From positions 1,277 to 65,276 of the forward strand of contig JAGALA010000029.1 in assembly GCA_017625935.1 (NCBI GenBank): a DNA stretch of 64,000 nt, read 5' to 3'. Shown piece after piece: positions 1 through 64,000 of the stretch. A program made the translations under genes and the position numbers. The notes under the pieces were generated by a model. It saw nothing but the letters and a program-made list of their open reading frames with translations, was not told the DNA's origin and made no database searches. This DNA comes from Clostridia bacterium (GTDB taxonomy: Bacteria; Bacillota; Clostridia; Oscillospirales; CAG-272). Within the stretch, counting starts at the first letter, position 1, and each line of letters opens with the position of its first letter.

Positions 1-1
1 A

Positions 2-1462
2 ATGAGCATATTCACAATAGGCTCGAATATTTCAATGCAGCCACTCGGCGAGGGCATGGGCGTTTTGATCGGTCATAGCAAAAAGAAATTAATTCCGCTT
101 CTTGTTTGCTTTTCTGTTGGACTCCTTATCACTATTGCGGAGCCCGACCTTACCGTACTTGCCGACCAAATCAACATGAATTTCAAAAACGAATTTCTTA
201 ACAAGTGGCTCCTTGTGCTTTGTGTGGCGCTCGGAGTTGGAATTTTCTTGGCGTTTGCGCTTATAAGAACAAGAAAAAGAATTCCGCTTGCTTATATTTT
301 AGTTCCGCTTTATGCGCTTGCACTCGTGCTTGCCACACTGCCTTACATAACGGGCGGCAAGGTTGGCTCCGTTGAGTTTATTCCGACGGCGTTTGACTCG
401 GGCGGAGTTACAACGGGTCCTATCACGGTTCCGTTTATTATGGCACTTGGTGCGGGTATTGCATCAATGAGAAAGGACAAAAACTCGGTCGAAAACTCCT
501 TCGGTCTTGTTTCGCTCTGCTCCATCGGTCCTATTTTGTCGGTGCTTGTTCTCGGTCTTTTAAGAAAGCCCGACGTAAAAAGCTCACCGTTCAATCCCGA
601 GGATTATATGAATTTCACAACGCGCGATGCGTTCTTGGAATTTTTCAACCCAAGCGTTGCCGCACACGGTATTCTCACGTACGCAAAGGAGGTTGCGCTC
701 GCATTCCTTCCCATTGTTGCGATGTTTATTGTATTCCAGCTTATTTTCAAACGCTTTAACAAGCGCCAGGTTTTAAGAATTTCAGTCGGATTTCTCTATA
801 CATACGTTGGACTCGTTCTTTTTCTAACGGGTGCAAACATCGGCTTTATGCCTGCGGGTCAGCTTATCGGCAAGGTGCTTGGCGGCGGTGGCTTCATAAA
901 ATGGCTGCTTATCCCTATCGGTATGATTCTTGGCTACTTCGTTGTTGCGGCAGAGCCTGCGGTGCATACCCTAAAGAAGCAGGTTGCCGAGGTTACTAAC
1001 GGCGCAATTTCACAAAAATCAATTGGACTTGCGCTCTCTATCGGTGTTGCGGTTTCGGTTGGCATTGCAATGACACGTATTTTAACGGGGCTTCCGATTT
1101 TGCCCGTGCTTATTATCGGTTATATTATTCCGCTCGTTATCACGTTTTTCGTACCGCCGATTTACACAGGTATCGCGTTTGACTCGGGTGGTGTTGCATC
1201 GGGTCCTATGGCAACGACGTTTATTTTGCCGTTTGCGATAGGCGCTTGCTCAGCCATCAACGCAGGAAGCGAAAATCTATCGTCGAAGATTATGACGGAC
1301 GCGTTTGGTATTGTCGCTATGATTGCGATGACACCGCTTATCACAATTCAAGTGCTCGGTCTTATCGGCAAGGTTAAGCAGGATAAGAAGATGTATAAAA
1401 TTCATAAGGAAATCGAGCAAATTGACGACGGCATTTATTACTATGACGAGGAGGTGTGCTAA
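2..1462 (+). CDS. DUF1538-type polytopic membrane protein (N-terminus may be cut by window edge)
   Basis: 486-aa ORF with many hydrophobic segments. It has an internal duplication: FDSGGVTTGPITVPF at about aa 131 and FDSGGVASGPMATTF at about aa 394. Its stop (1460-1462) abuts the ATG of the next ORF. Confidence 0.7.
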   Translation: MSIFTIGSNISMQPLGEGMGVLIGHSKKKLIPLLVCFSVGLLITIAEPDLTVLADQINMNFKNEFLNKWLLVLCVALGVGIFLAFALIRTRKRIPLAYILVPLYALALVLATLPYITGGKVGSVEFIPTAFDSGGVTTGPITVPFIMALGAGIASMRKDKNSVENSFGLVSLCSIGPILSVLVLGLLRKPDVKSSPFNPEDYMNFTTRDAFLEFFNPSVAAHGILTYAKEVALAFLPIVAMFIVFQLIFKRFNKRQVLRISVGFLYTYVGLVLFLTGANIGFMPAGQLIGKVLGGGGFIKWLLIPIGMILGYFVVAAEPAVHTLKKQVAEVTNGAISQKSIGLALSIGVAVSVGIAMTRILTGLPILPVLIIGYIIPLVITFFVPPIYTGIAFDSGGVASGPMATTFILPFAIGACSAINAGSENLSSKIMTDAFGIVAMIAMTPLITIQVLGLIGKVKQDKKMYKIHKEIEQIDDGIYYYDEEVC

Positions 1463-2137
1463 ATGGCTATTGATTCACGCATGGTAATGCTGCTTGCGAT
1501 TATTCGACGCGGCAAGGGCGGAACTTACATTAAGGCACTTCAAGAGGATAACGTAGTTATGCACTTTCAATGCGTCGGCGAGGGTACAGCACCATCTGAA
1601 ATGATGGAATTTCTCGGTCTTGGTAACAGTGAAAAGGATATCGTCATCAGCTTTGCGACGAAAACCACCGCAGACCGTATCGTTGCCGACCTTGGCAAAA
1701 ACGTCGGCAAAACATATGGCTATCAAGGGCTTTTTATGGTTATTCCGACAAGTGCATTCAGCCGTATTTCAGCAGAAATTATAAAGAAAAACAGTAACGA
1801 TTTTGTAAAAGGAGGCGTAGACAATATGCAAAGCGAATTCAAATACAGCTTGGTTTTGATTGCGATTAACCGTGGCTTTACCGATAGCGTTATGCAAACT
1901 GCAAAGAAGGCAGGCGCAACGGGCGGTACAGTTATCAAGGCAAGACACGCCGAGGCAGATATTGTCGAAGCGTTTGCAAACGTAAAGCTCGAGGACGAAA
2001 AGGAAATCGTTGCAATCTTAGCGCCCGAAAACGTAAGAAATGAAATTTTAGAGAGCGTTAATACCGAGTTTGGCTTGAAGAGCGAGGCGCAGGGGGTTGT
2101 GTTGTCTGTGCCGGTTGAAAAAGTCTTCAAGATTTAG
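1463..2137 (+). CDS. P-II (GlnB-like) family protein with two tandem P-II-like halves
   Basis: 224 aa made of two roughly 100-aa beta-alpha-beta halves; the second carries KKAGATGGTVIKARH. It is immediately coupled to the DUF1538 gene, a recurrent gene pairing. Confidence 0.65.
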   Translation: MAIDSRMVMLLAIIRRGKGGTYIKALQEDNVVMHFQCVGEGTAPSEMMEFLGLGNSEKDIVISFATKTTADRIVADLGKNVGKTYGYQGLFMVIPTSAFSRISAEIIKKNSNDFVKGGVDNMQSEFKYSLVLIAINRGFTDSVMQTAKKAGATGGTVIKARHAEADIVEAFANVKLEDEKEIVAILAPENVRNEILESVNTEFGLKSEAQGVVLSVPVEKVFKI

Positions 2138-2222
2138 GTTGAGGGCGCATTAATACACATAGAACAAAAAGCACATATTTTTAGCATTCTAATCATTCAA
2201 CATTTTACAAATCATAATGTAG

Positions 2223-2250
2223 AAAACAGGCACTTGCCTGTTTTCTTTTT
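2223..2250 (+). terminator. Intrinsic terminator after the P-II gene
   Basis: Stem AAAACAGG/CCTGTTTT with loop CACTTG, followed by TTTTCTTTTT. Confidence 0.6.
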
Positions 2251-2445
2251 ATGTGCTTTTTTAATTACGAGTGATGTCTCTGCAGTACAAAGTACAGCGA
2301 CGAGTCACCCCTCGCACTTTCTATGTGCACTACTGTCCCTCAAGGTGAAGATTGTACGTGCCGTTAAATTTGTGTTTACTCACTCGCAATTTTCTTTTCT
2401 CTATCTGTTCGCCAAATTATCATCTTATTTATTTTTAATATTTTG

Positions 2446-2473
2446 AAAATAGGCACTTGCCTGTTTTCTTTTT
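2446..2473 (+). terminator. Second, near-identical copy of the same terminator hairpin
   Basis: AAAATAGGCACTTGCCTGTTTTCTTTTT, one substitution relative to 2223-2250, in direct orientation 223 nt downstream. Confidence 0.5.
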
Positions 2474-2593
2474 GTGGTGCGGCAGCACAATTTATGAAGC
2501 TATGCTTGAGTTTATGCATTTATGCAATTCATTGGTGACAGTGCACATACTGTCGCCAAATTTTGACAAATGGTGATTTTTTCGTTTTTGGTA

Positions 2594-2622
2594 TTGACAT
2601 TTTTGGGACTTGGTGCTATACT
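2594..2622 (+). promoter_or_regulatory. Sigma-A-type promoter of the lexA-like cassette
   Basis: TTGACA (2594-2599), a 17-nt spacer, then TATACT (2617-2622). It sits 96 nt upstream of the ATG at 2718. Confidence 0.5.
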
Positions 2623-2626
2623 TAAT

Positions 2627-2641
2627 GGGACGAAGTGTCCC
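2627..2641. promoter_or_regulatory. Candidate operator: perfect palindrome GGGAC-N5-GTCCC
   Basis: GGGACGAAGTGTCCC lies directly downstream of the -10 element. Extra half-sites are GGGAC at 2605-2609 (in the spacer) and GTCCC at 2681-2685. Confidence 0.4.
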
Positions 2642-2717
2642 GAAATGTGACGGTTTTTGTACCATTGGTTGTGCAAAAGTGTCCCATTTTGAAAAATTTA
2701 CTTTTAAGGAGTATATT

Positions 2718-3317
2718 ATGAGAAACGTTAGTGCAGACACAATTATTGCTATTAAGAGATGTGTGGAGAATTATTTTGACGATTTTACGCGCTCGCCGTC
2801 ATTGCGCGAGATTTCCGCGCTTACGGGAATTAGCAAAAGCACGGTTCAAAGATACATAGAAATTATGGAGCGCGTTGGAATTATCACGCGCACCGAGGAC
2901 GGAATTGAAACGCCTTATATTTCAAAGACCGAGAGAAACATGGTGACGGTTGCCAAGCTCGGCCGTATTCCCTGCGGACCGCTTGACGAGAAGGAGGAAT
3001 ACATTGAGGGCTACGTAAAGCTGCCCGAGTCCTTTGTTGGCAAGGGTAAGTTCTTTATTCTTACCGCCTCGGGCGACTCTATGATTGAGGCAGGAATTGA
3101 CGACGGCGATATGATTATTATCAAGCAGCAAAACGCGGCGCACTATGGCGACATTGTTGTTGCATTGGCTGACGGACAAAGCACGCTTAAGCGCTATATG
3201 CCTGACCCGTCCATAAAAAAAATCCGTCTTCATCCCGAAAACTCCTCAATGGAGGATATAATCGTTGACAGGTGCGAAATTCAAGGCGTGGCGGTCAAGG
3301 TTATAAAATCTCTGTAA
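2718..3317 (+). CDS. lexA: LexA-type repressor (winged HTH plus S24 self-cleaving peptidase)
   Basis: N-terminal SLREISALTGISKSTVQRYIEIMERVGIITR. Cleavage-site-like RIPCGPL, Ser motif SGDSM and Lys motif TLKRY are present. I chose the internal ATG at 2718, preceded by AAGGAG, over the ORF-track start at 2610. Confidence 0.8.
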   Translation: MRNVSADTIIAIKRCVENYFDDFTRSPSLREISALTGISKSTVQRYIEIMERVGIITRTEDGIETPYISKTERNMVTVAKLGRIPCGPLDEKEEYIEGYVKLPESFVGKGKFFILTASGDSMIEAGIDDGDMIIIKQQNAAHYGDIVVALADGQSTLKRYMPDPSIKKIRLHPENSSMEDIIVDRCEIQGVAVKVIKSL

Positions 3318-3571
3318 TGGCAAAATTCACACGCACGCCGCTTTCTGTCGGAGTTATTTACCGCCAGGACGGCAAAATTTTGCCTGTTGTGATAATTTAC
3401 GGAGAGAAAAAGTTCCCGATTGACAAAATTCTTGACTCGAAAAAGCGCGCACCGCGCACAGTTGGCTCAATCTCGCCGATAGAATTTACCGTTTTGGTTG
3501 CGGGCGAGACGAAACAAATTTATTTTGAGGAGGATACAGGCAAGTGGTTTGCCGTTAAGGAAGCGAGGTAA
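3317..3571 (+). CDS. 84-aa protein of unknown function, coupled between lexA and the Y-family polymerase (possibly YolD-like, not verified)
   Basis: Its ATG overlaps the lexA stop (TAATG at 3315-3319), and it ends 2 nt before the polymerase GTG. No motif recognised. Confidence 0.55.
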   Translation: MAKFTRTPLSVGVIYRQDGKILPVVIIYGEKKFPIDKILDSKKRAPRTVGSISPIEFTVLVAGETKQIYFEEDTGKWFAVKEAR

Positions 3572-3573
3572 AC

Positions 3574-4806
3574 GTGAAGGACAGAGTTATTTTGCATAGT
3601 GACGCAAACTGCTTTTATGCATCGTGCGAAATGGTTATGAATCCTTCCCTGCGTGGCAAAGCCGTTGCGGTTGGAGGGCACGAGGAGGACCGCCACGGCA
3701 TTATTCTTGCTAAAAGCGAGCTTGCAAAAATAGCAGGGGTAAAGACGGGAATGCCGCTTTGGGAGGCAAGAAATCTCTGCCCGAATATAATTATCGTGCC
3801 GCCTCATTTTGAATGCTACTCTAAATTTTCAAAGCTACTGCACAAAATTTACGAGCGATATACCGACTATATTGAGCCGTTCGGACTTGACGAGTGCTGG
3901 CTTGACGTAACCGCTTGCGGTGTTGACGGCTACGTAATTGCCGAGGAGATACGAAACGCGGTGAAAAACGAGCTGGGGCTGACGGTGAGCATCGGTGTTT
4001 CCTTTAACAAGGTTTTTGCAAAGCTCGGCTCTGACCTGAAAAAGCCCGATGCGGTAACGGTTATTACGCGCGAGAATTTTAAGGAAAAGATTTGGAGCTT
4101 GCCCGTCTCGGAGCTGCTATACTGCGGCAGGCAAACGAGCAAGGCACTTGCAAGCTGCGGTATTCCTACAATTGGCACGCTTGCGCGCGCACAAAAAGAA
4201 ATGATTGTAAGGCATCTTGGCAAAAACGGTGAGGCACTTTGGCTTTATGCAAATGGGCTTGACACCTCGCGCGTGGCACACAAGGATGACTACACACCGC
4301 CAAAGTCCGTAGGACACGGCATCACGTGTCGCGAAAATCTTGAAAATATGGACGAGGCAAGCAAGGTTATTGTTTCTCTCTCACTCGATATTGGCTACAA
4401 GCTACGCAAGGAAAAGCTTTGGGCAGGCGGCGTTTCGCTTGTTATAAAGGATGAGCATTTTATGCATAACTCCTACCAGGTTAAGCTCGATTTTCCAACA
4501 CAGGATGAAAGAAAAATTGCAAAGGAAGCAATTGCGCTATTAAATAAGAACTTTGATTGGCGCACAAAAATAAGAGCCATTACCGTCACCGCCATTTCAA
4601 TTGAACAGGACGGTGCGCCTGTGCAACAGGATATGTTTTTTGACCACGAAAAGGAAGATAAAAGCAAGCGCCTCGGGTCTGTTATAAACGATATTAAGGA
4701 TACGTACGGTAAAGGCTCGATTTTGCCCGCCACCGTGCTTGATGAAAAGAAAATGCCGAAGAACCGACAAGAGGACACGGTGCTCCCGGGTATGATGCAC
4801 AAGTAG
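3574..4806 (+). CDS. Y-family DNA polymerase (UmuC/DinB-like translesion polymerase)
   Basis: N-terminal ILHSDANCFYASCE motif, then FGLDECWLDVT and SIGVSFNKVFAKLGSDLKKPD, over 410 aa. GTG start. Confidence 0.9.
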   Translation: MKDRVILHSDANCFYASCEMVMNPSLRGKAVAVGGHEEDRHGIILAKSELAKIAGVKTGMPLWEARNLCPNIIIVPPHFECYSKFSKLLHKIYERYTDYIEPFGLDECWLDVTACGVDGYVIAEEIRNAVKNELGLTVSIGVSFNKVFAKLGSDLKKPDAVTVITRENFKEKIWSLPVSELLYCGRQTSKALASCGIPTIGTLARAQKEMIVRHLGKNGEALWLYANGLDTSRVAHKDDYTPPKSVGHGITCRENLENMDEASKVIVSLSLDIGYKLRKEKLWAGGVSLVIKDEHFMHNSYQVKLDFPTQDERKIAKEAIALLNKNFDWRTKIRAITVTAISIEQDGAPVQQDMFFDHEKEDKSKRLGSVINDIKDTYGKGSILPATVLDEKKMPKNRQEDTVLPGMMHK

Positions 4807-4900
4807 CATTTATGCGTCAATTTGGAGCAATTTTGCTAAATTTCGGCGAGGGAGTGTCTGATTTTATCACTTTTCGCACTATTTTAATTTTGAGGTACTT

Positions 4901-5578
4901 ATGGAAATAAAGGAAATTGGCTACCTGAAAACAGCGTTTCCAACAAAGTTTGGTGCGCCGAGGCAAAGCGGAGTTGCAAAAACCTCTCCTGCTACGCTTA
5001 TTTTTAACGAGGAATACCGCGTGCCCGAAGCTTTATGTGGGCTTGAGGGCTACTCTCACGTTTGGGTGATATGGGGCTTTTCAGAATCAAAGCAAGAAAA
5101 ATTTTCGCCAACCGTGCGTCCGCCGCGCTTGGGAGGAAACACGCGCGTTGGTGTTTTTGCATCTCGCTCTCCATTCAGACCAAACTCACTTGGGTTATCG
5201 GTTTTGAAGCTTGAAAAAATAGAAAAAGACCCGAAATACGGACACGTGCTCCGCCTTTCGGGTGCTGATATGATGGATGGGACTCCTGTTTACGATATAA
5301 AGCCGTATCTTCCCTTTGCGGACTCTGTACCAGAGGCAAGCGGTGGCTTTACAGACACGCTTGAGGACTTTTTGCTTGAGGTAAGTGTGCCGAGTGAGGT
5401 CAAAGAAAAGCTATCAAGTGAACTTTACGATTGCTTAATTGACGTGCTTAAAAACGACCCTCGCCCCTCTTATATAGACACTCCCTCGCGTGTTTTTGGA
5501 TTTTTATTCGACAAATACGAGGTGAAATTCACCGTTGATGGCAAAAATCTAACCGTTTTGTCGGTTGATGAGGTTTGA
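4901..5578 (+). CDS. trmO: tRNA m6t6A37 methyltransferase TrmO (YaeB/TsaA family)
   Basis: FGAPRQSG, HVWVIWGF, RPPRLGG...GVFASRSPFRPN and DGTPVYDIKPY motifs. Confidence 0.85.
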   Translation: MEIKEIGYLKTAFPTKFGAPRQSGVAKTSPATLIFNEEYRVPEALCGLEGYSHVWVIWGFSESKQEKFSPTVRPPRLGGNTRVGVFASRSPFRPNSLGLSVLKLEKIEKDPKYGHVLRLSGADMMDGTPVYDIKPYLPFADSVPEASGGFTDTLEDFLLEVSVPSEVKEKLSSELYDCLIDVLKNDPRPSYIDTPSRVFGFLFDKYEVKFTVDGKNLTVLSVDEV

Positions 5579-5617
5579 TTTTGGTGAGTGATGTCCCCTG
5601 CGAAAAAATATTAAAAA

Positions 5618-5652
5618 GCCGTGCTTCGTTTGAAGCACGGCTCGTTTATTTT
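5618..5652. terminator. Bidirectional terminator between trmO and the opp cluster end
   Basis: Stem GCCGTGCTTC, loop GTTT, stem GAAGCACGGC, with A-run and T-run flanks. Confidence 0.7.
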
Positions 5653-5671
5653 TAGGTTTCAACAAAATGAA

Positions 5672-5929
5672 TTATTGTGAAAAGCCACCGAGGAAAACGT
5701 AGGCGAGGAAGAAAACGACGGTTAAAACGCCCAAGGTAATAAACATTGGAACAAGCATGCTTTTTACAGCTGACCAATATGTTTTCCATTTATCCTTAAA
5801 GGTGCTCGGTGGGCGGACGAAGCCGTCCTTATCCCTTCTGCCGTTTGAAAACGCAGACATATCGGCAATGGTTCTGCCATCGTCAATATATTTTACCTTT
5901 TCTTTTTTCTTTTTCTTCTTATCGCTCAT
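5672..5929 (-). CDS. Small membrane protein with poly-Lys N-terminus and one C-terminal TM; last gene of the opp cluster
   Basis: 85 aa starting MSDKKKKKKEK, with C-terminal LVPMFITLGVLTVVFFLAYVFLGG. It lies 35 nt downstream of oppF on the same strand. Confidence 0.55.
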   Translation of the reverse strand: MSDKKKKKKEKVKYIDDGRTIADMSAFSNGRRDKDGFVRPPSTFKDKWKTYWSAVKSMLVPMFITLGVLTVVFFLAYVFLGGFSQ

Positions 5930-5963
5930 TTTTTCTCTCTTCCTTGGTTGATTTTGTGTGTAA

Positions 5964-7112
5964 TCAAGCCTCGTTATCTAATAAGTGGCAGGCTGCAAAG
6001 TGACCGGGCTCGTGCTCCTTATACTCGGGAACGACGTGCTTGCAAATTTCCTTTGCGTATGGGCAACGCGTGTGGAAACGGCAGCCCTTTGGTGGGTTTG
6101 CAGGTGACGGAATGTCGCCTGTCAGTACAATGCGCTTCATCTTTACATCGGGATTTGGATTAGGAATTGCCGAGAAAAGCGCCTTTGTGTATGGGTGTAA
6201 GGGATTTCCGAAGATATCCTCTTTTTTACCGAACTCCATCATCGCACCGAGGTACATAACGCCGATTTTGTCGGAAATGTACTTAACAACCGAGAGGTCG
6301 TGCGAGATAAAGAGGTATGTAAGTCCCATTTTTTGTTGCAGGTCCTTAAGCAGGTTGATAATTTGCGCTTGAATTGATACGTCAAGTGCGGAAACCGGCT
6401 CGTCGCATACAACAAGCTTAGGGTTTACGGAAAGTGCTCTTGCAATACAAATTCTTTGGCGCTGTCCGCCCGAGAACTCGTGTGGGTATCTTTCATAATA
6501 ATAATCACGAAGACCGCACTTATCCATAAGCTCAAGCACATATTCCTTTTCCTGTGACTTTGGCACAATCTTGTGAACCTGAACAGGCTCGGAGAGAATG
6601 CCGCCAACGGTGCTTCTTGGTGGAAGCGAGGAATATGGGTCTTGGAAAATTATCTGCATATCGCGGCGTATTTGACGCATTTGTGACGGCTTATAGTTAG
6701 TGATGTCCTTGCCGTCAAATATAATTTGACCGCCGTTTGATGGGTGAAGCTTCAAAATTGTTCTACCCATTGTGGTTTTACCGCAACCACTCTCACCAAC
6801 TATACCGAGTGTTTCACCCTTTTTAAGAGTGAAGGAAATATCGTCAACGGCAACAAGCTCGGAGAGCACCTTGCCTGTGAGTGACTTTTTAAGAGGGAAT
6901 GCTTTTCTTAGGTGTCTTACCTCAAGGAGCGCATCGGGGTCAAATGGCTTATTCTTATCTGCCTCGATAGCTGCTTGCTTTTTCTCTTGATATTTCTTTG
7001 CTTCAAGCTCGTCATCGTATTGTGGCTCGGCAGTATCTACTGCTTCCACACTTGATATTTCCTCGGAGGGTGCTACTTCTTCATTAGATATTTCTAACTT
7101 TTCGTCAGCCAT
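5964..7112 (-). CDS. oppF: Oligopeptide ABC transporter ATP-binding protein (OppF-type) with an acidic N-terminal extension of about 60 aa
   Basis: Walker [10 protein letters not shown], signature FSGGQRQR, Walker [12 protein letters not shown], and a C-terminal oligopeptide-type Cys/His tail. Confidence 0.9.
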
Positions 7113-8346
7113 TTTCCTTTCCCTCCTTCATATCGTTATATAAGTGACAGGCAACAAAGTGTGTGTCGCTCACCTGTACCATACCCGGGTATTCGCCTGA
7201 GCACTTGCCTATGCACTCGCCGCATCTTTCCTTGAAATAGCAGGTTTTTGGCATATTTATCGGGTTTGGCACGTTGCCCGGAATATTAAAGAGCTTATCC
7301 TCGTTTGAATCAAGCGTTGGCTTTGATTTTTGGAGTCCCTTTGTATATGGGTGCAGCGGATTATGGAAAATCTCCCCAACTGTGCCCTTTTCAATAACCT
7401 TGCCCGCGTACATAACAACCACGTAGTCTGCCATTTCGGCAACTATACCGAGGTCGTGGGTGATGAGCATAATTGAGCCGTCGATTTTTGTTTTAAGGTC
7501 GTTTAGTAGGTCAAGGATTTGCGCTTGAATTGTAACGTCAAGAGCAGTTGTCGGCTCGTCCGCGATAATAAGACGCGGATTGCAAGCAAGTGCCATTGAA
7601 ATCATAACACGCTGACGCATACCTCCCGAAAGCTCGTGCGGATACGCTTTGTAAACGCGCTCGGGCATAGCTATACCAACAAGGTTGAGCATTTCAAGGG
7701 ATTTTGCCTTTGCCTGCTCCTTCGTTGCGTCGGGCACGTGAATAAACGTAACCTCGTCAAGCTGCTGACCTATTGTAAATATAGGGTTGAGCGAGGTCAT
7801 TGGCTCTTGGAAAATCATAGCAATCTGCTTGCCGCGGATTCTGTGAATTTCGTTCATTGGCATTTTTGCAATGTCGTAAACCTTTTCCTCGGTTCTATAT
7901 TCCTTGCCTGTTACGTTGCCGTTTTCGTCCTTAATATCGAACTGAATCGGCTTTCCCTTCTTATTTCTTATATAATCCTTTGAGGTAAAGCGGATCTCGC
8001 CCGAGTAAATTTGTCCTGTCGGACCCTGCAAAAGACGCATAACTGACATACTCGTTACGCTCTTTCCGCATCCGCTTTCACCAACTATACCGACGGTTTT
8101 GTTCTTCGGCACGTCAAAGGAAACGCCGTTAACTGCCTTAACAACACCTTGGTCGGTAAAGAAATAAGTGTTTAAGTCGGAAATTTCGAGGATATTGTCC
8201 TCGCTTCTCATTTCTGTAATAAATTCGCTTTCGTCAGCCTTGCGCTTCTTGTATTTTTCCAAGCGGCGCATTTCCTTGGCGTTAGCCTTTGATATTGCCT
8301 TGATTTCCTTGCCACTAAGGTAAGAATTTGATTTCTTTTCTGCCAT
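7105..8346 (-). CDS. oppD: Oligopeptide ABC transporter ATP-binding protein (OppD-type)
   Basis: GESGCGKSV, LSGGMRQR and IIADEPTTALD motifs. Overlaps oppF by 8 nt. Confidence 0.9.
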   Translation of the reverse strand: MAEKKSNSYLSGKEIKAISKANAKEMRRLEKYKKRKADESEFITEMRSEDNILEISDLNTYFFTDQGVVKAVNGVSFDVPKNKTVGIVGESGCGKSVTSMSVMRLLQGPTGQIYSGEIRFTSKDYIRNKKGKPIQFDIKDENGNVTGKEYRTEEKVYDIAKMPMNEIHRIRGKQIAMIFQEPMTSLNPIFTIGQQLDEVTFIHVPDATKEQAKAKSLEMLNLVGIAMPERVYKAYPHELSGGMRQRVMISMALACNPRLIIADEPTTALDVTIQAQILDLLNDLKTKIDGSIMLITHDLGIVAEMADYVVVMYAGKVIEKGTVGEIFHNPLHPYTKGLQKSKPTLDSNEDKLFNIPGNVPNPINMPKTCYFKERCGECIGKCSGEYPGMVQVSDTHFVACHLYNDMKEGKENG

Positions 8347-8351
8347 TTTTC

Positions 8352-9554
8352 TTACCTCCTTGATTTCGGGTCAAGTGCGTCACGCAAGCCGTCACCGACG
8401 AAGTTGAAGCCGAGCACCGCGATAACTATACAAAGTCCCGCAGGAACCCAGATAAGTGGATTTGCCATAGCAATTTCAAAGCCGTTTGCCTCCTCAAAGA
8501 GATTGAGGATTGTACCCCAAGCGGTGTTTGGCGCTTTAACGCCGAAGCCGAGGTATGAAAGCGTTGACTCATAAATGATCATTGAGCCAAGACCGAGCGT
8601 CATTTGAACTATAAGCTGTGGCATTACGTTTGGAATTAAGTGCTTAAAGATTTTTCTGAAGGTTGAATAACCCATTGCCTCTGCGGCAACCATATATTCC
8701 TGCTCACGGAGTGAGAGGATTTGTCCTCTTACAAGACGGGCAGTACCCGGCCATGAAATGCAGGAAATAAATATCATAAGGAAGTAAATTCTCGTTTCTC
8801 CCGTAATAAATGCATAGCCCTCGCTAATCCAACCGTTAAGCAATACGCCGACGATAAGAAGAATCGGAATACCCGGTAGGCACATAAGAATATCGCATAT
8901 TCTCATTATGATATTATCAATTACGCCGCCGAAATATCCTGCCAAGCCACCTGCAATAATACCGAGGACGGTGATAATTGCAACCGCGAGGAAGGAAACG
9001 ATAAGGGATACACGTCCACCGTACATAAGGCGTGAAAGCACGTCGTAGCCCGATTTATCGGTGCCGAGCGGGTGAGTGGCTGACGGCTTTGAAAGGGCAC
9101 TGTCCTTTTCGTGTCTGTGAAGGAGCTGCTGAATAACAATCTCCTCACCGTCAACGGTGATTGTATAGTCACTTGGTGTATATTCCCATTTACCGCTTTC
9201 GTCCTTTTCATCCTGCTGCCAGCCGCGTGATTTTAGGTTCTTGTACCATTCATCAAAGTTTTCAATTGAAACGTTTGACTTATATCCGCTGCCCAAAACG
9301 TCGGTTGCGGGCACGAACAAATGGTACACGTAAGGACCGATAAATGAGAACACGAAGAGTCCCACTACCATAATAAGTCCTATAACGCTGAGCTTTGAAC
9401 GGAAGAAACGGCGTACAACCATTCTTGTCGGTGACATAAGCTTGATGTTTTTATCAAGCGGCACCTCCTCAGCCACAGCGGCTGAGGAAATGTCATTGTT
9501 TTCGTTTAATTCTTCGTTTGAGGGAAGGATTTCATTTTTGATTTCTTCTGTCAT
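8352..9554 (-). CDS. oppC: Oligopeptide ABC permease (OppC-type) with a long extracytoplasmic loop
   Basis: BPD-transporter core: EAMGYSTFRKIFKHLIPNV. I chose the ATG at 9554 with an AAGGAGGA RBS; the ORF-track start at 9590 would overlap oppB. Confidence 0.85.
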   Translation of the reverse strand: MTEEIKNEILPSNEELNENNDISSAAVAEEVPLDKNIKLMSPTRMVVRRFFRSKLSVIGLIMVVGLFVFSFIGPYVYHLFVPATDVLGSGYKSNVSIENFDEWYKNLKSRGWQQDEKDESGKWEYTPSDYTITVDGEEIVIQQLLHRHEKDSALSKPSATHPLGTDKSGYDVLSRLMYGGRVSLIVSFLAVAIITVLGIIAGGLAGYFGGVIDNIIMRICDILMCLPGIPILLIVGVLLNGWISEGYAFITGETRIYFLMIFISCISWPGTARLVRGQILSLREQEYMVAAEAMGYSTFRKIFKHLIPNVMPQLIVQMTLGLGSMIIYESTLSYLGFGVKAPNTAWGTILNLFEEANGFEIAMANPLIWVPAGLCIVIAVLGFNFVGDGLRDALDPKSRR

Positions 9555-9564
9555 AATGTCCTCC

Positions 9565-10554
9565 TTACTCAAGCTTAACTCTCGGGTCAACTATTGCATA
9601 CATAATATCGGAGAGCAAAATTCCAAGGATTGAAAGAACCGCCAAGAACATATTGTAGCCCATAATGAACGGAATGTTACCTGTGTTTGTTAAGGTAAGT
9701 GCCGTTGTACCGATACCGTCAAGACCGAAGATTTTCTCTGTAATAATAGCACCCGAGAAAAGTGACGGAATAAGACCTGCAAGTGTTGTAACGAGTGGAA
9801 TCAGTGTGTTTCTGAATGCGTGCTTGTATATTACCTTACTTTCCTTAAGACCCTTTGCTCTGGCTGTACGAATATAGTCGGAGTTAAGAACCTCAAGCAT
9901 ATTAGTTCTGGTCATTCTCATTCTGCCGCCCAAGCTGAGTATCGTAATTGTAAATATCGGCAGTACGTAATACTTAAAGTTACTTAAAATACCGATAATA
10001 CCTGTCGTGCTCTGCGAGGCGTCCGTTGCGCCCGAGGTTGGGAACCAACCGAGCAGCTCCGCGAAAACTGCCTTGAAAACGTTGCCGAAGAAGAATGATG
10101 GAAGTGAGATACCAACCATAACGAGAACGGTGATAACATAGTCACGTACGGAATATTGATGAGTTGCCGCTGTAATTCCAAGCGGAATTGCAATCAAGAA
10201 CTCAAATATTGTAGCGACGAATGCAACAACGAATGAGGTTGGAAGTCCTTGTACGATAACCTGTGAAACAGGCTTTTCGTTACCGAAAAGACGGCCAAGG
10301 GTGATGTAACCGTTTTCAAACTCGAAAAGGTTACCAATCCATTTGAAATAGCCCTTTATAATTCCAAAGAAGCTATTATCCTGAAGACCGAGCTGCTCAC
10401 GGATTTTGTCAAGCGTTTCGGGCTCGGAGTTCATGCCTGCGTTTGAAGCAACGAAGTCAAGTGGCATTAGACGAACTAAAAAGTAAATGATAAGAGATAC
10501 AGCAACTAATATAAGTATGGAAAGTCCTACTCTTTTTAGTATATATTTAAACAT
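9565..10554 (-). CDS. oppB: Oligopeptide ABC permease (OppB-type)
   Basis: N-terminal MFKYILKRV..., with YIRTARAKGLKESKVIYKHAFRN in the EAA loop. Confidence 0.9.
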   Translation of the reverse strand: MFKYILKRVGLSILILVAVSLIIYFLVRLMPLDFVASNAGMNSEPETLDKIREQLGLQDNSFFGIIKGYFKWIGNLFEFENGYITLGRLFGNEKPVSQVIVQGLPTSFVVAFVATIFEFLIAIPLGITAATHQYSVRDYVITVLVMVGISLPSFFFGNVFKAVFAELLGWFPTSGATDASQSTTGIIGILSNFKYYVLPIFTITILSLGGRMRMTRTNMLEVLNSDYIRTARAKGLKESKVIYKHAFRNTLIPLVTTLAGLIPSLFSGAIITEKIFGLDGIGTTALTLTNTGNIPFIMGYNMFLAVLSILGILLSDIMYAIVDPRVKLE

Positions 10555-10568
10555 TGTATCACTCCAAA

Positions 10569-13232
10569 TTAGTCTTTGAATTCAACTTCCCAAATTCTGT
10601 CAAGCGGTGAGGAGTATGGGTTAGAATCCTGTGGTAATGAGCTTTCGTCTATGATGTTTGAATTGTATGCGTAAACTACGCTTCTCTGGTAAACAGGAAG
10701 CTCAATTGCAAGGTCAAGGAGGTAGCCCATTGCTTCCTTATAGATAGCTGCGCGCTCCTCTTGGTCAAGAGTTTCTCTTGCCTCGTCAATCTTTTCGCTG
10801 AGTGCGTTCAAGATTGCCTTTTCAGTTGTCGAGCCGTTTGTCTTTAAGTGTGAGTAGCCCCAAGCTCTTGTACTTGATGCAGTTGAGTTCTTGTGGTAAA
10901 CCTGATACATATCAGGGTCAAGTGTTGAGCCCCAAGCCGCTGCCCATACTGCAAGGCCGCCTGTTGAGAGCTTTGTAAGTGCTGTTGCATCAGGAACGAC
11001 CGTTACGCTCCAGCCCATATCGTTAAGAAGCTTAGCTGCGTCAATAAAGGTTTGGAAGGTTGGGTGGTCTGTTGATGCGCCTGCAATTGTAAATTCAATC
11101 TTAAGGCGTGAGTCGCCTGCTGATGCGCCTGCCTGCTGCATAAGGTCTGCAATCTTTGTTCTTGCAGCGTCCTCACCGTCGTAAATGCCGTTGCCGTCAA
11201 GGTCAACTGTCCAGTTACCAACGTATGGGTAGTCCTTACCGTTGTCGTTGTCGAGTGAGCCATCCTCATTCTTCGGATATGCCCAGCTTACTGTTGACAT
11301 AGGCCAGAAGATTTGGCTTGCTGTACCGGGACGGTAGTAGTTAAGTGATGTTGCTGTATTCATAGCACACATAATAGCTTGACGGATTTCTATGTCTTGA
11401 ATCTTTGATGCGTTGATACCAACGTAACCGTAGCCGAGCTGATCCTCAAGAATGTACTCGTAGCCGCCGTTACCCTTCAAGCCCTCGAGCTTGTCGTAGT
11501 TTTCCTGTGTAAGCTGTGGTGAAATGTAGTGAACTGAGCCGCTTTCAAGAAGTGAAATAGCGTCAGCTGCAGGGAGCGCTTGATAACGAACCTTTTCGAT
11601 CTTTGCGTTTTCAATTTGCGCGCCTACTGTTTCAAAATAGTCGTTTCTCTTGAAGTAAACAACGTTGTTTGCAAGGAATTCCGCACCTGCGGGGTTGTCA
11701 CCGTTTGAACGGTTTGTTGCCTTATATGCGCCTGCGCCAACAGGAACGTTTGTCTTTGTTGACTTTTGAATTACAGTTTGCATAAAGCTAAACTTACCGT
11801 AGTCAACACCGAACTTGTGGTTTTCAATGTCAACTGCGTATGCGGAGTCACCGTAGTAGTGCTGTGGAGCAACTGCGAATGAGAAGTTCCATTGAGCCTT
11901 AGGGTCTTGTCCGTCGATTGTGATTTGGAGCACGTCGTATTCATCTGCGTTTACAGGTGTACCGTCTGAGTTATGCTCCTGTGCGATTTTATATGTAGTA
12001 CCGTTAACGGTAATTTCTGTCATTTCTGTGTTGTGGCCAAGTGATACGATACCCTCGATGTGGTCGTAAACAAGTGTGCCGTCTGCGTTCTTCTTTTCGT
12101 CAAGAATAACGCCCTTTGCCTCAGCTGTGTATTCTGTCATAAGCTGAGCAGCTGTTGCCCAAGCTGAAAGAATGATGTGAAGCTCTGTATTGATTTTTGA
12201 GCTGTAAACGTAGTCGATTGCTGCTTCCTTTGAGTTAACAACGTCTTGGTTGTATTGTGGAGTTGCAGAAACAATTACGCTCTTGTCGTCTGTTTGCTTG
12301 CCGTTTACAATCTTTTTGCCCCATTCAATTTTAACGAAGCCCTCGTGATACATAAAGCGAGCGATATCGTCAGCCTCTGTTGACTTGTCATCCTTAAAGA
12401 GCGGGTATGACTTATATGGCTCTGTGTCTGAATATGCGCTTTGAGCCGCAACGTAGTCGTCGCCAAGCTCCTCCTTGAAGAGCTTAAGAGCGTACTCGTA
12501 GTCCTTAAGAAGCTGGTCGTTTGTTCCCATATTTGAAGGAACAGAGGAAAGATATCCGCTTGAAAGCTTCTTCGCAAGGATAGCTTCTCTCATTTCCTCA
12601 TAGGTTGTTTCGTATTGACCTGCGTTTGCGGTCTTACCGATTGAGGTAAAGAGGTTGATAAGCTCATTGATACGGGCTTGAGCGCGCACGCCTGCTTGCT
12701 CTGTGATGATTTCATCCTGGCTTGCGTTGCCCGAGGTCTTTTGCTGAGTCTTGTACTCCTCAAGACCCTTAATCTTTGTTGAGTAGATTGTTGCTGAGCC
12801 TGTGTATGCAGGGTCAAGATATACGTAGAGGTTGAAAAGAACGTCCTCCATTGTAAGTGGGTGACCGTCGGAATACTTAATTCCGTTTTTAAGAACGAAG
12901 GTATATACTGTTTCGTCCTTTACTGCGTCGTACTCTGAAATTTCAAAGTCCTTTGTTACTGTTGCTTGGTCCTCACCGTAAGCAACCTTTACAACACCGT
13001 CAACATACTTTGATGAAAGCATACCGATCTGTGTCATAGAAACTATTGTGCTGTCCGCACCTGTGGTTGAGAAGAACGGGTTAAAGTTACCGTCGAAGTC
13101 CTCAGACATAATTACGAAGGCGTCGGGCTTTTCTGTATTGCCGCCGTTATCGCCGCCGCAGCTTGAGAACAACACAACTGTGCCGAGGCACATTGCCACA
13201 CAAAGCATAAGTGCCAAAATTCTCTTTTTCAT
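10569..13232 (-). CDS. Family-5 (peptide/nickel type) solute-binding lipoprotein, unusually large at 887 aa
   Basis: Lipobox LFSSC. YSDGHPLTMEDVLFN, typical of SBP_bac_5, is present. It lies immediately upstream of oppB. Confidence 0.85.
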   Translation of the reverse strand: MKKRILALMLCVAMCLGTVVLFSSCGGDNGGNTEKPDAFVIMSEDFDGNFNPFFSTTGADSTIVSMTQIGMLSSKYVDGVVKVAYGEDQATVTKDFEISEYDAVKDETVYTFVLKNGIKYSDGHPLTMEDVLFNLYVYLDPAYTGSATIYSTKIKGLEEYKTQQKTSGNASQDEIITEQAGVRAQARINELINLFTSIGKTANAGQYETTYEEMREAILAKKLSSGYLSSVPSNMGTNDQLLKDYEYALKLFKEELGDDYVAAQSAYSDTEPYKSYPLFKDDKSTEADDIARFMYHEGFVKIEWGKKIVNGKQTDDKSVIVSATPQYNQDVVNSKEAAIDYVYSSKINTELHIILSAWATAAQLMTEYTAEAKGVILDEKKNADGTLVYDHIEGIVSLGHNTEMTEITVNGTTYKIAQEHNSDGTPVNADEYDVLQITIDGQDPKAQWNFSFAVAPQHYYGDSAYAVDIENHKFGVDYGKFSFMQTVIQKSTKTNVPVGAGAYKATNRSNGDNPAGAEFLANNVVYFKRNDYFETVGAQIENAKIEKVRYQALPAADAISLLESGSVHYISPQLTQENYDKLEGLKGNGGYEYILEDQLGYGYVGINASKIQDIEIRQAIMCAMNTATSLNYYRPGTASQIFWPMSTVSWAYPKNEDGSLDNDNGKDYPYVGNWTVDLDGNGIYDGEDAARTKIADLMQQAGASAGDSRLKIEFTIAGASTDHPTFQTFIDAAKLLNDMGWSVTVVPDATALTKLSTGGLAVWAAAWGSTLDPDMYQVYHKNSTASSTRAWGYSHLKTNGSTTEKAILNALSEKIDEARETLDQEERAAIYKEAMGYLLDLAIELPVYQRSVVYAYNSNIIDESSLPQDSNPYSSPLDRIWEVEFKD

Positions 13233-13275
13233 TTTGTTTTCTCCTTTTTATATGTATGAAATTTTAATAAGCTAT

Positions 13276-14712
13276 TTATTCCTGTGCCTTTGGTGGAAAT
13301 TCGAGCTTTAAGCTGTTGCCGTTTTGTGTAATTACAAGCGTGGTTAAGTCAGCTGCTCCTTCTACAACCTCGGCGCTGAAGCCATCAAGCGAAATACCGA
13401 GATTATCCGAGTAGCCCTCTGCACATACAAAGCCAACCTCGTATTCAGGCGAGTGCTGAATTGCAGATGATGCAGAGATTTTTAATACTGCATTCTTAAA
13501 TTCCACGTTTTCAAAGCTGAAGCCGTCCTCAATTGTCGAAGCTACAATTGCATATCTTGCACCCGGTGTTCTGTCCGCCCTGTCAATCAAGGCATTAACT
13601 CCGTCAAATACCACGTTTTTGATAGATGCGCTTGACGAAATGGACTTAAACATACCAAAATGCTTTGACGCGGTGCTTTCAATATTCACGCCCGAAATCT
13701 TATGTCCGTTGCCTGAAATTGAGCCGCTGAAATCATTGTTTCTGAATGCGTTTGGCCACGGAGTAAGAGCGGTAAACTCAATGTCCGCCATAATTTCGTA
13801 GTTGCCGCTTGGCTTTGCGTTGTTTGCAAGCTGAGCTGCTGAATAAATTCTGTAGCAGTCGCCCTTTTGCTCATCGTAATTAACGTAGAGCTTCAAAACA
13901 TTGTTGCTGATAGCTGCCGTTTCCGCATCAAAAATGAATGGGTGGGTGTAACTCTCAGGCATTTTTTCGCTCATATTCTTGTCAAGATACAAGCCGTCAA
14001 AGAAGTATGTATATACCTCACCGCCGTTATCGCTAACGTATCTCTCCTGCCACGAATATGCGTTTTTAAGTGTACCGAAATTGTATTCGCCCTTCTTTAA
14101 ATCAAGATACGGTGCGGTAATCACGCTGTTCTTGCCGAGAGTTGGGTTCTTAATTTCGTACGTACCGAGAAGCTTTTCGTTCTCGTCGTAGATTTCAACA
14201 GACGGGTTCTTCACCCAACCTGCATAAAGTGTAATTACAGGCTCGGACGCTGTGTAGTCCTTATTTGGGTCAATTTCAAGCTTCTTTGAAAAATCCCATT
14301 TGCCGCTGTACTTATAAATTACGTTGTTCTTGTCGTCCTTTACCACGTTGTTGTTTTCATCAACAACTGCTTCTCTGCTTGTGTACCATCCAACGAAGGA
14401 GTATCCCGGAACGGCTGTACGCTCAATCATATGAACGTTACCGTCGCCGCGCACGGATGATTCCGGGTCAACAAGCAAAATTTCCTTGTTTCCGCTTGCA
14501 TTGGTCTTTAAGCCACTAATGTTATACGAGTCTGAAAGGAAAAGCTGGCCTGCGCTCTTAAAATAGCTTCCGTTAGCATCGTATTTTACAGTAACGTTAT
14601 ATCCGTCCTTATCATACTGATCATAGTTTGAATTAGATGAACAAGCCGCCACTGTCAGGCACAAAAGAAGGAGCATACAAGTGATAATTAAAAATTTAAT
14701 TTTCTTGTTCAT
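13276..14712 (-). CDS. Lipoprotein with an InlB-B/Listeria-Bacteroides-type repeat and a GLUG-like segment
   Basis: Lipobox TVAAC. PGYSFVGWYT is a repeat hallmark. FSGSISGNGHKISGVNIES...HFGMFKSI...IKNVVF resembles the GLUG motif. Confidence 0.65.
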   Translation of the reverse strand: MNKKIKFLIITCMLLLLCLTVAACSSNSNYDQYDKDGYNVTVKYDANGSYFKSAGQLFLSDSYNISGLKTNASGNKEILLVDPESSVRGDGNVHMIERTAVPGYSFVGWYTSREAVVDENNNVVKDDKNNVIYKYSGKWDFSKKLEIDPNKDYTASEPVITLYAGWVKNPSVEIYDENEKLLGTYEIKNPTLGKNSVITAPYLDLKKGEYNFGTLKNAYSWQERYVSDNGGEVYTYFFDGLYLDKNMSEKMPESYTHPFIFDAETAAISNNVLKLYVNYDEQKGDCYRIYSAAQLANNAKPSGNYEIMADIEFTALTPWPNAFRNNDFSGSISGNGHKISGVNIESTASKHFGMFKSISSSASIKNVVFDGVNALIDRADRTPGARYAIVASTIEDGFSFENVEFKNAVLKISASSAIQHSPEYEVGFVCAEGYSDNLGISLDGFSAEVVEGAADLTTLVITQNGNSLKLEFPPKAQE

Positions 14713-14782
14713 TATTTCCTCTTTATCTTAGCCACGCCAAGCGCCGCTTGGGCGCTTTGACGTTAGCATTTAATTACTATCC

Positions 14783-17700
14783 TTATTTATTTTCCTCGGT
14801 GTCGGTGATTGCGTCCTCATTCTCGCTGATTTCCGCTTCCGCCTTGGTTGGTTCAGCTTCCTCTGCTTTTTCCTCACAGATTGGCTCGGATGCAGAAGCC
14901 AAAGATGCATTACGCATTGAGAAGATCTTAACAAGCAAAACAGCAACGCCTGCAACTGCCACGCAAGCAACCGCTAAGTTGAGAACGGTTGTTATTGCAA
15001 GTGCAACAATGGCAATTACGTATCCCGTGTTTGACTTGTCCTTCACGTCTGTGTCGCCGCCCTGAACGTTATCGTCCGGCTCGTTTGGTGTATCCGGAGT
15101 CATATTCTGGCTCTTGAGTGCCAAAATTCTGTTCTCTGCTGAAACGAGTGAGGAATAGTTATCAACAAGTGCCTGCTGTTCCTTTGTCGCAATTCTGTTA
15201 TATGCTTCTCTTGCGGCAATAACGAGTGATTCGTGGCTGAGCTGAACCTTTTCAGGCAGACTGTTAATCGCCTCGATTGCTTCAAGAGTGATATCGTCCA
15301 TTGCAACCGCACCGTCGATAATCATTGTGAAATATTGTGAATAAATAAAGGTTTCGTAATACTGACCGTTTGAAGGTCTAACCATAATAAGCTCGGGGTT
15401 GCCGTGGCCTATACGGTTTACAAAGTTTGCGCCGTAGTAAACGTTTGAATACTTACCGTCGGAAACGTTCCACATATAGAACGGAACAATTCCAAGACCT
15501 GTGTGAGTAATTACGTTACCCTCATAGTCTGTAAAGTCGTATTCGCCCGTTGCGGGAAGGTTTTCAAATGACTCGTAGTAGGTCGTATCGAATTCTTCCT
15601 CTAATATTGGTGCCTCATAGCTCTTGAATACAACTGTCACGAGCTTGTCGCAATCGTAGAACGCCTTATGACCTATTGCATCGAGTGAGTGTGGAAGAGT
15701 TACTCTAACCACGTCGCTGCCTGCAAATGCCATAGCGGTAATTCTGACTGTACCCTCGGCAACAGTTGCCATTTTTGCACCCATATCACAGTAGGTTATA
15801 AGCTCGTAGCCGCTTGGAACTACTGCGTAGAGTGAACCGTCAATTACTTTAACTGTGTCGCTGATATCGTATGTATAAACCGTTTCTACGTATGAAACGC
15901 CGTTGAACTCCTCTGTTACCTCGCTTGAGAAAGGAGCAATCTTACACATTGCAAATGGGTTGTCACCAAGCACTGAAATGCTCTCGCCGAGTGTAAGCTC
16001 AAAGTCGGTAACGTTTTCCTTCATAAAGGCAAAGTCGCCGATTTCTATTGCACCCGAAAGGTCTGCCTTGTTTATACCTGTGTATGCAAATGCGTATGCA
16101 TCAATCTTTTCCGTTACGTCAAGATTTACTACCTTGCCAAGTCCCTCACAGTAAGCAAATGCGCCCTCTCCAATGTCGGTGCCCTCAGAATTCAAGGTAA
16201 CAAGGATAAGGTTGTAGTTGTTTACAAATGCGTAGCTGTCAATGTAGATTGCATCGCTTAAGTCTACTGTCACAAGTGCTGCCTCAGCAAACGCTTGAGC
16301 GCCGATAACCTCAACGTTTTCAAGGTTGATGAATGTGAGCTTCTTACAGCCCTCAAATGCACGCTCGGAGATTTCCTTCAAGGACTCACCGAGAGTAACC
16401 GTGCCAAGCTCGAAGCAGTTGATAAATGCTTCCTTGCCGAGATATTCAAGGGATGAGAGGTCAATTTTCTCAATTTTCGGTGTGTAGTAACGGTAAACGT
16501 AGTAGTTGTCCTCAACAAGAGGTGAGTTTCCGTTTGCGTCTGTATAAGTGTAAAGGATATCGCCGCCGAATGCGCTATCACCGATTGAAATAACGCCGGA
16601 GAGGTCAATTTCCTTCAAGCTGCAAGCGCTGAAGAATGCTTGAGCGCCGAGCTTTATGTTTTTGCCCATTGTAACCTTTTCAAGTGCAGCCGCACCCATA
16701 AATGCGCTGTCGCCAACCGTTACACCGTCGCCGATTGTAAGCTCGGTCAAGCTTGAGAGGTACTTGTAATAATATACCTTTTTGTCGGTAACCGTTTCGT
16801 CACGAACAAGCTCGCTGTTTTCGTTTCTTGAGAGCATAAATGCGCCCATACCGAGCTCTACGTTTTCACCTATCACTACCTCCTCGAGGTACTTACACTC
16901 GCAGAATGCACCCTCGCCGACCTTCATGCCCGCAGGAATTTCCACGGAAACAAGGTCAGTGTATGCAAACGCGTATGCGCCGATTTCTTTTATATTATTT
17001 AATGTAGGCAATTCGTTTATTGACGTCTTGAAGAATGCGTACTTGCCGATTTTTTCAAGAGTGCCGAGGTTTATCTTATCAAGCCTTGTGCAGTTTTCAA
17101 ACGCGTTATCCTCAACTACCGTTACGCTTGGAATGTTAACCTCTGTAATTTCCGTGCTGTATGCAAATGCACCGATGCCTATCGTCTTTACGTTTGCATC
17201 GTTCAAGGTGAAGGAGCCCTTCACGGTTGGAGCAACCATAATAAGAGTTTTGCCGTCGCTTGAAAGAATGTAGTCGCCGTCCTTTGAAAGCTTATATGAT
17301 GTATTTTCACTGTCAAGCTTGAACTGTGAAATCTTTGTTCTTGCAAATGCAACTGCGCCTATCGCGTTTACGTCCTTACCGATTGTTACGTCAGTCAGGT
17401 TGGAGCAGCCGTAGAATGCGCCCTCGGGGATAACGTCCGCGTTCATTGAAATTGATTCAAGCGCGCGACAGCCCGAGAATACGTACGGGCCGTACTTAAC
17501 CTTCTCTGCCTTTACGGTTACTTCCTTAAGCTCGGTATTACCCGAGAATGCGTAAGCACCGATTGACTGAAGCTTTTCGGGAAGAATAACGCCCTCAAGA
17601 TTGCATTTTCTTGTGTCAGGGGTGCCGTCGCCGTTTGAGTCAACCAGCTGACCGTTGTTTGCAAATGCGTAGTCACCTATCGCGCAAGCGTTATCAAGCG

Positions 17701-20700
17701 AGATTGTACCCTTAAGGTTACAGCCGTGGAATGCTTCCTTATTGATGAGCTGAACATATTCAAGTCCCTCTACCCTTGAAAGACGTGAGCAGCCGTAGAA
17801 CGCGCCGTACTCAATTGCCTCAAGTGTTGATGGAAGAACTACTGTTTCAAGAGCGGTAAGGTTTGCAAATGCGTATGCATTAATCTTCTTTACGCCCTCG
17901 GGGATTACTACCTTTGTGATTGCGTTGTCACCTATGTACCAGAGCTTTGAGGTGCTTGGGTCATCAGGGTCAAGCTCCCACGGCTCCTTTGGAATATATT
18001 CACTGTTTGAGAATGCGAACTGAGCAATTTCAACGAGCAAAAGCTCCTCGGGAATTTCTACAACGCCGCCCTTACCGTAATAGTGTGTAAGGTTTGGTGA
18101 CTGTGTAACGAATGGGTCCTTAACCTCAATTGAAACGGTTTGTGAGTAATATGTGCTCTTTCCGTCGAGCAACACTCTTACCGTAACTGAGGAATAGCCC
18201 TCTGCCTCTGCAACGATGACGCCGTTTTGGTCAATCTTTACAATGCTGTCGTCACTTGATTCAAATTCTACCGTTGTACCGTCGAAGTAAGCATCGAGCT
18301 TATATTTAAGCTGAACAGATTCCGATGGGTACATTGATAAGAAGTAGTTGCCGTTTGCAAATACGCGGCGGTCGCCATCGGCACCGATGTCGCGCTCGGA
18401 GCTATCTACCATATAGTAAGCTCTTATAGTATCGTAGCCTGTCAGAACGAAGCTGTCAACAACAGGCTTATCGAAGTACTGGAAGCCCTCATCATTCTCT
18501 GAAAGAACCGTAACGGCAAATGAGGTTTGCTTGCCTGTTTCGGGGTCCTGCGCCCAGATAAGTGCCTTACCCGGAGCTACTGCAACGAGCTTGTTGTTTA
18601 CAACTCTTACAACCTTTTGGTTGGTTGAGAAGTATGTAAGGAGCTCACCCCACTCGGTGCCCGGACGAACAAGCGGCTTGATGTTATAAAGCTCGTTAGG
18701 GCTGAGGGTAACGCTTGTTTCCTCGAAGTAGAAGTCCTTATACTGGTCCGGTAAATCAACCTCATAGGTTGCGTCGTTAAGCGCGTAGTCATACGTTGCA
18801 ACAACTATTGAGTTTGGATTTGCCGCATTGTTTTTAATTTCGTAAACGTAGTCGGTAAGCTCATATTCGATATATGAAATGCCGTTTCTAACCGAGTAGA
18901 TAGGTGTCATATATTGGTTGAACGCAACGAACTCGTAGCTTGCTTTGTCAACGTAGCCGAGCTGAGCCGCCATTGAGTAGTGGTTATCGTAAATCGCCAT
19001 TCTGATGTAGAGGCGGTCGCGCTCAAGCTCCTTGTCGTACTCTGTGTAGTACTCACACTCGGTCAAGGTCGGTGCCTCAAAGTCTGTAACGAATGGGAAT
19101 TCAAAGGTGTTATTCAGGTTATCCTCGATGCCGTCGTTTTCGTAGTCAAGGTAACCAACGCATTTTACGTAGTATTCTGTGTTGTTTTTGAGGTTATGCT
19201 CGTTTACATCGAACTCAACGTCAACGTTTGCGGGATAGAGGTACGAGCCGCCGTCACCGTAGGACTTACGAACGAGCTTTTCTGTCGTTTCGTAAACAAC
19301 CTCGCCTGTTGTTGAATCGGTAATTGTAACCTTTATTTCGCTCGCGTTACGGAGCATACCCATCCAGATAAATCTGATTGAGTGAATTGTGCCGTCCATA
19401 TTGGAAAGGGCAATATAATCGCGGCTTGCCGCAATAATTCTGTCTCTTGGATTTTGAACGAAGTAGTATGAGCCGAGATAGCTAACATAGTCCTCCTCAA
19501 TTCCGCCGATAGGACGTGATGCATATGCATCGGGAAGTGTTTTGTCAAGTGTTGGGATTGTATCGTCAAGCTCGTCACGGTTTGTTTCGAAATAGTCCAT
19601 ATCGAAGAGTGGAGCTTGTGCCCAGTTGCCGTAGAATGCAAGGTAAGGAACGCTTAAATCAACTGCGTTGCCTGTTGTGTCAAGAAGTGTAACAAAGCCC
19701 TCGATGTACATACCGTTTTCAAAGGACTTGTCAAGATATGCTTTGTTCTCGTCGGTAAGCTTGATTGTAACTGTAACCTTAGCGGTTGAATTCGGGTCAA
19801 CCTTAACCTCGTCGCCAACCTTTTTGCCGCCGCCCGAAACTGTAAATTCAACGGTTGCACCCTCGAGAAGGTAGCCCTCCTCGGTAACCGTTGTTTCACC
19901 CTGGTGGGTCAAAACGTCGCTCACGCCCTCGGTCATAACCGATGCGTCAAGGATGTATGAAAGTGAGCTGTCACCGAAGTTTACAACGTCGAAGCTTAAA
20001 GTATATACGCCTGTTTTCTTTGCATCGTCGCCGAGCTCAAGCTTGGTTTTATCCATAACCGAGCCGTCCTTGTTGTAGGTGCGGATGTATGCTTCTGTTT
20101 CTGACGCTGCGATAAGGTTTGCAAGACCTGCGCCCTGCTTTCTAACCGCATACGGTAAGCCGTTTTTGTTGTAAATGATATCGGCGGTTGACATCATAAG
20201 GCGGTTAACCATTGCGTTAACGTTTACCGAACGCTTATATTCGTTTGTTTCGCCGTCGCCGATAATTCTATCGTAGTTAACCTCTACGTATTGACGAAGA
20301 AGGATTGTAAAGCCCGCAAGGTTCGGACAAGCCATTGAGGTGCCCGAAAGACGGTCATAACCGCCGCCCGTTACGGATGAGAGAATGTTGCCGCCGTGAG
20401 CGGTAATCTCGGGCTTAATGCCGAGTGTCGGTGAGGGTCCCCACGAGGAGAAGTCGGACATAAACGGTCCTGACTTTTGTGCACGGCTGATTTTTATCGT
20501 GCCCTTGCCTGCCGCCGCAAGCTCCTTACCGTCGTTTTGTGAGATTGAGCAAACCGCAACGGTTGTAAGACCAACGTTCATTTTGATATCACCCGATACG
20601 TTATTAAAGATGATGATACCTGCCGCGCCCTTCTTTTGCGCTACGTTTGCTTTTTCCTCAAAGGTGTTTGAGCCACGCTCAACGAGAACAATTTTACCTG

Positions 20701-22177
20701 CAACGTCCATACCCGTATAGTCGGCATCACGGCCCGCACCGGGGATTAAAACGTATTCGTATTCCTGCTCGTCAACGCCGTCGGGAAGCAAATCCTCAAC
20801 GAAATCTCTTTCCTCAGCGCCTGCGTTGTTTGATTCAACAAAATAAATGATTTTGCCGTTGTGGAGAATATAAGGTGTTTTAACACCGTTGATTGATGCA
20901 ACGGACATAGCGCCCTCGTAGGTTGAGGGTGAGCCTACTGTTGATGTGTCGGGGTTTGAGGTAAGACCTAAGTTACCGTTCTTCTCCGAGCCGTATGCCG
21001 AGGAGAAGCTGTTTGATGCGGCAACAATCATACTAATGCCCTGCTCACGAATGCTATCGTAAACACCGCTCATCACTTCCTTGTCACTTTCACGGCTGAA
21101 GCCGCAGGCAGTACCAAGGGACATATTAATAACGTCAACGTTGAGAACCACGCAATCCTCAAGTGCGTCAAGAATCCAAGATGCCTTAGCGGAATCCTGA
21201 ATATCGGAGAAAATCTTCATTGAAACGAGCTGTGCATTCGGTGCAACGCCCGTTATAGTATCGTCCTTACCGACGATAACGCCCGAAACGTGCGTACCGT
21301 GGTTATTATGTAAGGAATAAACGTCCGCGTCTCTGTCCGCGTAGTCAAACGAGAAAGGAACCTTGTCGTTTAGATAAACGTCGTTAACGGTCAAGCCGTT
21401 TACCATTGTATTAGCCTTTGTTCTTGCAAGGCAGGCTGATACCATTTCTCTTGTAAGACCGAGCTTTGCTCTGTCCGCGGTGAAGTTATTCACAGAAAAT
21501 GCGGAGTGTGTGTAGTCAAGACCTGTGTCAAGAACCGCAACAACCATTCCCGTGCCGTCATAGTCATAGCCTGCGCTATTAAAGATACCCGTTGTCTCGT
21601 CAACGTTAACCTTGTTTTCAACAAGCTTTGTTTCGCTGACGTTGTAAACCTCACTTACAACAGCGGTTGCGTAGCTTGGGAAGGATTTTGCGGTTGACTC
21701 AAAGTCACGCGCGTTAATTACAACCTCAAAGCCGGCAAGAAGCACTGTGTAGTCAGCACCCAATTCGTAGCTGATGCCCTTTTTGTCAAGCTTGGATGTG
21801 ATTTCTCGCTTTGCGTATTCAATGCCTGCTGTGATGTCAGATGCCTCGTCTGTCAAAATAAAGTCCGCAAAGGAAACGTCTCTCTCCTCCTCGTTGTATG
21901 CATCAAGGAGTGATTTTACGTTAAGCTGAACGATAACGGAAATTTCGTCGTTATCCTTAACTGTGGAGGGGAGCTTTTGAATAGCCGTGCCTGCGTAGTA
22001 TTGAGTCTTATCAATCTTGAGGTCGGAAAGCTCTCTGAAAAAGCCCTCAATTGCTCCGTCACCTACTACATCTTGCGCATTTGCAATTGTGCAGGAGGTC
22101 AAGGAAAGAGCTGTCGAGAGTAACAGTATAACCGATACTACCAAGACTGCTATTCTTGCTAAATTCTTTCTTTTCAT
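14783..22177 (-). CDS. Giant (2464 aa) cell-envelope subtilisin-like S8 protease with PA insert, Big_2-like domains, about 775 aa of BspA-type LRR and a C-terminal TM anchor
   Basis: The catalytic triad is readable: D216 (VVAVLDTG), H293 (HGTHVSG) and S614 (SGTSMACP, codon at 20336-20338). PA-like KIVLVERGSNTFEEKA...GAAGIIIFNN is present. LRR units follow the AFxxCxxLxxVxIP pattern. There is a signal/lipobox SLTSC, and no LPXTG. Confidence 0.9.
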   Translation of the reverse strand: MKRKNLARIAVLVVSVILLLSTALSLTSCTIANAQDVVGDGAIEGFFRELSDLKIDKTQYYAGTAIQKLPSTVKDNDEISVIVQLNVKSLLDAYNEEERDVSFADFILTDEASDITAGIEYAKREITSKLDKKGISYELGADYTVLLAGFEVVINARDFESTAKSFPSYATAVVSEVYNVSETKLVENKVNVDETTGIFNSAGYDYDGTGMVVAVLDTGLDYTHSAFSVNNFTADRAKLGLTREMVSACLARTKANTMVNGLTVNDVYLNDKVPFSFDYADRDADVYSLHNNHGTHVSGVIVGKDDTITGVAPNAQLVSMKIFSDIQDSAKASWILDALEDCVVLNVDVINMSLGTACGFSRESDKEVMSGVYDSIREQGISMIVAASNSFSSAYGSEKNGNLGLTSNPDTSTVGSPSTYEGAMSVASINGVKTPYILHNGKIIYFVESNNAGAEERDFVEDLLPDGVDEQEYEYVLIPGAGRDADYTGMDVAGKIVLVERGSNTFEEKANVAQKKGAAGIIIFNNVSGDIKMNVGLTTVAVCSISQNDGKELAAAGKGTIKISRAQKSGPFMSDFSSWGPSPTLGIKPEITAHGGNILSSVTGGGYDRLSGTSMACPNLAGFTILLRQYVEVNYDRIIGDGETNEYKRSVNVNAMVNRLMMSTADIIYNKNGLPYAVRKQGAGLANLIAASETEAYIRTYNKDGSVMDKTKLELGDDAKKTGVYTLSFDVVNFGDSSLSYILDASVMTEGVSDVLTHQGETTVTEEGYLLEGATVEFTVSGGGKKVGDEVKVDPNSTAKVTVTIKLTDENKAYLDKSFENGMYIEGFVTLLDTTGNAVDLSVPYLAFYGNWAQAPLFDMDYFETNRDELDDTIPTLDKTLPDAYASRPIGGIEEDYVSYLGSYYFVQNPRDRIIAASRDYIALSNMDGTIHSIRFIWMGMLRNASEIKVTITDSTTGEVVYETTEKLVRKSYGDGGSYLYPANVDVEFDVNEHNLKNNTEYYVKCVGYLDYENDGIEDNLNNTFEFPFVTDFEAPTLTECEYYTEYDKELERDRLYIRMAIYDNHYSMAAQLGYVDKASYEFVAFNQYMTPIYSVRNGISYIEYELTDYVYEIKNNAANPNSIVVATYDYALNDATYEVDLPDQYKDFYFEETSVTLSPNELYNIKPLVRPGTEWGELLTYFSTNQKVVRVVNNKLVAVAPGKALIWAQDPETGKQTSFAVTVLSENDEGFQYFDKPVVDSFVLTGYDTIRAYYMVDSSERDIGADGDRRVFANGNYFLSMYPSESVQLKYKLDAYFDGTTVEFESSDDSIVKIDQNGVIVAEAEGYSSVTVRVLLDGKSTYYSQTVSIEVKDPFVTQSPNLTHYYGKGGVVEIPEELLLVEIAQFAFSNSEYIPKEPWELDPDDPSTSKLWYIGDNAITKVVIPEGVKKINAYAFANLTALETVVLPSTLEAIEYGAFYGCSRLSRVEGLEYVQLINKEAFHGCNLKGTISLDNACAIGDYAFANNGQLVDSNGDGTPDTRKCNLEGVILPEKLQSIGAYAFSGNTELKEVTVKAEKVKYGPYVFSGCRALESISMNADVIPEGAFYGCSNLTDVTIGKDVNAIGAVAFARTKISQFKLDSENTSYKLSKDGDYILSSDGKTLIMVAPTVKGSFTLNDANVKTIGIGAFAYSTEITEVNIPSVTVVEDNAFENCTRLDKINLGTLEKIGKYAFFKTSINELPTLNNIKEIGAYAFAYTDLVSVEIPAGMKVGEGAFCECKYLEEVVIGENVELGMGAFMLSRNENSELVRDETVTDKKVYYYKYLSSLTELTIGDGVTVGDSAFMGAAALEKVTMGKNIKLGAQAFFSACSLKEIDLSGVISIGDSAFGGDILYTYTDANGNSPLVEDNYYVYRYYTPKIEKIDLSSLEYLGKEAFINCFELGTVTLGESLKEISERAFEGCKKLTFINLENVEVIGAQAFAEAALVTVDLSDAIYIDSYAFVNNYNLILVTLNSEGTDIGEGAFAYCEGLGKVVNLDVTEKIDAYAFAYTGINKADLSGAIEIGDFAFMKENVTDFELTLGESISVLGDNPFAMCKIAPFSSEVTEEFNGVSYVETVYTYDISDTVKVIDGSLYAVVPSGYELITYCDMGAKMATVAEGTVRITAMAFAGSDVVRVTLPHSLDAIGHKAFYDCDKLVTVVFKSYEAPILEEEFDTTYYESFENLPATGEYDFTDYEGNVITHTGLGIVPFYMWNVSDGKYSNVYYGANFVNRIGHGNPELIMVRPSNGQYYETFIYSQYFTMIIDGAVAMDDITLEAIEAINSLPEKVQLSHESLVIAAREAYNRIATKEQQALVDNYSSLVSAENRILALKSQNMTPDTPNEPDDNVQGGDTDVKDKSNTGYVIAIVALAITTVLNLAVACVAVAGVAVLLVKIFSMRNASLASASEPICEEKAEEAEPTKAEAEISENEDAITDTEENK
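14920..15025 (-). other. C-terminal transmembrane anchor of the giant protease, followed by an acidic tail of about 45 aa
   Basis: GYVIAIVALAITTVLNLAVACVAVAGVAVLLVKIF, then SMRNASLASASEPICEEKAEEAE... Confidence 0.7.
15625..17950 (-). other. BspA-type leucine-rich repeat block within the giant protease (about aa 1410-2185)
   Basis: Dozens of 22-25-aa units such as IPEGVKKINAYAFANLTALETVVLPSTLEAIEYGAFYGC. Boundaries are approximate. Confidence 0.7.
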
Positions 22178-22530
22178 TGTTTTTTGCCTTTCTTTATTAT
22201 TGCGTGATAATATATAATAGAAAATATATACGGTAGTATTTTAGCACAATATGAGAAAAAATGCAAGTAAAAATTATAGATTATATATATAAGAATAGAA
22301 ATTCCAAATAAAAAACGAAGAAATCCGTTTCACCGTGGTAAAGAGAAAAAGTGCTAAAATGCTAAACGGTTAAAGGGCTGAGGGGTAATTTTTGAAAAGG
22401 AATTTTCTTATAAAAATTGTTTTACCGACATTATTATTTCAAAAAAAATTTACAATTGGAATTGTCCCATCGGGCATGAATTGAAGAAGAGCTTCATAAA
22501 TTGACGCATTGTGCAACCACTACTTTTTCA

Positions 22531-22816
22531 GGACGTCGAGGGCACGGGGTTCCCCGAACCGAAGTATGAGGTTTGGGGGTTCTCGGACACCGTCGCAAAC
22601 GGATTGTCGAGGACGTCGTCGCAAACGGGTCGTCGAGGACGTCGCAAAACGGGGCGTCGAGGACGTCGCCCCCTACGGATAAATCAACGCGAGCGTTGTA
22701 TATCATCAATGCACCGCATTGCATATCATCACACGAGAGTGTGTATATCATCAACCGCAGGTTGTATGAAATCACGCCCTGCGTGCATAAAAATCCTCGG
22801 GGGAGTGTCTGTTTTT
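22531..22816. repeat. Family-A modular intergenic repeat, copy R1
   Basis: It shares a 49-nt identical module (22543-22591 = 44417-44465), GTCGCAAACGGGTCGTCGAGGAC units (three in tandem at 22592-22664), a TATATCAT hairpin array and a terminal GGGAGTGTCTGTTTTT with copies at 44373-44699 and 45693-45868. Confidence 0.75.
22685..22785. repeat. Phased array of five mini-hairpins (period 21-23 nt) inside R1
   Basis: The stems are CAACG/CGTTG, CAATGC/GCATTG, CACAC/GTGTG, CAACC/GGTTG and CACGC/GCGTG. They are separated by 8-nt linkers TATATCAT, CATATCAT, TATATCAT and TATGAAAT. Confidence 0.7.
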
Positions 22817-23001
22817 GGCACTTTTCCCTTCAAAATCGCATCTTTGTTTTTTGCACAATGCAATTAGCGTGCCGCATCTTTTTATGGCGCTTTTTTGATT
22901 GGCTTTCGATGCCACTTACGCGCGTGCCCATTTTTTTCTTGACATATTATTTTTTATATGATACAATTATGGGTGAGAAAAATATTTATCAAGGAGTATA
23001 T

Positions 23002-23814
23002 ATGCAAGAGAAAAAAACGAAAATTTTGCACCTTATATACGGGATTGTGCTTTCCGTTTTGATCTTTGCGGTTGGCATTTGCTTTATTGTCAGCTGTGTT
23101 GATATAAACAACGCGGGAAAGTTCACCGTTGATGCTATAAAAACGCACTTTTTGTGGATCCTTGCCCCTGTGCTTCTCTGTATTTTTTCTATCATAGGCG
23201 GCGCGGTATTGCACGCAGTTTTCCCACCGTCCGAGGAAAAAATCAAAGCATCGATGTCAAATAAGGACCTCATCAAAAATCTTTACAAAAAAATCGACCT
23301 TGACGCAGCACCTGCGGAGTTAAAGGCGGTTATTAAAAGCCAACGCGGCTTCAGACTCGCATTTTTTATCGTAATGATTGTAAACGCGGTTATCAATTTT
23401 GTTTCCGCATTTGTTTTCATTTTTACAAAAAGTAATCTCGGCGATGTTGACCCAGGCAAGCTGAATGAAATTTTGCCCGTTATCGGCAAGATTTTGGCTT
23501 ACGCCATTATTCCGTTCTTCGTTGCTGTAATTTATGATATCTTTTCAAGCTACACCTACGAAAGAGAGCTTGAGGCGGTAAGAGCCATTATGGAAAGCCA
23601 AACGAAGAAGCGTAAAAAGGGTGAGCTTAATTTGCCCGAGGAGAAAAAGGTGTGCTTCTTTAAAAGACATTCAAAGAAATTTATTTTAGCGCTTCAAATT
23701 ACACTCGGTGTTGTCGCCGCCGCGTTTATTATCGTAGGTATAATAACGGGCGACATCAAAAATGTTCTCACATATGCAAATAACATTTGCACAGGCTGTA
23801 TCGGTCTTGGTTAA
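23002..23814 (+). CDS. Polytopic membrane protein ending in a CxxC tail (…NNICTGCIGLG)
   Basis: ATG at 23002 preceded by AAGGAG. Several TM segments. It ends 9 nt before the next gene. The upstream part of ORF 22573-23814 crosses repeat R1 and is rejected. Confidence 0.65.
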   Translation: MQEKKTKILHLIYGIVLSVLIFAVGICFIVSCVDINNAGKFTVDAIKTHFLWILAPVLLCIFSIIGGAVLHAVFPPSEEKIKASMSNKDLIKNLYKKIDLDAAPAELKAVIKSQRGFRLAFFIVMIVNAVINFVSAFVFIFTKSNLGDVDPGKLNEILPVIGKILAYAIIPFFVAVIYDIFSSYTYERELEAVRAIMESQTKKRKKGELNLPEEKKVCFFKRHSKKFILALQITLGVVAAAFIIVGIITGDIKNVLTYANNICTGCIGLG

Positions 23815-23823
23815 GGAGGTAGT

Positions 23824-25596
23824 ATGGAAAATAAAGAGCTTTTAGAAAACACCTCACTTAACGAAGCGACAGAAAGCGTTGACGCGCCAAAAGAAGCTAC
23901 TCTTGCCGACTTAATCGGCGGTGAGGATGAGTCATTTAACGCCAAATTTGCGACACAGGGTGAGCAAAAACCCGAAAATGACGGTAAAAATGTACCGACT
24001 GATGAGCCTAAGAAAAAACGCTCCTTCAAGTCTTGGCTTTACAGTATAATTCCGACGAAAAGGCGCATAGTTCAGCTATACTCCGCGCTTCTTTTCAATG
24101 CAAACCTAAAGGGCTACATTCAGGGCAATATGTTTGTTGGACAGTCAAAGTTTATTTGCTCCCCGGGCATTAACTGTTACTCCTGTCCCGGTGCTATCGG
24201 CACGTGTCCGCTCGGTGCACTTCAAAACGAGCTTGGCAACAAGCGCATGCCGTTTTATATTCTCGGAATTTTGTTCCTTTACGGCTTGATGCTTGGCAGA
24301 ACGATTTGCGGCTGGCTTTGCCCGTTCGGTCTTTTCCAGGATTTGATTTACAAAATCAAGACTCCGAAATTAAAAAAGAACGGTGTTACCCGTGCTTTAT
24401 CGTATCTTAAATATGTAATTTTAGCAGTTTTTGTCTTTGTGCTTGCCGGCTTCGGCGTTTTCCCCGCATTTTGTAAATACATATGCCCCGCAGGCATTTT
24501 AGAGGGTGCGTTTGGAATCTTGCCACTCGACACCGACCTGCTCAGCGGCATCGGCTCGCTCTTCACCTGGAAATTCGTTTTGTTCGTTTCCATTGTTGTT
24601 TTTTGTATTTTTGCATACCGTGCATTCTGCCGTTTCATTTGCCCACTCGGTGCAATTTACTCGCTTTTCAACCGCTTTTCATTCTTTGGAATCAAATTAA
24701 ACCGCGACAAGTGTACGAAATGCGGCAAATGTATCACAAAATGTAAGCTTGATATCAAGCACGTTGGTGACCAGGAGTGTATCAGCTGCGGCGAATGTAT
24801 CGACGTTTGTCCGACAAAGGCAATTTCATTCAAGGGACCTAAGATTTTCTTAGCACCTAACGAAATCAGCATCCCCAAGGACGCAAGCGACGAGGAGCGC
24901 GCAGAGCTGAGGGCAACGCAGGAGCGCGAAAACGCAATAATCAAGAAAAAGAACCGCACAAGAAAAATTATCATTGGCTCGGTTATGGGCGCTGTGCTTC
25001 TTTCTGTGCTTCTCTACTTTAACGTAATTAAAAACGAGCAGCTTTGGAACAACCTTTTAGGCGATAAGCCACCTGTAACAACTGATACAAACACAGACGG
25101 CGAAAATAACGTAACCGTTGGCACAAGCGTCGGCAACAAGCTGCCAAGTGCATCACTTGAAATCTTTGACGAAAACGGTCCTTCGGGTGAGTTCGTTGAC
25201 CCATTGGTTGGCGGAAGCGGCAAGGTAACCGTTATTAACTTCTGGGGCACCTGGTGTCCACCCTGTGTCGCTGAATTGCCACACTTTGGTGAGGTTGCAA
25301 GCGAATACAAGGACTCGGTTGTGATTTATGCAGTCCACTCGGTTGACGGCTTTGAAACCGCACCGCAGCACGTAAATGATAATCACAAGGATTCCGCGCT
25401 TATTTTCTTAAAGGATACCCGTCCAAGCGACGATGCCCCCGTAGATGACTACTTCAAGCTGACCACGGGCAAGGGCTTCCCTATGTATCCTTGGACTATA
25501 GTGCTTGACGAAAACGGCGTTATCACATATTCAACCTATGCCGCAATCGAAAAGGACGTATTAATTGCGGAAATTCAAAAGGCGATGAATAATTAA
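23824..25596 (+). CDS. NapH/CcoG-like membrane polyferredoxin (COG0348-type) fused to a C-terminal TlpA/ResA-like thioredoxin domain
   Basis: CYSCPG; three LCP(F/A/L)G-type motifs (CGWLCPFG, CKYICPAG, CRFICPLG); two ferredoxin motifs (CTKCGKCITKC and CISCGECIDVCP). An extra TM follows, then WGTWCPPC in a redoxin-like domain of about 150 aa. Confidence 0.85.
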   Translation: MENKELLENTSLNEATESVDAPKEATLADLIGGEDESFNAKFATQGEQKPENDGKNVPTDEPKKKRSFKSWLYSIIPTKRRIVQLYSALLFNANLKGYIQGNMFVGQSKFICSPGINCYSCPGAIGTCPLGALQNELGNKRMPFYILGILFLYGLMLGRTICGWLCPFGLFQDLIYKIKTPKLKKNGVTRALSYLKYVILAVFVFVLAGFGVFPAFCKYICPAGILEGAFGILPLDTDLLSGIGSLFTWKFVLFVSIVVFCIFAYRAFCRFICPLGAIYSLFNRFSFFGIKLNRDKCTKCGKCITKCKLDIKHVGDQECISCGECIDVCPTKAISFKGPKIFLAPNEISIPKDASDEERAELRATQERENAIIKKKNRTRKIIIGSVMGAVLLSVLLYFNVIKNEQLWNNLLGDKPPVTTDTNTDGENNVTVGTSVGNKLPSASLEIFDENGPSGEFVDPLVGGSGKVTVINFWGTWCPPCVAELPHFGEVASEYKDSVVIYAVHSVDGFETAPQHVNDNHKDSALIFLKDTRPSDDAPVDDYFKLTTGKGFPMYPWTIVLDENGVITYSTYAAIEKDVLIAEIQKAMNN

Positions 25597-25604
25597 ACAA
25601 ATTT

Positions 25605-25633
25605 GAGAGAGCAAAATTGCTCTCTCTTTTTTT
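25605..25633 (+). terminator. Intrinsic terminator after the polyferredoxin-thioredoxin gene
   Basis: GAGAGAGC ... GCTCTCTC followed by TTTTTTT. Confidence 0.7.
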
Positions 25634-25678
25634 GCAAAATATGATGTTTTTTAGACACGTATAGGCACAAAATGGATT

Positions 25679-25706
25679 AAAAAGGCACTCAAGCGAGTGC
25701 CTTTTT
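25679..25706 (-). terminator. Intrinsic terminator after the 705-aa lipoprotein gene
   Basis: AAAAAGGCACTC-AAGC-GAGTGCCTTTTT; the T-run falls on the minus-strand reading. Confidence 0.7.
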
Positions 25707-25715
25707 GTATTGATT

Positions 25716-27833
25716 TTATTCTTCAATTTGCGGTGCAACGTAAGTAAGATTTACAGTTCCGCCGCCTTGGCAGGTAACCTTAATCAAAACTCTTGTCGTT
25801 GTGCCGTAGTCGGAAGCAAGAACGTATGAAAGGTTATCACCTGTTAAGGTTGCTTGAAGTGTTGGCTCGCCGTCGCCCGATCTTGTATAAATTTCAACAG
25901 CTGCGCTTGCGTTATCAACCGTGATGGTCGCGCCTGTTAAGTAGAACAAGGTGTACCAAACCTCTTTTCCGTCCTCAACTCTTACCTCGGTTGTATTGTT
26001 TTCACTATCCGCGTCAACGAGGAACGGGTAAAGTGCGCTACCGTCGCGCTTGTGTGTTACGTAAACAACGGCTGTTGTTTCATCACCGAACGGTGTGTAC
26101 TCGTTCACGGTTTCGTACTCCTCGCCGTAGCTTGCCTTAATGAAATATTTTGCGGTTTCGGTAAGCTCACCGAAGTTAACCGCGCCGTTTTCGTCACTTG
26201 TGTACGTACCCTTAAGCTCATATTCGTTGCCGTTTAGGTAGTAAAGCTCAACTGTAACGCCTGCTTTGCTCTCATTTTCAACCTTTACGGTTGCGGAATA
26301 CTCTGCCTTGGACTCACCAAAGGTAAGTGAGGCTGAAATTTCCGCCTCGGGATTTGTCACGCTTTCGCCCGAAAGCTTTTCGGTGAAGAAGCAAATTACA
26401 ACCACGTCACCAGCCTCAACGGACTTCTTAAATCTAACGCCGTTAATTGAAATTACCGCATTTTCGGTATCTGTTGTTACCTTAACTGTGCCTGCCTTGT
26501 CTGCAACGAAGGAGTAATAATATCTTTCACCCTCGCCAAGCTTAACGCCCTCAAAGGTATAGTCCTTGTCAACCTCAATCTCCTCGGGAGTTTTGAGTGA
26601 GCCGAGCTTGTAAATTTCGCCTGTAACATTAACCTCGGACTCGGACTTAACGTCAATTCTGAACACAGCCTCGCCCTTTTCCTTAAGCTCAAAGAGGATA
26701 ACGCCGTTTTGTGGCTTGCGCTTAACGCCATTATAGAACGCTTCAACCGCATCGCTTGTTATCTCAACGGTCTTTCCCTGCGCGTTTGGCACGCTGTACC
26801 AAAGCTGAGCGCCGCCCGCTTGTGTAATATCAATATTGCCCGCGATCATAATCGGGTGATCCTTGTCGGAGCCCGGGACAACGTCCTCGCAAAGCATTTC
26901 GGCTTCTACCGCGCCGTTTTTCTCAACGCTCACTGCTTTTACGTATTTGCCGTCAACCGATGCTACGATATAGTAGGTTCCGTTCTTAAGTGAAGCGGTT
27001 GCACTTCCGTTTTCGTCTGTTTCAGCCTCGCCCACAACTAAAAAGTCTTCATTATAAAACATAACGGTAGCGCCCGAAACGGCTGCGCCGCTTGCGTCCT
27101 TAATTACCGCTGTGTAATCAATTGATGTATCAAGAACAACGAACTGAATTTGTGCGTTTTTGCTGTTTTCAAATGAAACAACGTCTGTGTCGTTAACAAG
27201 TGTAAACGCGCCGTTTCCGTACGCGTGGCTAACTTTCGCGTAGTATTTGTCGGGATTTACAATAAAGGTAACTCGTCCGTTTGCTTCGGTAACTGCGCTT
27301 TCTACAAGCTCGTCACCCTCCTCCTTGTAAAGCTCAACCAAGATGTTTGCAAGGCGGTTGCCGTGAAGATCCGATGCGGTAACCGTATAGGTTTCGTTTT
27401 GCTGGATTGTAACAACGCGTGAGGTTTTTCCTTCGGGGAATGGAATGTAGCCCTCGGGCTTAATAAATCCGCTCGGAACCGAGTTTACTTGTATCTCAAG
27501 TGCGGCAATTTCCGTGTATTGGAACTTGCAAACGCCCTCTGCATCCGAGGTTTTCGGAGGTAAGCAGAAGCCGCCGGGGAGGCAAACCTGCGCGTTTATG
27601 CCCTCGATTGGTTGTCCGTTTTGGTTTTGGAAGTAAACTGTGTAGATAACAGGATCGTTTTCCGTGTTGCCTGTATCCGTGCTTGTGTCGCTACTGCCCG
27701 TATCTGTATTTGTGTTTGTATTGGTATTAGTGTCTGTGCCACCGTCATTTCCGCAGGAAGCGAAAGCAAGCGTGCAGGCAAGCACCGTAACAAGCACAAG
27801 GGCAAGAACTAAAATTTTTCTTGTGAGTTTCAT
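25716..27833 (-). CDS. Lipoprotein paralog 1 (705 aa) with a Thr/Asp/Asn linker and repeated Ig-like/prealbumin-like modules
   Basis: Lipobox AFASC, then GNDGGTDTNTNTNTNTDTGSSDTSTDTGN. Repeated modules follow, such as YTVTASDLHGNRLANILVELY and YTAVIKDASGAAVSGATVMFY. Confidence 0.8.
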   Translation of the reverse strand: MKLTRKILVLALVLVTVLACTLAFASCGNDGGTDTNTNTNTNTDTGSSDTSTDTGNTENDPVIYTVYFQNQNGQPIEGINAQVCLPGGFCLPPKTSDAEGVCKFQYTEIAALEIQVNSVPSGFIKPEGYIPFPEGKTSRVVTIQQNETYTVTASDLHGNRLANILVELYKEEGDELVESAVTEANGRVTFIVNPDKYYAKVSHAYGNGAFTLVNDTDVVSFENSKNAQIQFVVLDTSIDYTAVIKDASGAAVSGATVMFYNEDFLVVGEAETDENGSATASLKNGTYYIVASVDGKYVKAVSVEKNGAVEAEMLCEDVVPGSDKDHPIMIAGNIDITQAGGAQLWYSVPNAQGKTVEITSDAVEAFYNGVKRKPQNGVILFELKEKGEAVFRIDVKSESEVNVTGEIYKLGSLKTPEEIEVDKDYTFEGVKLGEGERYYYSFVADKAGTVKVTTDTENAVISINGVRFKKSVEAGDVVVICFFTEKLSGESVTNPEAEISASLTFGESKAEYSATVKVENESKAGVTVELYYLNGNEYELKGTYTSDENGAVNFGELTETAKYFIKASYGEEYETVNEYTPFGDETTAVVYVTHKRDGSALYPFLVDADSENNTTEVRVEDGKEVWYTLFYLTGATITVDNASAAVEIYTRSGDGEPTLQATLTGDNLSYVLASDYGTTTRVLIKVTCQGGGTVNLTYVAPQIEE

Positions 27834-27894
27834 ATTTTCTCCTTGTTATAAATGTGGTTTGATATTAGATATTCCGTCTTATTTAAGCCCTCAT

Positions 27895-29514
27895 TTATTC
27901 AATAAAGGTTGTGTATGTGATTTTTGCATCCACCCTCGTCTCGCCTGTGTTAACAAGCTCAAACTCTATAAGTGAAATGCCGTCAAAGCTGATTTCGATA
28001 ACGCCTTTTTCGTTCGATGTATATTCCACGCCGTTAAAAATAACCTTGAGTCCGTCAGCCTCGCTGATTGTAAGCGTCGTTCTTGTCAAGCGTGCACCCT
28101 TGAAATAAAGCGTTGCGCCGCCGTCAAGTGCAGCAAGCATTTCCTTTGGCTCGGTTGTATCGGTTAAGGTAATGCGCTTGTCGGCTGATGTGCCGCTATT
28201 GTTTGCTTCAAGATAGCAGCAAGCAAAGTACGGTGCGTTTTCAATTGGCACCTCAAGTTTTGTACCCTCGATAACCGTGCCGTCATCCTCGCTGCCCGCG
28301 CCAACCGTAAATATTGTGCGATCGCCCTCGAACCAGCCGCTGTGCTTGCCTATATTTGTTACCGCATAAAGAAGCTCGCGAGTTAGCGGAACGACGCCCG
28401 TGTCGTCGCATTTTTCCGCATAGGTGAGGAACATATTATTGTAAATCTCGGTGCGCAAAAGCTTTCCGTCTTCACCGTAAATTGAGCCGTAGAGTGCCGC
28501 AGTTTCGCAAATTTCGGAGAACGGAGCTATATATTTGCTTGCACTTGTGATTCGCATAAGCACAACGGGACCGTTTTCATCTCCCAAATGGAAGAAGCCG
28601 TCCTGCGCGCTATACACAATAGATAAGTCCTTATCCGTTATATCAACGTCAACGAGGTTGGCGTTTAGGTATGAATAAACGCATTTTTCGCTTGGATACT
28701 CAATAGGTAAATAATCGATTTTAGGTGTTTCCGCCGTCGGATCGGATACGCGCTCGACGGTTAAAATACAGGAGTCAACGACGAGTGAGCGCACACCGAT
28801 AATAATTCGTGTAGTACCCGTAAAGCCGCTTGAAACGCCCGAATCCTTAACCTCAATTTCAAATGCTCTGTCCTTAATTTCTACGCTGCTTTGTTCAAAA
28901 ACGTAATGCTCGCTTCCGCCAAAGTAGCCAATTGTCAAGGCAACGTCGGAGATGTAGCTGAATTTATATACGCCGCCGCGTGTAGGCTCGAAAACGTAGT
29001 AGGTCATACCGTCAATATCTACAAGGGTTGCGCCCTCTTCGACAAATTTAGCGCGGTATTCGTATCTCTCTCCGCTTTCACTATCGTACGGATACATTGT
29101 GAATTCGCGATCGCCAAGCTCGGAATAAAGCATAATTTCCTTCGTGGGATTTTTCTCCGTAAGAACACAGCTTTCCTTGTCGTAGGTAACCGTTTCGTCG
29201 GTCAAAACAAGCTCGAAGGTGTATTCACCCTTTTCAAGTTTGAAGCTTGCCTCACCGTCCTTATTTGACTTTTTCATTGAGCCAAGCTCCTCTCCGTCCT
29301 TATAAAGCTGAACGAAAAGTCCTGAGGAAACAGGTGCGCCCGTGTAGTCCACAACCTTTACGGTATAGACAATTTCACTTGACCCCGTGTCCGTATTTGT
29401 GTCGCTGTTTGTGTTTGTTTCAGTACCGCCGCCGTTTCCCGAGCAGGAGGCAAAAAGCATACACAGGGTGAGCAAAAGCACTGCTATAAGTGCTGTAAAT
29501 ATTTTATTTTTCAT
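27895..29514 (-). CDS. Lipoprotein paralog 2 (539 aa)
   Basis: Lipobox LFASC, then GGGTETNTNSDTNTDTGSS, then YTVKVVDYTGAPVSSGLFVQLYKDGEE. The C-terminal part resembles segments of the 1101-aa paralog. Confidence 0.8.
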   Translation of the reverse strand: MKNKIFTALIAVLLLTLCMLFASCSGNGGGTETNTNSDTNTDTGSSEIVYTVKVVDYTGAPVSSGLFVQLYKDGEELGSMKKSNKDGEASFKLEKGEYTFELVLTDETVTYDKESCVLTEKNPTKEIMLYSELGDREFTMYPYDSESGERYEYRAKFVEEGATLVDIDGMTYYVFEPTRGGVYKFSYISDVALTIGYFGGSEHYVFEQSSVEIKDRAFEIEVKDSGVSSGFTGTTRIIIGVRSLVVDSCILTVERVSDPTAETPKIDYLPIEYPSEKCVYSYLNANLVDVDITDKDLSIVYSAQDGFFHLGDENGPVVLMRITSASKYIAPFSEICETAALYGSIYGEDGKLLRTEIYNNMFLTYAEKCDDTGVVPLTRELLYAVTNIGKHSGWFEGDRTIFTVGAGSEDDGTVIEGTKLEVPIENAPYFACCYLEANNSGTSADKRITLTDTTEPKEMLAALDGGATLYFKGARLTRTTLTISEADGLKVIFNGVEYTSNEKGVIEISFDGISLIEFELVNTGETRVDAKITYTTFIE

Positions 29515-29598
29515 CTTTTTTCTCTATTTTTCAAAAGGAGCGCCGCGTGTGCGACGGCTCCCTTGAATGCTTTTCAAATTTTTTCGGTAATGCTTAAA

Positions 29599-32500
29599 TT
29601 ACTGTCCGAGATACTCGTAGTAGTAGCAAAGCTTTGTCCAAGAATGCTCAACACCCTCAAAGGTGAACTTATCCATAAGCATCTGAAGTGCCTCTGCAAG
29701 CTCCTTGGTAACTGCGACACAGCCCTGACGCTCAACGTCTTCGGTATCGCTGTTGTGCACAAGCTCCGCATATTTCTTGATAAGCGCGGTATAGTCCGGT
29801 GCGGGAACTGCGTTCTTCGGAATTTCCTGAAGCACCATTGTTGTCTCGCCTGTCAATTCGTCAGTTACGTACTCGTAGCCGAAGGACTTATAAACGCCGT
29901 CAACGTAGTAGCCGTGGTATTTTTCCTCAAGAATATCGTCAATTTGATAATACTTGTAGTTATGCTCGTAGTCAGCGCCCCACGCATCCTTGAGTCCGTC
30001 CAAGCCGTATCTGTCAAGATAAGCTATTGCCATTTGGTCAACCTCGGTAATTGCGAAGTTGAATGCGCCAATGTCGCAAAGCATCTTGATTGACTGTGTG
30101 GTGAAGATTGACGTTGTCTGATAGAAGTCGGCATAAACGATTGAGCCAAGCTCGCCGTTTGCCTTTAAGTGGTGGTAGTAGCCGTCCTCGCCGAGTTTAA
30201 CGTCGATACCGCCCGCGATGGTGTCACCCATTGCGCCGCCAACGCCCTCCTCGTAGGTAAATACTCCCGGAGATGCCGCGATGAAGTTGTCATACGTTTC
30301 GCCAAGGTATTTTACGTCAAAGGTGAATTTACCGTATTGATATTGGTCATAGTAAGCAAAGTCGATATAGTATTCCTCGCCCGCCTTCATATAAGCAACC
30401 ATAGATGCGTTTGTAAAGTCACGCTCGTACGTGCCGTCTCCGTCGGGGTCGATAAGAAGCTCTGTGCAGAAGCGCTCGCCTGTGTCGGAGTGCGTATAAA
30501 GAATTCTGTCGCCTGTTTCTATCCAGCTATCGTGGCCACCGATGAAGATCCAGCCGTTTACCTCATAATCACTGTTTGTTGTGAAGCGGTAAACGCCGTC
30601 CTTTGTTGGAACGAACTTATAAAGAAGACCTCTTGGCATAATTACTCTGTTGTATTCAACGAGGTTCGGTGCGTCCTCCTTTACCTCGTATGCGCTGAAT
30701 GATGCAAGTCCCTTAATTGGGTCGATGAGCTGTGCGCCGTTTGTGCCGTATGCATCGTAGTATGAGCAGAGCGTGAGCCATTGGTTAGGGTTACCCTCGC
30801 CAACGCCGATGTATTGGTCAACGAATGCTTCGAGATATTTTCTAAGTGTAGGAGTAACGGAGCAAAGATTGTAGATTTGTGAGTTGGATGCGTAGTTACA
30901 GTACTTAATTAAGTCGCTGTAATAGTTAACGCCGTCTATGAAAAACTCCTTGGTTTCGCTGATTTCAAGAGTAATGCTGTAATCATTTGAGAAGTTTGTA
31001 TAGCCGATGAGGTTTGCAAGAAGGATTGGACCTGTCTCGGAGCCAACGTGATAATAGCCGTCTGCGCCCAAGAAAACCTCAACGTAATTTTCGTAGTCAC
31101 TGCCGTACTCGTTTAGGTTGGTTGCGGCATCACGCGGAATAAAGGTTTCAACGTCAACCGCTTCCTTGTCAACAACGCGGAAGTTGGAGAGGTAAACAGC
31201 ATCGTCTCCGTCATAGTCTGCGTAGTCCTTGTTGTAAACGAATGCAACGTCATACAAGCCGTCCTCGGTTGCAACCCATGGGCAGCAGCCCTGCCAATTG
31301 TTGTCCTCACCTGAAATTGTGTAAATATCCTGTCCGTTAACCAAAACGTAAAGCACGTCGTAGCCGTACTGCGTTGAGGTTAAGTAATCGAACATAATTG
31401 CCTCGCCAGCCTTAAGCTCTACCTTTGCGTGAAGCGTTGCAAATGAGGTGTCCTGGTCGTAGTTTGATGGCTTAACGCACACTACGCCGTTCTTTTCGGT
31501 GATAACGAAGGGCCAAGAATAATCCCAGTCTGATGTTTCGGTTTCGGGCAAGAACTCAATGCTTGCGCCGTCCTTATTAAGAGCCTCGTTATATTCCTCG
31601 TTTGAGGGCGCCTCCTCGGTCGGCTTAACGGTCGGAGTCAATTCGCCAATGCCGTTAAAGAGGTTTTGTGTATAATCCTTAACCGAGTAGTAGTTAAAGA
31701 GTGCATCGAAATACTTTTCGTTTGGAATACCGCCCTGGTGCATAAAGGAAATCATACCGTAACGGTCGATAACTATCGTTACAGGGTTACCTGTAATGCC
31801 GAAGCAGGACTCGATGTCGTTTTCGTCCTTAATCATAGGAAGATTGAGTGCAAATGCTTTATAAAGGTCGTCCTTTGCGTTTGCAAAAACAGCATTAAGC
31901 GCTGTTTCGTCTGTTACGTCAACCGATTTGAGCGCTTCCGCAAATGAAGCAAGCGCACGCTTTACGTTTGAGTCGTCCTCTTGCAAAATAGCAGCTTCGA
32001 TAGCGCTTGCTACTGCCTGTGCCTGCGCTGCTACGTCATCTGCCTCCAAAATGAGAACCAAGGTGCTATCAAAGCCCTCGTCAATCTTTTGTTGGCTGAG
32101 AACCTCGTAGGAAATGCCCTTACCTATTGCATTTGTCAGCTCGTTTCCGACAAGTGATGCGCGCAATGTTGTGAAATCGTTATATGCGTAGTGGAAGCTG
32201 TTCTTAAATCTTTCAACGTCAGAAATTGAGTCACCGCCGAGCTTGCCGTTCAAGGCAAAGAGCGCGATAACGTCCGAATACTTAGCGTATGAAGCCTCCA
32301 TATCGGGGAATTCCTCGATACAGTAGTTACAGGTTGTGAACCAGAAGTTAAGAACAATTGCCTTCTTCTCCTCTAAAAGCTCGGAGAAGGAAACGGTTTG
32401 TCCGTTATAGTTAATCTTGTAGTCGTGAATGATATCACCAAGCTCGTATCGAGCGCCGCCTGAGCTGCCGCTTATCGGTGCGGAGGTGAGAGTAATTGTC

Positions 32501-32904
32501 GCGCCTGTTGTACCCATTGGGTAAGAATCCTCAACTATGTAGCCCTCGGGATAGTCCTCAAGAGAGATTGTATAGCCGTCTGCACGTGGAAGGGTGAGCG
32601 TAACGCTACCTTGATAGTTGGTAGTGCCGATGCCTTCCTTTTTGATGTTACCCTCAGCGTCGGCAACGTAAACCTTAACGCCCTCGAGTGCCATACCGCC
32701 GATCGATTTAACGTTTACCGTATAACCAACCTTATCGGCGTTTTGGTTGCCTGTATTGGTATCAGACGAACCTGTGTCGGTGTTGGTATTTGTGTTGGTG
32801 CTTGTGTCGGTGTTATCGGGTCCGCAAGCAACGAGCTGCATAACAACCGTTAAAACCATAACAAGAGCCAAAACAAAGGATAAAATTCTTTTTTTGTTTG
32901 CCAT
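29599..32904 (-). CDS. Lipoprotein paralog 3 (1101 aa) with an embedded TlpA-like thioredoxin fold (CNYC)
   Basis: Lipobox QLVAC, then TDTSTNTNTNTDTGSSDTNTGN, then YTVNVKSIGGMALEGVKVYV. KKAIVLNFWFTTCNYCIEEFP has Cys192/Cys195 (codons at about 32320-32331), and GNPVTIVIDRYGMISFMHQG closes the fold. Confidence 0.8.
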   Translation of the reverse strand: MANKKRILSFVLALVMVLTVVMQLVACGPDNTDTSTNTNTNTDTGSSDTNTGNQNADKVGYTVNVKSIGGMALEGVKVYVADAEGNIKKEGIGTTNYQGSVTLTLPRADGYTISLEDYPEGYIVEDSYPMGTTGATITLTSAPISGSSGGARYELGDIIHDYKINYNGQTVSFSELLEEKKAIVLNFWFTTCNYCIEEFPDMEASYAKYSDVIALFALNGKLGGDSISDVERFKNSFHYAYNDFTTLRASLVGNELTNAIGKGISYEVLSQQKIDEGFDSTLVLILEADDVAAQAQAVASAIEAAILQEDDSNVKRALASFAEALKSVDVTDETALNAVFANAKDDLYKAFALNLPMIKDENDIESCFGITGNPVTIVIDRYGMISFMHQGGIPNEKYFDALFNYYSVKDYTQNLFNGIGELTPTVKPTEEAPSNEEYNEALNKDGASIEFLPETETSDWDYSWPFVITEKNGVVCVKPSNYDQDTSFATLHAKVELKAGEAIMFDYLTSTQYGYDVLYVLVNGQDIYTISGEDNNWQGCCPWVATEDGLYDVAFVYNKDYADYDGDDAVYLSNFRVVDKEAVDVETFIPRDAATNLNEYGSDYENYVEVFLGADGYYHVGSETGPILLANLIGYTNFSNDYSITLEISETKEFFIDGVNYYSDLIKYCNYASNSQIYNLCSVTPTLRKYLEAFVDQYIGVGEGNPNQWLTLCSYYDAYGTNGAQLIDPIKGLASFSAYEVKEDAPNLVEYNRVIMPRGLLYKFVPTKDGVYRFTTNSDYEVNGWIFIGGHDSWIETGDRILYTHSDTGERFCTELLIDPDGDGTYERDFTNASMVAYMKAGEEYYIDFAYYDQYQYGKFTFDVKYLGETYDNFIAASPGVFTYEEGVGGAMGDTIAGGIDVKLGEDGYYHHLKANGELGSIVYADFYQTTSIFTTQSIKMLCDIGAFNFAITEVDQMAIAYLDRYGLDGLKDAWGADYEHNYKYYQIDDILEEKYHGYYVDGVYKSFGYEYVTDELTGETTMVLQEIPKNAVPAPDYTALIKKYAELVHNSDTEDVERQGCVAVTKELAEALQMLMDKFTFEGVEHSWTKLCYYYEYLGQ

Positions 32905-33169
32905 AATTTATTACTCCTATATAATAATTAAGAATTTATTGCGCTAATATTATATCATAAGCGTATGCTTTTGTCAACTAAAGTGATAAATTGATGAAGA
33001 GGAAAGCTCACCTTTTTTAAAAAAAGTGGCGGGGAGTGTCTGATTTTCGAGGTTTATTTCATTGAAATTCATTAAAAATTAACAAAATACCAATCGTTTA
33101 TAATTGGTTTTTCTTTCGTTTTACATTAGTAGAAAGAGAAATATAATATGATATTTTCGCAATGCAGCC

Positions 33170-33207
33170 CTGAAAACAAAAAGAGGACCTTTTTCGGAAG
33201 TCCTCTT
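33170..33207 (-). terminator. Intrinsic terminator after the GT2 gene
   Basis: AAGAGGAC ... GTCCTCTT; the minus-strand reading is followed by TTTGTTTT. Confidence 0.6.
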
Positions 33208-33224
33208 TATTTATTAGAGATAAG

Positions 33225-34466
33225 TCAAAGCTTTTTCTTTAAATAAGCGCGGATTTTTGAGCCCTTTTTGAAAACAAAAAGTCCGAGCAGATAAGCAGGC
33301 CTTGTGTAAACGATTTTGTGTCTTGCCTTGATTTTGCGCTTGGGGACAATGACAATTTTCTTTGCACTCTTATCAATTACGGCGCCCTCGTATTTCTGAA
33401 GATATTCAAGGGTCTTGACAACGTACGCGTCGCGTGGGCTGTAAACTACGTTTAACGGCTCCTTGGCATTATAGACACGGCGAAGCTCTCTGTCTATATC
33501 AAGGAAGTTTTCGCCCAAAAGAATGGTGCTGATATACGCGGTTGAATCCTTCACACGGGAAAGCTCCAGCTTATCCTGCTTGTATTTTTCCCTTACGTAG
33601 TCAATCATATCGAAATATTTTTGGTTTTTCGCATATGAATAATGCTTTCTTGCCATGAGTGAGCGCCAGCTTAGTATGCCCTCTTTGATTTTCTCGCCGT
33701 ATTCTCCGCTCGGTAAATTTTCAAGCATTATATCAAAGGTAAGTGCCATTTGGTCTATCTCTTTTTTTAGACCCTCCTTGCCGTTCGTTGATACGCTTTG
33801 GTCATCGTGAACTCTGTAAAAGTAGTACCCTGTGTGCGTATTTACGAGCTTTTTGGCATTTTTCATAACAAAATAGTTTGAGAGCGCATCCTCTGAAAAG
33901 GTGAATTTTTTAGCCAAAACCGCCTCTGTTTTTTCAATCTCCGCTTTTGCCTTAAGAAGCAAGGATTTTTTAAAAAGCTTATTCCATTGCACAAAATACG
34001 AGTGCAACCTACCCTCACCCGAGGCGTAAAAGGACAAAATGTCCTTGCCCTCAAATTCAAGGTTTTCGGTTACGGTAATATCCCCGTCGCAGGCGTGCTT
34101 TGTGGTTTGCGAGTCAAATGCCCAATCGTTAATAACAATATCAGCGCCCGTTTCCTCTGCTTTTTTGAGCATCGGTGCATAATAGTTAAAGGACACGGTA
34201 TCGTCTGAGTCACAAAACGCAATATAGTCGCCCTTGGCTATCATAATAGCGTAAAGGCGCGTTGCCAAAAGACCTCTGTTTTCCGTTTTTACGTACACAG
34301 GGTCGTGCTTTTTTAAAATTTCATCATATTTTTTGCTTGAGCCGTCATCGACAACCAAAAGCTCGTAATCCTCTTTTTTCAAGGTGCTTTTCCTTATCGA
34401 ATCAAGGCAAGCGTCAAGATATTCCTCTTTTGTATTATATAGACAAACAACAATACTCAGCTTCAT
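33225..34466 (-). CDS. Family-2 glycosyltransferase
   Basis: LSIVVCLYNTKEEYLDACLDSI...ELLVVDDGSS and AFCDSDD motifs. I prefer the ATG at 34466 to the TTG at 34496. Confidence 0.85.
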   Translation of the reverse strand: MKLSIVVCLYNTKEEYLDACLDSIRKSTLKKEDYELLVVDDGSSKKYDEILKKHDPVYVKTENRGLLATRLYAIMIAKGDYIAFCDSDDTVSFNYYAPMLKKAEETGADIVINDWAFDSQTTKHACDGDITVTENLEFEGKDILSFYASGEGRLHSYFVQWNKLFKKSLLLKAKAEIEKTEAVLAKKFTFSEDALSNYFVMKNAKKLVNTHTGYYFYRVHDDQSVSTNGKEGLKKEIDQMALTFDIMLENLPSGEYGEKIKEGILSWRSLMARKHYSYAKNQKYFDMIDYVREKYKQDKLELSRVKDSTAYISTILLGENFLDIDRELRRVYNAKEPLNVVYSPRDAYVVKTLEYLQKYEGAVIDKSAKKIVIVPKRKIKARHKIVYTRPAYLLGLFVFKKGSKIRAYLKKKL

Positions 34467-34562
34467 TTTTCTTCTCTTTTCTTCTTTTTTTGCCAAATAT
34501 ATTATACAGGCAACTACTCATTTTGTCAACGAAAAAATATAACAAAAAATATCGATATACAA

Positions 34563-34591
34563 TTGACTTTTTGCTTCATTTATATTATACT
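34563..34591 (+). promoter_or_regulatory. Sigma-A-type promoter of the GH gene
   Basis: TTGACT, a 17-nt spacer, then TATACT. It is followed by a perfect 9-bp inverted repeat, GTGCATTTT (34599-34607) and AAAATGCAC (34625-34633). Confidence 0.45.
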
Positions 34592-34667
34592 ATGAACAGT
34601 GCATTTTTTCATTTTATTTTATATAAAATGCACAAAAGTATTTTGTTTCTGACCAAGGAGAGAAAAA

Positions 34668-36632
34668 ATGAACAAAACACAAAAAATCAGGGTCACCCCC
34701 GATATGCTCATCAACGATATGGGCATTGAAAAAATCGAGAACTTCTTTTGCGAATTTGATAATGACGGCGACCCGCTAAACGGTATCGAGGGAGCTGTCC
34801 CACAGGTTCATCCAAGACATGACCATTGGTGGATCGGTATGACCGATTTGGCATTTACCGTTGATTTGGGCGCTATTTATCAAATTACCAACATGTATAT
34901 TTATAACGACTACGACGCATATAAGCCCGATCAGGATAAGCACGACTATGGCGTACGCAAGGTTAAGGTTAAGATGGGCACTCCGTTTGCTTGGGAATAT
35001 AATGAGGAGCTTGCCCCCGAGCAAAGAAAATGGACGGGCTTTGAAACAAGCTACAAGACGCGTTATATAAATTTCTCCTTTAACAACAACCAAGCACCGA
35101 GCGAAATTTTGATTTACGGCTACAAGGTTGAGGACGTTGACCTTTCAATCCCTGAAAGAAAGGAGCACAAGCGTAGCGACCTTTCAAAATTCGTAGGTAT
35201 GAACGGCTTTATTAACGACGGCGACGATATTTTGCGCGCTTGCTCATATATCCGTGAATATCACCCATGGCTTTGGACCTGTGAGCCCGACGGCATCAAC
35301 ACCGCAATCAAGGTGAACCCAAGCTATGCGGGTCAGTGGGATTTCGACGGCTACTACAAAAAGCTTCACGAGTGGGGCATTGACGTAGCCCCCACAATCT
35401 CAACGCACTCAAAGCGTTGTCCAAAGGACCATACGCACGATTCCTGTGATCCTGCAAACTATACCTCATATGCATCTATGCTCTTCCAATTTGTTGCGCG
35501 CTACGGCAGCAACAAGAATATTGACCCTGACCTTATCAAGGTTGCAGAGGGCGAGGAAAAGAAGATCGGTCTTGGCTACTTAACTGCGATTGAGCCGCTT
35601 AACGAGCCTGACGGCACTTGGCTTGGCCGTGACCCGTACTTCACTCCGTTTGAGATGGCTGCCTTCCTCAGCATGTGCTACGACGGACACGAGGGCAGAT
35701 ACAAAAACGTCGGCGTTAAGCAAGCTGACCCGAACTTTATTATGTCAATGTCGGGCGGCGCAGGCTTGCACCTTGGCAGACTTAAGGCAATGCAGTTCTG
35801 GTGCGAATACAACCGTACCGACAAGAAATTGCCGTTTGACGTAATCAACGCACACAGATACTGCGGTAAGCGCATCAACCTAAAGACAGGTAAGACAAAG
35901 AACGTTGACGTTAATATTGCCGACCGCGGCGATCAAAAGCAAATGGCTTACGTTGGTATTTCTCCCGACGAGGGCGATATTGTCGGAGCATTTTCAACTA
36001 TCATAGATTGGCGCGACAGATACTACCCCGATATGGAAATTTGGCTCACAGAGTTTGGCTGGGACACTAACCAATCATACGAGACCTCAACGTCCTCACA
36101 CGCATATGGCGAGTTTACGGGCAGACAGGTTCAAGGTATGTGGCTCGTTCGTGAATACCTCCTTCTCTCCTCAATAGGCGTTGAGCGCGCGGCGATGTAT
36201 ATGTCACGTGACTGCGGTCCTGAGGAAACAGCGGTTGGTAAGTACGGCTCCTCGGGTCTTGTTCGCTTCCCGATTGAAATCAATGCAAGAAACGTAATCC
36301 AAGGCAACAAGAAGGACTCCTTCTACTACGTATATACCACGAAGGAAATTTTGCAGGATACCTCATTTGTTTGTGAGGTTGAATCTTCAAATCCGAAGGT
36401 GAGAGTATTCAAGTACGAAACCAAGGAGGGCAAGGCAAGGTACGCCGTTTGGTGTCCATCCTCCAACTCCACGCAGGTTAAGCGCTTTAAGCTCAACGTG
36501 GGCGAGGGCGAATTTATCCTTGCGGAGCTTGCATTTGAAAAGTATAACGGCAAAAGAAGCGATTTGAAAAACAAAGAAGGTGTTGTTACCTTCTGCGCTT
36601 CAGAGATGCCTGTATTTATTATTGAAAAGTAA
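34668..36632 (+). CDS. Cytoplasmic clan GH-A-like glycoside hydrolase with an N-terminal beta-sandwich domain (family not determined)
   Basis: No signal peptide. A LNEPDG (acid/base-like NEP) motif and a WLTEFGWDTN (nucleophile-like TEFG) motif are spaced about 160 aa apart. Strong RBS AAGGAGAG. Confidence 0.7.
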   Translation: MNKTQKIRVTPDMLINDMGIEKIENFFCEFDNDGDPLNGIEGAVPQVHPRHDHWWIGMTDLAFTVDLGAIYQITNMYIYNDYDAYKPDQDKHDYGVRKVKVKMGTPFAWEYNEELAPEQRKWTGFETSYKTRYINFSFNNNQAPSEILIYGYKVEDVDLSIPERKEHKRSDLSKFVGMNGFINDGDDILRACSYIREYHPWLWTCEPDGINTAIKVNPSYAGQWDFDGYYKKLHEWGIDVAPTISTHSKRCPKDHTHDSCDPANYTSYASMLFQFVARYGSNKNIDPDLIKVAEGEEKKIGLGYLTAIEPLNEPDGTWLGRDPYFTPFEMAAFLSMCYDGHEGRYKNVGVKQADPNFIMSMSGGAGLHLGRLKAMQFWCEYNRTDKKLPFDVINAHRYCGKRINLKTGKTKNVDVNIADRGDQKQMAYVGISPDEGDIVGAFSTIIDWRDRYYPDMEIWLTEFGWDTNQSYETSTSSHAYGEFTGRQVQGMWLVREYLLLSSIGVERAAMYMSRDCGPEETAVGKYGSSGLVRFPIEINARNVIQGNKKDSFYYVYTTKEILQDTSFVCEVESSNPKVRVFKYETKEGKARYAVWCPSSNSTQVKRFKLNVGEGEFILAELAFEKYNGKRSDLKNKEGVVTFCASEMPVFIIEK

Positions 36633-36733
36633 GATATACACACCTCATCCACCGCTTGCAAAGCTGTTTCTTTACCGCAGCATTTACTTTGCGGTCCCCC
36701 TTCCCCTCAAGGGGAAGGCTGTTTGACGGTAAT
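36633..36733. repeat. Family-B hairpin repeat inserted at the 3' end of the GH gene
   Basis: CTCATCCACCGCT...GCGGTCCCCCTTCCCCTCAAGGGGAAGGCT, homologous to 40724-40771. Confidence 0.65.
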
Positions 36734-36781
36734 GTTACCTTCTATGCTTCGGAGATGCCTGTATTTGTTATTGAAAAGTAA
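36734..36781 (+). repeat. 48-nt duplicate of the GH gene 3' end, including a stop codon
   Basis: 44 of 48 nt are identical to 36585-36632. It would encode VTFYASEMPVFVIEK* versus VTFCASEMPVFIIEK*. Confidence 0.8.
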
Positions 36782-36789
36782 TATAAAAT

Positions 36790-36815
36790 ATGGCTACGGG
36801 CAAGCCCGTAGCCAT
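36790..36815. terminator. Terminator hairpin following the duplicated gene end
   Basis: ATGGCTACGGG-CAA-GCCCGTAGCCAT. Confidence 0.6.
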
Positions 36816-36837
36816 AATATTTTGACCTTTAATTAAG

Positions 36838-37074
36838 TCATGCGTAGTAGCCGTCCAAGAAAAACAGGAAGTCCTCAAGCACGTATGCGACGTCCATCAT
36901 ATCGATGTCGAGAAACATTGTTACCCCGGGGAACAATAATGCTATCGCGCCGAGCGCAAACAAGGTCGTTAAGATAAGCGCAAGTATCACCGCGCCTAAT
37001 ATGATAGCAATTTTTGCACCTGTTGGCATTTTCCTTTTGGCTGGTTTTGCAAATACGTTTATAACATTTGACAT
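36838..37074 (-). CDS. Small (78 aa) membrane protein
   Basis: Strong RBS (AAGGAGGT) and one long hydrophobic segment, KIAIILGAVILALILTTLFALGAIALLF. Confidence 0.6.
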   Translation of the reverse strand: MSNVINVFAKPAKRKMPTGAKIAIILGAVILALILTTLFALGAIALLFPGVTMFLDIDMMDVAYVLEDFLFFLDGYYA

Positions 37075-37212
37075 ATTTTTACCTCCTTATAAAGTGATTT
37101 GCAATCTAACGGTAGTGGAGGTCTTGACAGATTTGGTTAAGTAGAATTTTTTCATCAACCCTTCCGCCACCGTCACCTAAATTATACAAATTTTGGGTGT
37201 AAAATTCAAGTC

Positions 37213-37241
37213 TTGAAATTTCAAAAATATGGTGCTATAAT
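37213..37241 (+). promoter_or_regulatory. Sigma-A-type promoter of nrdG
   Basis: TTGAAA, a 17-nt spacer, then TATAAT. Confidence 0.5.
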
Positions 37242-37319
37242 AGTAATGTTGGTGCAAAATCGGGGTTTCAGACACCATTCACCGCGCCTTCAAATTACCG
37301 TCACAAAAGGGGGTAAAAT

Positions 37320-38012
37320 ATGAATTTTTCGGGCTTTCAAAGGCTAACATTGCTTGACTATCCCGGTAAGGTGGCTTGCACGCTTTTTACAAGCGGCTGC
37401 AATTTAAGATGCCCATTTTGCCACAACGCAAGCTTGGTTACGCACATAGATAACACCAATATATATAAAGAGGAAGAAATTCTTTCGTACCTAAAGAAGC
37501 GCCAAGGAATTTTGGAGGGCGTTTGCATCTCGGGTGGCGAGCCGCTGCTTCACGCAAAAATTGAGGACTTTATTTCCAAGGTCAAGGCGCTTGGCTACTC
37601 GGTTAAATTGGACACAAACGGTTTCTTTCCCGATAAGCTGATTTCGTTAGTCAACAAGGGGCTTATTGACTACGTTGCGGTGGACTTCAAAAACTGCTAC
37701 GAAAAATATGCTCTCACCGCGGGAGTTGAGAATTTGGACATTGCGCCTTTTATGAAAACAGTTGAATTTTTGCTTTCGGGCGCAGTTGATTACGAGTTTA
37801 GAACAACCGTTGTAGACGGACTGCACCAAACACAAGATATTGTAAATATCGCAAAAACCATCTCTGGCGCGCCGAGATACTTTTTACAGTCGTTTGTTGA
37901 CTCGGGTGATTTAATTGCGAGCGGCTTTTGTGCAATTTCACCCGAAAATATGAAAAAAATGGCGGATTTGGCAAGGGCTTTTGTGCCAAATACCGAAATT
38001 CGCGGAATTTAA
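37320..38012 (+). CDS. nrdG: Anaerobic ribonucleotide reductase activating protein (radical SAM)
   Basis: CNLRCPFCHN cluster motif and GGEPLL, adjacent to nrdD. Confidence 0.9.
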   Translation: MNFSGFQRLTLLDYPGKVACTLFTSGCNLRCPFCHNASLVTHIDNTNIYKEEEILSYLKKRQGILEGVCISGGEPLLHAKIEDFISKVKALGYSVKLDTNGFFPDKLISLVNKGLIDYVAVDFKNCYEKYALTAGVENLDIAPFMKTVEFLLSGAVDYEFRTTVVDGLHQTQDIVNIAKTISGAPRYFLQSFVDSGDLIASGFCAISPENMKKMADLARAFVPNTEIRGI

Positions 38013-38043
38013 CAAAAAACACAATATATTGTAAAAAATATAT

Positions 38044-38071
38044 TGACATAGCACTATATATGTGATATAAT
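38044..38071 (+). promoter_or_regulatory. Extended -10 promoter of nrdD
   Basis: TTGACA, a 16-nt spacer, then TGaTATAAT. An 11-bp inverted repeat spans it: ATGTGATATAA (38060-38070) and TTATATCACAT (38093-38103). Confidence 0.5.
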
Positions 38072-38264
38072 TGATTTCGACACCGGAATTGATTATATCA
38101 CATTTTGTCTTTTATGGGCGTGAGTGCCTGTAAATAAAGGACTTATGCGCCCGCGTCAATTCGTTGGGTGTTTTTTTGCGCCCTAAACGCATTTTTTGCA
38201 AATATGGGCAATACTACATATTGTGTTGAAAAAATATATGAAATTAAGAAAAGGAGAGAAAAAT

Positions 38265-40631
38265 ATGTATACTGTAATTAAACGTGACGGCAAGGTTGTT
38301 GATTTTAACATTAAGAAAATCAGCGACGCAATCAAGCAGGCGTTTGATGCTTGCCAAAAGAATTTTAACGATGATGTTATTGACTTCCTCGCACTCAAGG
38401 TTACTGCCGAGTTCGAGCCTAAAATAGAAAACGGAAAGATTTCCGTTGAAAATATTCAGGACGCGGTTGAGTCCGTTCTTATCAAGGCGGGCTACGACGA
38501 CGTTGCAAAGGCGTACATCATTTACCGCCGCCAAAGAGAAAAGATCCGTAACATCGGTGCGACAATGGTTGACTACAAGGCTATCATTGACAACTACCTC
38601 AACATTAACGACTGGCGCGTTAAGGAAAACTCAACCGTTACCTATTCCGTTGGCGGTCTTATCCTTTCAAACTCGGGCGCGGTAACGGCAAACTACTGGC
38701 TCTCTGAAATTTACGATGACGAAATCGGCAATGCACACCGTAACGCCGATATTCATATTCACGACCTTTCAATGCTCACAGGCTACTGCGCGGGCTGGTC
38801 ACTTAAGCAGCTTATCAAGGAGGGTCTTGGCGGCGTTGTAGGTAAGATTACCTCATCACCTGCATCACACCTTTCAACGCTTTGCAACCAGATGGTTAAC
38901 TTCCTCGGAATTATGCAAAACGAGTGGGCAGGCGCACAGGCGTTCTCCTCATTCGACACATACCTTGCTCCGTTTGTTAAGATTGATAACCTTTCATATA
39001 AAGAGGTTAAGCAGTGCATCCAATCCTTCGTTTACGGTGTAAACACACCTTCACGCTGGGGTACACAGGCGCCGTTCTCAAACATCACACTTGACTGGAC
39101 TGTTCCTAATGATCTTGCCGAGCTTAACTGTATCGTTGGCGGCAAGGAGGTTGACTTCAAGTACAAGGATTGTAAGCTTGAGATGGATATGGTAAACAAG
39201 GCGTTTATCGAAATTATGATTGAGGGTGACGCAAACGGACGCGGCTTCCAATACCCAATCCCAACCTACTCAATTACAAGCGACTTTGACTGGAGCGAGA
39301 CTGAAAACAACAAGCTCCTCTTTGAAATGACCGCTAAATACGGTACCCCATACTTCTCTAACTACATCAACAGCGATATGGAGCCGAGCGACGTTCGTTC
39401 AATGTGCTGCAGACTCCGTCTTGACCTCCGTGAGCTTCGCAAGAAGTCGGGCGGCTTCTTCGGCAGCGGTGAGTCAACAGGCTCAGTCGGCGTTGTTACA
39501 ATTAATATGCCGAGAATTGCCTACCTTGCAACAGATGAAGAAGATTTCTATGCGCGTCTTGACAGACTTATGGATATCTCCGCGCGCTCGCTTAAGGTTA
39601 AGCGTACAGTTATTACACGTCTTCTTGACAACGGTCTTTACCCATATACAAAGAGATACCTCGGCACGTTTGCAAACCACTTCTCAACCATCGGTCTTGT
39701 TGGTATGAACGAGGCTTGCTTGAACGCCAAGTGGATAAGACAGGACCTCACCGGTGAAAAGGCACAACAGTTTACAAAGGACGTACTCAACCATATGAGA
39801 GAAAAGCTCTCTGACTACCAAGAAAAGTACGGCGACCTTTACAACCTCGAGGCAACTCCTGCAGAGTCCACCTCATTCCGTCTTGCAAAGCACGACAAGA
39901 AGCATTACCCGGACATCATCACAGCCGCAAAGAGCGAGGACGACACACCGTACTATACAAACTCCTCACACCTCCCTGTTGGCTATACAGAGGACATCTT
40001 CACCGCGCTTGATATTCAAGACGAGCTTCAAACACTTTACACCTCAGGTACGGTATTCCACGCGTTCCTCGGAGAGAAGCTGCCAAGCTGGAAGGCGGCG
40101 GCTAACTTGGTAAGAAAGATTGCTGAAAACTACAAGCTTCCTTACTACACAATGTCCCCAACCTACTCTGTTTGTAAGAACCACGGCTACATCGCAGGCG
40201 AGCATTTCACCTGTCCCGAATGTAAGTCAAGAACAGAGGTTTACAGCCGTATCACAGGCTACTACCGCCCTGTTCAAAACTGGAACGACGGCAAGAGCCA
40301 GGAATACAAGGACCGTCTTGTTTACAACATTGAAAATTCACAGCTTAAAAAAGCGGACAAGCCCGTAGCCGAGGAAAAAGCCACCGATTGCAGCACAGGT
40401 CTTGAAAACGGTGCTTACCTCTTTACAACAGCTACCTGTCCTAACTGCAAAATAGCTTGCTCATTCCTTGACAAGGCAGGCATTAGCTATAATAAGCTTT
40501 TAGCCAACGAGAACAAGGAGCTTGTTGAGTCACTCGGCATCAAAGCCGCACCGACTCTCGTTATTTCTGAAAACGGCAACCTTTCCAAATACACAGGTGT
40601 TTCTGATATTAAGAAATACATCGGTGCATAA
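38265..40631 (+). CDS. nrdD: Class III (anaerobic) ribonucleoside-triphosphate reductase with N-terminal ATP-cone and a C-terminal fused glutaredoxin/NrdH-like domain
   Basis: ATP-cone MYTVIKRDGKVVDFNIKKI. SMCCRLRL is present. Zn-ribbon CKNHGYIAGEHFTCPEC. Glycyl-radical region SRITGYYRPVQNWNDGK. An extra 95 aa or so follows, with ATCPNCK...KAAPTLVI. ATG at 38265 has an AAGGAGAG RBS. Confidence 0.9.
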   Translation: MYTVIKRDGKVVDFNIKKISDAIKQAFDACQKNFNDDVIDFLALKVTAEFEPKIENGKISVENIQDAVESVLIKAGYDDVAKAYIIYRRQREKIRNIGATMVDYKAIIDNYLNINDWRVKENSTVTYSVGGLILSNSGAVTANYWLSEIYDDEIGNAHRNADIHIHDLSMLTGYCAGWSLKQLIKEGLGGVVGKITSSPASHLSTLCNQMVNFLGIMQNEWAGAQAFSSFDTYLAPFVKIDNLSYKEVKQCIQSFVYGVNTPSRWGTQAPFSNITLDWTVPNDLAELNCIVGGKEVDFKYKDCKLEMDMVNKAFIEIMIEGDANGRGFQYPIPTYSITSDFDWSETENNKLLFEMTAKYGTPYFSNYINSDMEPSDVRSMCCRLRLDLRELRKKSGGFFGSGESTGSVGVVTINMPRIAYLATDEEDFYARLDRLMDISARSLKVKRTVITRLLDNGLYPYTKRYLGTFANHFSTIGLVGMNEACLNAKWIRQDLTGEKAQQFTKDVLNHMREKLSDYQEKYGDLYNLEATPAESTSFRLAKHDKKHYPDIITAAKSEDDTPYYTNSSHLPVGYTEDIFTALDIQDELQTLYTSGTVFHAFLGEKLPSWKAAANLVRKIAENYKLPYYTMSPTYSVCKNHGYIAGEHFTCPECKSRTEVYSRITGYYRPVQNWNDGKSQEYKDRLVYNIENSQLKKADKPVAEEKATDCSTGLENGAYLFTTATCPNCKIACSFLDKAGISYNKLLANENKELVESLGIKAAPTLVISENGNLSKYTGVSDIKKYIGA

Positions 40632-40667
40632 TAAAGAGAGTCACATTAGTTCAAAACTCTACAAAAT

Positions 40668-40771
40668 AAGCCTTCTCCGGTGGGAGAAGGTGGCACGCCA
40701 AGCGTGACGGATGAGGTGTTTTTCTACTCATCCACCGCTAATGCGGTCCCCCTTCCCTGCTAGGGAAGGCT
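40668..40771. repeat. Family-B hairpin repeat (three-hairpin version) downstream of nrdD
   Basis: The three hairpins are CCTTCTCC-GGTG-GGAGAAGG, GGATGAG...CTCATCC and CCTTCCC-TGCT-AGGGAAGG. Confidence 0.65.
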
Positions 40772-40829
40772 TAATTATTCGTTTTGCTCAATTACGCCAT
40801 TAAGTGTGTAGATCTTAAAGGAGATTTTT

Positions 40830-41738
40830 ATGTTATACGATATTATCATCATCGGCGGCGGCCCTGCGGGTCTTACTGCCGCAGTTTATGCGCGCCGCGC
40901 AAATAAAACAGCCTTGGTAATCGAAAAGGGTACGTTTGGCGGACAAATCACATATTCGCCAAAGGTTGAAAATATCCCCGGCTTCCTTGCCCTCTCGGGT
41001 AATGAATTTGCCGAAAAAATGGTTGAACAGGCAATGGAGCAGGGTGCTGATATTGAGTGCGCCGAGGTTACAGAGGTTATCGATGGCGAGATTAAGACAG
41101 TTAAAACCGATTCGGGCGATTTTGAGGGAAAAAGCGTAATCGTGGCAACGGGTGCTAAGCACCGTATGCTCGGGCTTGAAAGGGAGGAGGAGTTTGTCGG
41201 CGAGGGCATTTCCTTCTGTGCCGTTTGTGACGGTGCGTTCTACGCAGGCAAAACGGTTGCCGTTATCGGTGGCGGAAACTCCGCGCTTCAAGAGGCGATT
41301 ATGCTTTCCGACCTATGCAAGAAGGTTTACGTTGTTCAAAACCTTGAGCGCTTAACGGGCGAACAAAGACTTCAAGAAATGCTTATGCAAAAGAGCAACG
41401 TTGAAATTATTCTCGGCACGACGGTTGAGTCCTTAATGGGCGAGGACTCGCTGAACGGAATTGTAATCAAAAAAGGCGAAAACCGCCAAACACTTTTAAT
41501 TGACGGAATGTTTGTGGCTATTGGTCTAATTCCTCAAAACGAGATTGTCGAGGATTTAATCACACTTAACCAATGGGGCTACGTTGATGCGGGCGAAAGC
41601 TGCATAACGAGCAAATCGGGCATTTTTGCCGCAGGTGACTGCCGCTCCAAGCGCATCCGCCAGGTTGCAACCGCATGTAGCGACGGCGCGGTTGCCGCTA
41701 TCGCCGCTTGCGACTACGTTGATTCTCTTAAACAATAG
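40830..41738 (+). CDS. trxB: Thioredoxin-reductase-like flavoprotein (low-Mr TrxB fold) lacking the NADPH HRR motif
   Basis: GGGPAGLTAA (FAD), redox CAVCDG and GGGNSALQEA are present. The position aligned to E. coli HRRD reads QNLE. C-terminal GDC...QVATACSDG. Confidence 0.85.
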   Translation: MLYDIIIIGGGPAGLTAAVYARRANKTALVIEKGTFGGQITYSPKVENIPGFLALSGNEFAEKMVEQAMEQGADIECAEVTEVIDGEIKTVKTDSGDFEGKSVIVATGAKHRMLGLEREEEFVGEGISFCAVCDGAFYAGKTVAVIGGGNSALQEAIMLSDLCKKVYVVQNLERLTGEQRLQEMLMQKSNVEIILGTTVESLMGEDSLNGIVIKKGENRQTLLIDGMFVAIGLIPQNEIVEDLITLNQWGYVDAGESCITSKSGIFAAGDCRSKRIRQVATACSDGAVAAIAACDYVDSLKQ

Positions 41739-41746
41739 CAAAAAAA

Positions 41747-41790
41747 CAACCACTCTTTGCCGAAAAAGCATTGAGTGGTTATTTTATTCT
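41747..41790. terminator. Bidirectional terminator between trxB and the convergent secreted-protein gene
   Basis: CAACCACTC ... GAGTGGTT with A-run and T-run flanks. Confidence 0.55.
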
Positions 41791-41837
41791 AATATGTCAA
41801 GCTCCGAAGCATCTATATTTTGAAGATGCGTATTTCA

Positions 41838-43514
41838 TTATGCGTTTTTCTCGTCGCTTGGGGTTAGTGCAACAATATCGTTATATGAAGCGAAGAAGTA
41901 TTTTTGTCCCTCGCTCGGCTTCTCTATTTGCAAATAAGTATAATTGGTTGCACCGTCCTTGGTTGTGCCAACGTACGCGCCCATTGCAAGCGAAATTTTC
42001 TTTTGCGCATCGGTAAAGCCCGTTATCTTGAGGTTAAAGAGCGTAAAGCCGCTGTCCGTGATATCTGCGGCAATAACACCCGCGAGTGCTTTGCCCTCGG
42101 AATCAAGAATATCGTTAGTTCCTATTTTCTCCGCCATAACCGCAAATACACCGTAATTAAGCTTTTTGCCTGTTGCGTTCTCGTATTCTTTAACCGCTTG
42201 CGCATTCACCTTATAGTTAACGGACATCATATTTCCGTACTGCGCCGCTGAGAAGCCCTTGTTTGTAAAGAGCGCAGGCGCTTCCGCCTTCACATCCTCA
42301 TTATCGCATCTTGAACACGAGCACGTATATACTCCCACGCGGTCAAAGCCGTCTTGATACGCAACATCAAGAATATTATTGAGATCCGCCGCGTGTCCCT
42401 TGGCAGGATTATCAATTGCATATTGCTCAACTACATTTGAAAAATCTTCAAAGCTTGTCAGTGTTTTGCCTGCATTTCTTGCTGCTTCAGCATATGCCTG
42501 TCTTCCTGCATTTTCGCAATCTGCGGTTTCGGTGATTGTAAATCTGGTTGTACCCTGTGAGTCTCCTGATATATAAATGCTCATAGATTTTTTAAACGTA
42601 CAGTCAATCATATTTACAAAAATTGCACCTGTATAGAGCCCGAGATTATCTTCAAAAATTACATTTTGAAGTATTGCTTCATTTCCCTCTCTTGCGTAGC
42701 TATCTCTCATGTAGCTGTCAATCTTAAGATAATAATCTGCAATTCTCGTATCCTTGATATATGAATTTGCGCTCATTGAAAGCCATTCGTGTTCGCCTGT
42801 TCCGTAAATAACGCAGTCCTCTATTGCAACATATGACTCTTTAAGAATTGAATTTCCTTGTCTCGTACCAAGAGCGCCGTATCTTCCTGCATGAACTCTT
42901 ACTATTGAATTTTTCGCAATTATATTGTTTCTAACGTCAATATCTGTACCAACAGAAGGGGAAAAGAAGATTCCCCATTCTCCCGTGTTGTATTGGTTAA
43001 GATACAAATCATTTAATTCAACTGTACCGCTATACACAACCACCGCAGGACCGTTTGATGCAAAATCCGGGGACTTTATTCCCTTTTCCTTGTTTGGATT
43101 TACAATTGCACCGTTCGATACCGTAATTGTTTCATCGGTCGGCTCGGTGTAATTAAACGGGTCAACGCTTGACGTGCCGTTTAGCACAAGCTTAGCATTA
43201 TACGATTTCAATAAAAATCCGTACGCTTGACCCGCGCTACCGCCACCGCTGTTGTTCATAAGCACGTAGCCGTTAAAGTTAATTGTAAGCGTGATGTCCT
43301 TATCAATTATAACCGCGGATGCTTGATTTGGAATTAAAATATCCCCTGCTAAATCCACCGTGATTTCATCACCCGGCATTGAATTGGAAATCGCCGCTTT
43401 AATGTCGCTTAGGTCATCTGCTTCAATTGTTGTGTTTGCCGCACTTGCACCAACTGCAAAAATGCAAACAAGCATAACAACCGTTGAAGCTAACAATAAA
43501 AGCTTCTTTTTCAT
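41838..43514 (-). CDS. Secreted protein of unknown function (possible beta-helix-like region)
   Basis: ATG at 43514 with a GGAGGA RBS. Signal peptide MKKKLLLLASTVVMLVCIFAVGASA. No catalytic motif recognised. Confidence 0.7.
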   Translation of the reverse strand: MKKKLLLLASTVVMLVCIFAVGASAANTTIEADDLSDIKAAISNSMPGDEITVDLAGDILIPNQASAVIIDKDITLTINFNGYVLMNNSGGGSAGQAYGFLLKSYNAKLVLNGTSSVDPFNYTEPTDETITVSNGAIVNPNKEKGIKSPDFASNGPAVVVYSGTVELNDLYLNQYNTGEWGIFFSPSVGTDIDVRNNIIAKNSIVRVHAGRYGALGTRQGNSILKESYVAIEDCVIYGTGEHEWLSMSANSYIKDTRIADYYLKIDSYMRDSYAREGNEAILQNVIFEDNLGLYTGAIFVNMIDCTFKKSMSIYISGDSQGTTRFTITETADCENAGRQAYAEAARNAGKTLTSFEDFSNVVEQYAIDNPAKGHAADLNNILDVAYQDGFDRVGVYTCSCSRCDNEDVKAEAPALFTNKGFSAAQYGNMMSVNYKVNAQAVKEYENATGKKLNYGVFAVMAEKIGTNDILDSEGKALAGVIAADITDSGFTLFNLKITGFTDAQKKISLAMGAYVGTTKDGATNYTYLQIEKPSEGQKYFFASYNDIVALTPSDEKNA

Positions 43515-43665
43515 AATCTCTCCTCCATATTTTCGTATTATTTGCTTGTAAACTGTTATATAATTATTATATATCATACAAGCTTATAAAGTCAAGGGGG
43601 ATTTCACAGCCATTTGCCACCGCTTCATTTTTTCTCTGTTTTTTGAATAAATATTTCTTAGTTTA

Positions 43666-43694
43666 TTGAAATGCCGAATTATATGTGATATAAT
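43666..43694 (+). promoter_or_regulatory. Extended -10 promoter
   Basis: TTGAAA, a 17-nt spacer, then TGaTATAAT. It is embedded in the palindrome AATTATAT-GTG-ATATAATT. Confidence 0.5.
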
Positions 43695-43733
43695 TTAATA
43701 AATCGAATTTTGTCAAAGAAGGGGGTTGCTTTT

Positions 43734-44303
43734 ATGTTACCTAACGACTTAAAGAAAAATCAAACACGCACGATAATTGTTTCCTGCATCACTCTTGTTA
43801 TCGGAGTTTTGTTCTGCTGCTCTCTTACGTTTGCTGACGGGCTCAGCTGGCTCATTGGCGGTTCTCTCTGCTTTGCAGGTGTTTTGTGCGTTATCAATTC
43901 TATAATTCAAGCAAAATCGCTCCTTACCCTCGACGGTATTTTGGGCGCGGTTTCTACTGCTTTCGGCATTATGTTTATTATAAAGCAGCTTGCGCAGGTG
44001 CTCCTTGATTTTGTGCCGTACCTTATGATTGCAATCGGTCTTATTATGATTGTTGAGGCATTCCTTGCAAGGTTTGCAAGATACAACTCGCTTGCGGTTT
44101 TCATAATCGCGCTTATCGTTGGCACATCATTTACCGCGCTTGGCTTCTGCCTTATGTTTATCAAATCCTGGGCAAGAGTTGCCGCACTTATTTTCGGCGT
44201 TATTTTAATTGTGGTTTCGCTTTACGCCATTATCACAACATTGCTTGCAAAGAAAAACGCACGCAACGAAAGACGCCCAAGCGACCATCCAATGTTAAAG
44301 TAA
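43734..44303 (+). CDS. Polytopic membrane protein (HdeD/DUF308-like)
   Basis: ATG at 43734 after GAAGGGGG. Six hydrophobic segments or so, 189 aa. Confidence 0.6.
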   Translation: MLPNDLKKNQTRTIIVSCITLVIGVLFCCSLTFADGLSWLIGGSLCFAGVLCVINSIIQAKSLLTLDGILGAVSTAFGIMFIIKQLAQVLLDFVPYLMIAIGLIMIVEAFLARFARYNSLAVFIIALIVGTSFTALGFCLMFIKSWARVAALIFGVILIVVSLYAIITTLLAKKNARNERRPSDHPMLK

Positions 44304-44312
44304 AAACAAAGC

Positions 44313-44347
44313 ACCCTGTGTCTGAAATTGACACAGGGTTTTCTTTT
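44313..44347 (+). terminator. Intrinsic terminator
   Basis: ACCCTGTGTC-TGAAATT-GACACAGGGT followed by TTTTCTTTT. Confidence 0.7.
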
Positions 44348-44372
44348 AAAAAGGATTTATTTCGCAATCTTT

Positions 44373-44699
44373 GAAACGGGACGTCGTGGGCGCCGTCGCA
44401 AACGGGTCGTCGAGGACACGGGGTTCCCCGAACCGAAGTATGAGGTTTGGGGGTTCTCGGACACCGACCCCTACAATTATTTATCGTTTGCCCGTAGGGG
44501 CAACCATTGGTCGTCCGTCGTGAAATAATATACACCTTGTAGGGGAGGGGCTTGCTCCTCCCGCTTTGTTGAGTGCGTACCATGAAATCGGCGGGAGACA
44601 AGCCCCCGCCCTACGGATAAATCAATGTGCGGCGTTGTATATCATCAACGCATAGTGTTGTATGGATTCAACCGAATGAGGGGGGACGTGTCTGTTTTT
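44373..44699. repeat. Family-A modular intergenic repeat, copy R2
   Basis: It contains the 49-nt module (44417-44465) and the hairpin CCCCTAC...GTAGGGG. It also has GTAGGGGAGGGGCTTGCTCCTCCC, two TATATCAT-linked mini-hairpins and a terminal GGGGGACGTGTCTGTTTTT. Confidence 0.75.
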
Positions 44700-44706
44700 A
44701 CATCTT

Positions 44707-45027
44707 TTAGCCCTTGATGCGGTGTCCTCTTTTTGCTTTGATTTTTGAATATACTATCGGATTTGCCGCTATACTTACCGCGCCTATTACAATAAAGATA
44801 ATTCCCGATATCTCGTGTGGGATAAAAAGCATAAGTACGCCAAGTGCTAACGGAACTATCAAAACGGGGTTAACTGTCATTATTCCAAAGGCGATGCTCA
44901 AGCAAATTATCGCAATTCCAATGCCTATTGATACTCCCTTTGGCAAAATCACCATACAAATTCCAAGAAGAATCAGCGCGAAAAATACTCCGCCGACTAT
45001 CCAAGCTATTAGTTTTTTAATTTTCAT
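44707..45027 (-). CDS. Small (106 aa) membrane protein
   Basis: ATG at 45027 with an AAGGAGGA RBS. Three hydrophobic segments. Divergent from the TetR gene. Confidence 0.6.
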   Translation of the reverse strand: MKIKKLIAWIVGGVFFALILLGICMVILPKGVSIGIGIAIICLSIAFGIMTVNPVLIVPLALGVLMLFIPHEISGIIFIVIGAVSIAANPIVYSKIKAKRGHRIKG

Positions 45028-45148
45028 TTTATCCTCCTTTAATTTTATTAAAGCAACACTTGTTCTTTTAATGCATTTATAGTATAATATATTTAAGGAT
45101 AAAAAACAACCATCAATAACGCCACACGTGTTGGAATAAAGGAGAAAA

Positions 45149-45685
45149 ATGAACACAAAGAACAATAAACGACGTCAGGCATCGCAGGAAAAAATACGCT
45201 CCGTCTTTTTCGACCTGCTTGGAAAAAAGGAGCTTGTGAAAATTAAGGTTTCCGAAATTTGCTCGCTTGCCGGCATAAACCGCAGCACGTTCTACGCAAA
45301 TTATTTAGACATTTACGACCTTGCGGACAAGATTTGTATTGATTTGCAAAACGAGGTTACAGATATTTTCGGATTACATCCCGACCTTGCAGACAGCGAA
45401 GCAAGCTTTTTGGAGCTGTTTCATCATATCAAGGAAAACAGGCAGTATTATTCCCTTTGCTTCAAGCTCGGCTTTGAGGGGCGCGCGTTAAGAACCAATG
45501 CAATTGACATATCAAACTCGCGCGAATATGCTTTTGTTGATTACCGCTTGATATTTTTCCAAAGCGGCTTCAACGCAATTGTCAAGGCGTGGCTCGAAAA
45601 CGGATGCAAGGAAACGCCCGAGGAGATGTGCGCTGTTCTCTTGCACGAATACAGGGGCAGACGTGCAAAGCCGATTTCAAAATAA
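45149..45685 (+). CDS. TetR/AcrR-family transcriptional regulator
   Basis: N-terminal HTH segment VSEICSLAGINRSTFYANY, 178 aa. Confidence 0.85.
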   Translation: MNTKNNKRRQASQEKIRSVFFDLLGKKELVKIKVSEICSLAGINRSTFYANYLDIYDLADKICIDLQNEVTDIFGLHPDLADSEASFLELFHHIKENRQYYSLCFKLGFEGRALRTNAIDISNSREYAFVDYRLIFFQSGFNAIVKAWLENGCKETPEEMCAVLLHEYRGRRAKPISK

Positions 45686-45692
45686 CAAACAT

Positions 45693-45868
45693 CTTGTAGG
45701 GGAGGATATTATCCTCCCACTTTGTTGGGTGCGTGCCGATCGAAACGGGACGTCGTGGGCGCGTCGCAAACGGGTCGTCGAGGACGTCGACCCCTACAAT
45801 TATTTGTCGTTTGCCCGTAGGGTAAAATCAACGTGCGGTGTTGTATATCATCAACCGTGGGTTATATC
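45693..45868. repeat. Family-A modular intergenic repeat, copy R3 (modules in a different order)
   Basis: In order it carries CTTGTAGGGGAGGATATTATCCTCCC, GAAACGGGACGTCGTGGGCGC-GTCGCAAACGGGTCGTCGAGGAC, CCCCTAC...GTAGGG and TATATCAT mini-hairpins. Confidence 0.75.
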
Positions 45869-45872
45869 AAAA

Positions 45873-45908
45873 AGGGACACTAAACTTGTTAGCGTCCCTA
45901 TTTTTTGG
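45873..45908. terminator. Weak bidirectional terminator-like hairpin
   Basis: AGGGAC-N15-GTCCCT with an A-run before and TATTTTTT after. It lies downstream of the FDP gene stop on the minus strand. Confidence 0.35.
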
Positions 45909-45935
45909 TTGTGGTTATGCCTTAATGTGTCAGCC

Positions 45936-47726
45936 CTACGCTTCTATTTTTTCAAAATCGGCATACCCATGCTTGCAAAGCGGACAGATGAAGCTCTCGT
46001 CAATTTCGCCCTCGTGAACGTAGCCGCAGATTTTGCACACGTAGCCAACCTTGCCCTCGGTTTCGGGCTTTGGCTTTACGTTTTCAAAATAGTAGGTATA
46101 GGTCATTGTTTCCTTATCGGAAATCACACGCGCCTCGGTTACTGTGCAGATGAACAAGCCGTGTGTGTCGCAGTCGATATAGCTTTCAACCTGCAAGGAC
46201 ATAAATGAATTTATATATCTTGGCAGGAAAACAAGTCCGTTATCGGAACGAAGCGGCTCACAGCCCTCAAACTTATTTACGTTTCTGCCGCTTCTGAAGC
46301 CAAAGGACTCAAACACCGCAAACGGCGCGTCGGTTGTCAGGCAGTTGACGTTCATTTTTCCTGTTTGCTTTATAACGTGGTGGGAATAGTTTTCCTTGTT
46401 TATTGCTACTGCCACTCTGTTTGGCGAGTTTGTAATTTGCGTAACGGTGTTTACAATCAAGCCGTTGTCCTTTTTGCCGTCATTTGAGGTAACAACGTAA
46501 AGACCGTAGCCGATATTAAAGAGCGCGGAAAGGTCGTTTTTGTTTGCAAGCTCATCGTTTTGCGCAAGGTACTCGCGGCAAAGCTCTGCGGCAAGCGCGT
46601 CAAGCTGAGATAAGCTTTCCTCGTTAAGCGCGGACATAATTTTAACCGTTGTTTCGGTAAAGGTGATATTCTTGCTCTTTTCAAAAAGCTCTCTCATTAC
46701 CTTAGCGGCAAGCGGCGCCCAGCTTCCGTTTTCGATAAGAGCAACGGTTCTCTGCTGATAGTTTCTTTCGGTCAAGTGGTTGATAAAATGGCGCATAAAC
46801 GGGAAAATTTCCGCATTATAGGTTGTGGTTGCCAAAACGAGCTTGTTGTATCTGAACGCGTCCTCAACCGCCTCGGCAATATCAGTTCTTGCAAGGTCGT
46901 GCAAAACAACCTTCGGGCAGCCCGCCGCGCGGAGCTTTTCTGCAAGGATGAGTACCGCCTTTTTGGTGTTGCCGTAAACGGAGGTATATGCAATCACAAC
47001 ACCCTCGCTCTCGGGCTGATAGCTTGACCAGGTGTTATATAAATCAAGATAATAGCCAAGGTTTTCAGTTAACACAGGGCCGTGAAGCGGACAAATTTTT
47101 TCAATTTCCAATCCGCTTGCCTTCTTAAGAAGCGCCTGCACCTGCGCGCCGTATTTTCCGACGATGCCGAAGTAGTATCTGCGTGCCTCGCAAGCCCAAT
47201 CCTCATTTGCATCAAGCGCGCCGAACTTGCCGAAGCCGTCTGCCGAAAAAAGCACCTTATCGTAGGAATCGTACGTTACGATAACCTCGGGCCAATGCAC
47301 CATAGGAGCGGTAACAAATGTGAGCGTATGCTTGCCGAGCAAAAGCGCCCCGCCCTCGGAAACAACGATTTGCTTGTCTGCAAAATCAATGCCGAAGAAC
47401 TGCTTCATCATATTAAAAGCCTTTTGCGAGGAAACGATTTTGGCATTTGGATACGTCTTTACAAAATTTGCAATGTTTGCGGAGTGGTCGGGCTCCATAT
47501 GCTGAACAATAAGGTAGTCGGGTGAGCGACCCTCAAGCGCAGACTCCAAATTGTCAAGCCACTCGTGCGTGAAGGCGGCGTCAACCGTGTCCATAACGGC
47601 GATTTTTTCATCAACGATAAGATAGGAGTTGTATGCCATACCGTTCGGCACAACGTACTGCCCCTCAAATAAATCTATTCTGTGGTCGTTTACTCCAACG
47701 TATTTAATATCCTTTGTAACGTTCAT
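45936..47726 (-). CDS. Four-domain flavodiiron protein: metallo-beta-lactamase-like diiron, flavodoxin, flavin-reductase-like, rubredoxin
   Basis: HMEPDHS diiron ligands; VIAYTSVYGNTKK flavodoxin; LYVVTSNDGKKDNGLIVNTVTQ flavin-reductase-like. C-terminal CKICGYVHEG...CPLCKHG is the rubredoxin. ATG at 47726. Confidence 0.9.
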   Translation of the reverse strand: MNVTKDIKYVGVNDHRIDLFEGQYVVPNGMAYNSYLIVDEKIAVMDTVDAAFTHEWLDNLESALEGRSPDYLIVQHMEPDHSANIANFVKTYPNAKIVSSQKAFNMMKQFFGIDFADKQIVVSEGGALLLGKHTLTFVTAPMVHWPEVIVTYDSYDKVLFSADGFGKFGALDANEDWACEARRYYFGIVGKYGAQVQALLKKASGLEIEKICPLHGPVLTENLGYYLDLYNTWSSYQPESEGVVIAYTSVYGNTKKAVLILAEKLRAAGCPKVVLHDLARTDIAEAVEDAFRYNKLVLATTTYNAEIFPFMRHFINHLTERNYQQRTVALIENGSWAPLAAKVMRELFEKSKNITFTETTVKIMSALNEESLSQLDALAAELCREYLAQNDELANKNDLSALFNIGYGLYVVTSNDGKKDNGLIVNTVTQITNSPNRVAVAINKENYSHHVIKQTGKMNVNCLTTDAPFAVFESFGFRSGRNVNKFEGCEPLRSDNGLVFLPRYINSFMSLQVESYIDCDTHGLFICTVTEARVISDKETMTYTYYFENVKPKPETEGKVGYVCKICGYVHEGEIDESFICPLCKHGYADFEKIEA

Positions 47727-47917
47727 AATATACCTCATAAAAATAATATTTGCATTTTTCAAAGCTTTATGCGTTTCGTTATATTTTAACATATCGCGAA
47801 GAAAAAATCAACTGTTTTGCTTTCGAGAATTAACAAAAGCAATACTTGTCAAAAAAGAGACAAAGAGCTTAATGCACTCTCCGTCCCTTTTTGTCGGTAG
47901 GTATGGTAGTTTCTTGT

Positions 47918-48994
47918 TTAATTATTTGTATAATTTATATACCCATTTTTGAAAAACAGCTTAACAATCCATTTTTTGAACCTATGCGGATTTCTGCCTA
48001 CAATTATTGTTCCCAAAACCCAAAAAAGGTAAAAAGCTCCCATAATAATCGGTAAAATAATCAGATTGCCATATTCCAAGCGGTGTGCTTCGTTACTTTC
48101 GTCGAAGCTGAAAATTTCCGTGATGCCCGCGCTCATTGATTTTATACAATAAAAATCATCTCCACCCCTCGGTGTTGCCTTGACGGAATATACAGTCGCC
48201 TTCTCGCCCGAGCTTACAAGCTCGGCTATTTTTTCTTCATATATATCGGGGTCAATAAATCTGATTTTATAAAGCTCTTTATCGGTTGAGTGCATAATGA
48301 TTTCGCTCTTGCCAACCTCGTATGACGAAAATTGCACCTCGCTTGCTTCCGTGTTTTTCTCGCCATACGGGTTAAGATATGCATAATACAGTATGAAGCC
48401 GAAAAATGCAATCAAAGCTATGCCAAGAATAATGAACACTATTAAGAAGCTCGTCGGCTCCTTTACGTTTCCCTTGAAAATATCAAGCTTGCTTTTCTTA
48501 ATTTCGGGAATCGGTGCACCGCCGTGACACTTTGAATATTCCTTTTTAACGCGCTTCAAAAAATCACCGCTTTGCAAGGAAATTTTGTCAACCATTACGC
48601 GCTTTTTGCCCACGTAGATAAAGTATTCACCCATATTTTCCTTGTATGCGCTAACCTCGCCGTAGGAAAAGTGTCTTTTTACACCAAAAAAGCTTTTAGC
48701 GCAAAATCCGCTCTCGTCATATGTTATTCGAGAGTTTATATAAGCAACAATCAGTACAACGCCGAGAAGTGAAATTAAAAGAAAAAGTGTTGGAAGAAGC
48801 ACGGGCTGGTCGGTGTATGCACAAATAAATGTCGGAACAAGGAAAAATGTGCACTCGATAGCACCTAAAAGCGCCATAAACCGCGGTAAGCAAACCACGT
48901 TCTTGTCCTTTTTTGGCTTTATAAAAAACATAATTATTCCTAAAATCACAACAGGAACAAGCAAAAAGCCAAATGCTTTGACAGCGTATACCAT
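47918..48994 (-). CDS. Membrane protein of unknown function
   Basis: ATG at 48994 after AGAGGGTGG. TM segments lie at the N-terminus, the middle and the C-terminus. Same strand as the ECF module. Confidence 0.55.
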   Translation of the reverse strand: MVYAVKAFGFLLVPVVILGIIMFFIKPKKDKNVVCLPRFMALLGAIECTFFLVPTFICAYTDQPVLLPTLFLLISLLGVVLIVAYINSRITYDESGFCAKSFFGVKRHFSYGEVSAYKENMGEYFIYVGKKRVMVDKISLQSGDFLKRVKKEYSKCHGGAPIPEIKKSKLDIFKGNVKEPTSFLIVFIILGIALIAFFGFILYYAYLNPYGEKNTEASEVQFSSYEVGKSEIIMHSTDKELYKIRFIDPDIYEEKIAELVSSGEKATVYSVKATPRGGDDFYCIKSMSAGITEIFSFDESNEAHRLEYGNLIILPIIMGAFYLFWVLGTIIVGRNPHRFKKWIVKLFFKNGYINYTNN

Positions 48995-49051
48995 ACAACC
49001 ACCCTCTTTCTCATTAAATTTTATCATAATCAAAAATCAAAATCAATATAA

Positions 49052-50503
49052 TTACCGCCAAAACGATGTTATTTCGTCTGTTTTTTGCTGGCTTTTTAGT
49101 GCGCCCTCGGTATCAAACGTATATCTGAACACGTAGCACGTTCCCGCGACGGTATATGCGTTGGTGTACGGTGAAAAGAAGGATGAGGTTATGCTCTCTA
49201 CGTCCCAAACAAGCTCGCCTGCTTCGCTCACGTCAAGCTCACCACCCAAGGAGCCGCTAACGGAATAAAACTCCTTTGGTGTTCCTGTCGTTGAGTCACA
49301 CACCAGCAAAAGCGCGGTATAATTTTTGCGAAGCAATGGGGTGAGCTTCTCACTTGATATGCCAATTATGTTATTTTCAAAGATATGTTCAAGCACAGGT
49401 CCAATTTCGTTTTTTGATTCGTGCTTTGGCACGGCATATGTGGAAAGATAGATTTTTCCGTCATACTCAACCATATCGGTAATATAATAATCAACGTTTT
49501 CTTCTCCGTAAACAAACGCTTCCTTAACGTTTCCGTCCTCATCAAGCTTCAAAATTTTCGCATGCTCGCTTGTCATATGGCTGCCAAGCTGAACTATATA
49601 GCCGCTTGTCGAGCGCACCACACTGAAAATCCCGTAATTGCCTATTTTTGTTTTGTTAAAGCTCTCTCTTTTTCCACTTGCTGTAAATTTGCTCAAGCAA
49701 ATGTACTCGTAGTCACCTCGGCTGATTACCGAATACCCACCCGTTTCGGTTTCGATAATTGCGGAAACCAATTCGTCCTCAAAGCCGCTATTTAAGGCTT
49801 GCTTCCACACAACATTTCCGTTTGTATCGACCTTCATAAGCCACGCGTAGCTCGGCTGATCGGTTGACCATCTGTATGTGTTTCCGTAAGCAATAACGCC
49901 GTCCGAAACCGCTTCATAGCCGTATATTGCAAACTCGGATATCTCTGTGCGCCACACAAGCTCCTCTCCGTCATATTTTTCCAAATAGCTTTTGTCGTGG
50001 ACGTCAAAGCCGAGAGAGTCATCTCTTTTATACTCCGAGTAATAGCTGTAGCTGACGCCCTTTTTGGCGGACGTGTCGGCGCCGCTGTAATTTTTGTAAT
50101 TCCAAAGGTTTTCTATATATTCCGAGGTTATATTTTCTTGAAGTATCTCATATCCCGAGAGCTGCTCCGATGACATACTGTTTATTATCACCTCTGAGGT
50201 TTTGGAATAAGAAAATGATTTTGTAATTATATCGCGGTAAACCCTTTTAATTTCCGCGCGAGAAAGCCCGTCGGTCTTTAAGTCATAATCATCGAAAAAC
50301 GCTACCGCATCGTTGTATCTTTTTGTTTCCTTGGCAAAGGCATACGCGCCGAGCGTTGCTGAAATAAGCAAGACAAGGCACGCAGAGATTGCCACCCACG
50401 CCTTTAGCGTGTTGAATCTCTTTTTCCTCGGAGCAACGGACGCCGCCTCTATATAAGCGGAGTCGATAAGCTCCATTTTTTCTAAAAGCTCTTTTCCATT
50501 CAT
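49052..50503 (-). CDS. Sigma-associated single-pass membrane protein (putative anti-sigma) with a large beta-rich ectodomain
   Basis: Its start overlaps the sigma stop (ATGA). A short cytoplasmic N-terminus (ELLEKMELIDSAYIEAA) precedes the TM WVAISACLVLLISATLGAYAF. The ectodomain of about 400 aa has repeated W/Y-rich strands. Confidence 0.55.
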   Translation of the reverse strand: MNGKELLEKMELIDSAYIEAASVAPRKKRFNTLKAWVAISACLVLLISATLGAYAFAKETKRYNDAVAFFDDYDLKTDGLSRAEIKRVYRDIITKSFSYSKTSEVIINSMSSEQLSGYEILQENITSEYIENLWNYKNYSGADTSAKKGVSYSYYSEYKRDDSLGFDVHDKSYLEKYDGEELVWRTEISEFAIYGYEAVSDGVIAYGNTYRWSTDQPSYAWLMKVDTNGNVVWKQALNSGFEDELVSAIIETETGGYSVISRGDYEYICLSKFTASGKRESFNKTKIGNYGIFSVVRSTSGYIVQLGSHMTSEHAKILKLDEDGNVKEAFVYGEENVDYYITDMVEYDGKIYLSTYAVPKHESKNEIGPVLEHIFENNIIGISSEKLTPLLRKNYTALLLVCDSTTGTPKEFYSVSGSLGGELDVSEAGELVWDVESITSSFFSPYTNAYTVAGTCYVFRYTFDTEGALKSQQKTDEITSFWR

Positions 50504-51060
50504 ATAATGTAGCCCTCCTTTTCAAGATGCTTTTTTAGCTTAATGCGAGAGCGAAAAAGCACCGCCTTCACCTTGCTCTCGGATATGCCAAAGCGCTTGG
50601 AAATATCGTCTATGGAGTCAAAAAACCAATAGCGCCGAATGAAAATGCTGCGCTTTTCCTCGTCCAGCTTGCCCAAAAAGCCGTTTAGTGCTTCGCCAAG
50701 CAAAAAATCGTCAATAAAGCCATCTCCGCTGCTTGAAGCGGGAATACACTCCTCCATCTCGGAGCTTAGCTCGCATATTAGTGCGCTGCGCTTCAAGCGC
50801 GCTCTGTCTCGACAGCAGTTGAGCGAAATATGACGGGTAATTCGGGCAAGAAATGCGTATAAATAATCTCTTGGCTCGTTGGGCGGAATGGATTTCCACG
50901 CTTCCAAATATGTATCGTTTTCACATTCCTCGGCTGTTTGCATATCACCTACAATTCCGTAAGACAAAAGACGCAAGCGGTGTCCGTATTTTTCCGCAGC
51001 CATTTTGATTGACGCCTCGTCCCGCGCCAAAAACAGCTCGACAATTTTTATGTCATCCAT
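50500..51060 (-). CDS. ECF-type sigma-70 family sigma factor
   Basis: A region 2-like stretch (DTYLEAWKSIP) and a region 4 HTH (IDDISKRFGISESKVKAVLFRSRIKL), 186 aa. Confidence 0.85.
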   Translation of the reverse strand: MDDIKIVELFLARDEASIKMAAEKYGHRLRLLSYGIVGDMQTAEECENDTYLEAWKSIPPNEPRDYLYAFLARITRHISLNCCRDRARLKRSALICELSSEMEECIPASSSGDGFIDDFLLGEALNGFLGKLDEEKRSIFIRRYWFFDSIDDISKRFGISESKVKAVLFRSRIKLKKHLEKEGYII

Positions 51061-51231
51061 AGAATTTTCTCCTTTCCTTAGATTAACGCCCTCACTTAAA
51101 TAAGCACCGTTTGAGGCGAAAGGGTTACACTTTTATTTCATTATATCATAAAATTGCACGTTTTTTATTTTGTAAATGAAAACTTGTTATAATATTGTGG
51201 GCTTGGAACCCGCCTCCGCACCAACTCAACG

Positions 51232-51260
51232 AAAAAAGGACACCAAATGGTGTCCTTTGT
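51232..51260. terminator. Bidirectional terminator at the boundary of the AT-rich islet
   Basis: AGGACACC-AAAT-GGTGTCCT flanked by AAAAAA and TTGTT. Confidence 0.55.
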
Positions 51261-51305
51261 TGTGGGATGTGGTGGGGGAGTCGAATCTTTATATCAGCAT
51301 AATTT

Positions 51306-51746
51306 CTATGATATAATATTATTATAAATTTTCTTTAATATTAAGTTTGCATTTTGCTTGTATTCAAATATATCTATAATACCAACTATTTTTTTCTCAG
51401 CATATTTAATAAGTATTTTCGGATTGGTGTTCTTTATTTTCTTCTCCGTCAAGCAATCTTTTTTGCCATTTATAGTAAATTCTTTTAAATCATTTATATT
51501 TATTTCAACGATTGTTTTTTCGTCAATTCCGTTGTATTTGAAAAAATTTTTTACTTTAAAAATAAAAAGTTTTTCTTGATAAATTGACAAATAATATCTA
51601 CTACTTGCTTCTACAATGCTAGATCCTAAACTACCTAAAAAACCACTCCAAGTTGAATTTTTCACAAATGAAACAACTAAATTAACATCTTCTGCCATTT
51701 TGTTTTCTACTAACTCGTTTCTTAATTTTTCATCAATTATATCCAT
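51306..51746 (-). CDS. Hypothetical protein (146 aa) in the AT-rich islet
   Basis: Uninterrupted ORF in very AT-rich DNA with a weak RBS. No motif recognised. Confidence 0.45.
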   Translation of the reverse strand: MDIIDEKLRNELVENKMAEDVNLVVSFVKNSTWSGFLGSLGSSIVEASSRYYLSIYQEKLFIFKVKNFFKYNGIDEKTIVEININDLKEFTINGKKDCLTEKKIKNTNPKILIKYAEKKIVGIIDIFEYKQNANLILKKIYNNIIS

Positions 51747-51982
51747 TTAATATTTGCCTAATCCTTTCTATAGATGATTTGATTATTATTTTTTGTAGTG
51801 AAATTAGAATTATCTATACTAATTATATCATTTTATTATGAAAAATTCAATAATAAAAGTGAAATTGTAAATCTAAACTGCAAATATTAAAACAATGCAC
51901 TAAAAAGAAGTTGTATTATAAAGCATTGACAATAATAAAAAATAAATATATAATGTAATCAATAACTAGAAGGAAATTAAGT

Positions 51983-52531
51983 ATGAATGAAAAAGTAGTT
52001 TTATCTGATTCTGTTGGAGAAGGATATTATTTTGAAAATTTTACGGAATTTGCTTTGTATGTTAAAGTAAACAAACCCAAGACAGAAGTTGTTTATTTAT
52101 CTGGTAATAATTATAAAGATATGTTTATGTCAGGAATTGAACTTTTCGAGCAAAAAAAATTTGAAAAGGCAATTGAAACTTTAAATGAATGTTTAAAGTT
52201 GAATCCTGTAGGAATAAGTGCTCGCTTTGAATTGGTTGAGTGTTATATTTGTACTAAACAATTTGAATTAGCCAAAAAAACACTATTGGATATGAAAGAA
52301 TATTTAGAATCCCATACTAATAAAGCAAGATTCTATCGCAGACTAGGATTCATCTCAATTGAAGAAAAGGACTATAAAACAGCGTACTGTTGTTATAAAT
52401 ATAGTTTAAATTATGAAAATCATTATACAGTGCCTCAAGAGTTAAAGTACATAAAATCAAGCAGTAATTCAAGCTTTTTATTTGTATCCATAAAAAACAC
52501 TTTAAAGAATAAATCTATACCTTTATTGTGA
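51983..52531 (+). CDS. TPR-like repeat protein (182 aa) in the AT-rich islet
   Basis: RBS GAAGGAAA. Helical-repeat signatures: FEKAIETLNECLKLNP, ELAKKTLLDMKEYL, DYKTAYCCYKYSLNYEN. Confidence 0.5.
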   Translation: MNEKVVLSDSVGEGYYFENFTEFALYVKVNKPKTEVVYLSGNNYKDMFMSGIELFEQKKFEKAIETLNECLKLNPVGISARFELVECYICTKQFELAKKTLLDMKEYLESHTNKARFYRRLGFISIEEKDYKTAYCCYKYSLNYENHYTVPQELKYIKSSSNSSFLFVSIKNTLKNKSIPLL

Positions 52532-52694
52532 AAATTGGAGGTGAGATTTTTCGTTGCCCTTCCTAAAATATGGTCGTCCTGTGTCGCAATTACAAATTGC
52601 TTCGGGGACTTCCTATTTTAGTTACACGCTTCTAAAAACGATACTCAATCGTTTTTAGTGCGCTCACCCCCGACCTCCTCCGTCGGTCGCGCGT

Positions 52695-52739
52695 ACAAAT
52701 TCCGAGCACCCATACTCGAAATAAAAGAAGAAACGCACC
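52695..52739. repeat. Direct repeat copy A (CAAATTCCGAGCACCCATACTCGAAATAAAAGAAGAAACGCACC), running into an intact terminator
   Basis: 28 nt (52702-52729) are identical to 55159-55186, and the flanks are similar. Confidence 0.7.
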
Positions 52740-52765
52740 TCCAATGGGTGCGTTTCTTTTATTTG
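52731..52765. terminator. Terminator downstream of the rhamnosidase pseudogene
   Basis: AAACGCACC-TCCAATG-GGTGCGTTT followed by CTTTTATTT. The opposite reading is also T-rich. Confidence 0.65.
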
Positions 52766-52805
52766 TGTTGTGCTTCCTTAATAGATGCCATTGTTGTTTT
52801 CGGTG

Positions 52806-55064
52806 TCACCGCATTTGAACAATTTTGTAGACTCCGGTCACAACAGATTTTGAGCGTTCTCCGTTTTCAAAGCAGAAATGAGATTCCATTTCTGCCGTTG
52901 CAGTGATACCATGCGGAATTTCTAAATCGAGAATAATACACTCGTTTTCCCGTCTCCACGACACTGATATTTTGCCACGCGGTGTGATATGATAAGCCGA
53001 CGCGTGATCAAGGGCGGTCACAAAGGACGGGGCAATCATGATTTCGTTTGCGTCGTTTTTGTTGGGATTGAGCTGAATACCTGTGATACACTTGATAAAC
53101 CAAGCGCTGATATCTCCCCAGAAATGATGATTCATGGAATCAACACTGTCAGGAATAAAGTTCTCCCAAAGTGTAGTTGCACCACGTTTAAGCCATTCGC
53201 CGTAAGACGGAAAATCCTCACGTGTGATCATTTTATATGCAAGATCGCTATATCCAAATTGCGTGAGTACATGGAAAATAACTCTTCCGCCCAACACACC
53301 AACGTCCATATGATCATCACAATCGTGGATCATCTTTAAGAGATTTTCAAATGCGCCGTTTTTCTCGGCTTCATCAAAAACACCGTAATTAAGAGCCATT
53401 GCTTGACTGCTTTGGCAGTCGCCCCTAACAAGCATCGTTGTGAAATCGACAAGCTCTTTGCGGATAGCCTCTCGGTATTTTTGCGCCTCGCCCCGGGCAT
53501 AGTCCGCTTCATTTGGCATATGTATTGCATCAAGCATAATTGCAATTTTTGATGCGATATCCATTGACATTATCGTATCAGTAACCGTTAAGGGTGCCTT
53601 AGGAGGATTGACCCCTCCAACATGACACCAGTCGCCAAGCCCGATGCTCAACAAACCGTTTTCGTCGCAACGAGTCCTCAAATACCGCAGATAAGCCAGA
53701 AAGGACGGCGCGGACTCGGTAATCATATCCGTCTCACCGCGATAGAGATAGGTGTAGTACGGAAGATATGCCAGAACACAGTCCCATGCAGGACCGTTGC
53801 CCCAATGGAAGCCCCAACCTCCCGTGGGAACGATACCCGGAAGTGCGCCGTCTTCTCGTTGTGCCTTACAGATATTCCGCATCCATTCGCGATAGTTCCT
53901 TTCGGGATCGAAATTCAACAGCACTGCTTCGCAGGAAAGCGCTGCATCTGCCGTCCAACCGTTTTTCTCGCGTTGCGGACAATCGGTTGGAAAATGGTGG
54001 AAATTTGATACGATACTGCGTCTTGTTATTTCCTGAAGAGTAGTTGCTACAGGATCGGAGCAGTTAAAATCTCCCCGTGTATGCAACTCGGTATGATAAA
54101 CAAGATACGTAAGAAGCTCTTTTGTAGCCTGCTCCTCCGTAATTCCGCTCACCTTTACATAACGGAAGCCGTGATAGGTGAACGTGGGCTGATATATCTC
54201 CGTACCAATCCCTTTGCAAATATAAGTGTCTTTGTGCACAATGTTTTTATCACGTTCCCACATATCGCGAACGAACCAGACCTGCGCAAGATTGAGCTCT
54301 CCGTCCTTCAAGGAATCGGCGTATCTTAATTCAATTTTTTGCCCCTGAGCTCCGTTAATGCTCAAACGGCATATACCGGCATGAGATATGCCAAAATCGT
54401 AAATATAACCGTCCTCGCACTTGATAATTTGGACAGGCTCGATCTCACGCTCTTTCGTGATGGGAGCGATATCCGCCAAACGCAGCTCACCCTTTGGCGC
54501 TGCTGCGGGCATAGCGTTTTTCCAATCGGAATCGTCAAATCCTACTCTATTCCAACCCTCAATCTCAAAATTAGCGTCATAAAACTCTCCGAAACGGTAA
54601 TCATCACTCAGGATCGGCGACGGAGCGATTTTAAAGGATTCGTCACTGTGGAGCAAAACCTGTTGTCCCTGCGTTACAGTCATAGCAAACATGGGAGCGC
54701 TTCTGAAATCTGCCTTGTCGAAATCCCAGATATATCCGCCGGGATTGTTCTGAAAACCGTTACCAAGCAGAACACCAAACACATTTTCGCCTGCATTGAG
54801 CACTACGTCATATTCATCCTAATATATATAGTCGTTTGTGTTGCTGATATATGGAGACAAAAAACCTCTTGTAATATGCTTCCCATTAAAATAAAACTCA
54901 TAAAATCCACATGCTGCCACGGTGATCTTGGCTTTGACAGAATGATCTGAATGAAACGCCCGTCTGAAATAGTAAGCCGGCACGCTCTTTTCAAATGTAT
55001 TATATTCCTCGGTTGCTTTTATGAAGTCTTTTTGTGAAATCATTTTTTCTTCCTTATTTTTCAT
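52806..55064 (-). pseudogene. GH78 alpha-L-rhamnosidase interrupted by one in-frame TAG
   Basis: ORFs 54819-55064 and 52806-54803 are in the same frame, separated only by TAG at 54819-54821 (...NDYIY*DEYDVVLNAGEN...). The N-terminal rhamnosidase-like FYEFYFNGKHI and central (alpha/alpha)6-like regions are present. Confidence 0.75.
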
Positions 55065-55152
55065 TAAAAATCAAGCGTCTGAATTATACCATAGAATTCC
55101 TGACAAATCAATAACATACACAAAAATCTGCTCAAAAGTCGATCCGTTAAGT

Positions 55153-55195
55153 TCAAATCCCGAGCACCCATACTCGAAATAAAAGAAACGCACCC
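55153..55195. repeat. Direct repeat copy B, truncated inside the terminator stem
   Basis: TCAAATCCCGAGCACCCATACTCGAAATAAAAGAAACGCACCC, then unrelated sequence from about 55196. Confidence 0.7.
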
Positions 55196-55293
55196 ATTAC
55201 GCAGTTTCTCATAAGGATATTAACTGCGTATAGGCGGTACTCGGTATGTAGGACGGACAGTTTCGGCTGTCCGTCCTATTCCGTTTTGTGTGT

Positions 55294-56985
<1,692 letters not shown>

Positions 56986-57034
56986 CTACAACATATCATC
57001 AATCGGTTTCAAAGTCCAGCGTTTTTCTGTAAGT

Positions 57035-57304
57035 TCAAGAATTGTTTTCAATCTCTTGTTGCATCAAACGCTTTAGTCCTTCGTTTGCCGAGGGACACCT
57101 TGACGGGCAGAAGAAAGAATTTACAAGATAGGTCATACCGCCTATGCTGTAATTTCTTCTCGTAAGCACAACGCCGTCACGAGAAAAATACTTCGTTCTC
57201 CGTGCGATTGCGATGTGGTCATCTCTTGAATACTCATTGCCGTTAGGTGTGTTGATTGCTTTTTCAATCATGAATTCGTTTTCTTTCATTTCTGAATCCT
57301 CCAT
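57035..57304 (-). CDS. Hypothetical 89-aa protein upstream of the recombinase gene
   Basis: ORF on the same strand as the recombinase. No motif recognised. Confidence 0.4.
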   Translation of the reverse strand: MEDSEMKENEFMIEKAINTPNGNEYSRDDHIAIARRTKYFSRDGVVLTRRNYSIGGMTYLVNSFFCPSRCPSANEGLKRLMQQEIENNS

Positions 57305-57917
57305 AAATTTTAATGTACAGATAGAGGCAATGAGTGTTGTTTTTTGCCGTTATACGGCTATGTCGCCTTGCTTGTGCAGGCAAATCTCCTTATTTCATCG
57401 GCACTTTCGGGTTTTCGTGCGCAACCATGTCCCCACGGGTCTTAAATTTGCGCAACAATGTCGCCATAGAAAATAGCTCTGAATTTGGACAAAAGAGGCT
57501 CAAATCGCCCGAAAAAGCCCCAAAATCGCTCATTTTTGCTCGGCGTTGCCGTGCAAAGTGATCTGCGTGGTCGGCATTTGTCGCCGCGCTTATTCCTGCA
57601 ACAAAATCGGGCGTGGTTAATCTTTCTCAACCTTCTTCGATTTAGCCCGATTTTTGCGTTGTCATGGGGGATTGGCGTACTTGGCCGTTCTCCTTCTCAA
57701 ACCGTCACACAGGGCTTTCTTGGGGCTTACACGGGCAGAAAAGAAGAATATATACGAGTCGGCTGTGATTCGCTCTTTCTTTGATTATGCGTATCAATTA
57801 TTGCGTTCTGTTATGACAGCTCTTTATATCTTTTTCTTTTCTGTTAGTAAATCTCTTGCTCTCTTTAATCTTCTTATGGATAAGAATTTCCGAAGCCACC
57901 CCGAAGGAATTTTTACA

Positions 57918-58205
57918 CTATTCCAAGAGAGAAACAAGATGATACATATTGCTTGTCCTCGAACCGTTTTCTCGGTAGCGATGATCCTTTTTGATAAGAC
58001 CTTTCGATTCTAATCCTTTGAGTGCGGAGTCAACCGTTTTCTTATCCATGCTGCACTCGGTTGCAATGAGTCGGCGCGAAGGGAAACAGTTGTCGGTGTT
58101 CTTATCGCTATGACGAAGCAAACAGCAATACACGAAGAACTCTTTTGGCTTCAATTTGAAATCGAATATTTGATTGGACACGATGAAGAAATTTTTGCGT
58201 TTCAT
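57918..58205 (-). CDS. Winged-HTH protein (95 aa) typical of small mobile elements
   Basis: ATG at 58205 with a GGAGGTA RBS. FFVYCCLLRHSDKNTDNCFPSRRLIATECSMDKKTVDSALKGLESKGLI. Confidence 0.55.
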   Translation of the reverse strand: MKRKNFFIVSNQIFDFKLKPKEFFVYCCLLRHSDKNTDNCFPSRRLIATECSMDKKTVDSALKGLESKGLIKKDHRYRENGSRTSNMYHLVSLLE

Positions 58206-58568
58206 TTTTACCTCCTGATGACAAAACAAAAAGACTCGTATTTACACACAGGCTTTTACGGAAACACCAATAAGCGAACGGCACTCGTTCGCTAAAACTA
58301 TAATGCTCCGTGCCGATATGTAAGTACGAGTCTTTTGACTCAAATCAGTTTGCGAGGTCATCGCTCGACCTCTTATGTTATGCTCCGAAGAGTTAATTTG
58401 GCACTTGATACATCTATTCGATTTTGAAGCTCACATCTCTGTGAGGGGCTTTATTCTAACATAAGATTTTTAGTTTGTCAATACCTTTTTGAATAATTTT
58501 TTCGCTTTTTGGAAATAATATTTCTTTTGGCACAATCGGTCTAAAACACCGTTATTTCGCTTCCCGGA

Positions 58569-58653
58569 TTGTCACGGATTTTTCGAATTTACATAAACCT
58601 TACACGCACCGAACGAAAGTATGGTAGTTAGGATTTTTCATCTGCGGTATAAT
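58569..58653 (+). promoter_or_regulatory. Putative pstS promoter region with Pho-box-like TTNACA repeats
   Basis: TTGTCA (58569), TTTACA (58588) and CTTACA (58599; 11-nt phase with the previous repeat), with TATAAT at 58648-58653. Box-to-promoter spacing is longer than is typical. Confidence 0.3.
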
Positions 58654-58687
58654 GATGGTGCAAAACACGAAAAGGAGATTTTGAACA

Positions 58688-59563
58688 ATGAAAAAGATTT
58701 TTGCACTCATACTTACATTCGCACTCACACTCTGCACTCTTGGTGCGCTGACCTCTTGCGGTGGCGCAAAGTTTGATGAAAACAAGAACATCAGCGTTGT
58801 CACCCGTGAGGACGGTAGCGGAACGAAATCCGCATTTATGGAGATTATCGGACTCAAAGGTAAAACCGATGTTTCGGGCGTTATCGTTGCAACAGGCACA
58901 GCCGCCGTTCTCCAAGAAGTCAAAGGCAATCCTCTTGCCATCGGCTACGATAGCCTTGGTTACATTACCGACGAGGTAAAGGTTCTCAAGGTTGACGGTG
59001 TCGAGCCTACTCTTGAGAACATCAAGAACGGTTCTTATAAGATTTCCCGTCCACTTAACGTAGTTTATCAAGAGAGCAAGGTGGCAAGTGAGGTCAACAC
59101 CGCATTCCTTACCTTCCTTCAAAGCTCTGATGCACAGACCATCATTTCCGACAACGGTTACGTTTCCACCAAGGAAGGCGCGGTTGCTTATACCGTAGTT
59201 CCCGGTCTAACCGGTGAGATCGCAATTTCGGGAAGCACCTCACTCAAGCCCCTTATGGAGAAGCTCGCAGCTAAATTTGAGGAAATGCAGAGCGGTGTCA
59301 GCGTTACCGTCGGTGGCGGTGGAAGCGGCACGGGATATAACGATGCCAAGAACGGCGTGTCCGATTTCGGTATGATCTCCGAAGCCTTCAATTCTTCTAA
59401 AGCGGACAACTGCACCTACTACGAGGTTGCCAAGGACGGTATTGCTGTAATCGTTAATAAGGCAAACACCTTTGACAACATTTCTCTTGAAGATCTTAAG
59501 AACATCTACAACGTAGAGGCAGGCGATTCTGCTATCAAGACTTGGGCAGGCGTTTCAAAGTAA
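58688..59563 (+). CDS. pstS: Phosphate ABC transporter substrate-binding lipoprotein
   Basis: Lipobox LTSC, plus SGTKSAF and GSGTGY phosphate-binding-type motifs. First gene of pstSCAB. Confidence 0.9.
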   Translation: MKKIFALILTFALTLCTLGALTSCGGAKFDENKNISVVTREDGSGTKSAFMEIIGLKGKTDVSGVIVATGTAAVLQEVKGNPLAIGYDSLGYITDEVKVLKVDGVEPTLENIKNGSYKISRPLNVVYQESKVASEVNTAFLTFLQSSDAQTIISDNGYVSTKEGAVAYTVVPGLTGEIAISGSTSLKPLMEKLAAKFEEMQSGVSVTVGGGGSGTGYNDAKNGVSDFGMISEAFNSSKADNCTYYEVAKDGIAVIVNKANTFDNISLEDLKNIYNVEAGDSAIKTWAGVSK

Positions 59564-59564
59564 T

Positions 59565-60506
59565 ATGAGAAATCTGTACGGATTTATTAACGCGAGAGAA
59601 AAGGTAATGCGCGGAGTATTCCTTTTCTCCGCGATCTTTTCAATTCTCGCGCTTGCGACGATAACGATATTTTTGTTAGTAAGCGGTGTGCCGTTTATCG
59701 CAAAGACAGGATTTGCAAAGTTTCTCTTTGGAAGCGATTGGGCGCCGCTTGCCGACACACCAAGCTATGGGATATTCCCGATGATCGTAGCTTCTCTTTA
59801 CGTTACGGCACTTTCTGTTATCATCGGTATAGGCATAGGACTTCTTACGGCGATAGCACTTTACAAGTTCTGCCCGAAGAAGCTCGTCGCTCCCATCAGA
59901 CAGATGATCAATCTGCTCGCAGGCATTCCTTCGGTCATTTTCGGTCTGTTCGGTATGACGATTATTGTTCCTTTCATCAGAGATTACATTTCGCCTACAG
60001 GCGTTGGTTACGGTATTCTTTCGGCTTCGCTCGTCCTTGGAATTATGATATTACCGACCATCGTAAGCGTAAGCCTTGATTCTCTGAATAGTGTTTCAAA
60101 CACCTACTACGAAGGTGCGCTCGCTCTCGGCGCAACTAAGGAGCAAGCAACCTTTAAGATTATGCTGCCTGCCGCAAAAAGCGGTATTCTCGCCGGTGTC
60201 GTTCTCGCTATCGGACGAGCGATCGGTGAAACAATGGCTGTTATTATGGTCATAGGCGGAAGCCCTGAGATGCCCGAAAGTCTATTCCAAAGCGTAAGAA
60301 CAATGACCGCAAACATTGCTATGGGTGCTTTGGAGCTGAACGGAGATGCGCTTTCTGCTCTTATCGCAACGGGCGTTGTACTGTTCGTATTCACCCTGAT
60401 ACTCAACGTCAGCTTCTCGTTGCTCAAAAAAGACAATAGCGACAAGGTCGCCGACAAGATTGCCGGCAAAATCACCGGCAAGGAAAGACGAGGTGCAAAG
60501 AAATGA
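59565..60506 (+). CDS. pstC: Phosphate ABC transporter permease PstC
   Basis: EGALALGATKEQATFKIMLPAAKSGI in the EAA loop. Six TM segments. Confidence 0.9.
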   Translation: MRNLYGFINAREKVMRGVFLFSAIFSILALATITIFLLVSGVPFIAKTGFAKFLFGSDWAPLADTPSYGIFPMIVASLYVTALSVIIGIGIGLLTAIALYKFCPKKLVAPIRQMINLLAGIPSVIFGLFGMTIIVPFIRDYISPTGVGYGILSASLVLGIMILPTIVSVSLDSLNSVSNTYYEGALALGATKEQATFKIMLPAAKSGILAGVVLAIGRAIGETMAVIMVIGGSPEMPESLFQSVRTMTANIAMGALELNGDALSALIATGVVLFVFTLILNVSFSLLKKDNSDKVADKIAGKITGKERRGAKK

Positions 60507-61327
60507 GAAAATTTTATTCTGCACTGAAATACGTTTGCATCGTCGCTCTTATTATTTCGCTCGTTGCATTGGTCGCCGTTATCGCTTACGTGCTTATCAA
60601 CGGCATGGATAAGCTTTCGATAGACCTTCTTTTTGGAGATTATAAGGATTCTCCCTCTATTCTTCCTGCGTTTATCGGTACACTTCAGCTCGTCGGAATA
60701 GCTGCTATTATTGCAGTTCCGATCGGCGTGGCAAGTGCTATCTTCCTTGTCGAATATACGGGCAACAAGGGCAAGTTCGTCAAGATCGTTCAAGTCGCTA
60801 CCGAAACTCTCGCAGGCATTCCGAGTATCGTTTACGGTCTTTTCGGTTATCTGATCTTCGTGGTCGCTTTCGGTTGGGGCTATTCGATGCTTGCAGGCGG
60901 TATCACACTTGCGATTATGATTCTGCCTACCATTGTCAGATCCACACAAGAGAGCCTGCTTTCGGTGCAAGGCGGACTTCGTGAAGGCGCGTATGCGCTT
61001 GGTACAAGCAAGGTCAGAACCATATTCAAGATCGTCCTTCCTTCTGCCGCAGGCGGTATCGTAACCGCAATTATCCTTGCAATCGGTCGAGTCGTTTCGG
61101 AGAGTGCGGTTCTGATTCTTACCATTGGTATGGTTGTCAATAAGGTTCCCGAAAGTCTTATGTCACCGGGCACAAGCCTTGCTCTTGACATTTACTATTT
61201 CGCAAGCCACGGTTATCCCGATGAAGCGGCTGCTACGGCTGTCGTTCTTCTTGTCTTTGTTATGCTACTGAACCTGCTCGCAGGTTGGATTGGCAATCTA
61301 ATCAGAAAATCAACATATGGAGATTAG
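60503..61327 (+). CDS. pstA: Phosphate ABC transporter permease PstA
   Basis: REGAYALGTSKVRTIFKIVLPSAAGGI. Overlaps pstC by 4 nt. Confidence 0.9.
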   Translation: MRKFYSALKYVCIVALIISLVALVAVIAYVLINGMDKLSIDLLFGDYKDSPSILPAFIGTLQLVGIAAIIAVPIGVASAIFLVEYTGNKGKFVKIVQVATETLAGIPSIVYGLFGYLIFVVAFGWGYSMLAGGITLAIMILPTIVRSTQESLLSVQGGLREGAYALGTSKVRTIFKIVLPSAAGGIVTAIILAIGRVVSESAVLILTIGMVVNKVPESLMSPGTSLALDIYYFASHGYPDEAAATAVVLLVFVMLLNLLAGWIGNLIRKSTYGD

Positions 61328-61375
61328 CGCGAAGATAACATTTATTCGAAACCGCAACAAAACTGCTTCGCACAT

Positions 61376-61397
61376 GAGTTTTCGCAAGCGAAAACTC
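61376..61397 (+). other. Stable intercistronic hairpin between pstA and pstB, with no T-run
   Basis: GAGTTTTCG-CAAG-CGAAAACTC, a 9-bp stem. Confidence 0.4.
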
Positions 61398-61422
61398 TCA
61401 AGCATATATAAAGGAGTAAAGC

Positions 61423-62193
61423 ATGAATGAATTTATAGGCAGGATGGATATCACCGCCAAGGGTTGTAACCTTTACTACGGTGATTTTCACGCTTTGAAA
61501 GATATAAACATAGAGATTCCTGAAAAACAGGTTACGGCTCTTATAGGGCCTTCGGGATGCGGAAAATCCACTTTTCTTAAAATATTCAACAGAATGAATG
61601 ACCTTGTGGAAGGCTGCCGTATTGAAGGCGAATACCGCATCGGTGGAGTCGACATCTTCGATAAGGAAACCGACGTGAACGTTCTTCGCAAGAACGTTGG
61701 TATGGTGTTTCAAAAGCCCAATCCGTTCCCGATGAGCATTTACGATAATATCGCATTCGCTCCGAGAACCTTCGGTATTACCAAAAAGAGCGAGCTTGAC
61801 GAGATCGTTGAGCAGTCGTTGCGCCGTGCAAGCATTTGGGACGAGGTCAAGGATCGACTTCGTAAAAACGCTCTCGGTATGAGCGGCGGTCAGCAGCAAA
61901 GACTCTGCATTGCACGCTCTCTTGCGGCAAGCCCCAAGGTGCTTCTGATGGACGAGCCTACCTCGGCTCTTGACCCAATCTCCACGGGCAAGATCGAGGA
62001 GCTGATGGAGGAACTGAAAAAGGACTTGACCATCGTGATCGTAACGCATAATATGCAGCAGGCAACGAGAATTGCTGATAAGACCGCCTTCTTCCTTCTC
62101 GGTGAGCTTGTTGAGTACGGCAACACCGACGATATTTTCACTTCTCCGAGAGATGAGCGCACAGAGCGTTATATTACGGGAAGATTCGGTTGA
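61423..62193 (+). CDS. pstB: Phosphate ABC transporter ATP-binding protein
   Basis: [34 protein letters not shown] and the C-terminal YITGRFG typical of PstB. Confidence 0.95.
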
Positions 62194-62235
62194 TTTTGTA
62201 ACAAATTTATGGTATAATATTAAGGAGATAGTGAT

Positions 62236-62889
62236 ATGTCTATCAGAAAAATATTTGAAGAAGAGCTTGCCGACTTAAAAACACAGCTTGTCGAGATGTG
62301 TCGCCTTACCGAGCAGATGATCTCGGATGCCATCACCGCGCTTGTAAACCGTGACCGTGAGCTTGGCAAAAGCATCGGTATTATGGATAAGCGTGTGGAC
62401 GAGTACGAGATGGCGATTGAGAAGAAGTGTATGCGTATTCTCTTAAAGCAACAGCCTGTTGCAAAGGATTTTCGTGAGGTTTCCACTGCGCTTAAGATGA
62501 TAACCGACATTGAACGCTTCGGCGACCAAGCCGCTGATATTGGCGACCTTGTTTACACAATGCCGGGCGACGCTTATATTAAGAAGCTCACGCACATTAC
62601 CGCTATGGGCAATCTTGCGGTCAAGATGGTCAGAGAGAGCGTAAGCTCCTTTATTAACAACGACGAGGCTCTTGCCGACGAGGTGATCGCACTTGACGAT
62701 CAAATGGACGATATGTTCCTCGCTGTCAAGACCGACCTCATCGAGCTGATCAAAAAGGACGGCAGAAACGGCGACCAAGCCATTGAGCTGATGATGGTCG
62801 CAAAATACTTGGAACGAATCGGCGACCACGCCGTGAACGTTGCCGAGTGGACAAAATATAACGAAACGGGGGTACATCAAAAGTTTTAA
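62236..62889 (+). CDS. phoU: Phosphate signalling regulator PhoU
   Basis: Two PhoU repeats, each with an ERxGD motif (DIERFGDQA and YLERIGDHA). Confidence 0.9.
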   Translation: MSIRKIFEEELADLKTQLVEMCRLTEQMISDAITALVNRDRELGKSIGIMDKRVDEYEMAIEKKCMRILLKQQPVAKDFREVSTALKMITDIERFGDQAADIGDLVYTMPGDAYIKKLTHITAMGNLAVKMVRESVSSFINNDEALADEVIALDDQMDDMFLAVKTDLIELIKKDGRNGDQAIELMMVAKYLERIGDHAVNVAEWTKYNETGVHQKF

Positions 62890-63554
62890 TGGATGAGATG
62901 ATTTATATCGTCGAAGACGACGAAGGCATAAGAGAATTATACGAAGGAGCTTTTGAAGGAGTATTCCTTACCAAAATGTTTGAGAACGGTAAGGACTTTT
63001 TTCGGTGCTTTGAAAAGACTCGCCCAAGCCTAATAATTCTTGACATTATGCTCCCCGATATGGACGGCTATACGATTCTAACAAAGATAAGAGAAATGGA
63101 CGAGAAGATTCCTGTTATTATCGTAAGTGCAAAGTCCGATGAGATAAGTGCTGTAAAAGGATTGAACAAGGGCGCTGACGATTATATGACAAAGCCCTTC
63201 TCGGTGCTTGAGTTGATCGCCCGTGTCAAGACAAACATTCGCCGCGCTAACCTTTACGTGACAAGTCAGAAAGGCTTTGTCATTGACAATAACGTTTATA
63301 AGATCTTTTACGAAGGACACGACCTTGGGCTTACCTTGAAGGAATTCAAGCTTCTCAAAATCCTGATCGCACGAGCAGGTGTTACCATCGAGCGCGAGGA
63401 GCTTTTCCGTGAGGTTTGGGGCGAGAGCTATATGGGCGAAACGAGAACGCTTGATATACATATCTCTCAGCTACGTGACAAGATTACCGAATGTGGTGGA
63501 GGCGATGTGATCGTTACCGTGCGCGGTATCGGCTATCGCTTTGTGGGGCAATAG
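62889..63554 (+). CDS. OmpR/PhoB-family response regulator
   Basis: Receiver domain (LDIMLPDMDG, SAKSD, KPF) plus a winged-helix C-terminus (LTLKEFKLLKIL...TLDIHISQLR...VRGIGYRF). Confidence 0.9.
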   Translation: MDEMIYIVEDDEGIRELYEGAFEGVFLTKMFENGKDFFRCFEKTRPSLIILDIMLPDMDGYTILTKIREMDEKIPVIIVSAKSDEISAVKGLNKGADDYMTKPFSVLELIARVKTNIRRANLYVTSQKGFVIDNNVYKIFYEGHDLGLTLKEFKLLKILIARAGVTIEREELFREVWGESYMGETRTLDIHISQLRDKITECGGGDVIVTVRGIGYRFVGQ

Positions 63555-63557
63555 CTT

Positions 63558-64000
63558 ATGAAAAAGAAGATATTTTATAAGGTGTTTGCCTCAACGCTTG
63601 CCTGCGTTCTTCTGATGTTCGTGTTCGGCATCATTGCCGTTAATATGAATACGAATAAGATCGTAAGCGAACGCTTGAAGGATGAAACCGAGCTTGCCGC
63701 TACGCTGATGAATGAGCAGAGCGATTTTGCAGTCTTTAATAAGTACTCTGATAACCCCGAGCTTCGTATTACGATTTTCGATACAGACGGTAATGTTCTT
63801 TACGAGAGCGACACGAAAGCTCCCCTCGAAAATCACAGAGACCGTGAGGAAATAAAAAACGCCCTTGAAGGCAAGCCCGATACCGTAGAAAGATATTCGG
63901 AAACCTTCAAGTGTGATATGACCTATTACGCAACAAAAACCGCCCTTTCGGACGGTACGGAGGTGATTCTTCGACTTGCGGTAAGAAGTAGCCAAGTGAC
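63558..64000 (+). CDS. Sensor histidine kinase, N-terminal part only (PhoR-like), truncated by the window end
   Basis: My own translation from the ATG at 63558 gives MKKKIFYKVFASTLACVLLMFVFGIIAVNM... (TM), then ...HRDREEIKNALEGKPDTVERYSETF..., typical of PhoR-type sensor domains. The frame stays open to the window end. Confidence 0.7.
   Translation, partial: MKKKIFYKVFASTLACVLLMFVFGIIAVNMNTNKIVSERLKDETELAATLMNEQSDFAVFNKYSDNPELRITIFDTDGNVLYESDTKAPLENHRDREEIKNALEGKPDTVERYSETFKCDMTYYATKTALSDGTEVILRLAVRSSQV

Follow-up and report, generated by a model that had tools for sequence, protein, structure and literature searches.

A two-gene operon of uncultured gut Clostridia encoding a NapH-like polyferredoxin fused to a TlpA-like thioredoxin and a membrane protein with a CxxC tail

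Organization of the locus

The analyzed window (the whole 64-kb stretch of DNA) carries, on the forward strand, a two-gene operon composed of (i) a partner gene (23002..23814), encoding a 270-aa protein with five predicted transmembrane (TM) helices, and (ii) a fusion gene (23824..25596), preceded by a GGAGG ribosome-binding site and encoding a 590-aa protein. The partner gene, whose most likely start is the ATG at 23002 with an AAGGAG site in front of it, stops 9 nt before the fusion gene. About 35 nt 5' of it lies the best-scoring promoter-like site of the region (TTGACA-17-TACAAT with a TG extension, i.e., an extended -10; 22939..22967, forward strand; 11 of 12 matches, consensus match only). 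The sequence scan also revealed a terminator-like hairpin with a T-run behind it, located immediately 3' of the fusion stop codon (25605..25626, forward strand), and a second, bidirectional hairpin (25678-25707).

The fusion protein consists, in this order, of an acidic N-terminal extension, a NapH-like membrane module, a domain with two [4Fe-4S] motifs, a fifth TM helix (TM5) and a TlpA-like thioredoxin domain. This layout, already outlined in the original prediction, is in agreement with Pfam searches, the translation and helix prediction. The Pfam model Fer4_5 was matched in two stretches (64 bits vs. a cut-off of 22), Fer4 and Fer4_7 were matched, the former (like AhpC-TSA) above its cut-off, and Redoxin scored 39.6 bits (cut-off 26.6).

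The window also codes for NrdDG and a flavodiiron protein, and the hosts therefore look like strict anaerobes. Divergently transcribed from the operon is a gene for a 2464-aa lipoprotein with S8 peptidase, PA, Fn3_5 and BspA-LRR domains and 26 cysteines (14783..22177, reverse strand), a conserved neighbor with a putative functional link. In 51 of the 80 loci compared, homologues of this protein (55-69% identity) are encoded approximately 1.2-1.4 kb 5' of the fusion gene.

The NapH-like module and its additional cysteines

The membrane module (residues 76-285; 24049..24678, forward strand) was delimited by the double Fer4_5 match, the TIGR02163 match and an AlphaFold2 model, which for residues 76-349 reached a pLDDT of 91.6 and a pTM of 0.88. 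A match to Fer4_5 (PF12801) is the definition of "NapH-like" used in PMC8238504. The module also has the NapH layout, i.e., two CX3CP motifs within a set of four TM helices and a pair of [4Fe-4S] motifs at the C-terminal end; however, its scores are below the curated cut-offs of both TIGR02163 (NapH/MauN; 86.6 vs. 213.05 bits, residues 148-337) and NF007013 (65.5 vs. 234 bits), and it was not assigned to the NapH/MauN family. In structure and profile comparisons the membrane part matched no solved structure: a Foldseek search with the model of residues 76-349 matched only 2x[4Fe-4S] domains (E about 0.1), and no DsbD, CcdA, DsbB or VKOR chain was among its 47 matches.

All 22 cysteines of the fusion protein are invariant among 35 relatives, and in 118 sequences, down to 35% identity, they are either invariant or at least 90% conserved. 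The four motifs emphasized in the original prediction, i.e., CYSCPG (residues 118-123), CGWLCPFG (162-169), CKYICPAG (217-224) and CRFICPLG (269-276), are all present in the checked translation, but they are not equivalent. Two of them contain the canonical CX3CP motifs that NapH also has, at the inner ends of TM2 (C162/C166; 24307..24324, forward strand) and TM4 (C269/C273, invariant; 24628..24645, forward strand). The other two belong to a set of six additional cysteines, near-invariant in the fusion subfamily and predicted to lie on the outer side. Four of these (C112, C118, C121 and C128), invariant in the 35 relatives and at least 90% conserved in the 118 sequences, are located in the TM1-TM2 loop CSPGINCYSCPGAIGTC (24157..24207, forward strand), which is predicted to be at the outer face or buried in the membrane, while C217 (at least 90% conserved) and C221 (invariant) form an extra CX3CP motif at the predicted outer end of TM3 (24472..24489, forward strand) that is not found in NapH. 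The module is followed by two ferredoxin-type CxxCxxCxxxC motifs, predicted to be cytoplasmic (C297/300/303/307 and C319/322/325/329; 24691..24843, forward strand; Fer4 and Fer4_7), whose eight cysteines are all invariant.

Alignment of the module with NapH of Escherichia coli, which is nearly full-length (22% identity), shows that the two have in common just the inner pair of CX3CP motifs and the eight cysteines of the ferredoxin motifs; E. coli NapH has a gap at the Cys-rich loop and the residues WEWINP in place of C217/C221. Compared with NapH of the NapGH quinol dehydrogenase (E. coli, Wolinella succinogenes), the fusion protein additionally contains TM5 and the thioredoxin domain, and its partner is a CxxC peptide instead of periplasmic NapG. 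There are no nap genes nearby, and neither molybdopterin oxidoreductase nor NapG-like genes were found in the window or among the recurrent neighbors of the 80 loci.

The NapH-NapG polyferredoxin of delta-proteobacterium MLMS-1 (Tooke et al. 2017, PMC5449189) has the same order of parts, with a fifth TM helix followed by an outside redox domain. Its fifth helix is a Tat-dependent, twin-arginine one exporting a folded Fe-S domain, whereas TM5 of the fusion protein is strongly hydrophobic, follows the sequence KKKNRTRK without a twin arginine, and would export a thioredoxin fold free of cofactors. A covalent connection between a NapH-like module and a redox domain outside the membrane, as predicted here, also occurs in NosR/PceC (RdhC) and in the NapH-like flavinylated systems, which have been proposed to act as transmembrane conduits (Meheust et al. 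2021, PMC8238504). In these proteins an FMN-binding, ApbE-requiring domain lies outside, at the N-terminus; in the fusion protein the predicted outside domain is C-terminal and has a dithiol thioredoxin fold, and the associated partner is a CxxC peptide. Assignment to the NosR/RdhC type was rejected, as the fusion protein has no flavinylation domain with the [S/T]GA[S/T] motif and matches the NosR model at 44 bits (cut-off 1000) in the membrane part only; likewise, the operon encodes no FMN-binding domain or ApbE, and the fusion protein gave no FMN_bind match. In agreement with the original prediction, which knew of no characterized example, we found no description in the literature of a fusion between a NapH-like module and a thioredoxin. 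The idea is less isolated than that prediction implied, as conduits joining NapH-like modules to outside redox domains have already been proposed (PMC8238504, PMC5449189).

The thioredoxin domain and its orientation

The C-terminal domain (25111..25593, forward strand) is of the TlpA/ResA/CcmG type: it was predicted with a pLDDT above 90, has a thioredoxin fold with the WCPPC active site (residues 477-481; 25252-25266) followed by the Glu-x-Pro residues Glu484 and Pro486 and by the cis-Pro loop P556-x-T558, and matched ResA, Etrx1/2, CcmG and DsbF in Foldseek (target TM-scores of 0.7-0.85). WCPPCVAELP and P556-x-T558 are invariant among the relatives. The domain could not be ascribed to a specific equivalog, its scores being far below the cut-offs for ResA (39.7 vs. 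170 bits), StoA (38.2 vs. 210), DsbE (36.8 vs. 123) and TlpA (28.8 vs. 230).

TM5 (residues 382-400; 24967..25023, forward strand), with a mean family hydropathy of 2.35, is predicted to lead the chain from inside to outside. Across 120 relatives the chain carries a net charge of +3.7 before this helix and -1.2 after it, and this bias, together with the lipoprotein form of the thioredoxin in a split version of the operon (described below), supports the placement of the domain outside, as had been suggested originally. According to the account given in PMC5449189, citing Brondijk 2004, NapH has four TM helices and cytoplasmic Fe-S clusters. In the present family, the net charge of the TM2-TM3 loop is +5.8 and that of the TM3-TM4 loop is -1.6. 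The Cys-rich TM1-TM2 loop is placed on the outer side by helix parity and homology to NapH; this loop, in which K96 and K109 are invariant, has a net positive charge (about +2.75), in mild conflict with this prediction.

The order CxxCxxExP, then a cis-Pro loop P-x-T, suggests a reductase-type thioredoxin of the ResA/CcmG/TlpA group. Among the best structural matches are reductases anchored in the membrane, such as ResA, CcmG and Etrx1/2. The architecture itself is symmetrical as to direction, and the same complex might run in reverse, with the outside thioredoxin oxidizing thiols in a DsbA-like manner and passing electrons inward to a cytoplasmic acceptor, i.e., an analogue of DsbB/VKOR in organisms lacking respiratory quinones. 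The neighboring surface proteins are Cys-rich (26 residues in the S8-LRR protein), and Mycobacterium tuberculosis DsbF, which is described as an oxidant, appears among the structure matches. We nevertheless consider reverse flow improbable, given the reductase-type active site and the fact that the best matches in both sequence and structure are ResA, StoA, CcmG and Etrx. Active-site dipeptides across the family are thioredoxin-like (CGPC most commonly, also CGGC, CSAC, CPPC and similar), and CPHC occurs in none. Moreover, hosts that look strictly anaerobic would have little need for oxidative folding, and low-potential Fe-S clusters would presumably be poor electron sinks for thiol oxidation.

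The CxxC-tailed partner

The partner protein (TM helices predicted at residues 15-33, 52-70, 123-141, 160-178 and 227-245) has, as noted in the original prediction, a polytopic character and the C-terminal sequence ICTGCIGLG. Its N-terminus is predicted inside and its tail GIITGDIKNVLTYANNICTGCIGLG (23737..23811, forward strand; CxxC at 23788-23799) outside, since the predicted inner loops are rich in K/R. Partner homologues (26-96% identity) are all about 260-300 aa long and contain no Pfam domain. Of 118 sequences, 100% have C263, C266, G268 and A259, and 93% have C32.

The tail resembles the NCBIfam family CD1871A (NF040920), a 38-residue model covering the end of a TM helix and the sequence DVLxKAxxICTECIGLG. 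The partner, as a 270-aa long form with five TM helices, scores 24.1 bits, under the cut-off of 32. The short relatives tested (40-59 aa) pass it with 42.7-49.7 bits; as these occupy the same genomic position, the partner tail can be regarded as a divergent CD1871A member. Upstream of the fusion gene, the CD1871A module thus occurs either in a long (five TM helices) or a short form (one TM helix, 45-65 aa). Conversely, all eight sampled CD1871A-type small ORFs are located directly upstream of a NapH-like gene. The proposal that the CxxC-tailed protein is a redox partner is strongly supported by the presence of such a protein directly upstream of the fusion in all 80 loci compared. Its tail represents a family already modeled by NCBI; a literature search for a published function of CD1871A found none. 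In some MAG annotations a CD1871A-type protein is mislabeled as "thioredoxin".

Distribution of the operon and its split version

The two-gene operon is conserved in hundreds of uncultured gut Clostridia. A search for the domain fusion and its gene neighborhood across genomes, the course recommended with the original prediction, confirmed the fusion architecture at at least 583 loci (one genome per species), and a CxxC-tailed ORF lies directly upstream of the fusion in all 80 loci compared, each from another species. Among the best 120 homologues (45-96% identity), 119 have a thioredoxin active-site motif, which indicates that they have the architecture in common. Among representatives of the wider family, the thioredoxin domain is present in 40 of 50 proteins of at least 450 aa and in none of 74 proteins of at most 330 aa.

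Four loci (L086-L089) carry a split version consisting of three overlapping genes, which encode (i) a lipoprotein thioredoxin (lipobox LTAGC, active site WCGPC), (ii) a 59-aa TM-CxxC peptide and (iii) a 304-aa NapH-like protein that keeps the cysteine set of the fusion protein. The existence of this version in other lineages, and of frameshifted copies in some metagenome contigs (L091, P0392, P0397 and P0404), might suggest that the fusion is an assembly or frameshift artifact joining two genes. The likelihood of this is practically negligible: the identical 590-aa ORF, accompanied by the upstream gene, was found on five independent contigs (including one Logan and two ENA assemblies), and the fusion recurs, uninterrupted and with its TM5 linker conserved, in more than 100 protein clusters as well as in at least 583 loci of the species-genome scan. 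The artifact explanation is thereby refuted.

The fusion, its fission in the split operon and the constant presence of the CxxC partner argue for a direct coupling of the three parts. It is also possible to view the NapH-like module as a device for metal reduction or handling, or for another redox function. The TlpA-like domain would then be reduced by a CcdA encoded elsewhere and, like TlpA acting on Sco/CoxB, would prepare a metalloprotein or a chaperone by readying its thiol ligands. The relevant relative is CcoG/YccM (the COG0348 cupric reductase), a polytopic protein that shares with the fusion protein CX3C-type motifs and a pair of [4Fe-4S] clusters on the cytoplasmic side. CcoG is reported to reduce cupric ions and to bind Cu at two sites besides these clusters (PMC7558416). 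By our reading, the Cys4 loop (C-x5-C-x2-C-P-x6-C-P) resembles a metal knuckle, and one relative (locus L081) adjoins a gene for an HMA P-type ATPase. This role is, however, unlikely. The match to the CcoG/RdxA/FixG model TIGR02745 is weak (26.2 vs. 316.7 bits), so that membership was rejected; the Ig-like domain and the ccoGHIS context are absent, no cbb3 oxidase genes are present in the window, and the fusion protein, unlike CcoG, has a thioredoxin output domain. Metal-transport genes are not conserved neighbors across the 80 loci, and the direct coupling of the three parts is at odds with a separate source of electrons for the thioredoxin. Finally, as originally stated, the window holds no ccdA/dsbD: neither the two proteins nor any ORF of at least 120 aa in the 64 kb matched PF02683.

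Proposed mechanism

Our preferred reading, to which we give somewhat better than an even chance, is that the two genes encode a membrane complex delivering cytoplasmic reducing equivalents to the extracytoplasmic thioredoxin domain, i.e., a functional counterpart of CcdA/DsbD plus TlpA/ResA that uses a NapH-type iron-sulfur scaffold. The predicted output would be the same as in the CcdA/DsbD pathways serving TlpA, ResA, CcmG, StoA and Etrx, namely a membrane-anchored, outward-facing CxxC domain of the TlpA type. What differs is the membrane component, which is not related to CcdA/DsbD and carries the thioredoxin as a fused domain, and the proposed input, which is through Fe-S clusters and not through a cytoplasmic thioredoxin.

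Which way the electrons flow, which donor supplies them and which clients they reach are inferred here, as is the role of the outer cysteines, which may form either a thiol-disulfide relay or a metal or Fe-S center. The two [4Fe-4S] clusters would be reduced by a cytoplasmic donor of low potential, most likely ferredoxin (in its reduced form) or flavodoxin, and would hand electrons on to the inner-face CX3CP pairs C162/C166 and C269/C273. Having crossed the four-helix bundle, the electrons would reach the outer C112, C118, C121, C128, C217 and C221 as well as the partner's CxxC tail, and finally WCPPC in the tethered thioredoxin domain. This domain would maintain surface proteins or lipoproteins with their cysteines in the reduced state, perhaps via the large TlpA-domain lipoproteins encoded nearby. 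In ferredoxin:thioredoxin reductase and heterodisulfide reductase, a [4Fe-4S] cluster reduces a nearby disulfide in one-electron steps. These are soluble or peripheral enzymes and not transmembrane relays, and no sequence relationship between them and the fusion protein was detected. To our knowledge, there is no characterized precedent for the coupling of one-electron Fe-S chemistry to two-electron disulfide reduction across a membrane, soluble ferredoxin:thioredoxin reductase being the nearest case. NapH-like modules coupled to outside redox domains, on the other hand, provide a precedent for the general arrangement (PMC8238504, PMC5449189, PMC5928378).

Electrons might instead be drawn from membrane menaquinol, as in a NapH-type quinol dehydrogenase, with the cytoplasmic Fe-S domain being auxiliary. 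NapH and RdhC have indeed been proposed to be quinol-oxidizing modules (PMC5928378, PMC3475470). We find this source quite improbable here, considering the invariance of the eight ferredoxin cysteines and the lack of quinone-related genes in the neighborhood. Moreover, at about -70 mV menaquinol would be thermodynamically ill suited to reducing dithiols of the TlpA/ResA type, which have potentials of about -250 mV or lower.

A bolder proposal built on delivery from the cytoplasm, which we are slightly more inclined to doubt than to accept, is that the complex represents a third, so far unrecognized class of transmembrane disulfide-reducing machinery, unrelated to DsbD/CcdA. This would be an Fe-S-to-dithiol relay driven by low-potential cytoplasmic ferredoxin, formed by a NapH-like bundle and a dedicated CxxC peptide, reducing extracytoplasmic thioredoxins and serving as the main envelope-reducing pathway in a large share of the uncultured gut Clostridia (Oscillospirales and Lachnospirales). 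For the CX3CP motifs in NapH, NosR and RdhC, a disulfide and a metal site are both under consideration (PMC5928378); if true, the proposal would at last give those of NapH and NosR a chemical role.

Putative downstream partners in the neighborhood

A recurrent neighbor of the operon is a gene for a TlpA-domain lipoprotein, represented in the window by a 1101-aa protein (29599..32904, reverse strand) with a second TlpA-like domain (CNYC, residues 192-195), which is a candidate downstream partner or client. Similar lipoproteins, mostly of about 930-1220 aa, are encoded 0.6-7 kb from the fusion gene in 27 of the 80 loci, and downstream of it in 26 of these. Lipoproteins of a similar kind were also identified at loci L081 and L090, the former being the locus at which the relative adjoins the HMA P-type ATPase gene.

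A putative two-gene redox operon

Gene 1 (23002-23814, + strand), which encodes a 270-aa membrane protein with a CxxC tail (the partner), and gene 2 (23824-25596, + strand), which encodes the 590-aa fusion, are preceded by the ribosome-binding sites AAGGAG and GGAGG, respectively, and gene 2 starts 9 nt past the stop codon of gene 1. A promoter-like sequence, TTGACA-17-TACAAT with a TG extension (22939-22967), lies ahead of gene 1, and two structures were distinguished at the 3' side: a hairpin with a T-run (25605-25626) and a bidirectional terminator-like hairpin (25678-25707). With this promoter-like site, the short gene spacing and the 3' hairpins, the pair appears from its sequence to be an independent operon of two genes. 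Neither the window as a whole nor the intergenic stretch ahead of the operon matched any Rfam family, and no riboswitch or leader was detected.

The fusion is composed of a NapH-like four-helix module, a domain with two [4Fe-4S] motifs, a further transmembrane (TM) helix (TM5) and a TlpA-like thioredoxin domain (WCPPC), and the cysteine and thioredoxin motifs listed in the original prediction were all found where it had placed them. Pfam returned two matches to Fer4_5 (64 bits, cut-off 22), two to Fer4 and, over residues 462-575, matches to Redoxin, AhpC-TSA and Thioredoxin. Sub-threshold NCBIfam matches were obtained for NapH/MauN at residues 148-337 (86.6 vs. 213) and for ResA, StoA, DsbE and TlpA on the C-terminal domain. 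A peroxiredoxin, as might be read from the AhpC-TSA match, was ruled out, since the active site is a TlpA-type WCxxC dithiol and not the peroxidatic PxxxTxxC.

Upstream of the operon, a GC-rich island (22531-22760) within AT-rich intergenic surroundings contains two short direct-repeat arrays: (i) four copies of a unit of about 25 nt (22571-22678), with the core GTCGAGGACGTCG occurring three times, and (ii) three copies of GTTGTATATCATCA spaced by 22-23 nt (22693-22753). An additional copy of the core is located at 45777-45789, which gives four matches against 0.03 expected by chance. The island has no Rfam match, and the arrays could serve to bind a regulator or could constitute a small repeat element.

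Occurrence and diversity of the fusion

The fusion proved genuine, and not the assembly or frameshift artefact against which the original prediction had cautioned: five independent contigs encode an identical 590-aa protein and have the 270-aa gene upstream of it, and the continuous architecture, as judged by the presence of the thioredoxin active-site motif, is shared by 119 of the best 120 of 5092 protein matches (45-96% identity, 400-822 aa). These 120 homologues, from metagenome-assembled genomes (MAGs) of Clostridia, have no more specific annotation than "4Fe-4S binding protein" or "redoxin family protein." With one genome scanned per GTDB species, at least 583 loci were confirmed; the 80 that were kept, each from a different species, all come from Clostridia of the gut or rumen (Oscillospiraceae, Acutalibacteraceae, Faecousia, Ruminococcus and some Lachnospiraceae).

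When the membrane module (residues 76-345) was searched exhaustively on its own, 7727 representatives of clusters at 50% identity were retrieved at E ≤ 1e-3, 2900 at 1e-10 and 399 at 1e-30 or lower. Using phmmer, thioredoxin domains were detected among the best 150 representatives in 40 of the 50 proteins of at least 450 aa, 14 of which carry two tandem domains (e.g., P0026, P0034, P0049 and P0054), and in none of the 74 proteins of up to 330 aa. This distribution identifies the fused form, at the level of sequence, as one branch within a wider family of NapH-like proteins of about 290 aa. In four other representatives (P0423, P0430, P0433 and P0434) a C-terminal polytopic membrane domain takes the place of the thioredoxin. 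In one lineage (loci L091-L093, 1935-3536) the fusion gene is called as pieces of 107 and 397 aa and the thioredoxin C-terminus is degenerate; this copy is probably frameshifted or decaying.

Conserved cysteines and comparison with NapH

The membrane module shares 22% identity with NapH of Escherichia coli MG1655. Both proteins have the eight ferredoxin cysteines as well as a CX3CP motif at the inner end of each of TM2 (C162/C166) and TM4 (C269/C273). The two differ in that a gap in E. coli NapH stands opposite the C-x5-C-x2-C-P-x6-C-P of the fusion (C112, C118, C121 and C128), and W-E-W-I-N-P opposite its C-K-Y-I-C-P (C217 and C221). None of the six extra cysteines varies in 35 relatives, and in 118 sequences reaching down to 35% identity each is either invariant or conserved to at least 90%. 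With the CxxC of the partner included, the conserved cysteines predicted to be on the outer side number eight, adjoining the thioredoxin CxxC, and no other feature of the sequence hints more strongly that redox chemistry may continue across the membrane. A quinol-fed enzyme of the NapH type is highly improbable. For all the shared motifs, the module is similar to NapH but distinct from it, scoring under the model cut-off, lying outside a nap context and bearing the extra cysteines.

Predicted topology and structure

NapH has four TM helices and cytoplasmic clusters (PMC5449189, citing Brondijk et al. 2004). Based on this topology and on helix parity, the TM1-TM2 loop and the end of TM3 should face outwards, with the ferredoxin domain predicted inside and the thioredoxin outside. 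Across 118-120 relatives the net charge is +5.8 for the TM2-TM3 loop and -1.6 for the TM3-TM4 loop; TM5 has a mean hydropathy of 2.35, and its 15-residue flanks carry +3.7 before and -1.2 after the helix. The N-terminus is acidic, varies in length among relatives and has no signal peptide. The Cys-rich TM1-TM2 loop is positive (about +2.75), with the invariant K96 and K109 and basic residues ahead of TM2, and therefore may be partly buried or re-entrant instead of exposed. Tat dependence of TM5, known from the NapH-NapG fusion, was ruled out, as the twin arginine is missing and the helix is strongly hydrophobic.

An AlphaFold2 model of residues 76-349 (118-sequence alignment; pLDDT 91.6, pTM 0.88) has TM2, TM3 and TM4 each followed by a short helix bearing a CX3CP motif. 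Foldseek comparison of this model with the PDB returned only 2x[4Fe-4S] domains of about 60 residues (E about 0.1) and no analogue of the membrane bundle; DsbD, CcdA, DsbB and VKOR chains were absent from the matches, and a sequence profile search of the PDB found no solved NapH-like structure, so the membrane fold has no experimental template, and the comparison with DsbD, DsbB and VKOR structures is a negative that carries little information. In a model of the whole fusion (35-sequence alignment), usable for the thioredoxin only, pLDDT exceeds 90 for this domain, against 40-60 in the membrane and Fe-S regions.

The modeled thioredoxin domain superimposes on ResA, Etrx1/2, CcmG, DsbF and TlpA-like proteins (Foldseek target TM-scores of 0.7-0.85), and shares the CxxCxxExP motif and the P-x-T cis-proline loop with the reducing ResA/CcmG group. 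The active sites of relatives are CGPC (39), CGGC (25), CSAC (14), CPPC (13), CPGC (12), CTPC (11) and others, never CPHC. Reverse, oxidative electron flow through the complex is a reading that we regard as quite improbable.

The CxxC partner

Five TM helices are predicted for the partner. Its K/R-rich loops (residues 71-112 and 179-226) are predicted inside, which would place the last 25 residues (...GDIKNVLTYANNICTGCIGLG) outside. No Pfam domain is found in its homologues (26-96% identity, about 260-300 aa); C263, C266, G268 and A259 are kept in all of 118 sequences and C32 in 93%. The upstream protein had been put forward as a candidate redox partner, and the wider comparison strengthens this proposal: a frame-independent motif search, unaffected by miscalled start codons, identified an ORF on the same strand, with the C-terminus C-x-x-C-[IV]-G-[LM]-[GF], directly upstream of the fusion in 80/80 loci.

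With a profile of the partner tail, many free-standing proteins composed of one TM helix and the tail (37-84 aa) were retrieved. The five that were compared scored 42.7-49.7 bits against NF040920 ("CD1871A family CXXC motif-containing protein," cut-off 32), which the tail of the window partner matches at 24.1 bits, under the cut-off. The CD1871 region of C. difficile lies within the conjugative transposon CTn5 (PMC3158075, PMC12772354). All eight small CxxC ORFs whose context was inspected are followed directly by a NapH-like gene. In loci L081 and L086 the reading frame is open for just 58-63 codons, so that the short form is genuine there; in L085 and L090 a frame of 260-280 codons is open and the annotated gene is its end only. 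Annotation of the last 40-52 codons of the long partner as a tiny gene was observed in L085 (3317-4144), L090 (4335-5123) and L099-L101; for the latter three we infer the longer frame from an uncalled upstream gap of 800-950 nt. Such truncated calling looks like a systematic mis-annotation in public MAGs, and NCBI sources frequently label the tiny proteins "thioredoxin."

A split operon

In loci L086-L089 the parts are encoded by three overlapping genes: (i) a 178-aa lipoprotein thioredoxin (MMKRILTALLLVLCLTAGC..., WCGPCVMEFP), (ii) a 59-aa TM-CxxC peptide and (iii) a 304-aa NapH-like protein, which ends past the ferredoxin domain and contains all the cysteines of the window module. The occurrence of both fused and split forms is a "Rosetta stone" argument that the three parts may work together. 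As the split thioredoxin is a lipoprotein, it also independently supports a predicted position of this domain on the outer side of the membrane. The module could alternatively be a CcoG-like metal reductase joined to a thioredoxin that is reduced independently, which we consider unlikely.

Proposed electron path and its significance

In the proposed mechanism, electrons would pass from a low-potential cytoplasmic donor to the two [4Fe-4S] clusters, from these to the inner CX3CP pairs, then to the outer cysteines and the partner CxxC, to the thioredoxin CxxC, and finally to clients in the envelope; the path from the clusters onward, as well as the identity of donor and clients and the way in which electrons flow, we infer. 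Loops inserted by Sec are unable to receive cytoplasmically built clusters without Tat, and a twin-arginine motif is absent from the fusion. The iron of NosR is that of its two ferredoxin clusters only (PMC5928378). For these reasons a thiol-disulfide relay is favored on the outer side; a rubredoxin-like or other metal site is possible in the Cys4 loop (C112/C118/C121/C128).

To our knowledge, the textbook routes feeding extracytoplasmic thioredoxin-like proteins all proceed via DsbD/CcdA-type thiol relays supplied by cytoplasmic thioredoxin. No ORF of the 64-kb window matches DsbD/CcdA, which bears out the earlier observation that ccdA and dsbD are absent from it. NapH-like proteins have already been proposed as wiring from the cytoplasm or membrane to outside FMN-binding domains in NosR, PceC and "NapH-like systems" (PMC8238504, PMC5928378), and to the outside NapG domain (PMC5449189). 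The original prediction knew of no characterized example of the fusion, and our literature search likewise found no description of a NapH-like/thioredoxin fusion; as far as searched, neither the thioredoxin output nor the dedicated CxxC partner nor the outer cysteine set has been described, and there is a substantial chance that they represent a distinct class of envelope-reducing system. If so, a ferredoxin-fed Fe-S route would be a mechanistically different solution to envelope electron supply, would explain the protection or maturation of cysteine-containing surface proteins, proteases and lipoproteins in many strictly anaerobic gut Clostridia, and would offer a tractable system for the role of CX3CP in NapH, NosR, RdhC and CcoG, a question about 20 years old (PMC5928378). 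It would also put right the annotation of the often truncated partner peptide as "thioredoxin" and of the fusion as just "4Fe-4S binding protein," and because the family is large, any function assigned to it would carry over widely.

Genetic neighborhood

The operon is flanked by genes of lipoproteins. Upstream, a divergent gene encodes a 2464-aa S8 peptidase/PA/Fn3_5/BspA-LRR lipoprotein with 26 cysteines, and beyond it lies an Opp-type peptide transporter; synteny of this giant protease with the redox operon is kept in at least 51/80 loci (55-69% identity). This region (5964-22177, - strand), which also encodes a 478-aa lipoprotein without a family match and, besides OppBCDF-like genes, a family-5 solute-binding protein of unusual size (887 aa), is a predicted block for envelope proteolysis and peptide uptake. 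Downstream, three consecutive lipoprotein genes (25716-32904, - strand) encode proteins in which a Thr/Asn/Asp-rich linker of the TNTNTNTDTGSS type comes after the lipobox, and the first of them also has Big_1/CarboxypepD_reg-like Ig domains. The last (29599-32904, - strand; 1101 aa) contains a second TlpA/ResA-like domain (CNYC at residues 192-195) as its sole recognizable part; its conserved C-terminal portion (about 750 aa) matches neither a family nor a solved structure. A TlpA-domain lipoprotein, mostly of about 930-1220 aa, is found 0.6-7 kb from the operon in 27/80 loci, downstream in 26 of them, and similar proteins occur in L081 (582 aa) and L090. In a Blautia relative the gene of a C11 cysteine peptidase adjoins. 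The protease, the TlpA-domain lipoproteins and the C11 peptidase are candidate clients or relay partners; none of these neighbors is obligatory, since the split operon is surrounded by housekeeping genes.

Further along the window, nrdG and nrdD (37320-40631), a gene of a thioredoxin-reductase-like flavoprotein (40830-41738) and that of a flavodiiron/flavin-reductase/rubredoxin fusion (45936-47792, - strand) form a gene group characteristic of anaerobic redox and oxygen-stress metabolism. The GC content falls to 0.36-0.42 at 48-54 kb, near genes of an ECF-type sigma factor (50500-51060) and a large serine recombinase with DUF4368 (55294-56985, - strand), and the region 48000-57000 may be an integrated mobile element. 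At 2610-4806 (+ strand), a gene encoding a LexA-like repressor (HTH and Peptidase_S24) precedes that of a Y-family (impB/mucB) DNA polymerase, an arrangement resembling an SOS mutagenesis cassette.
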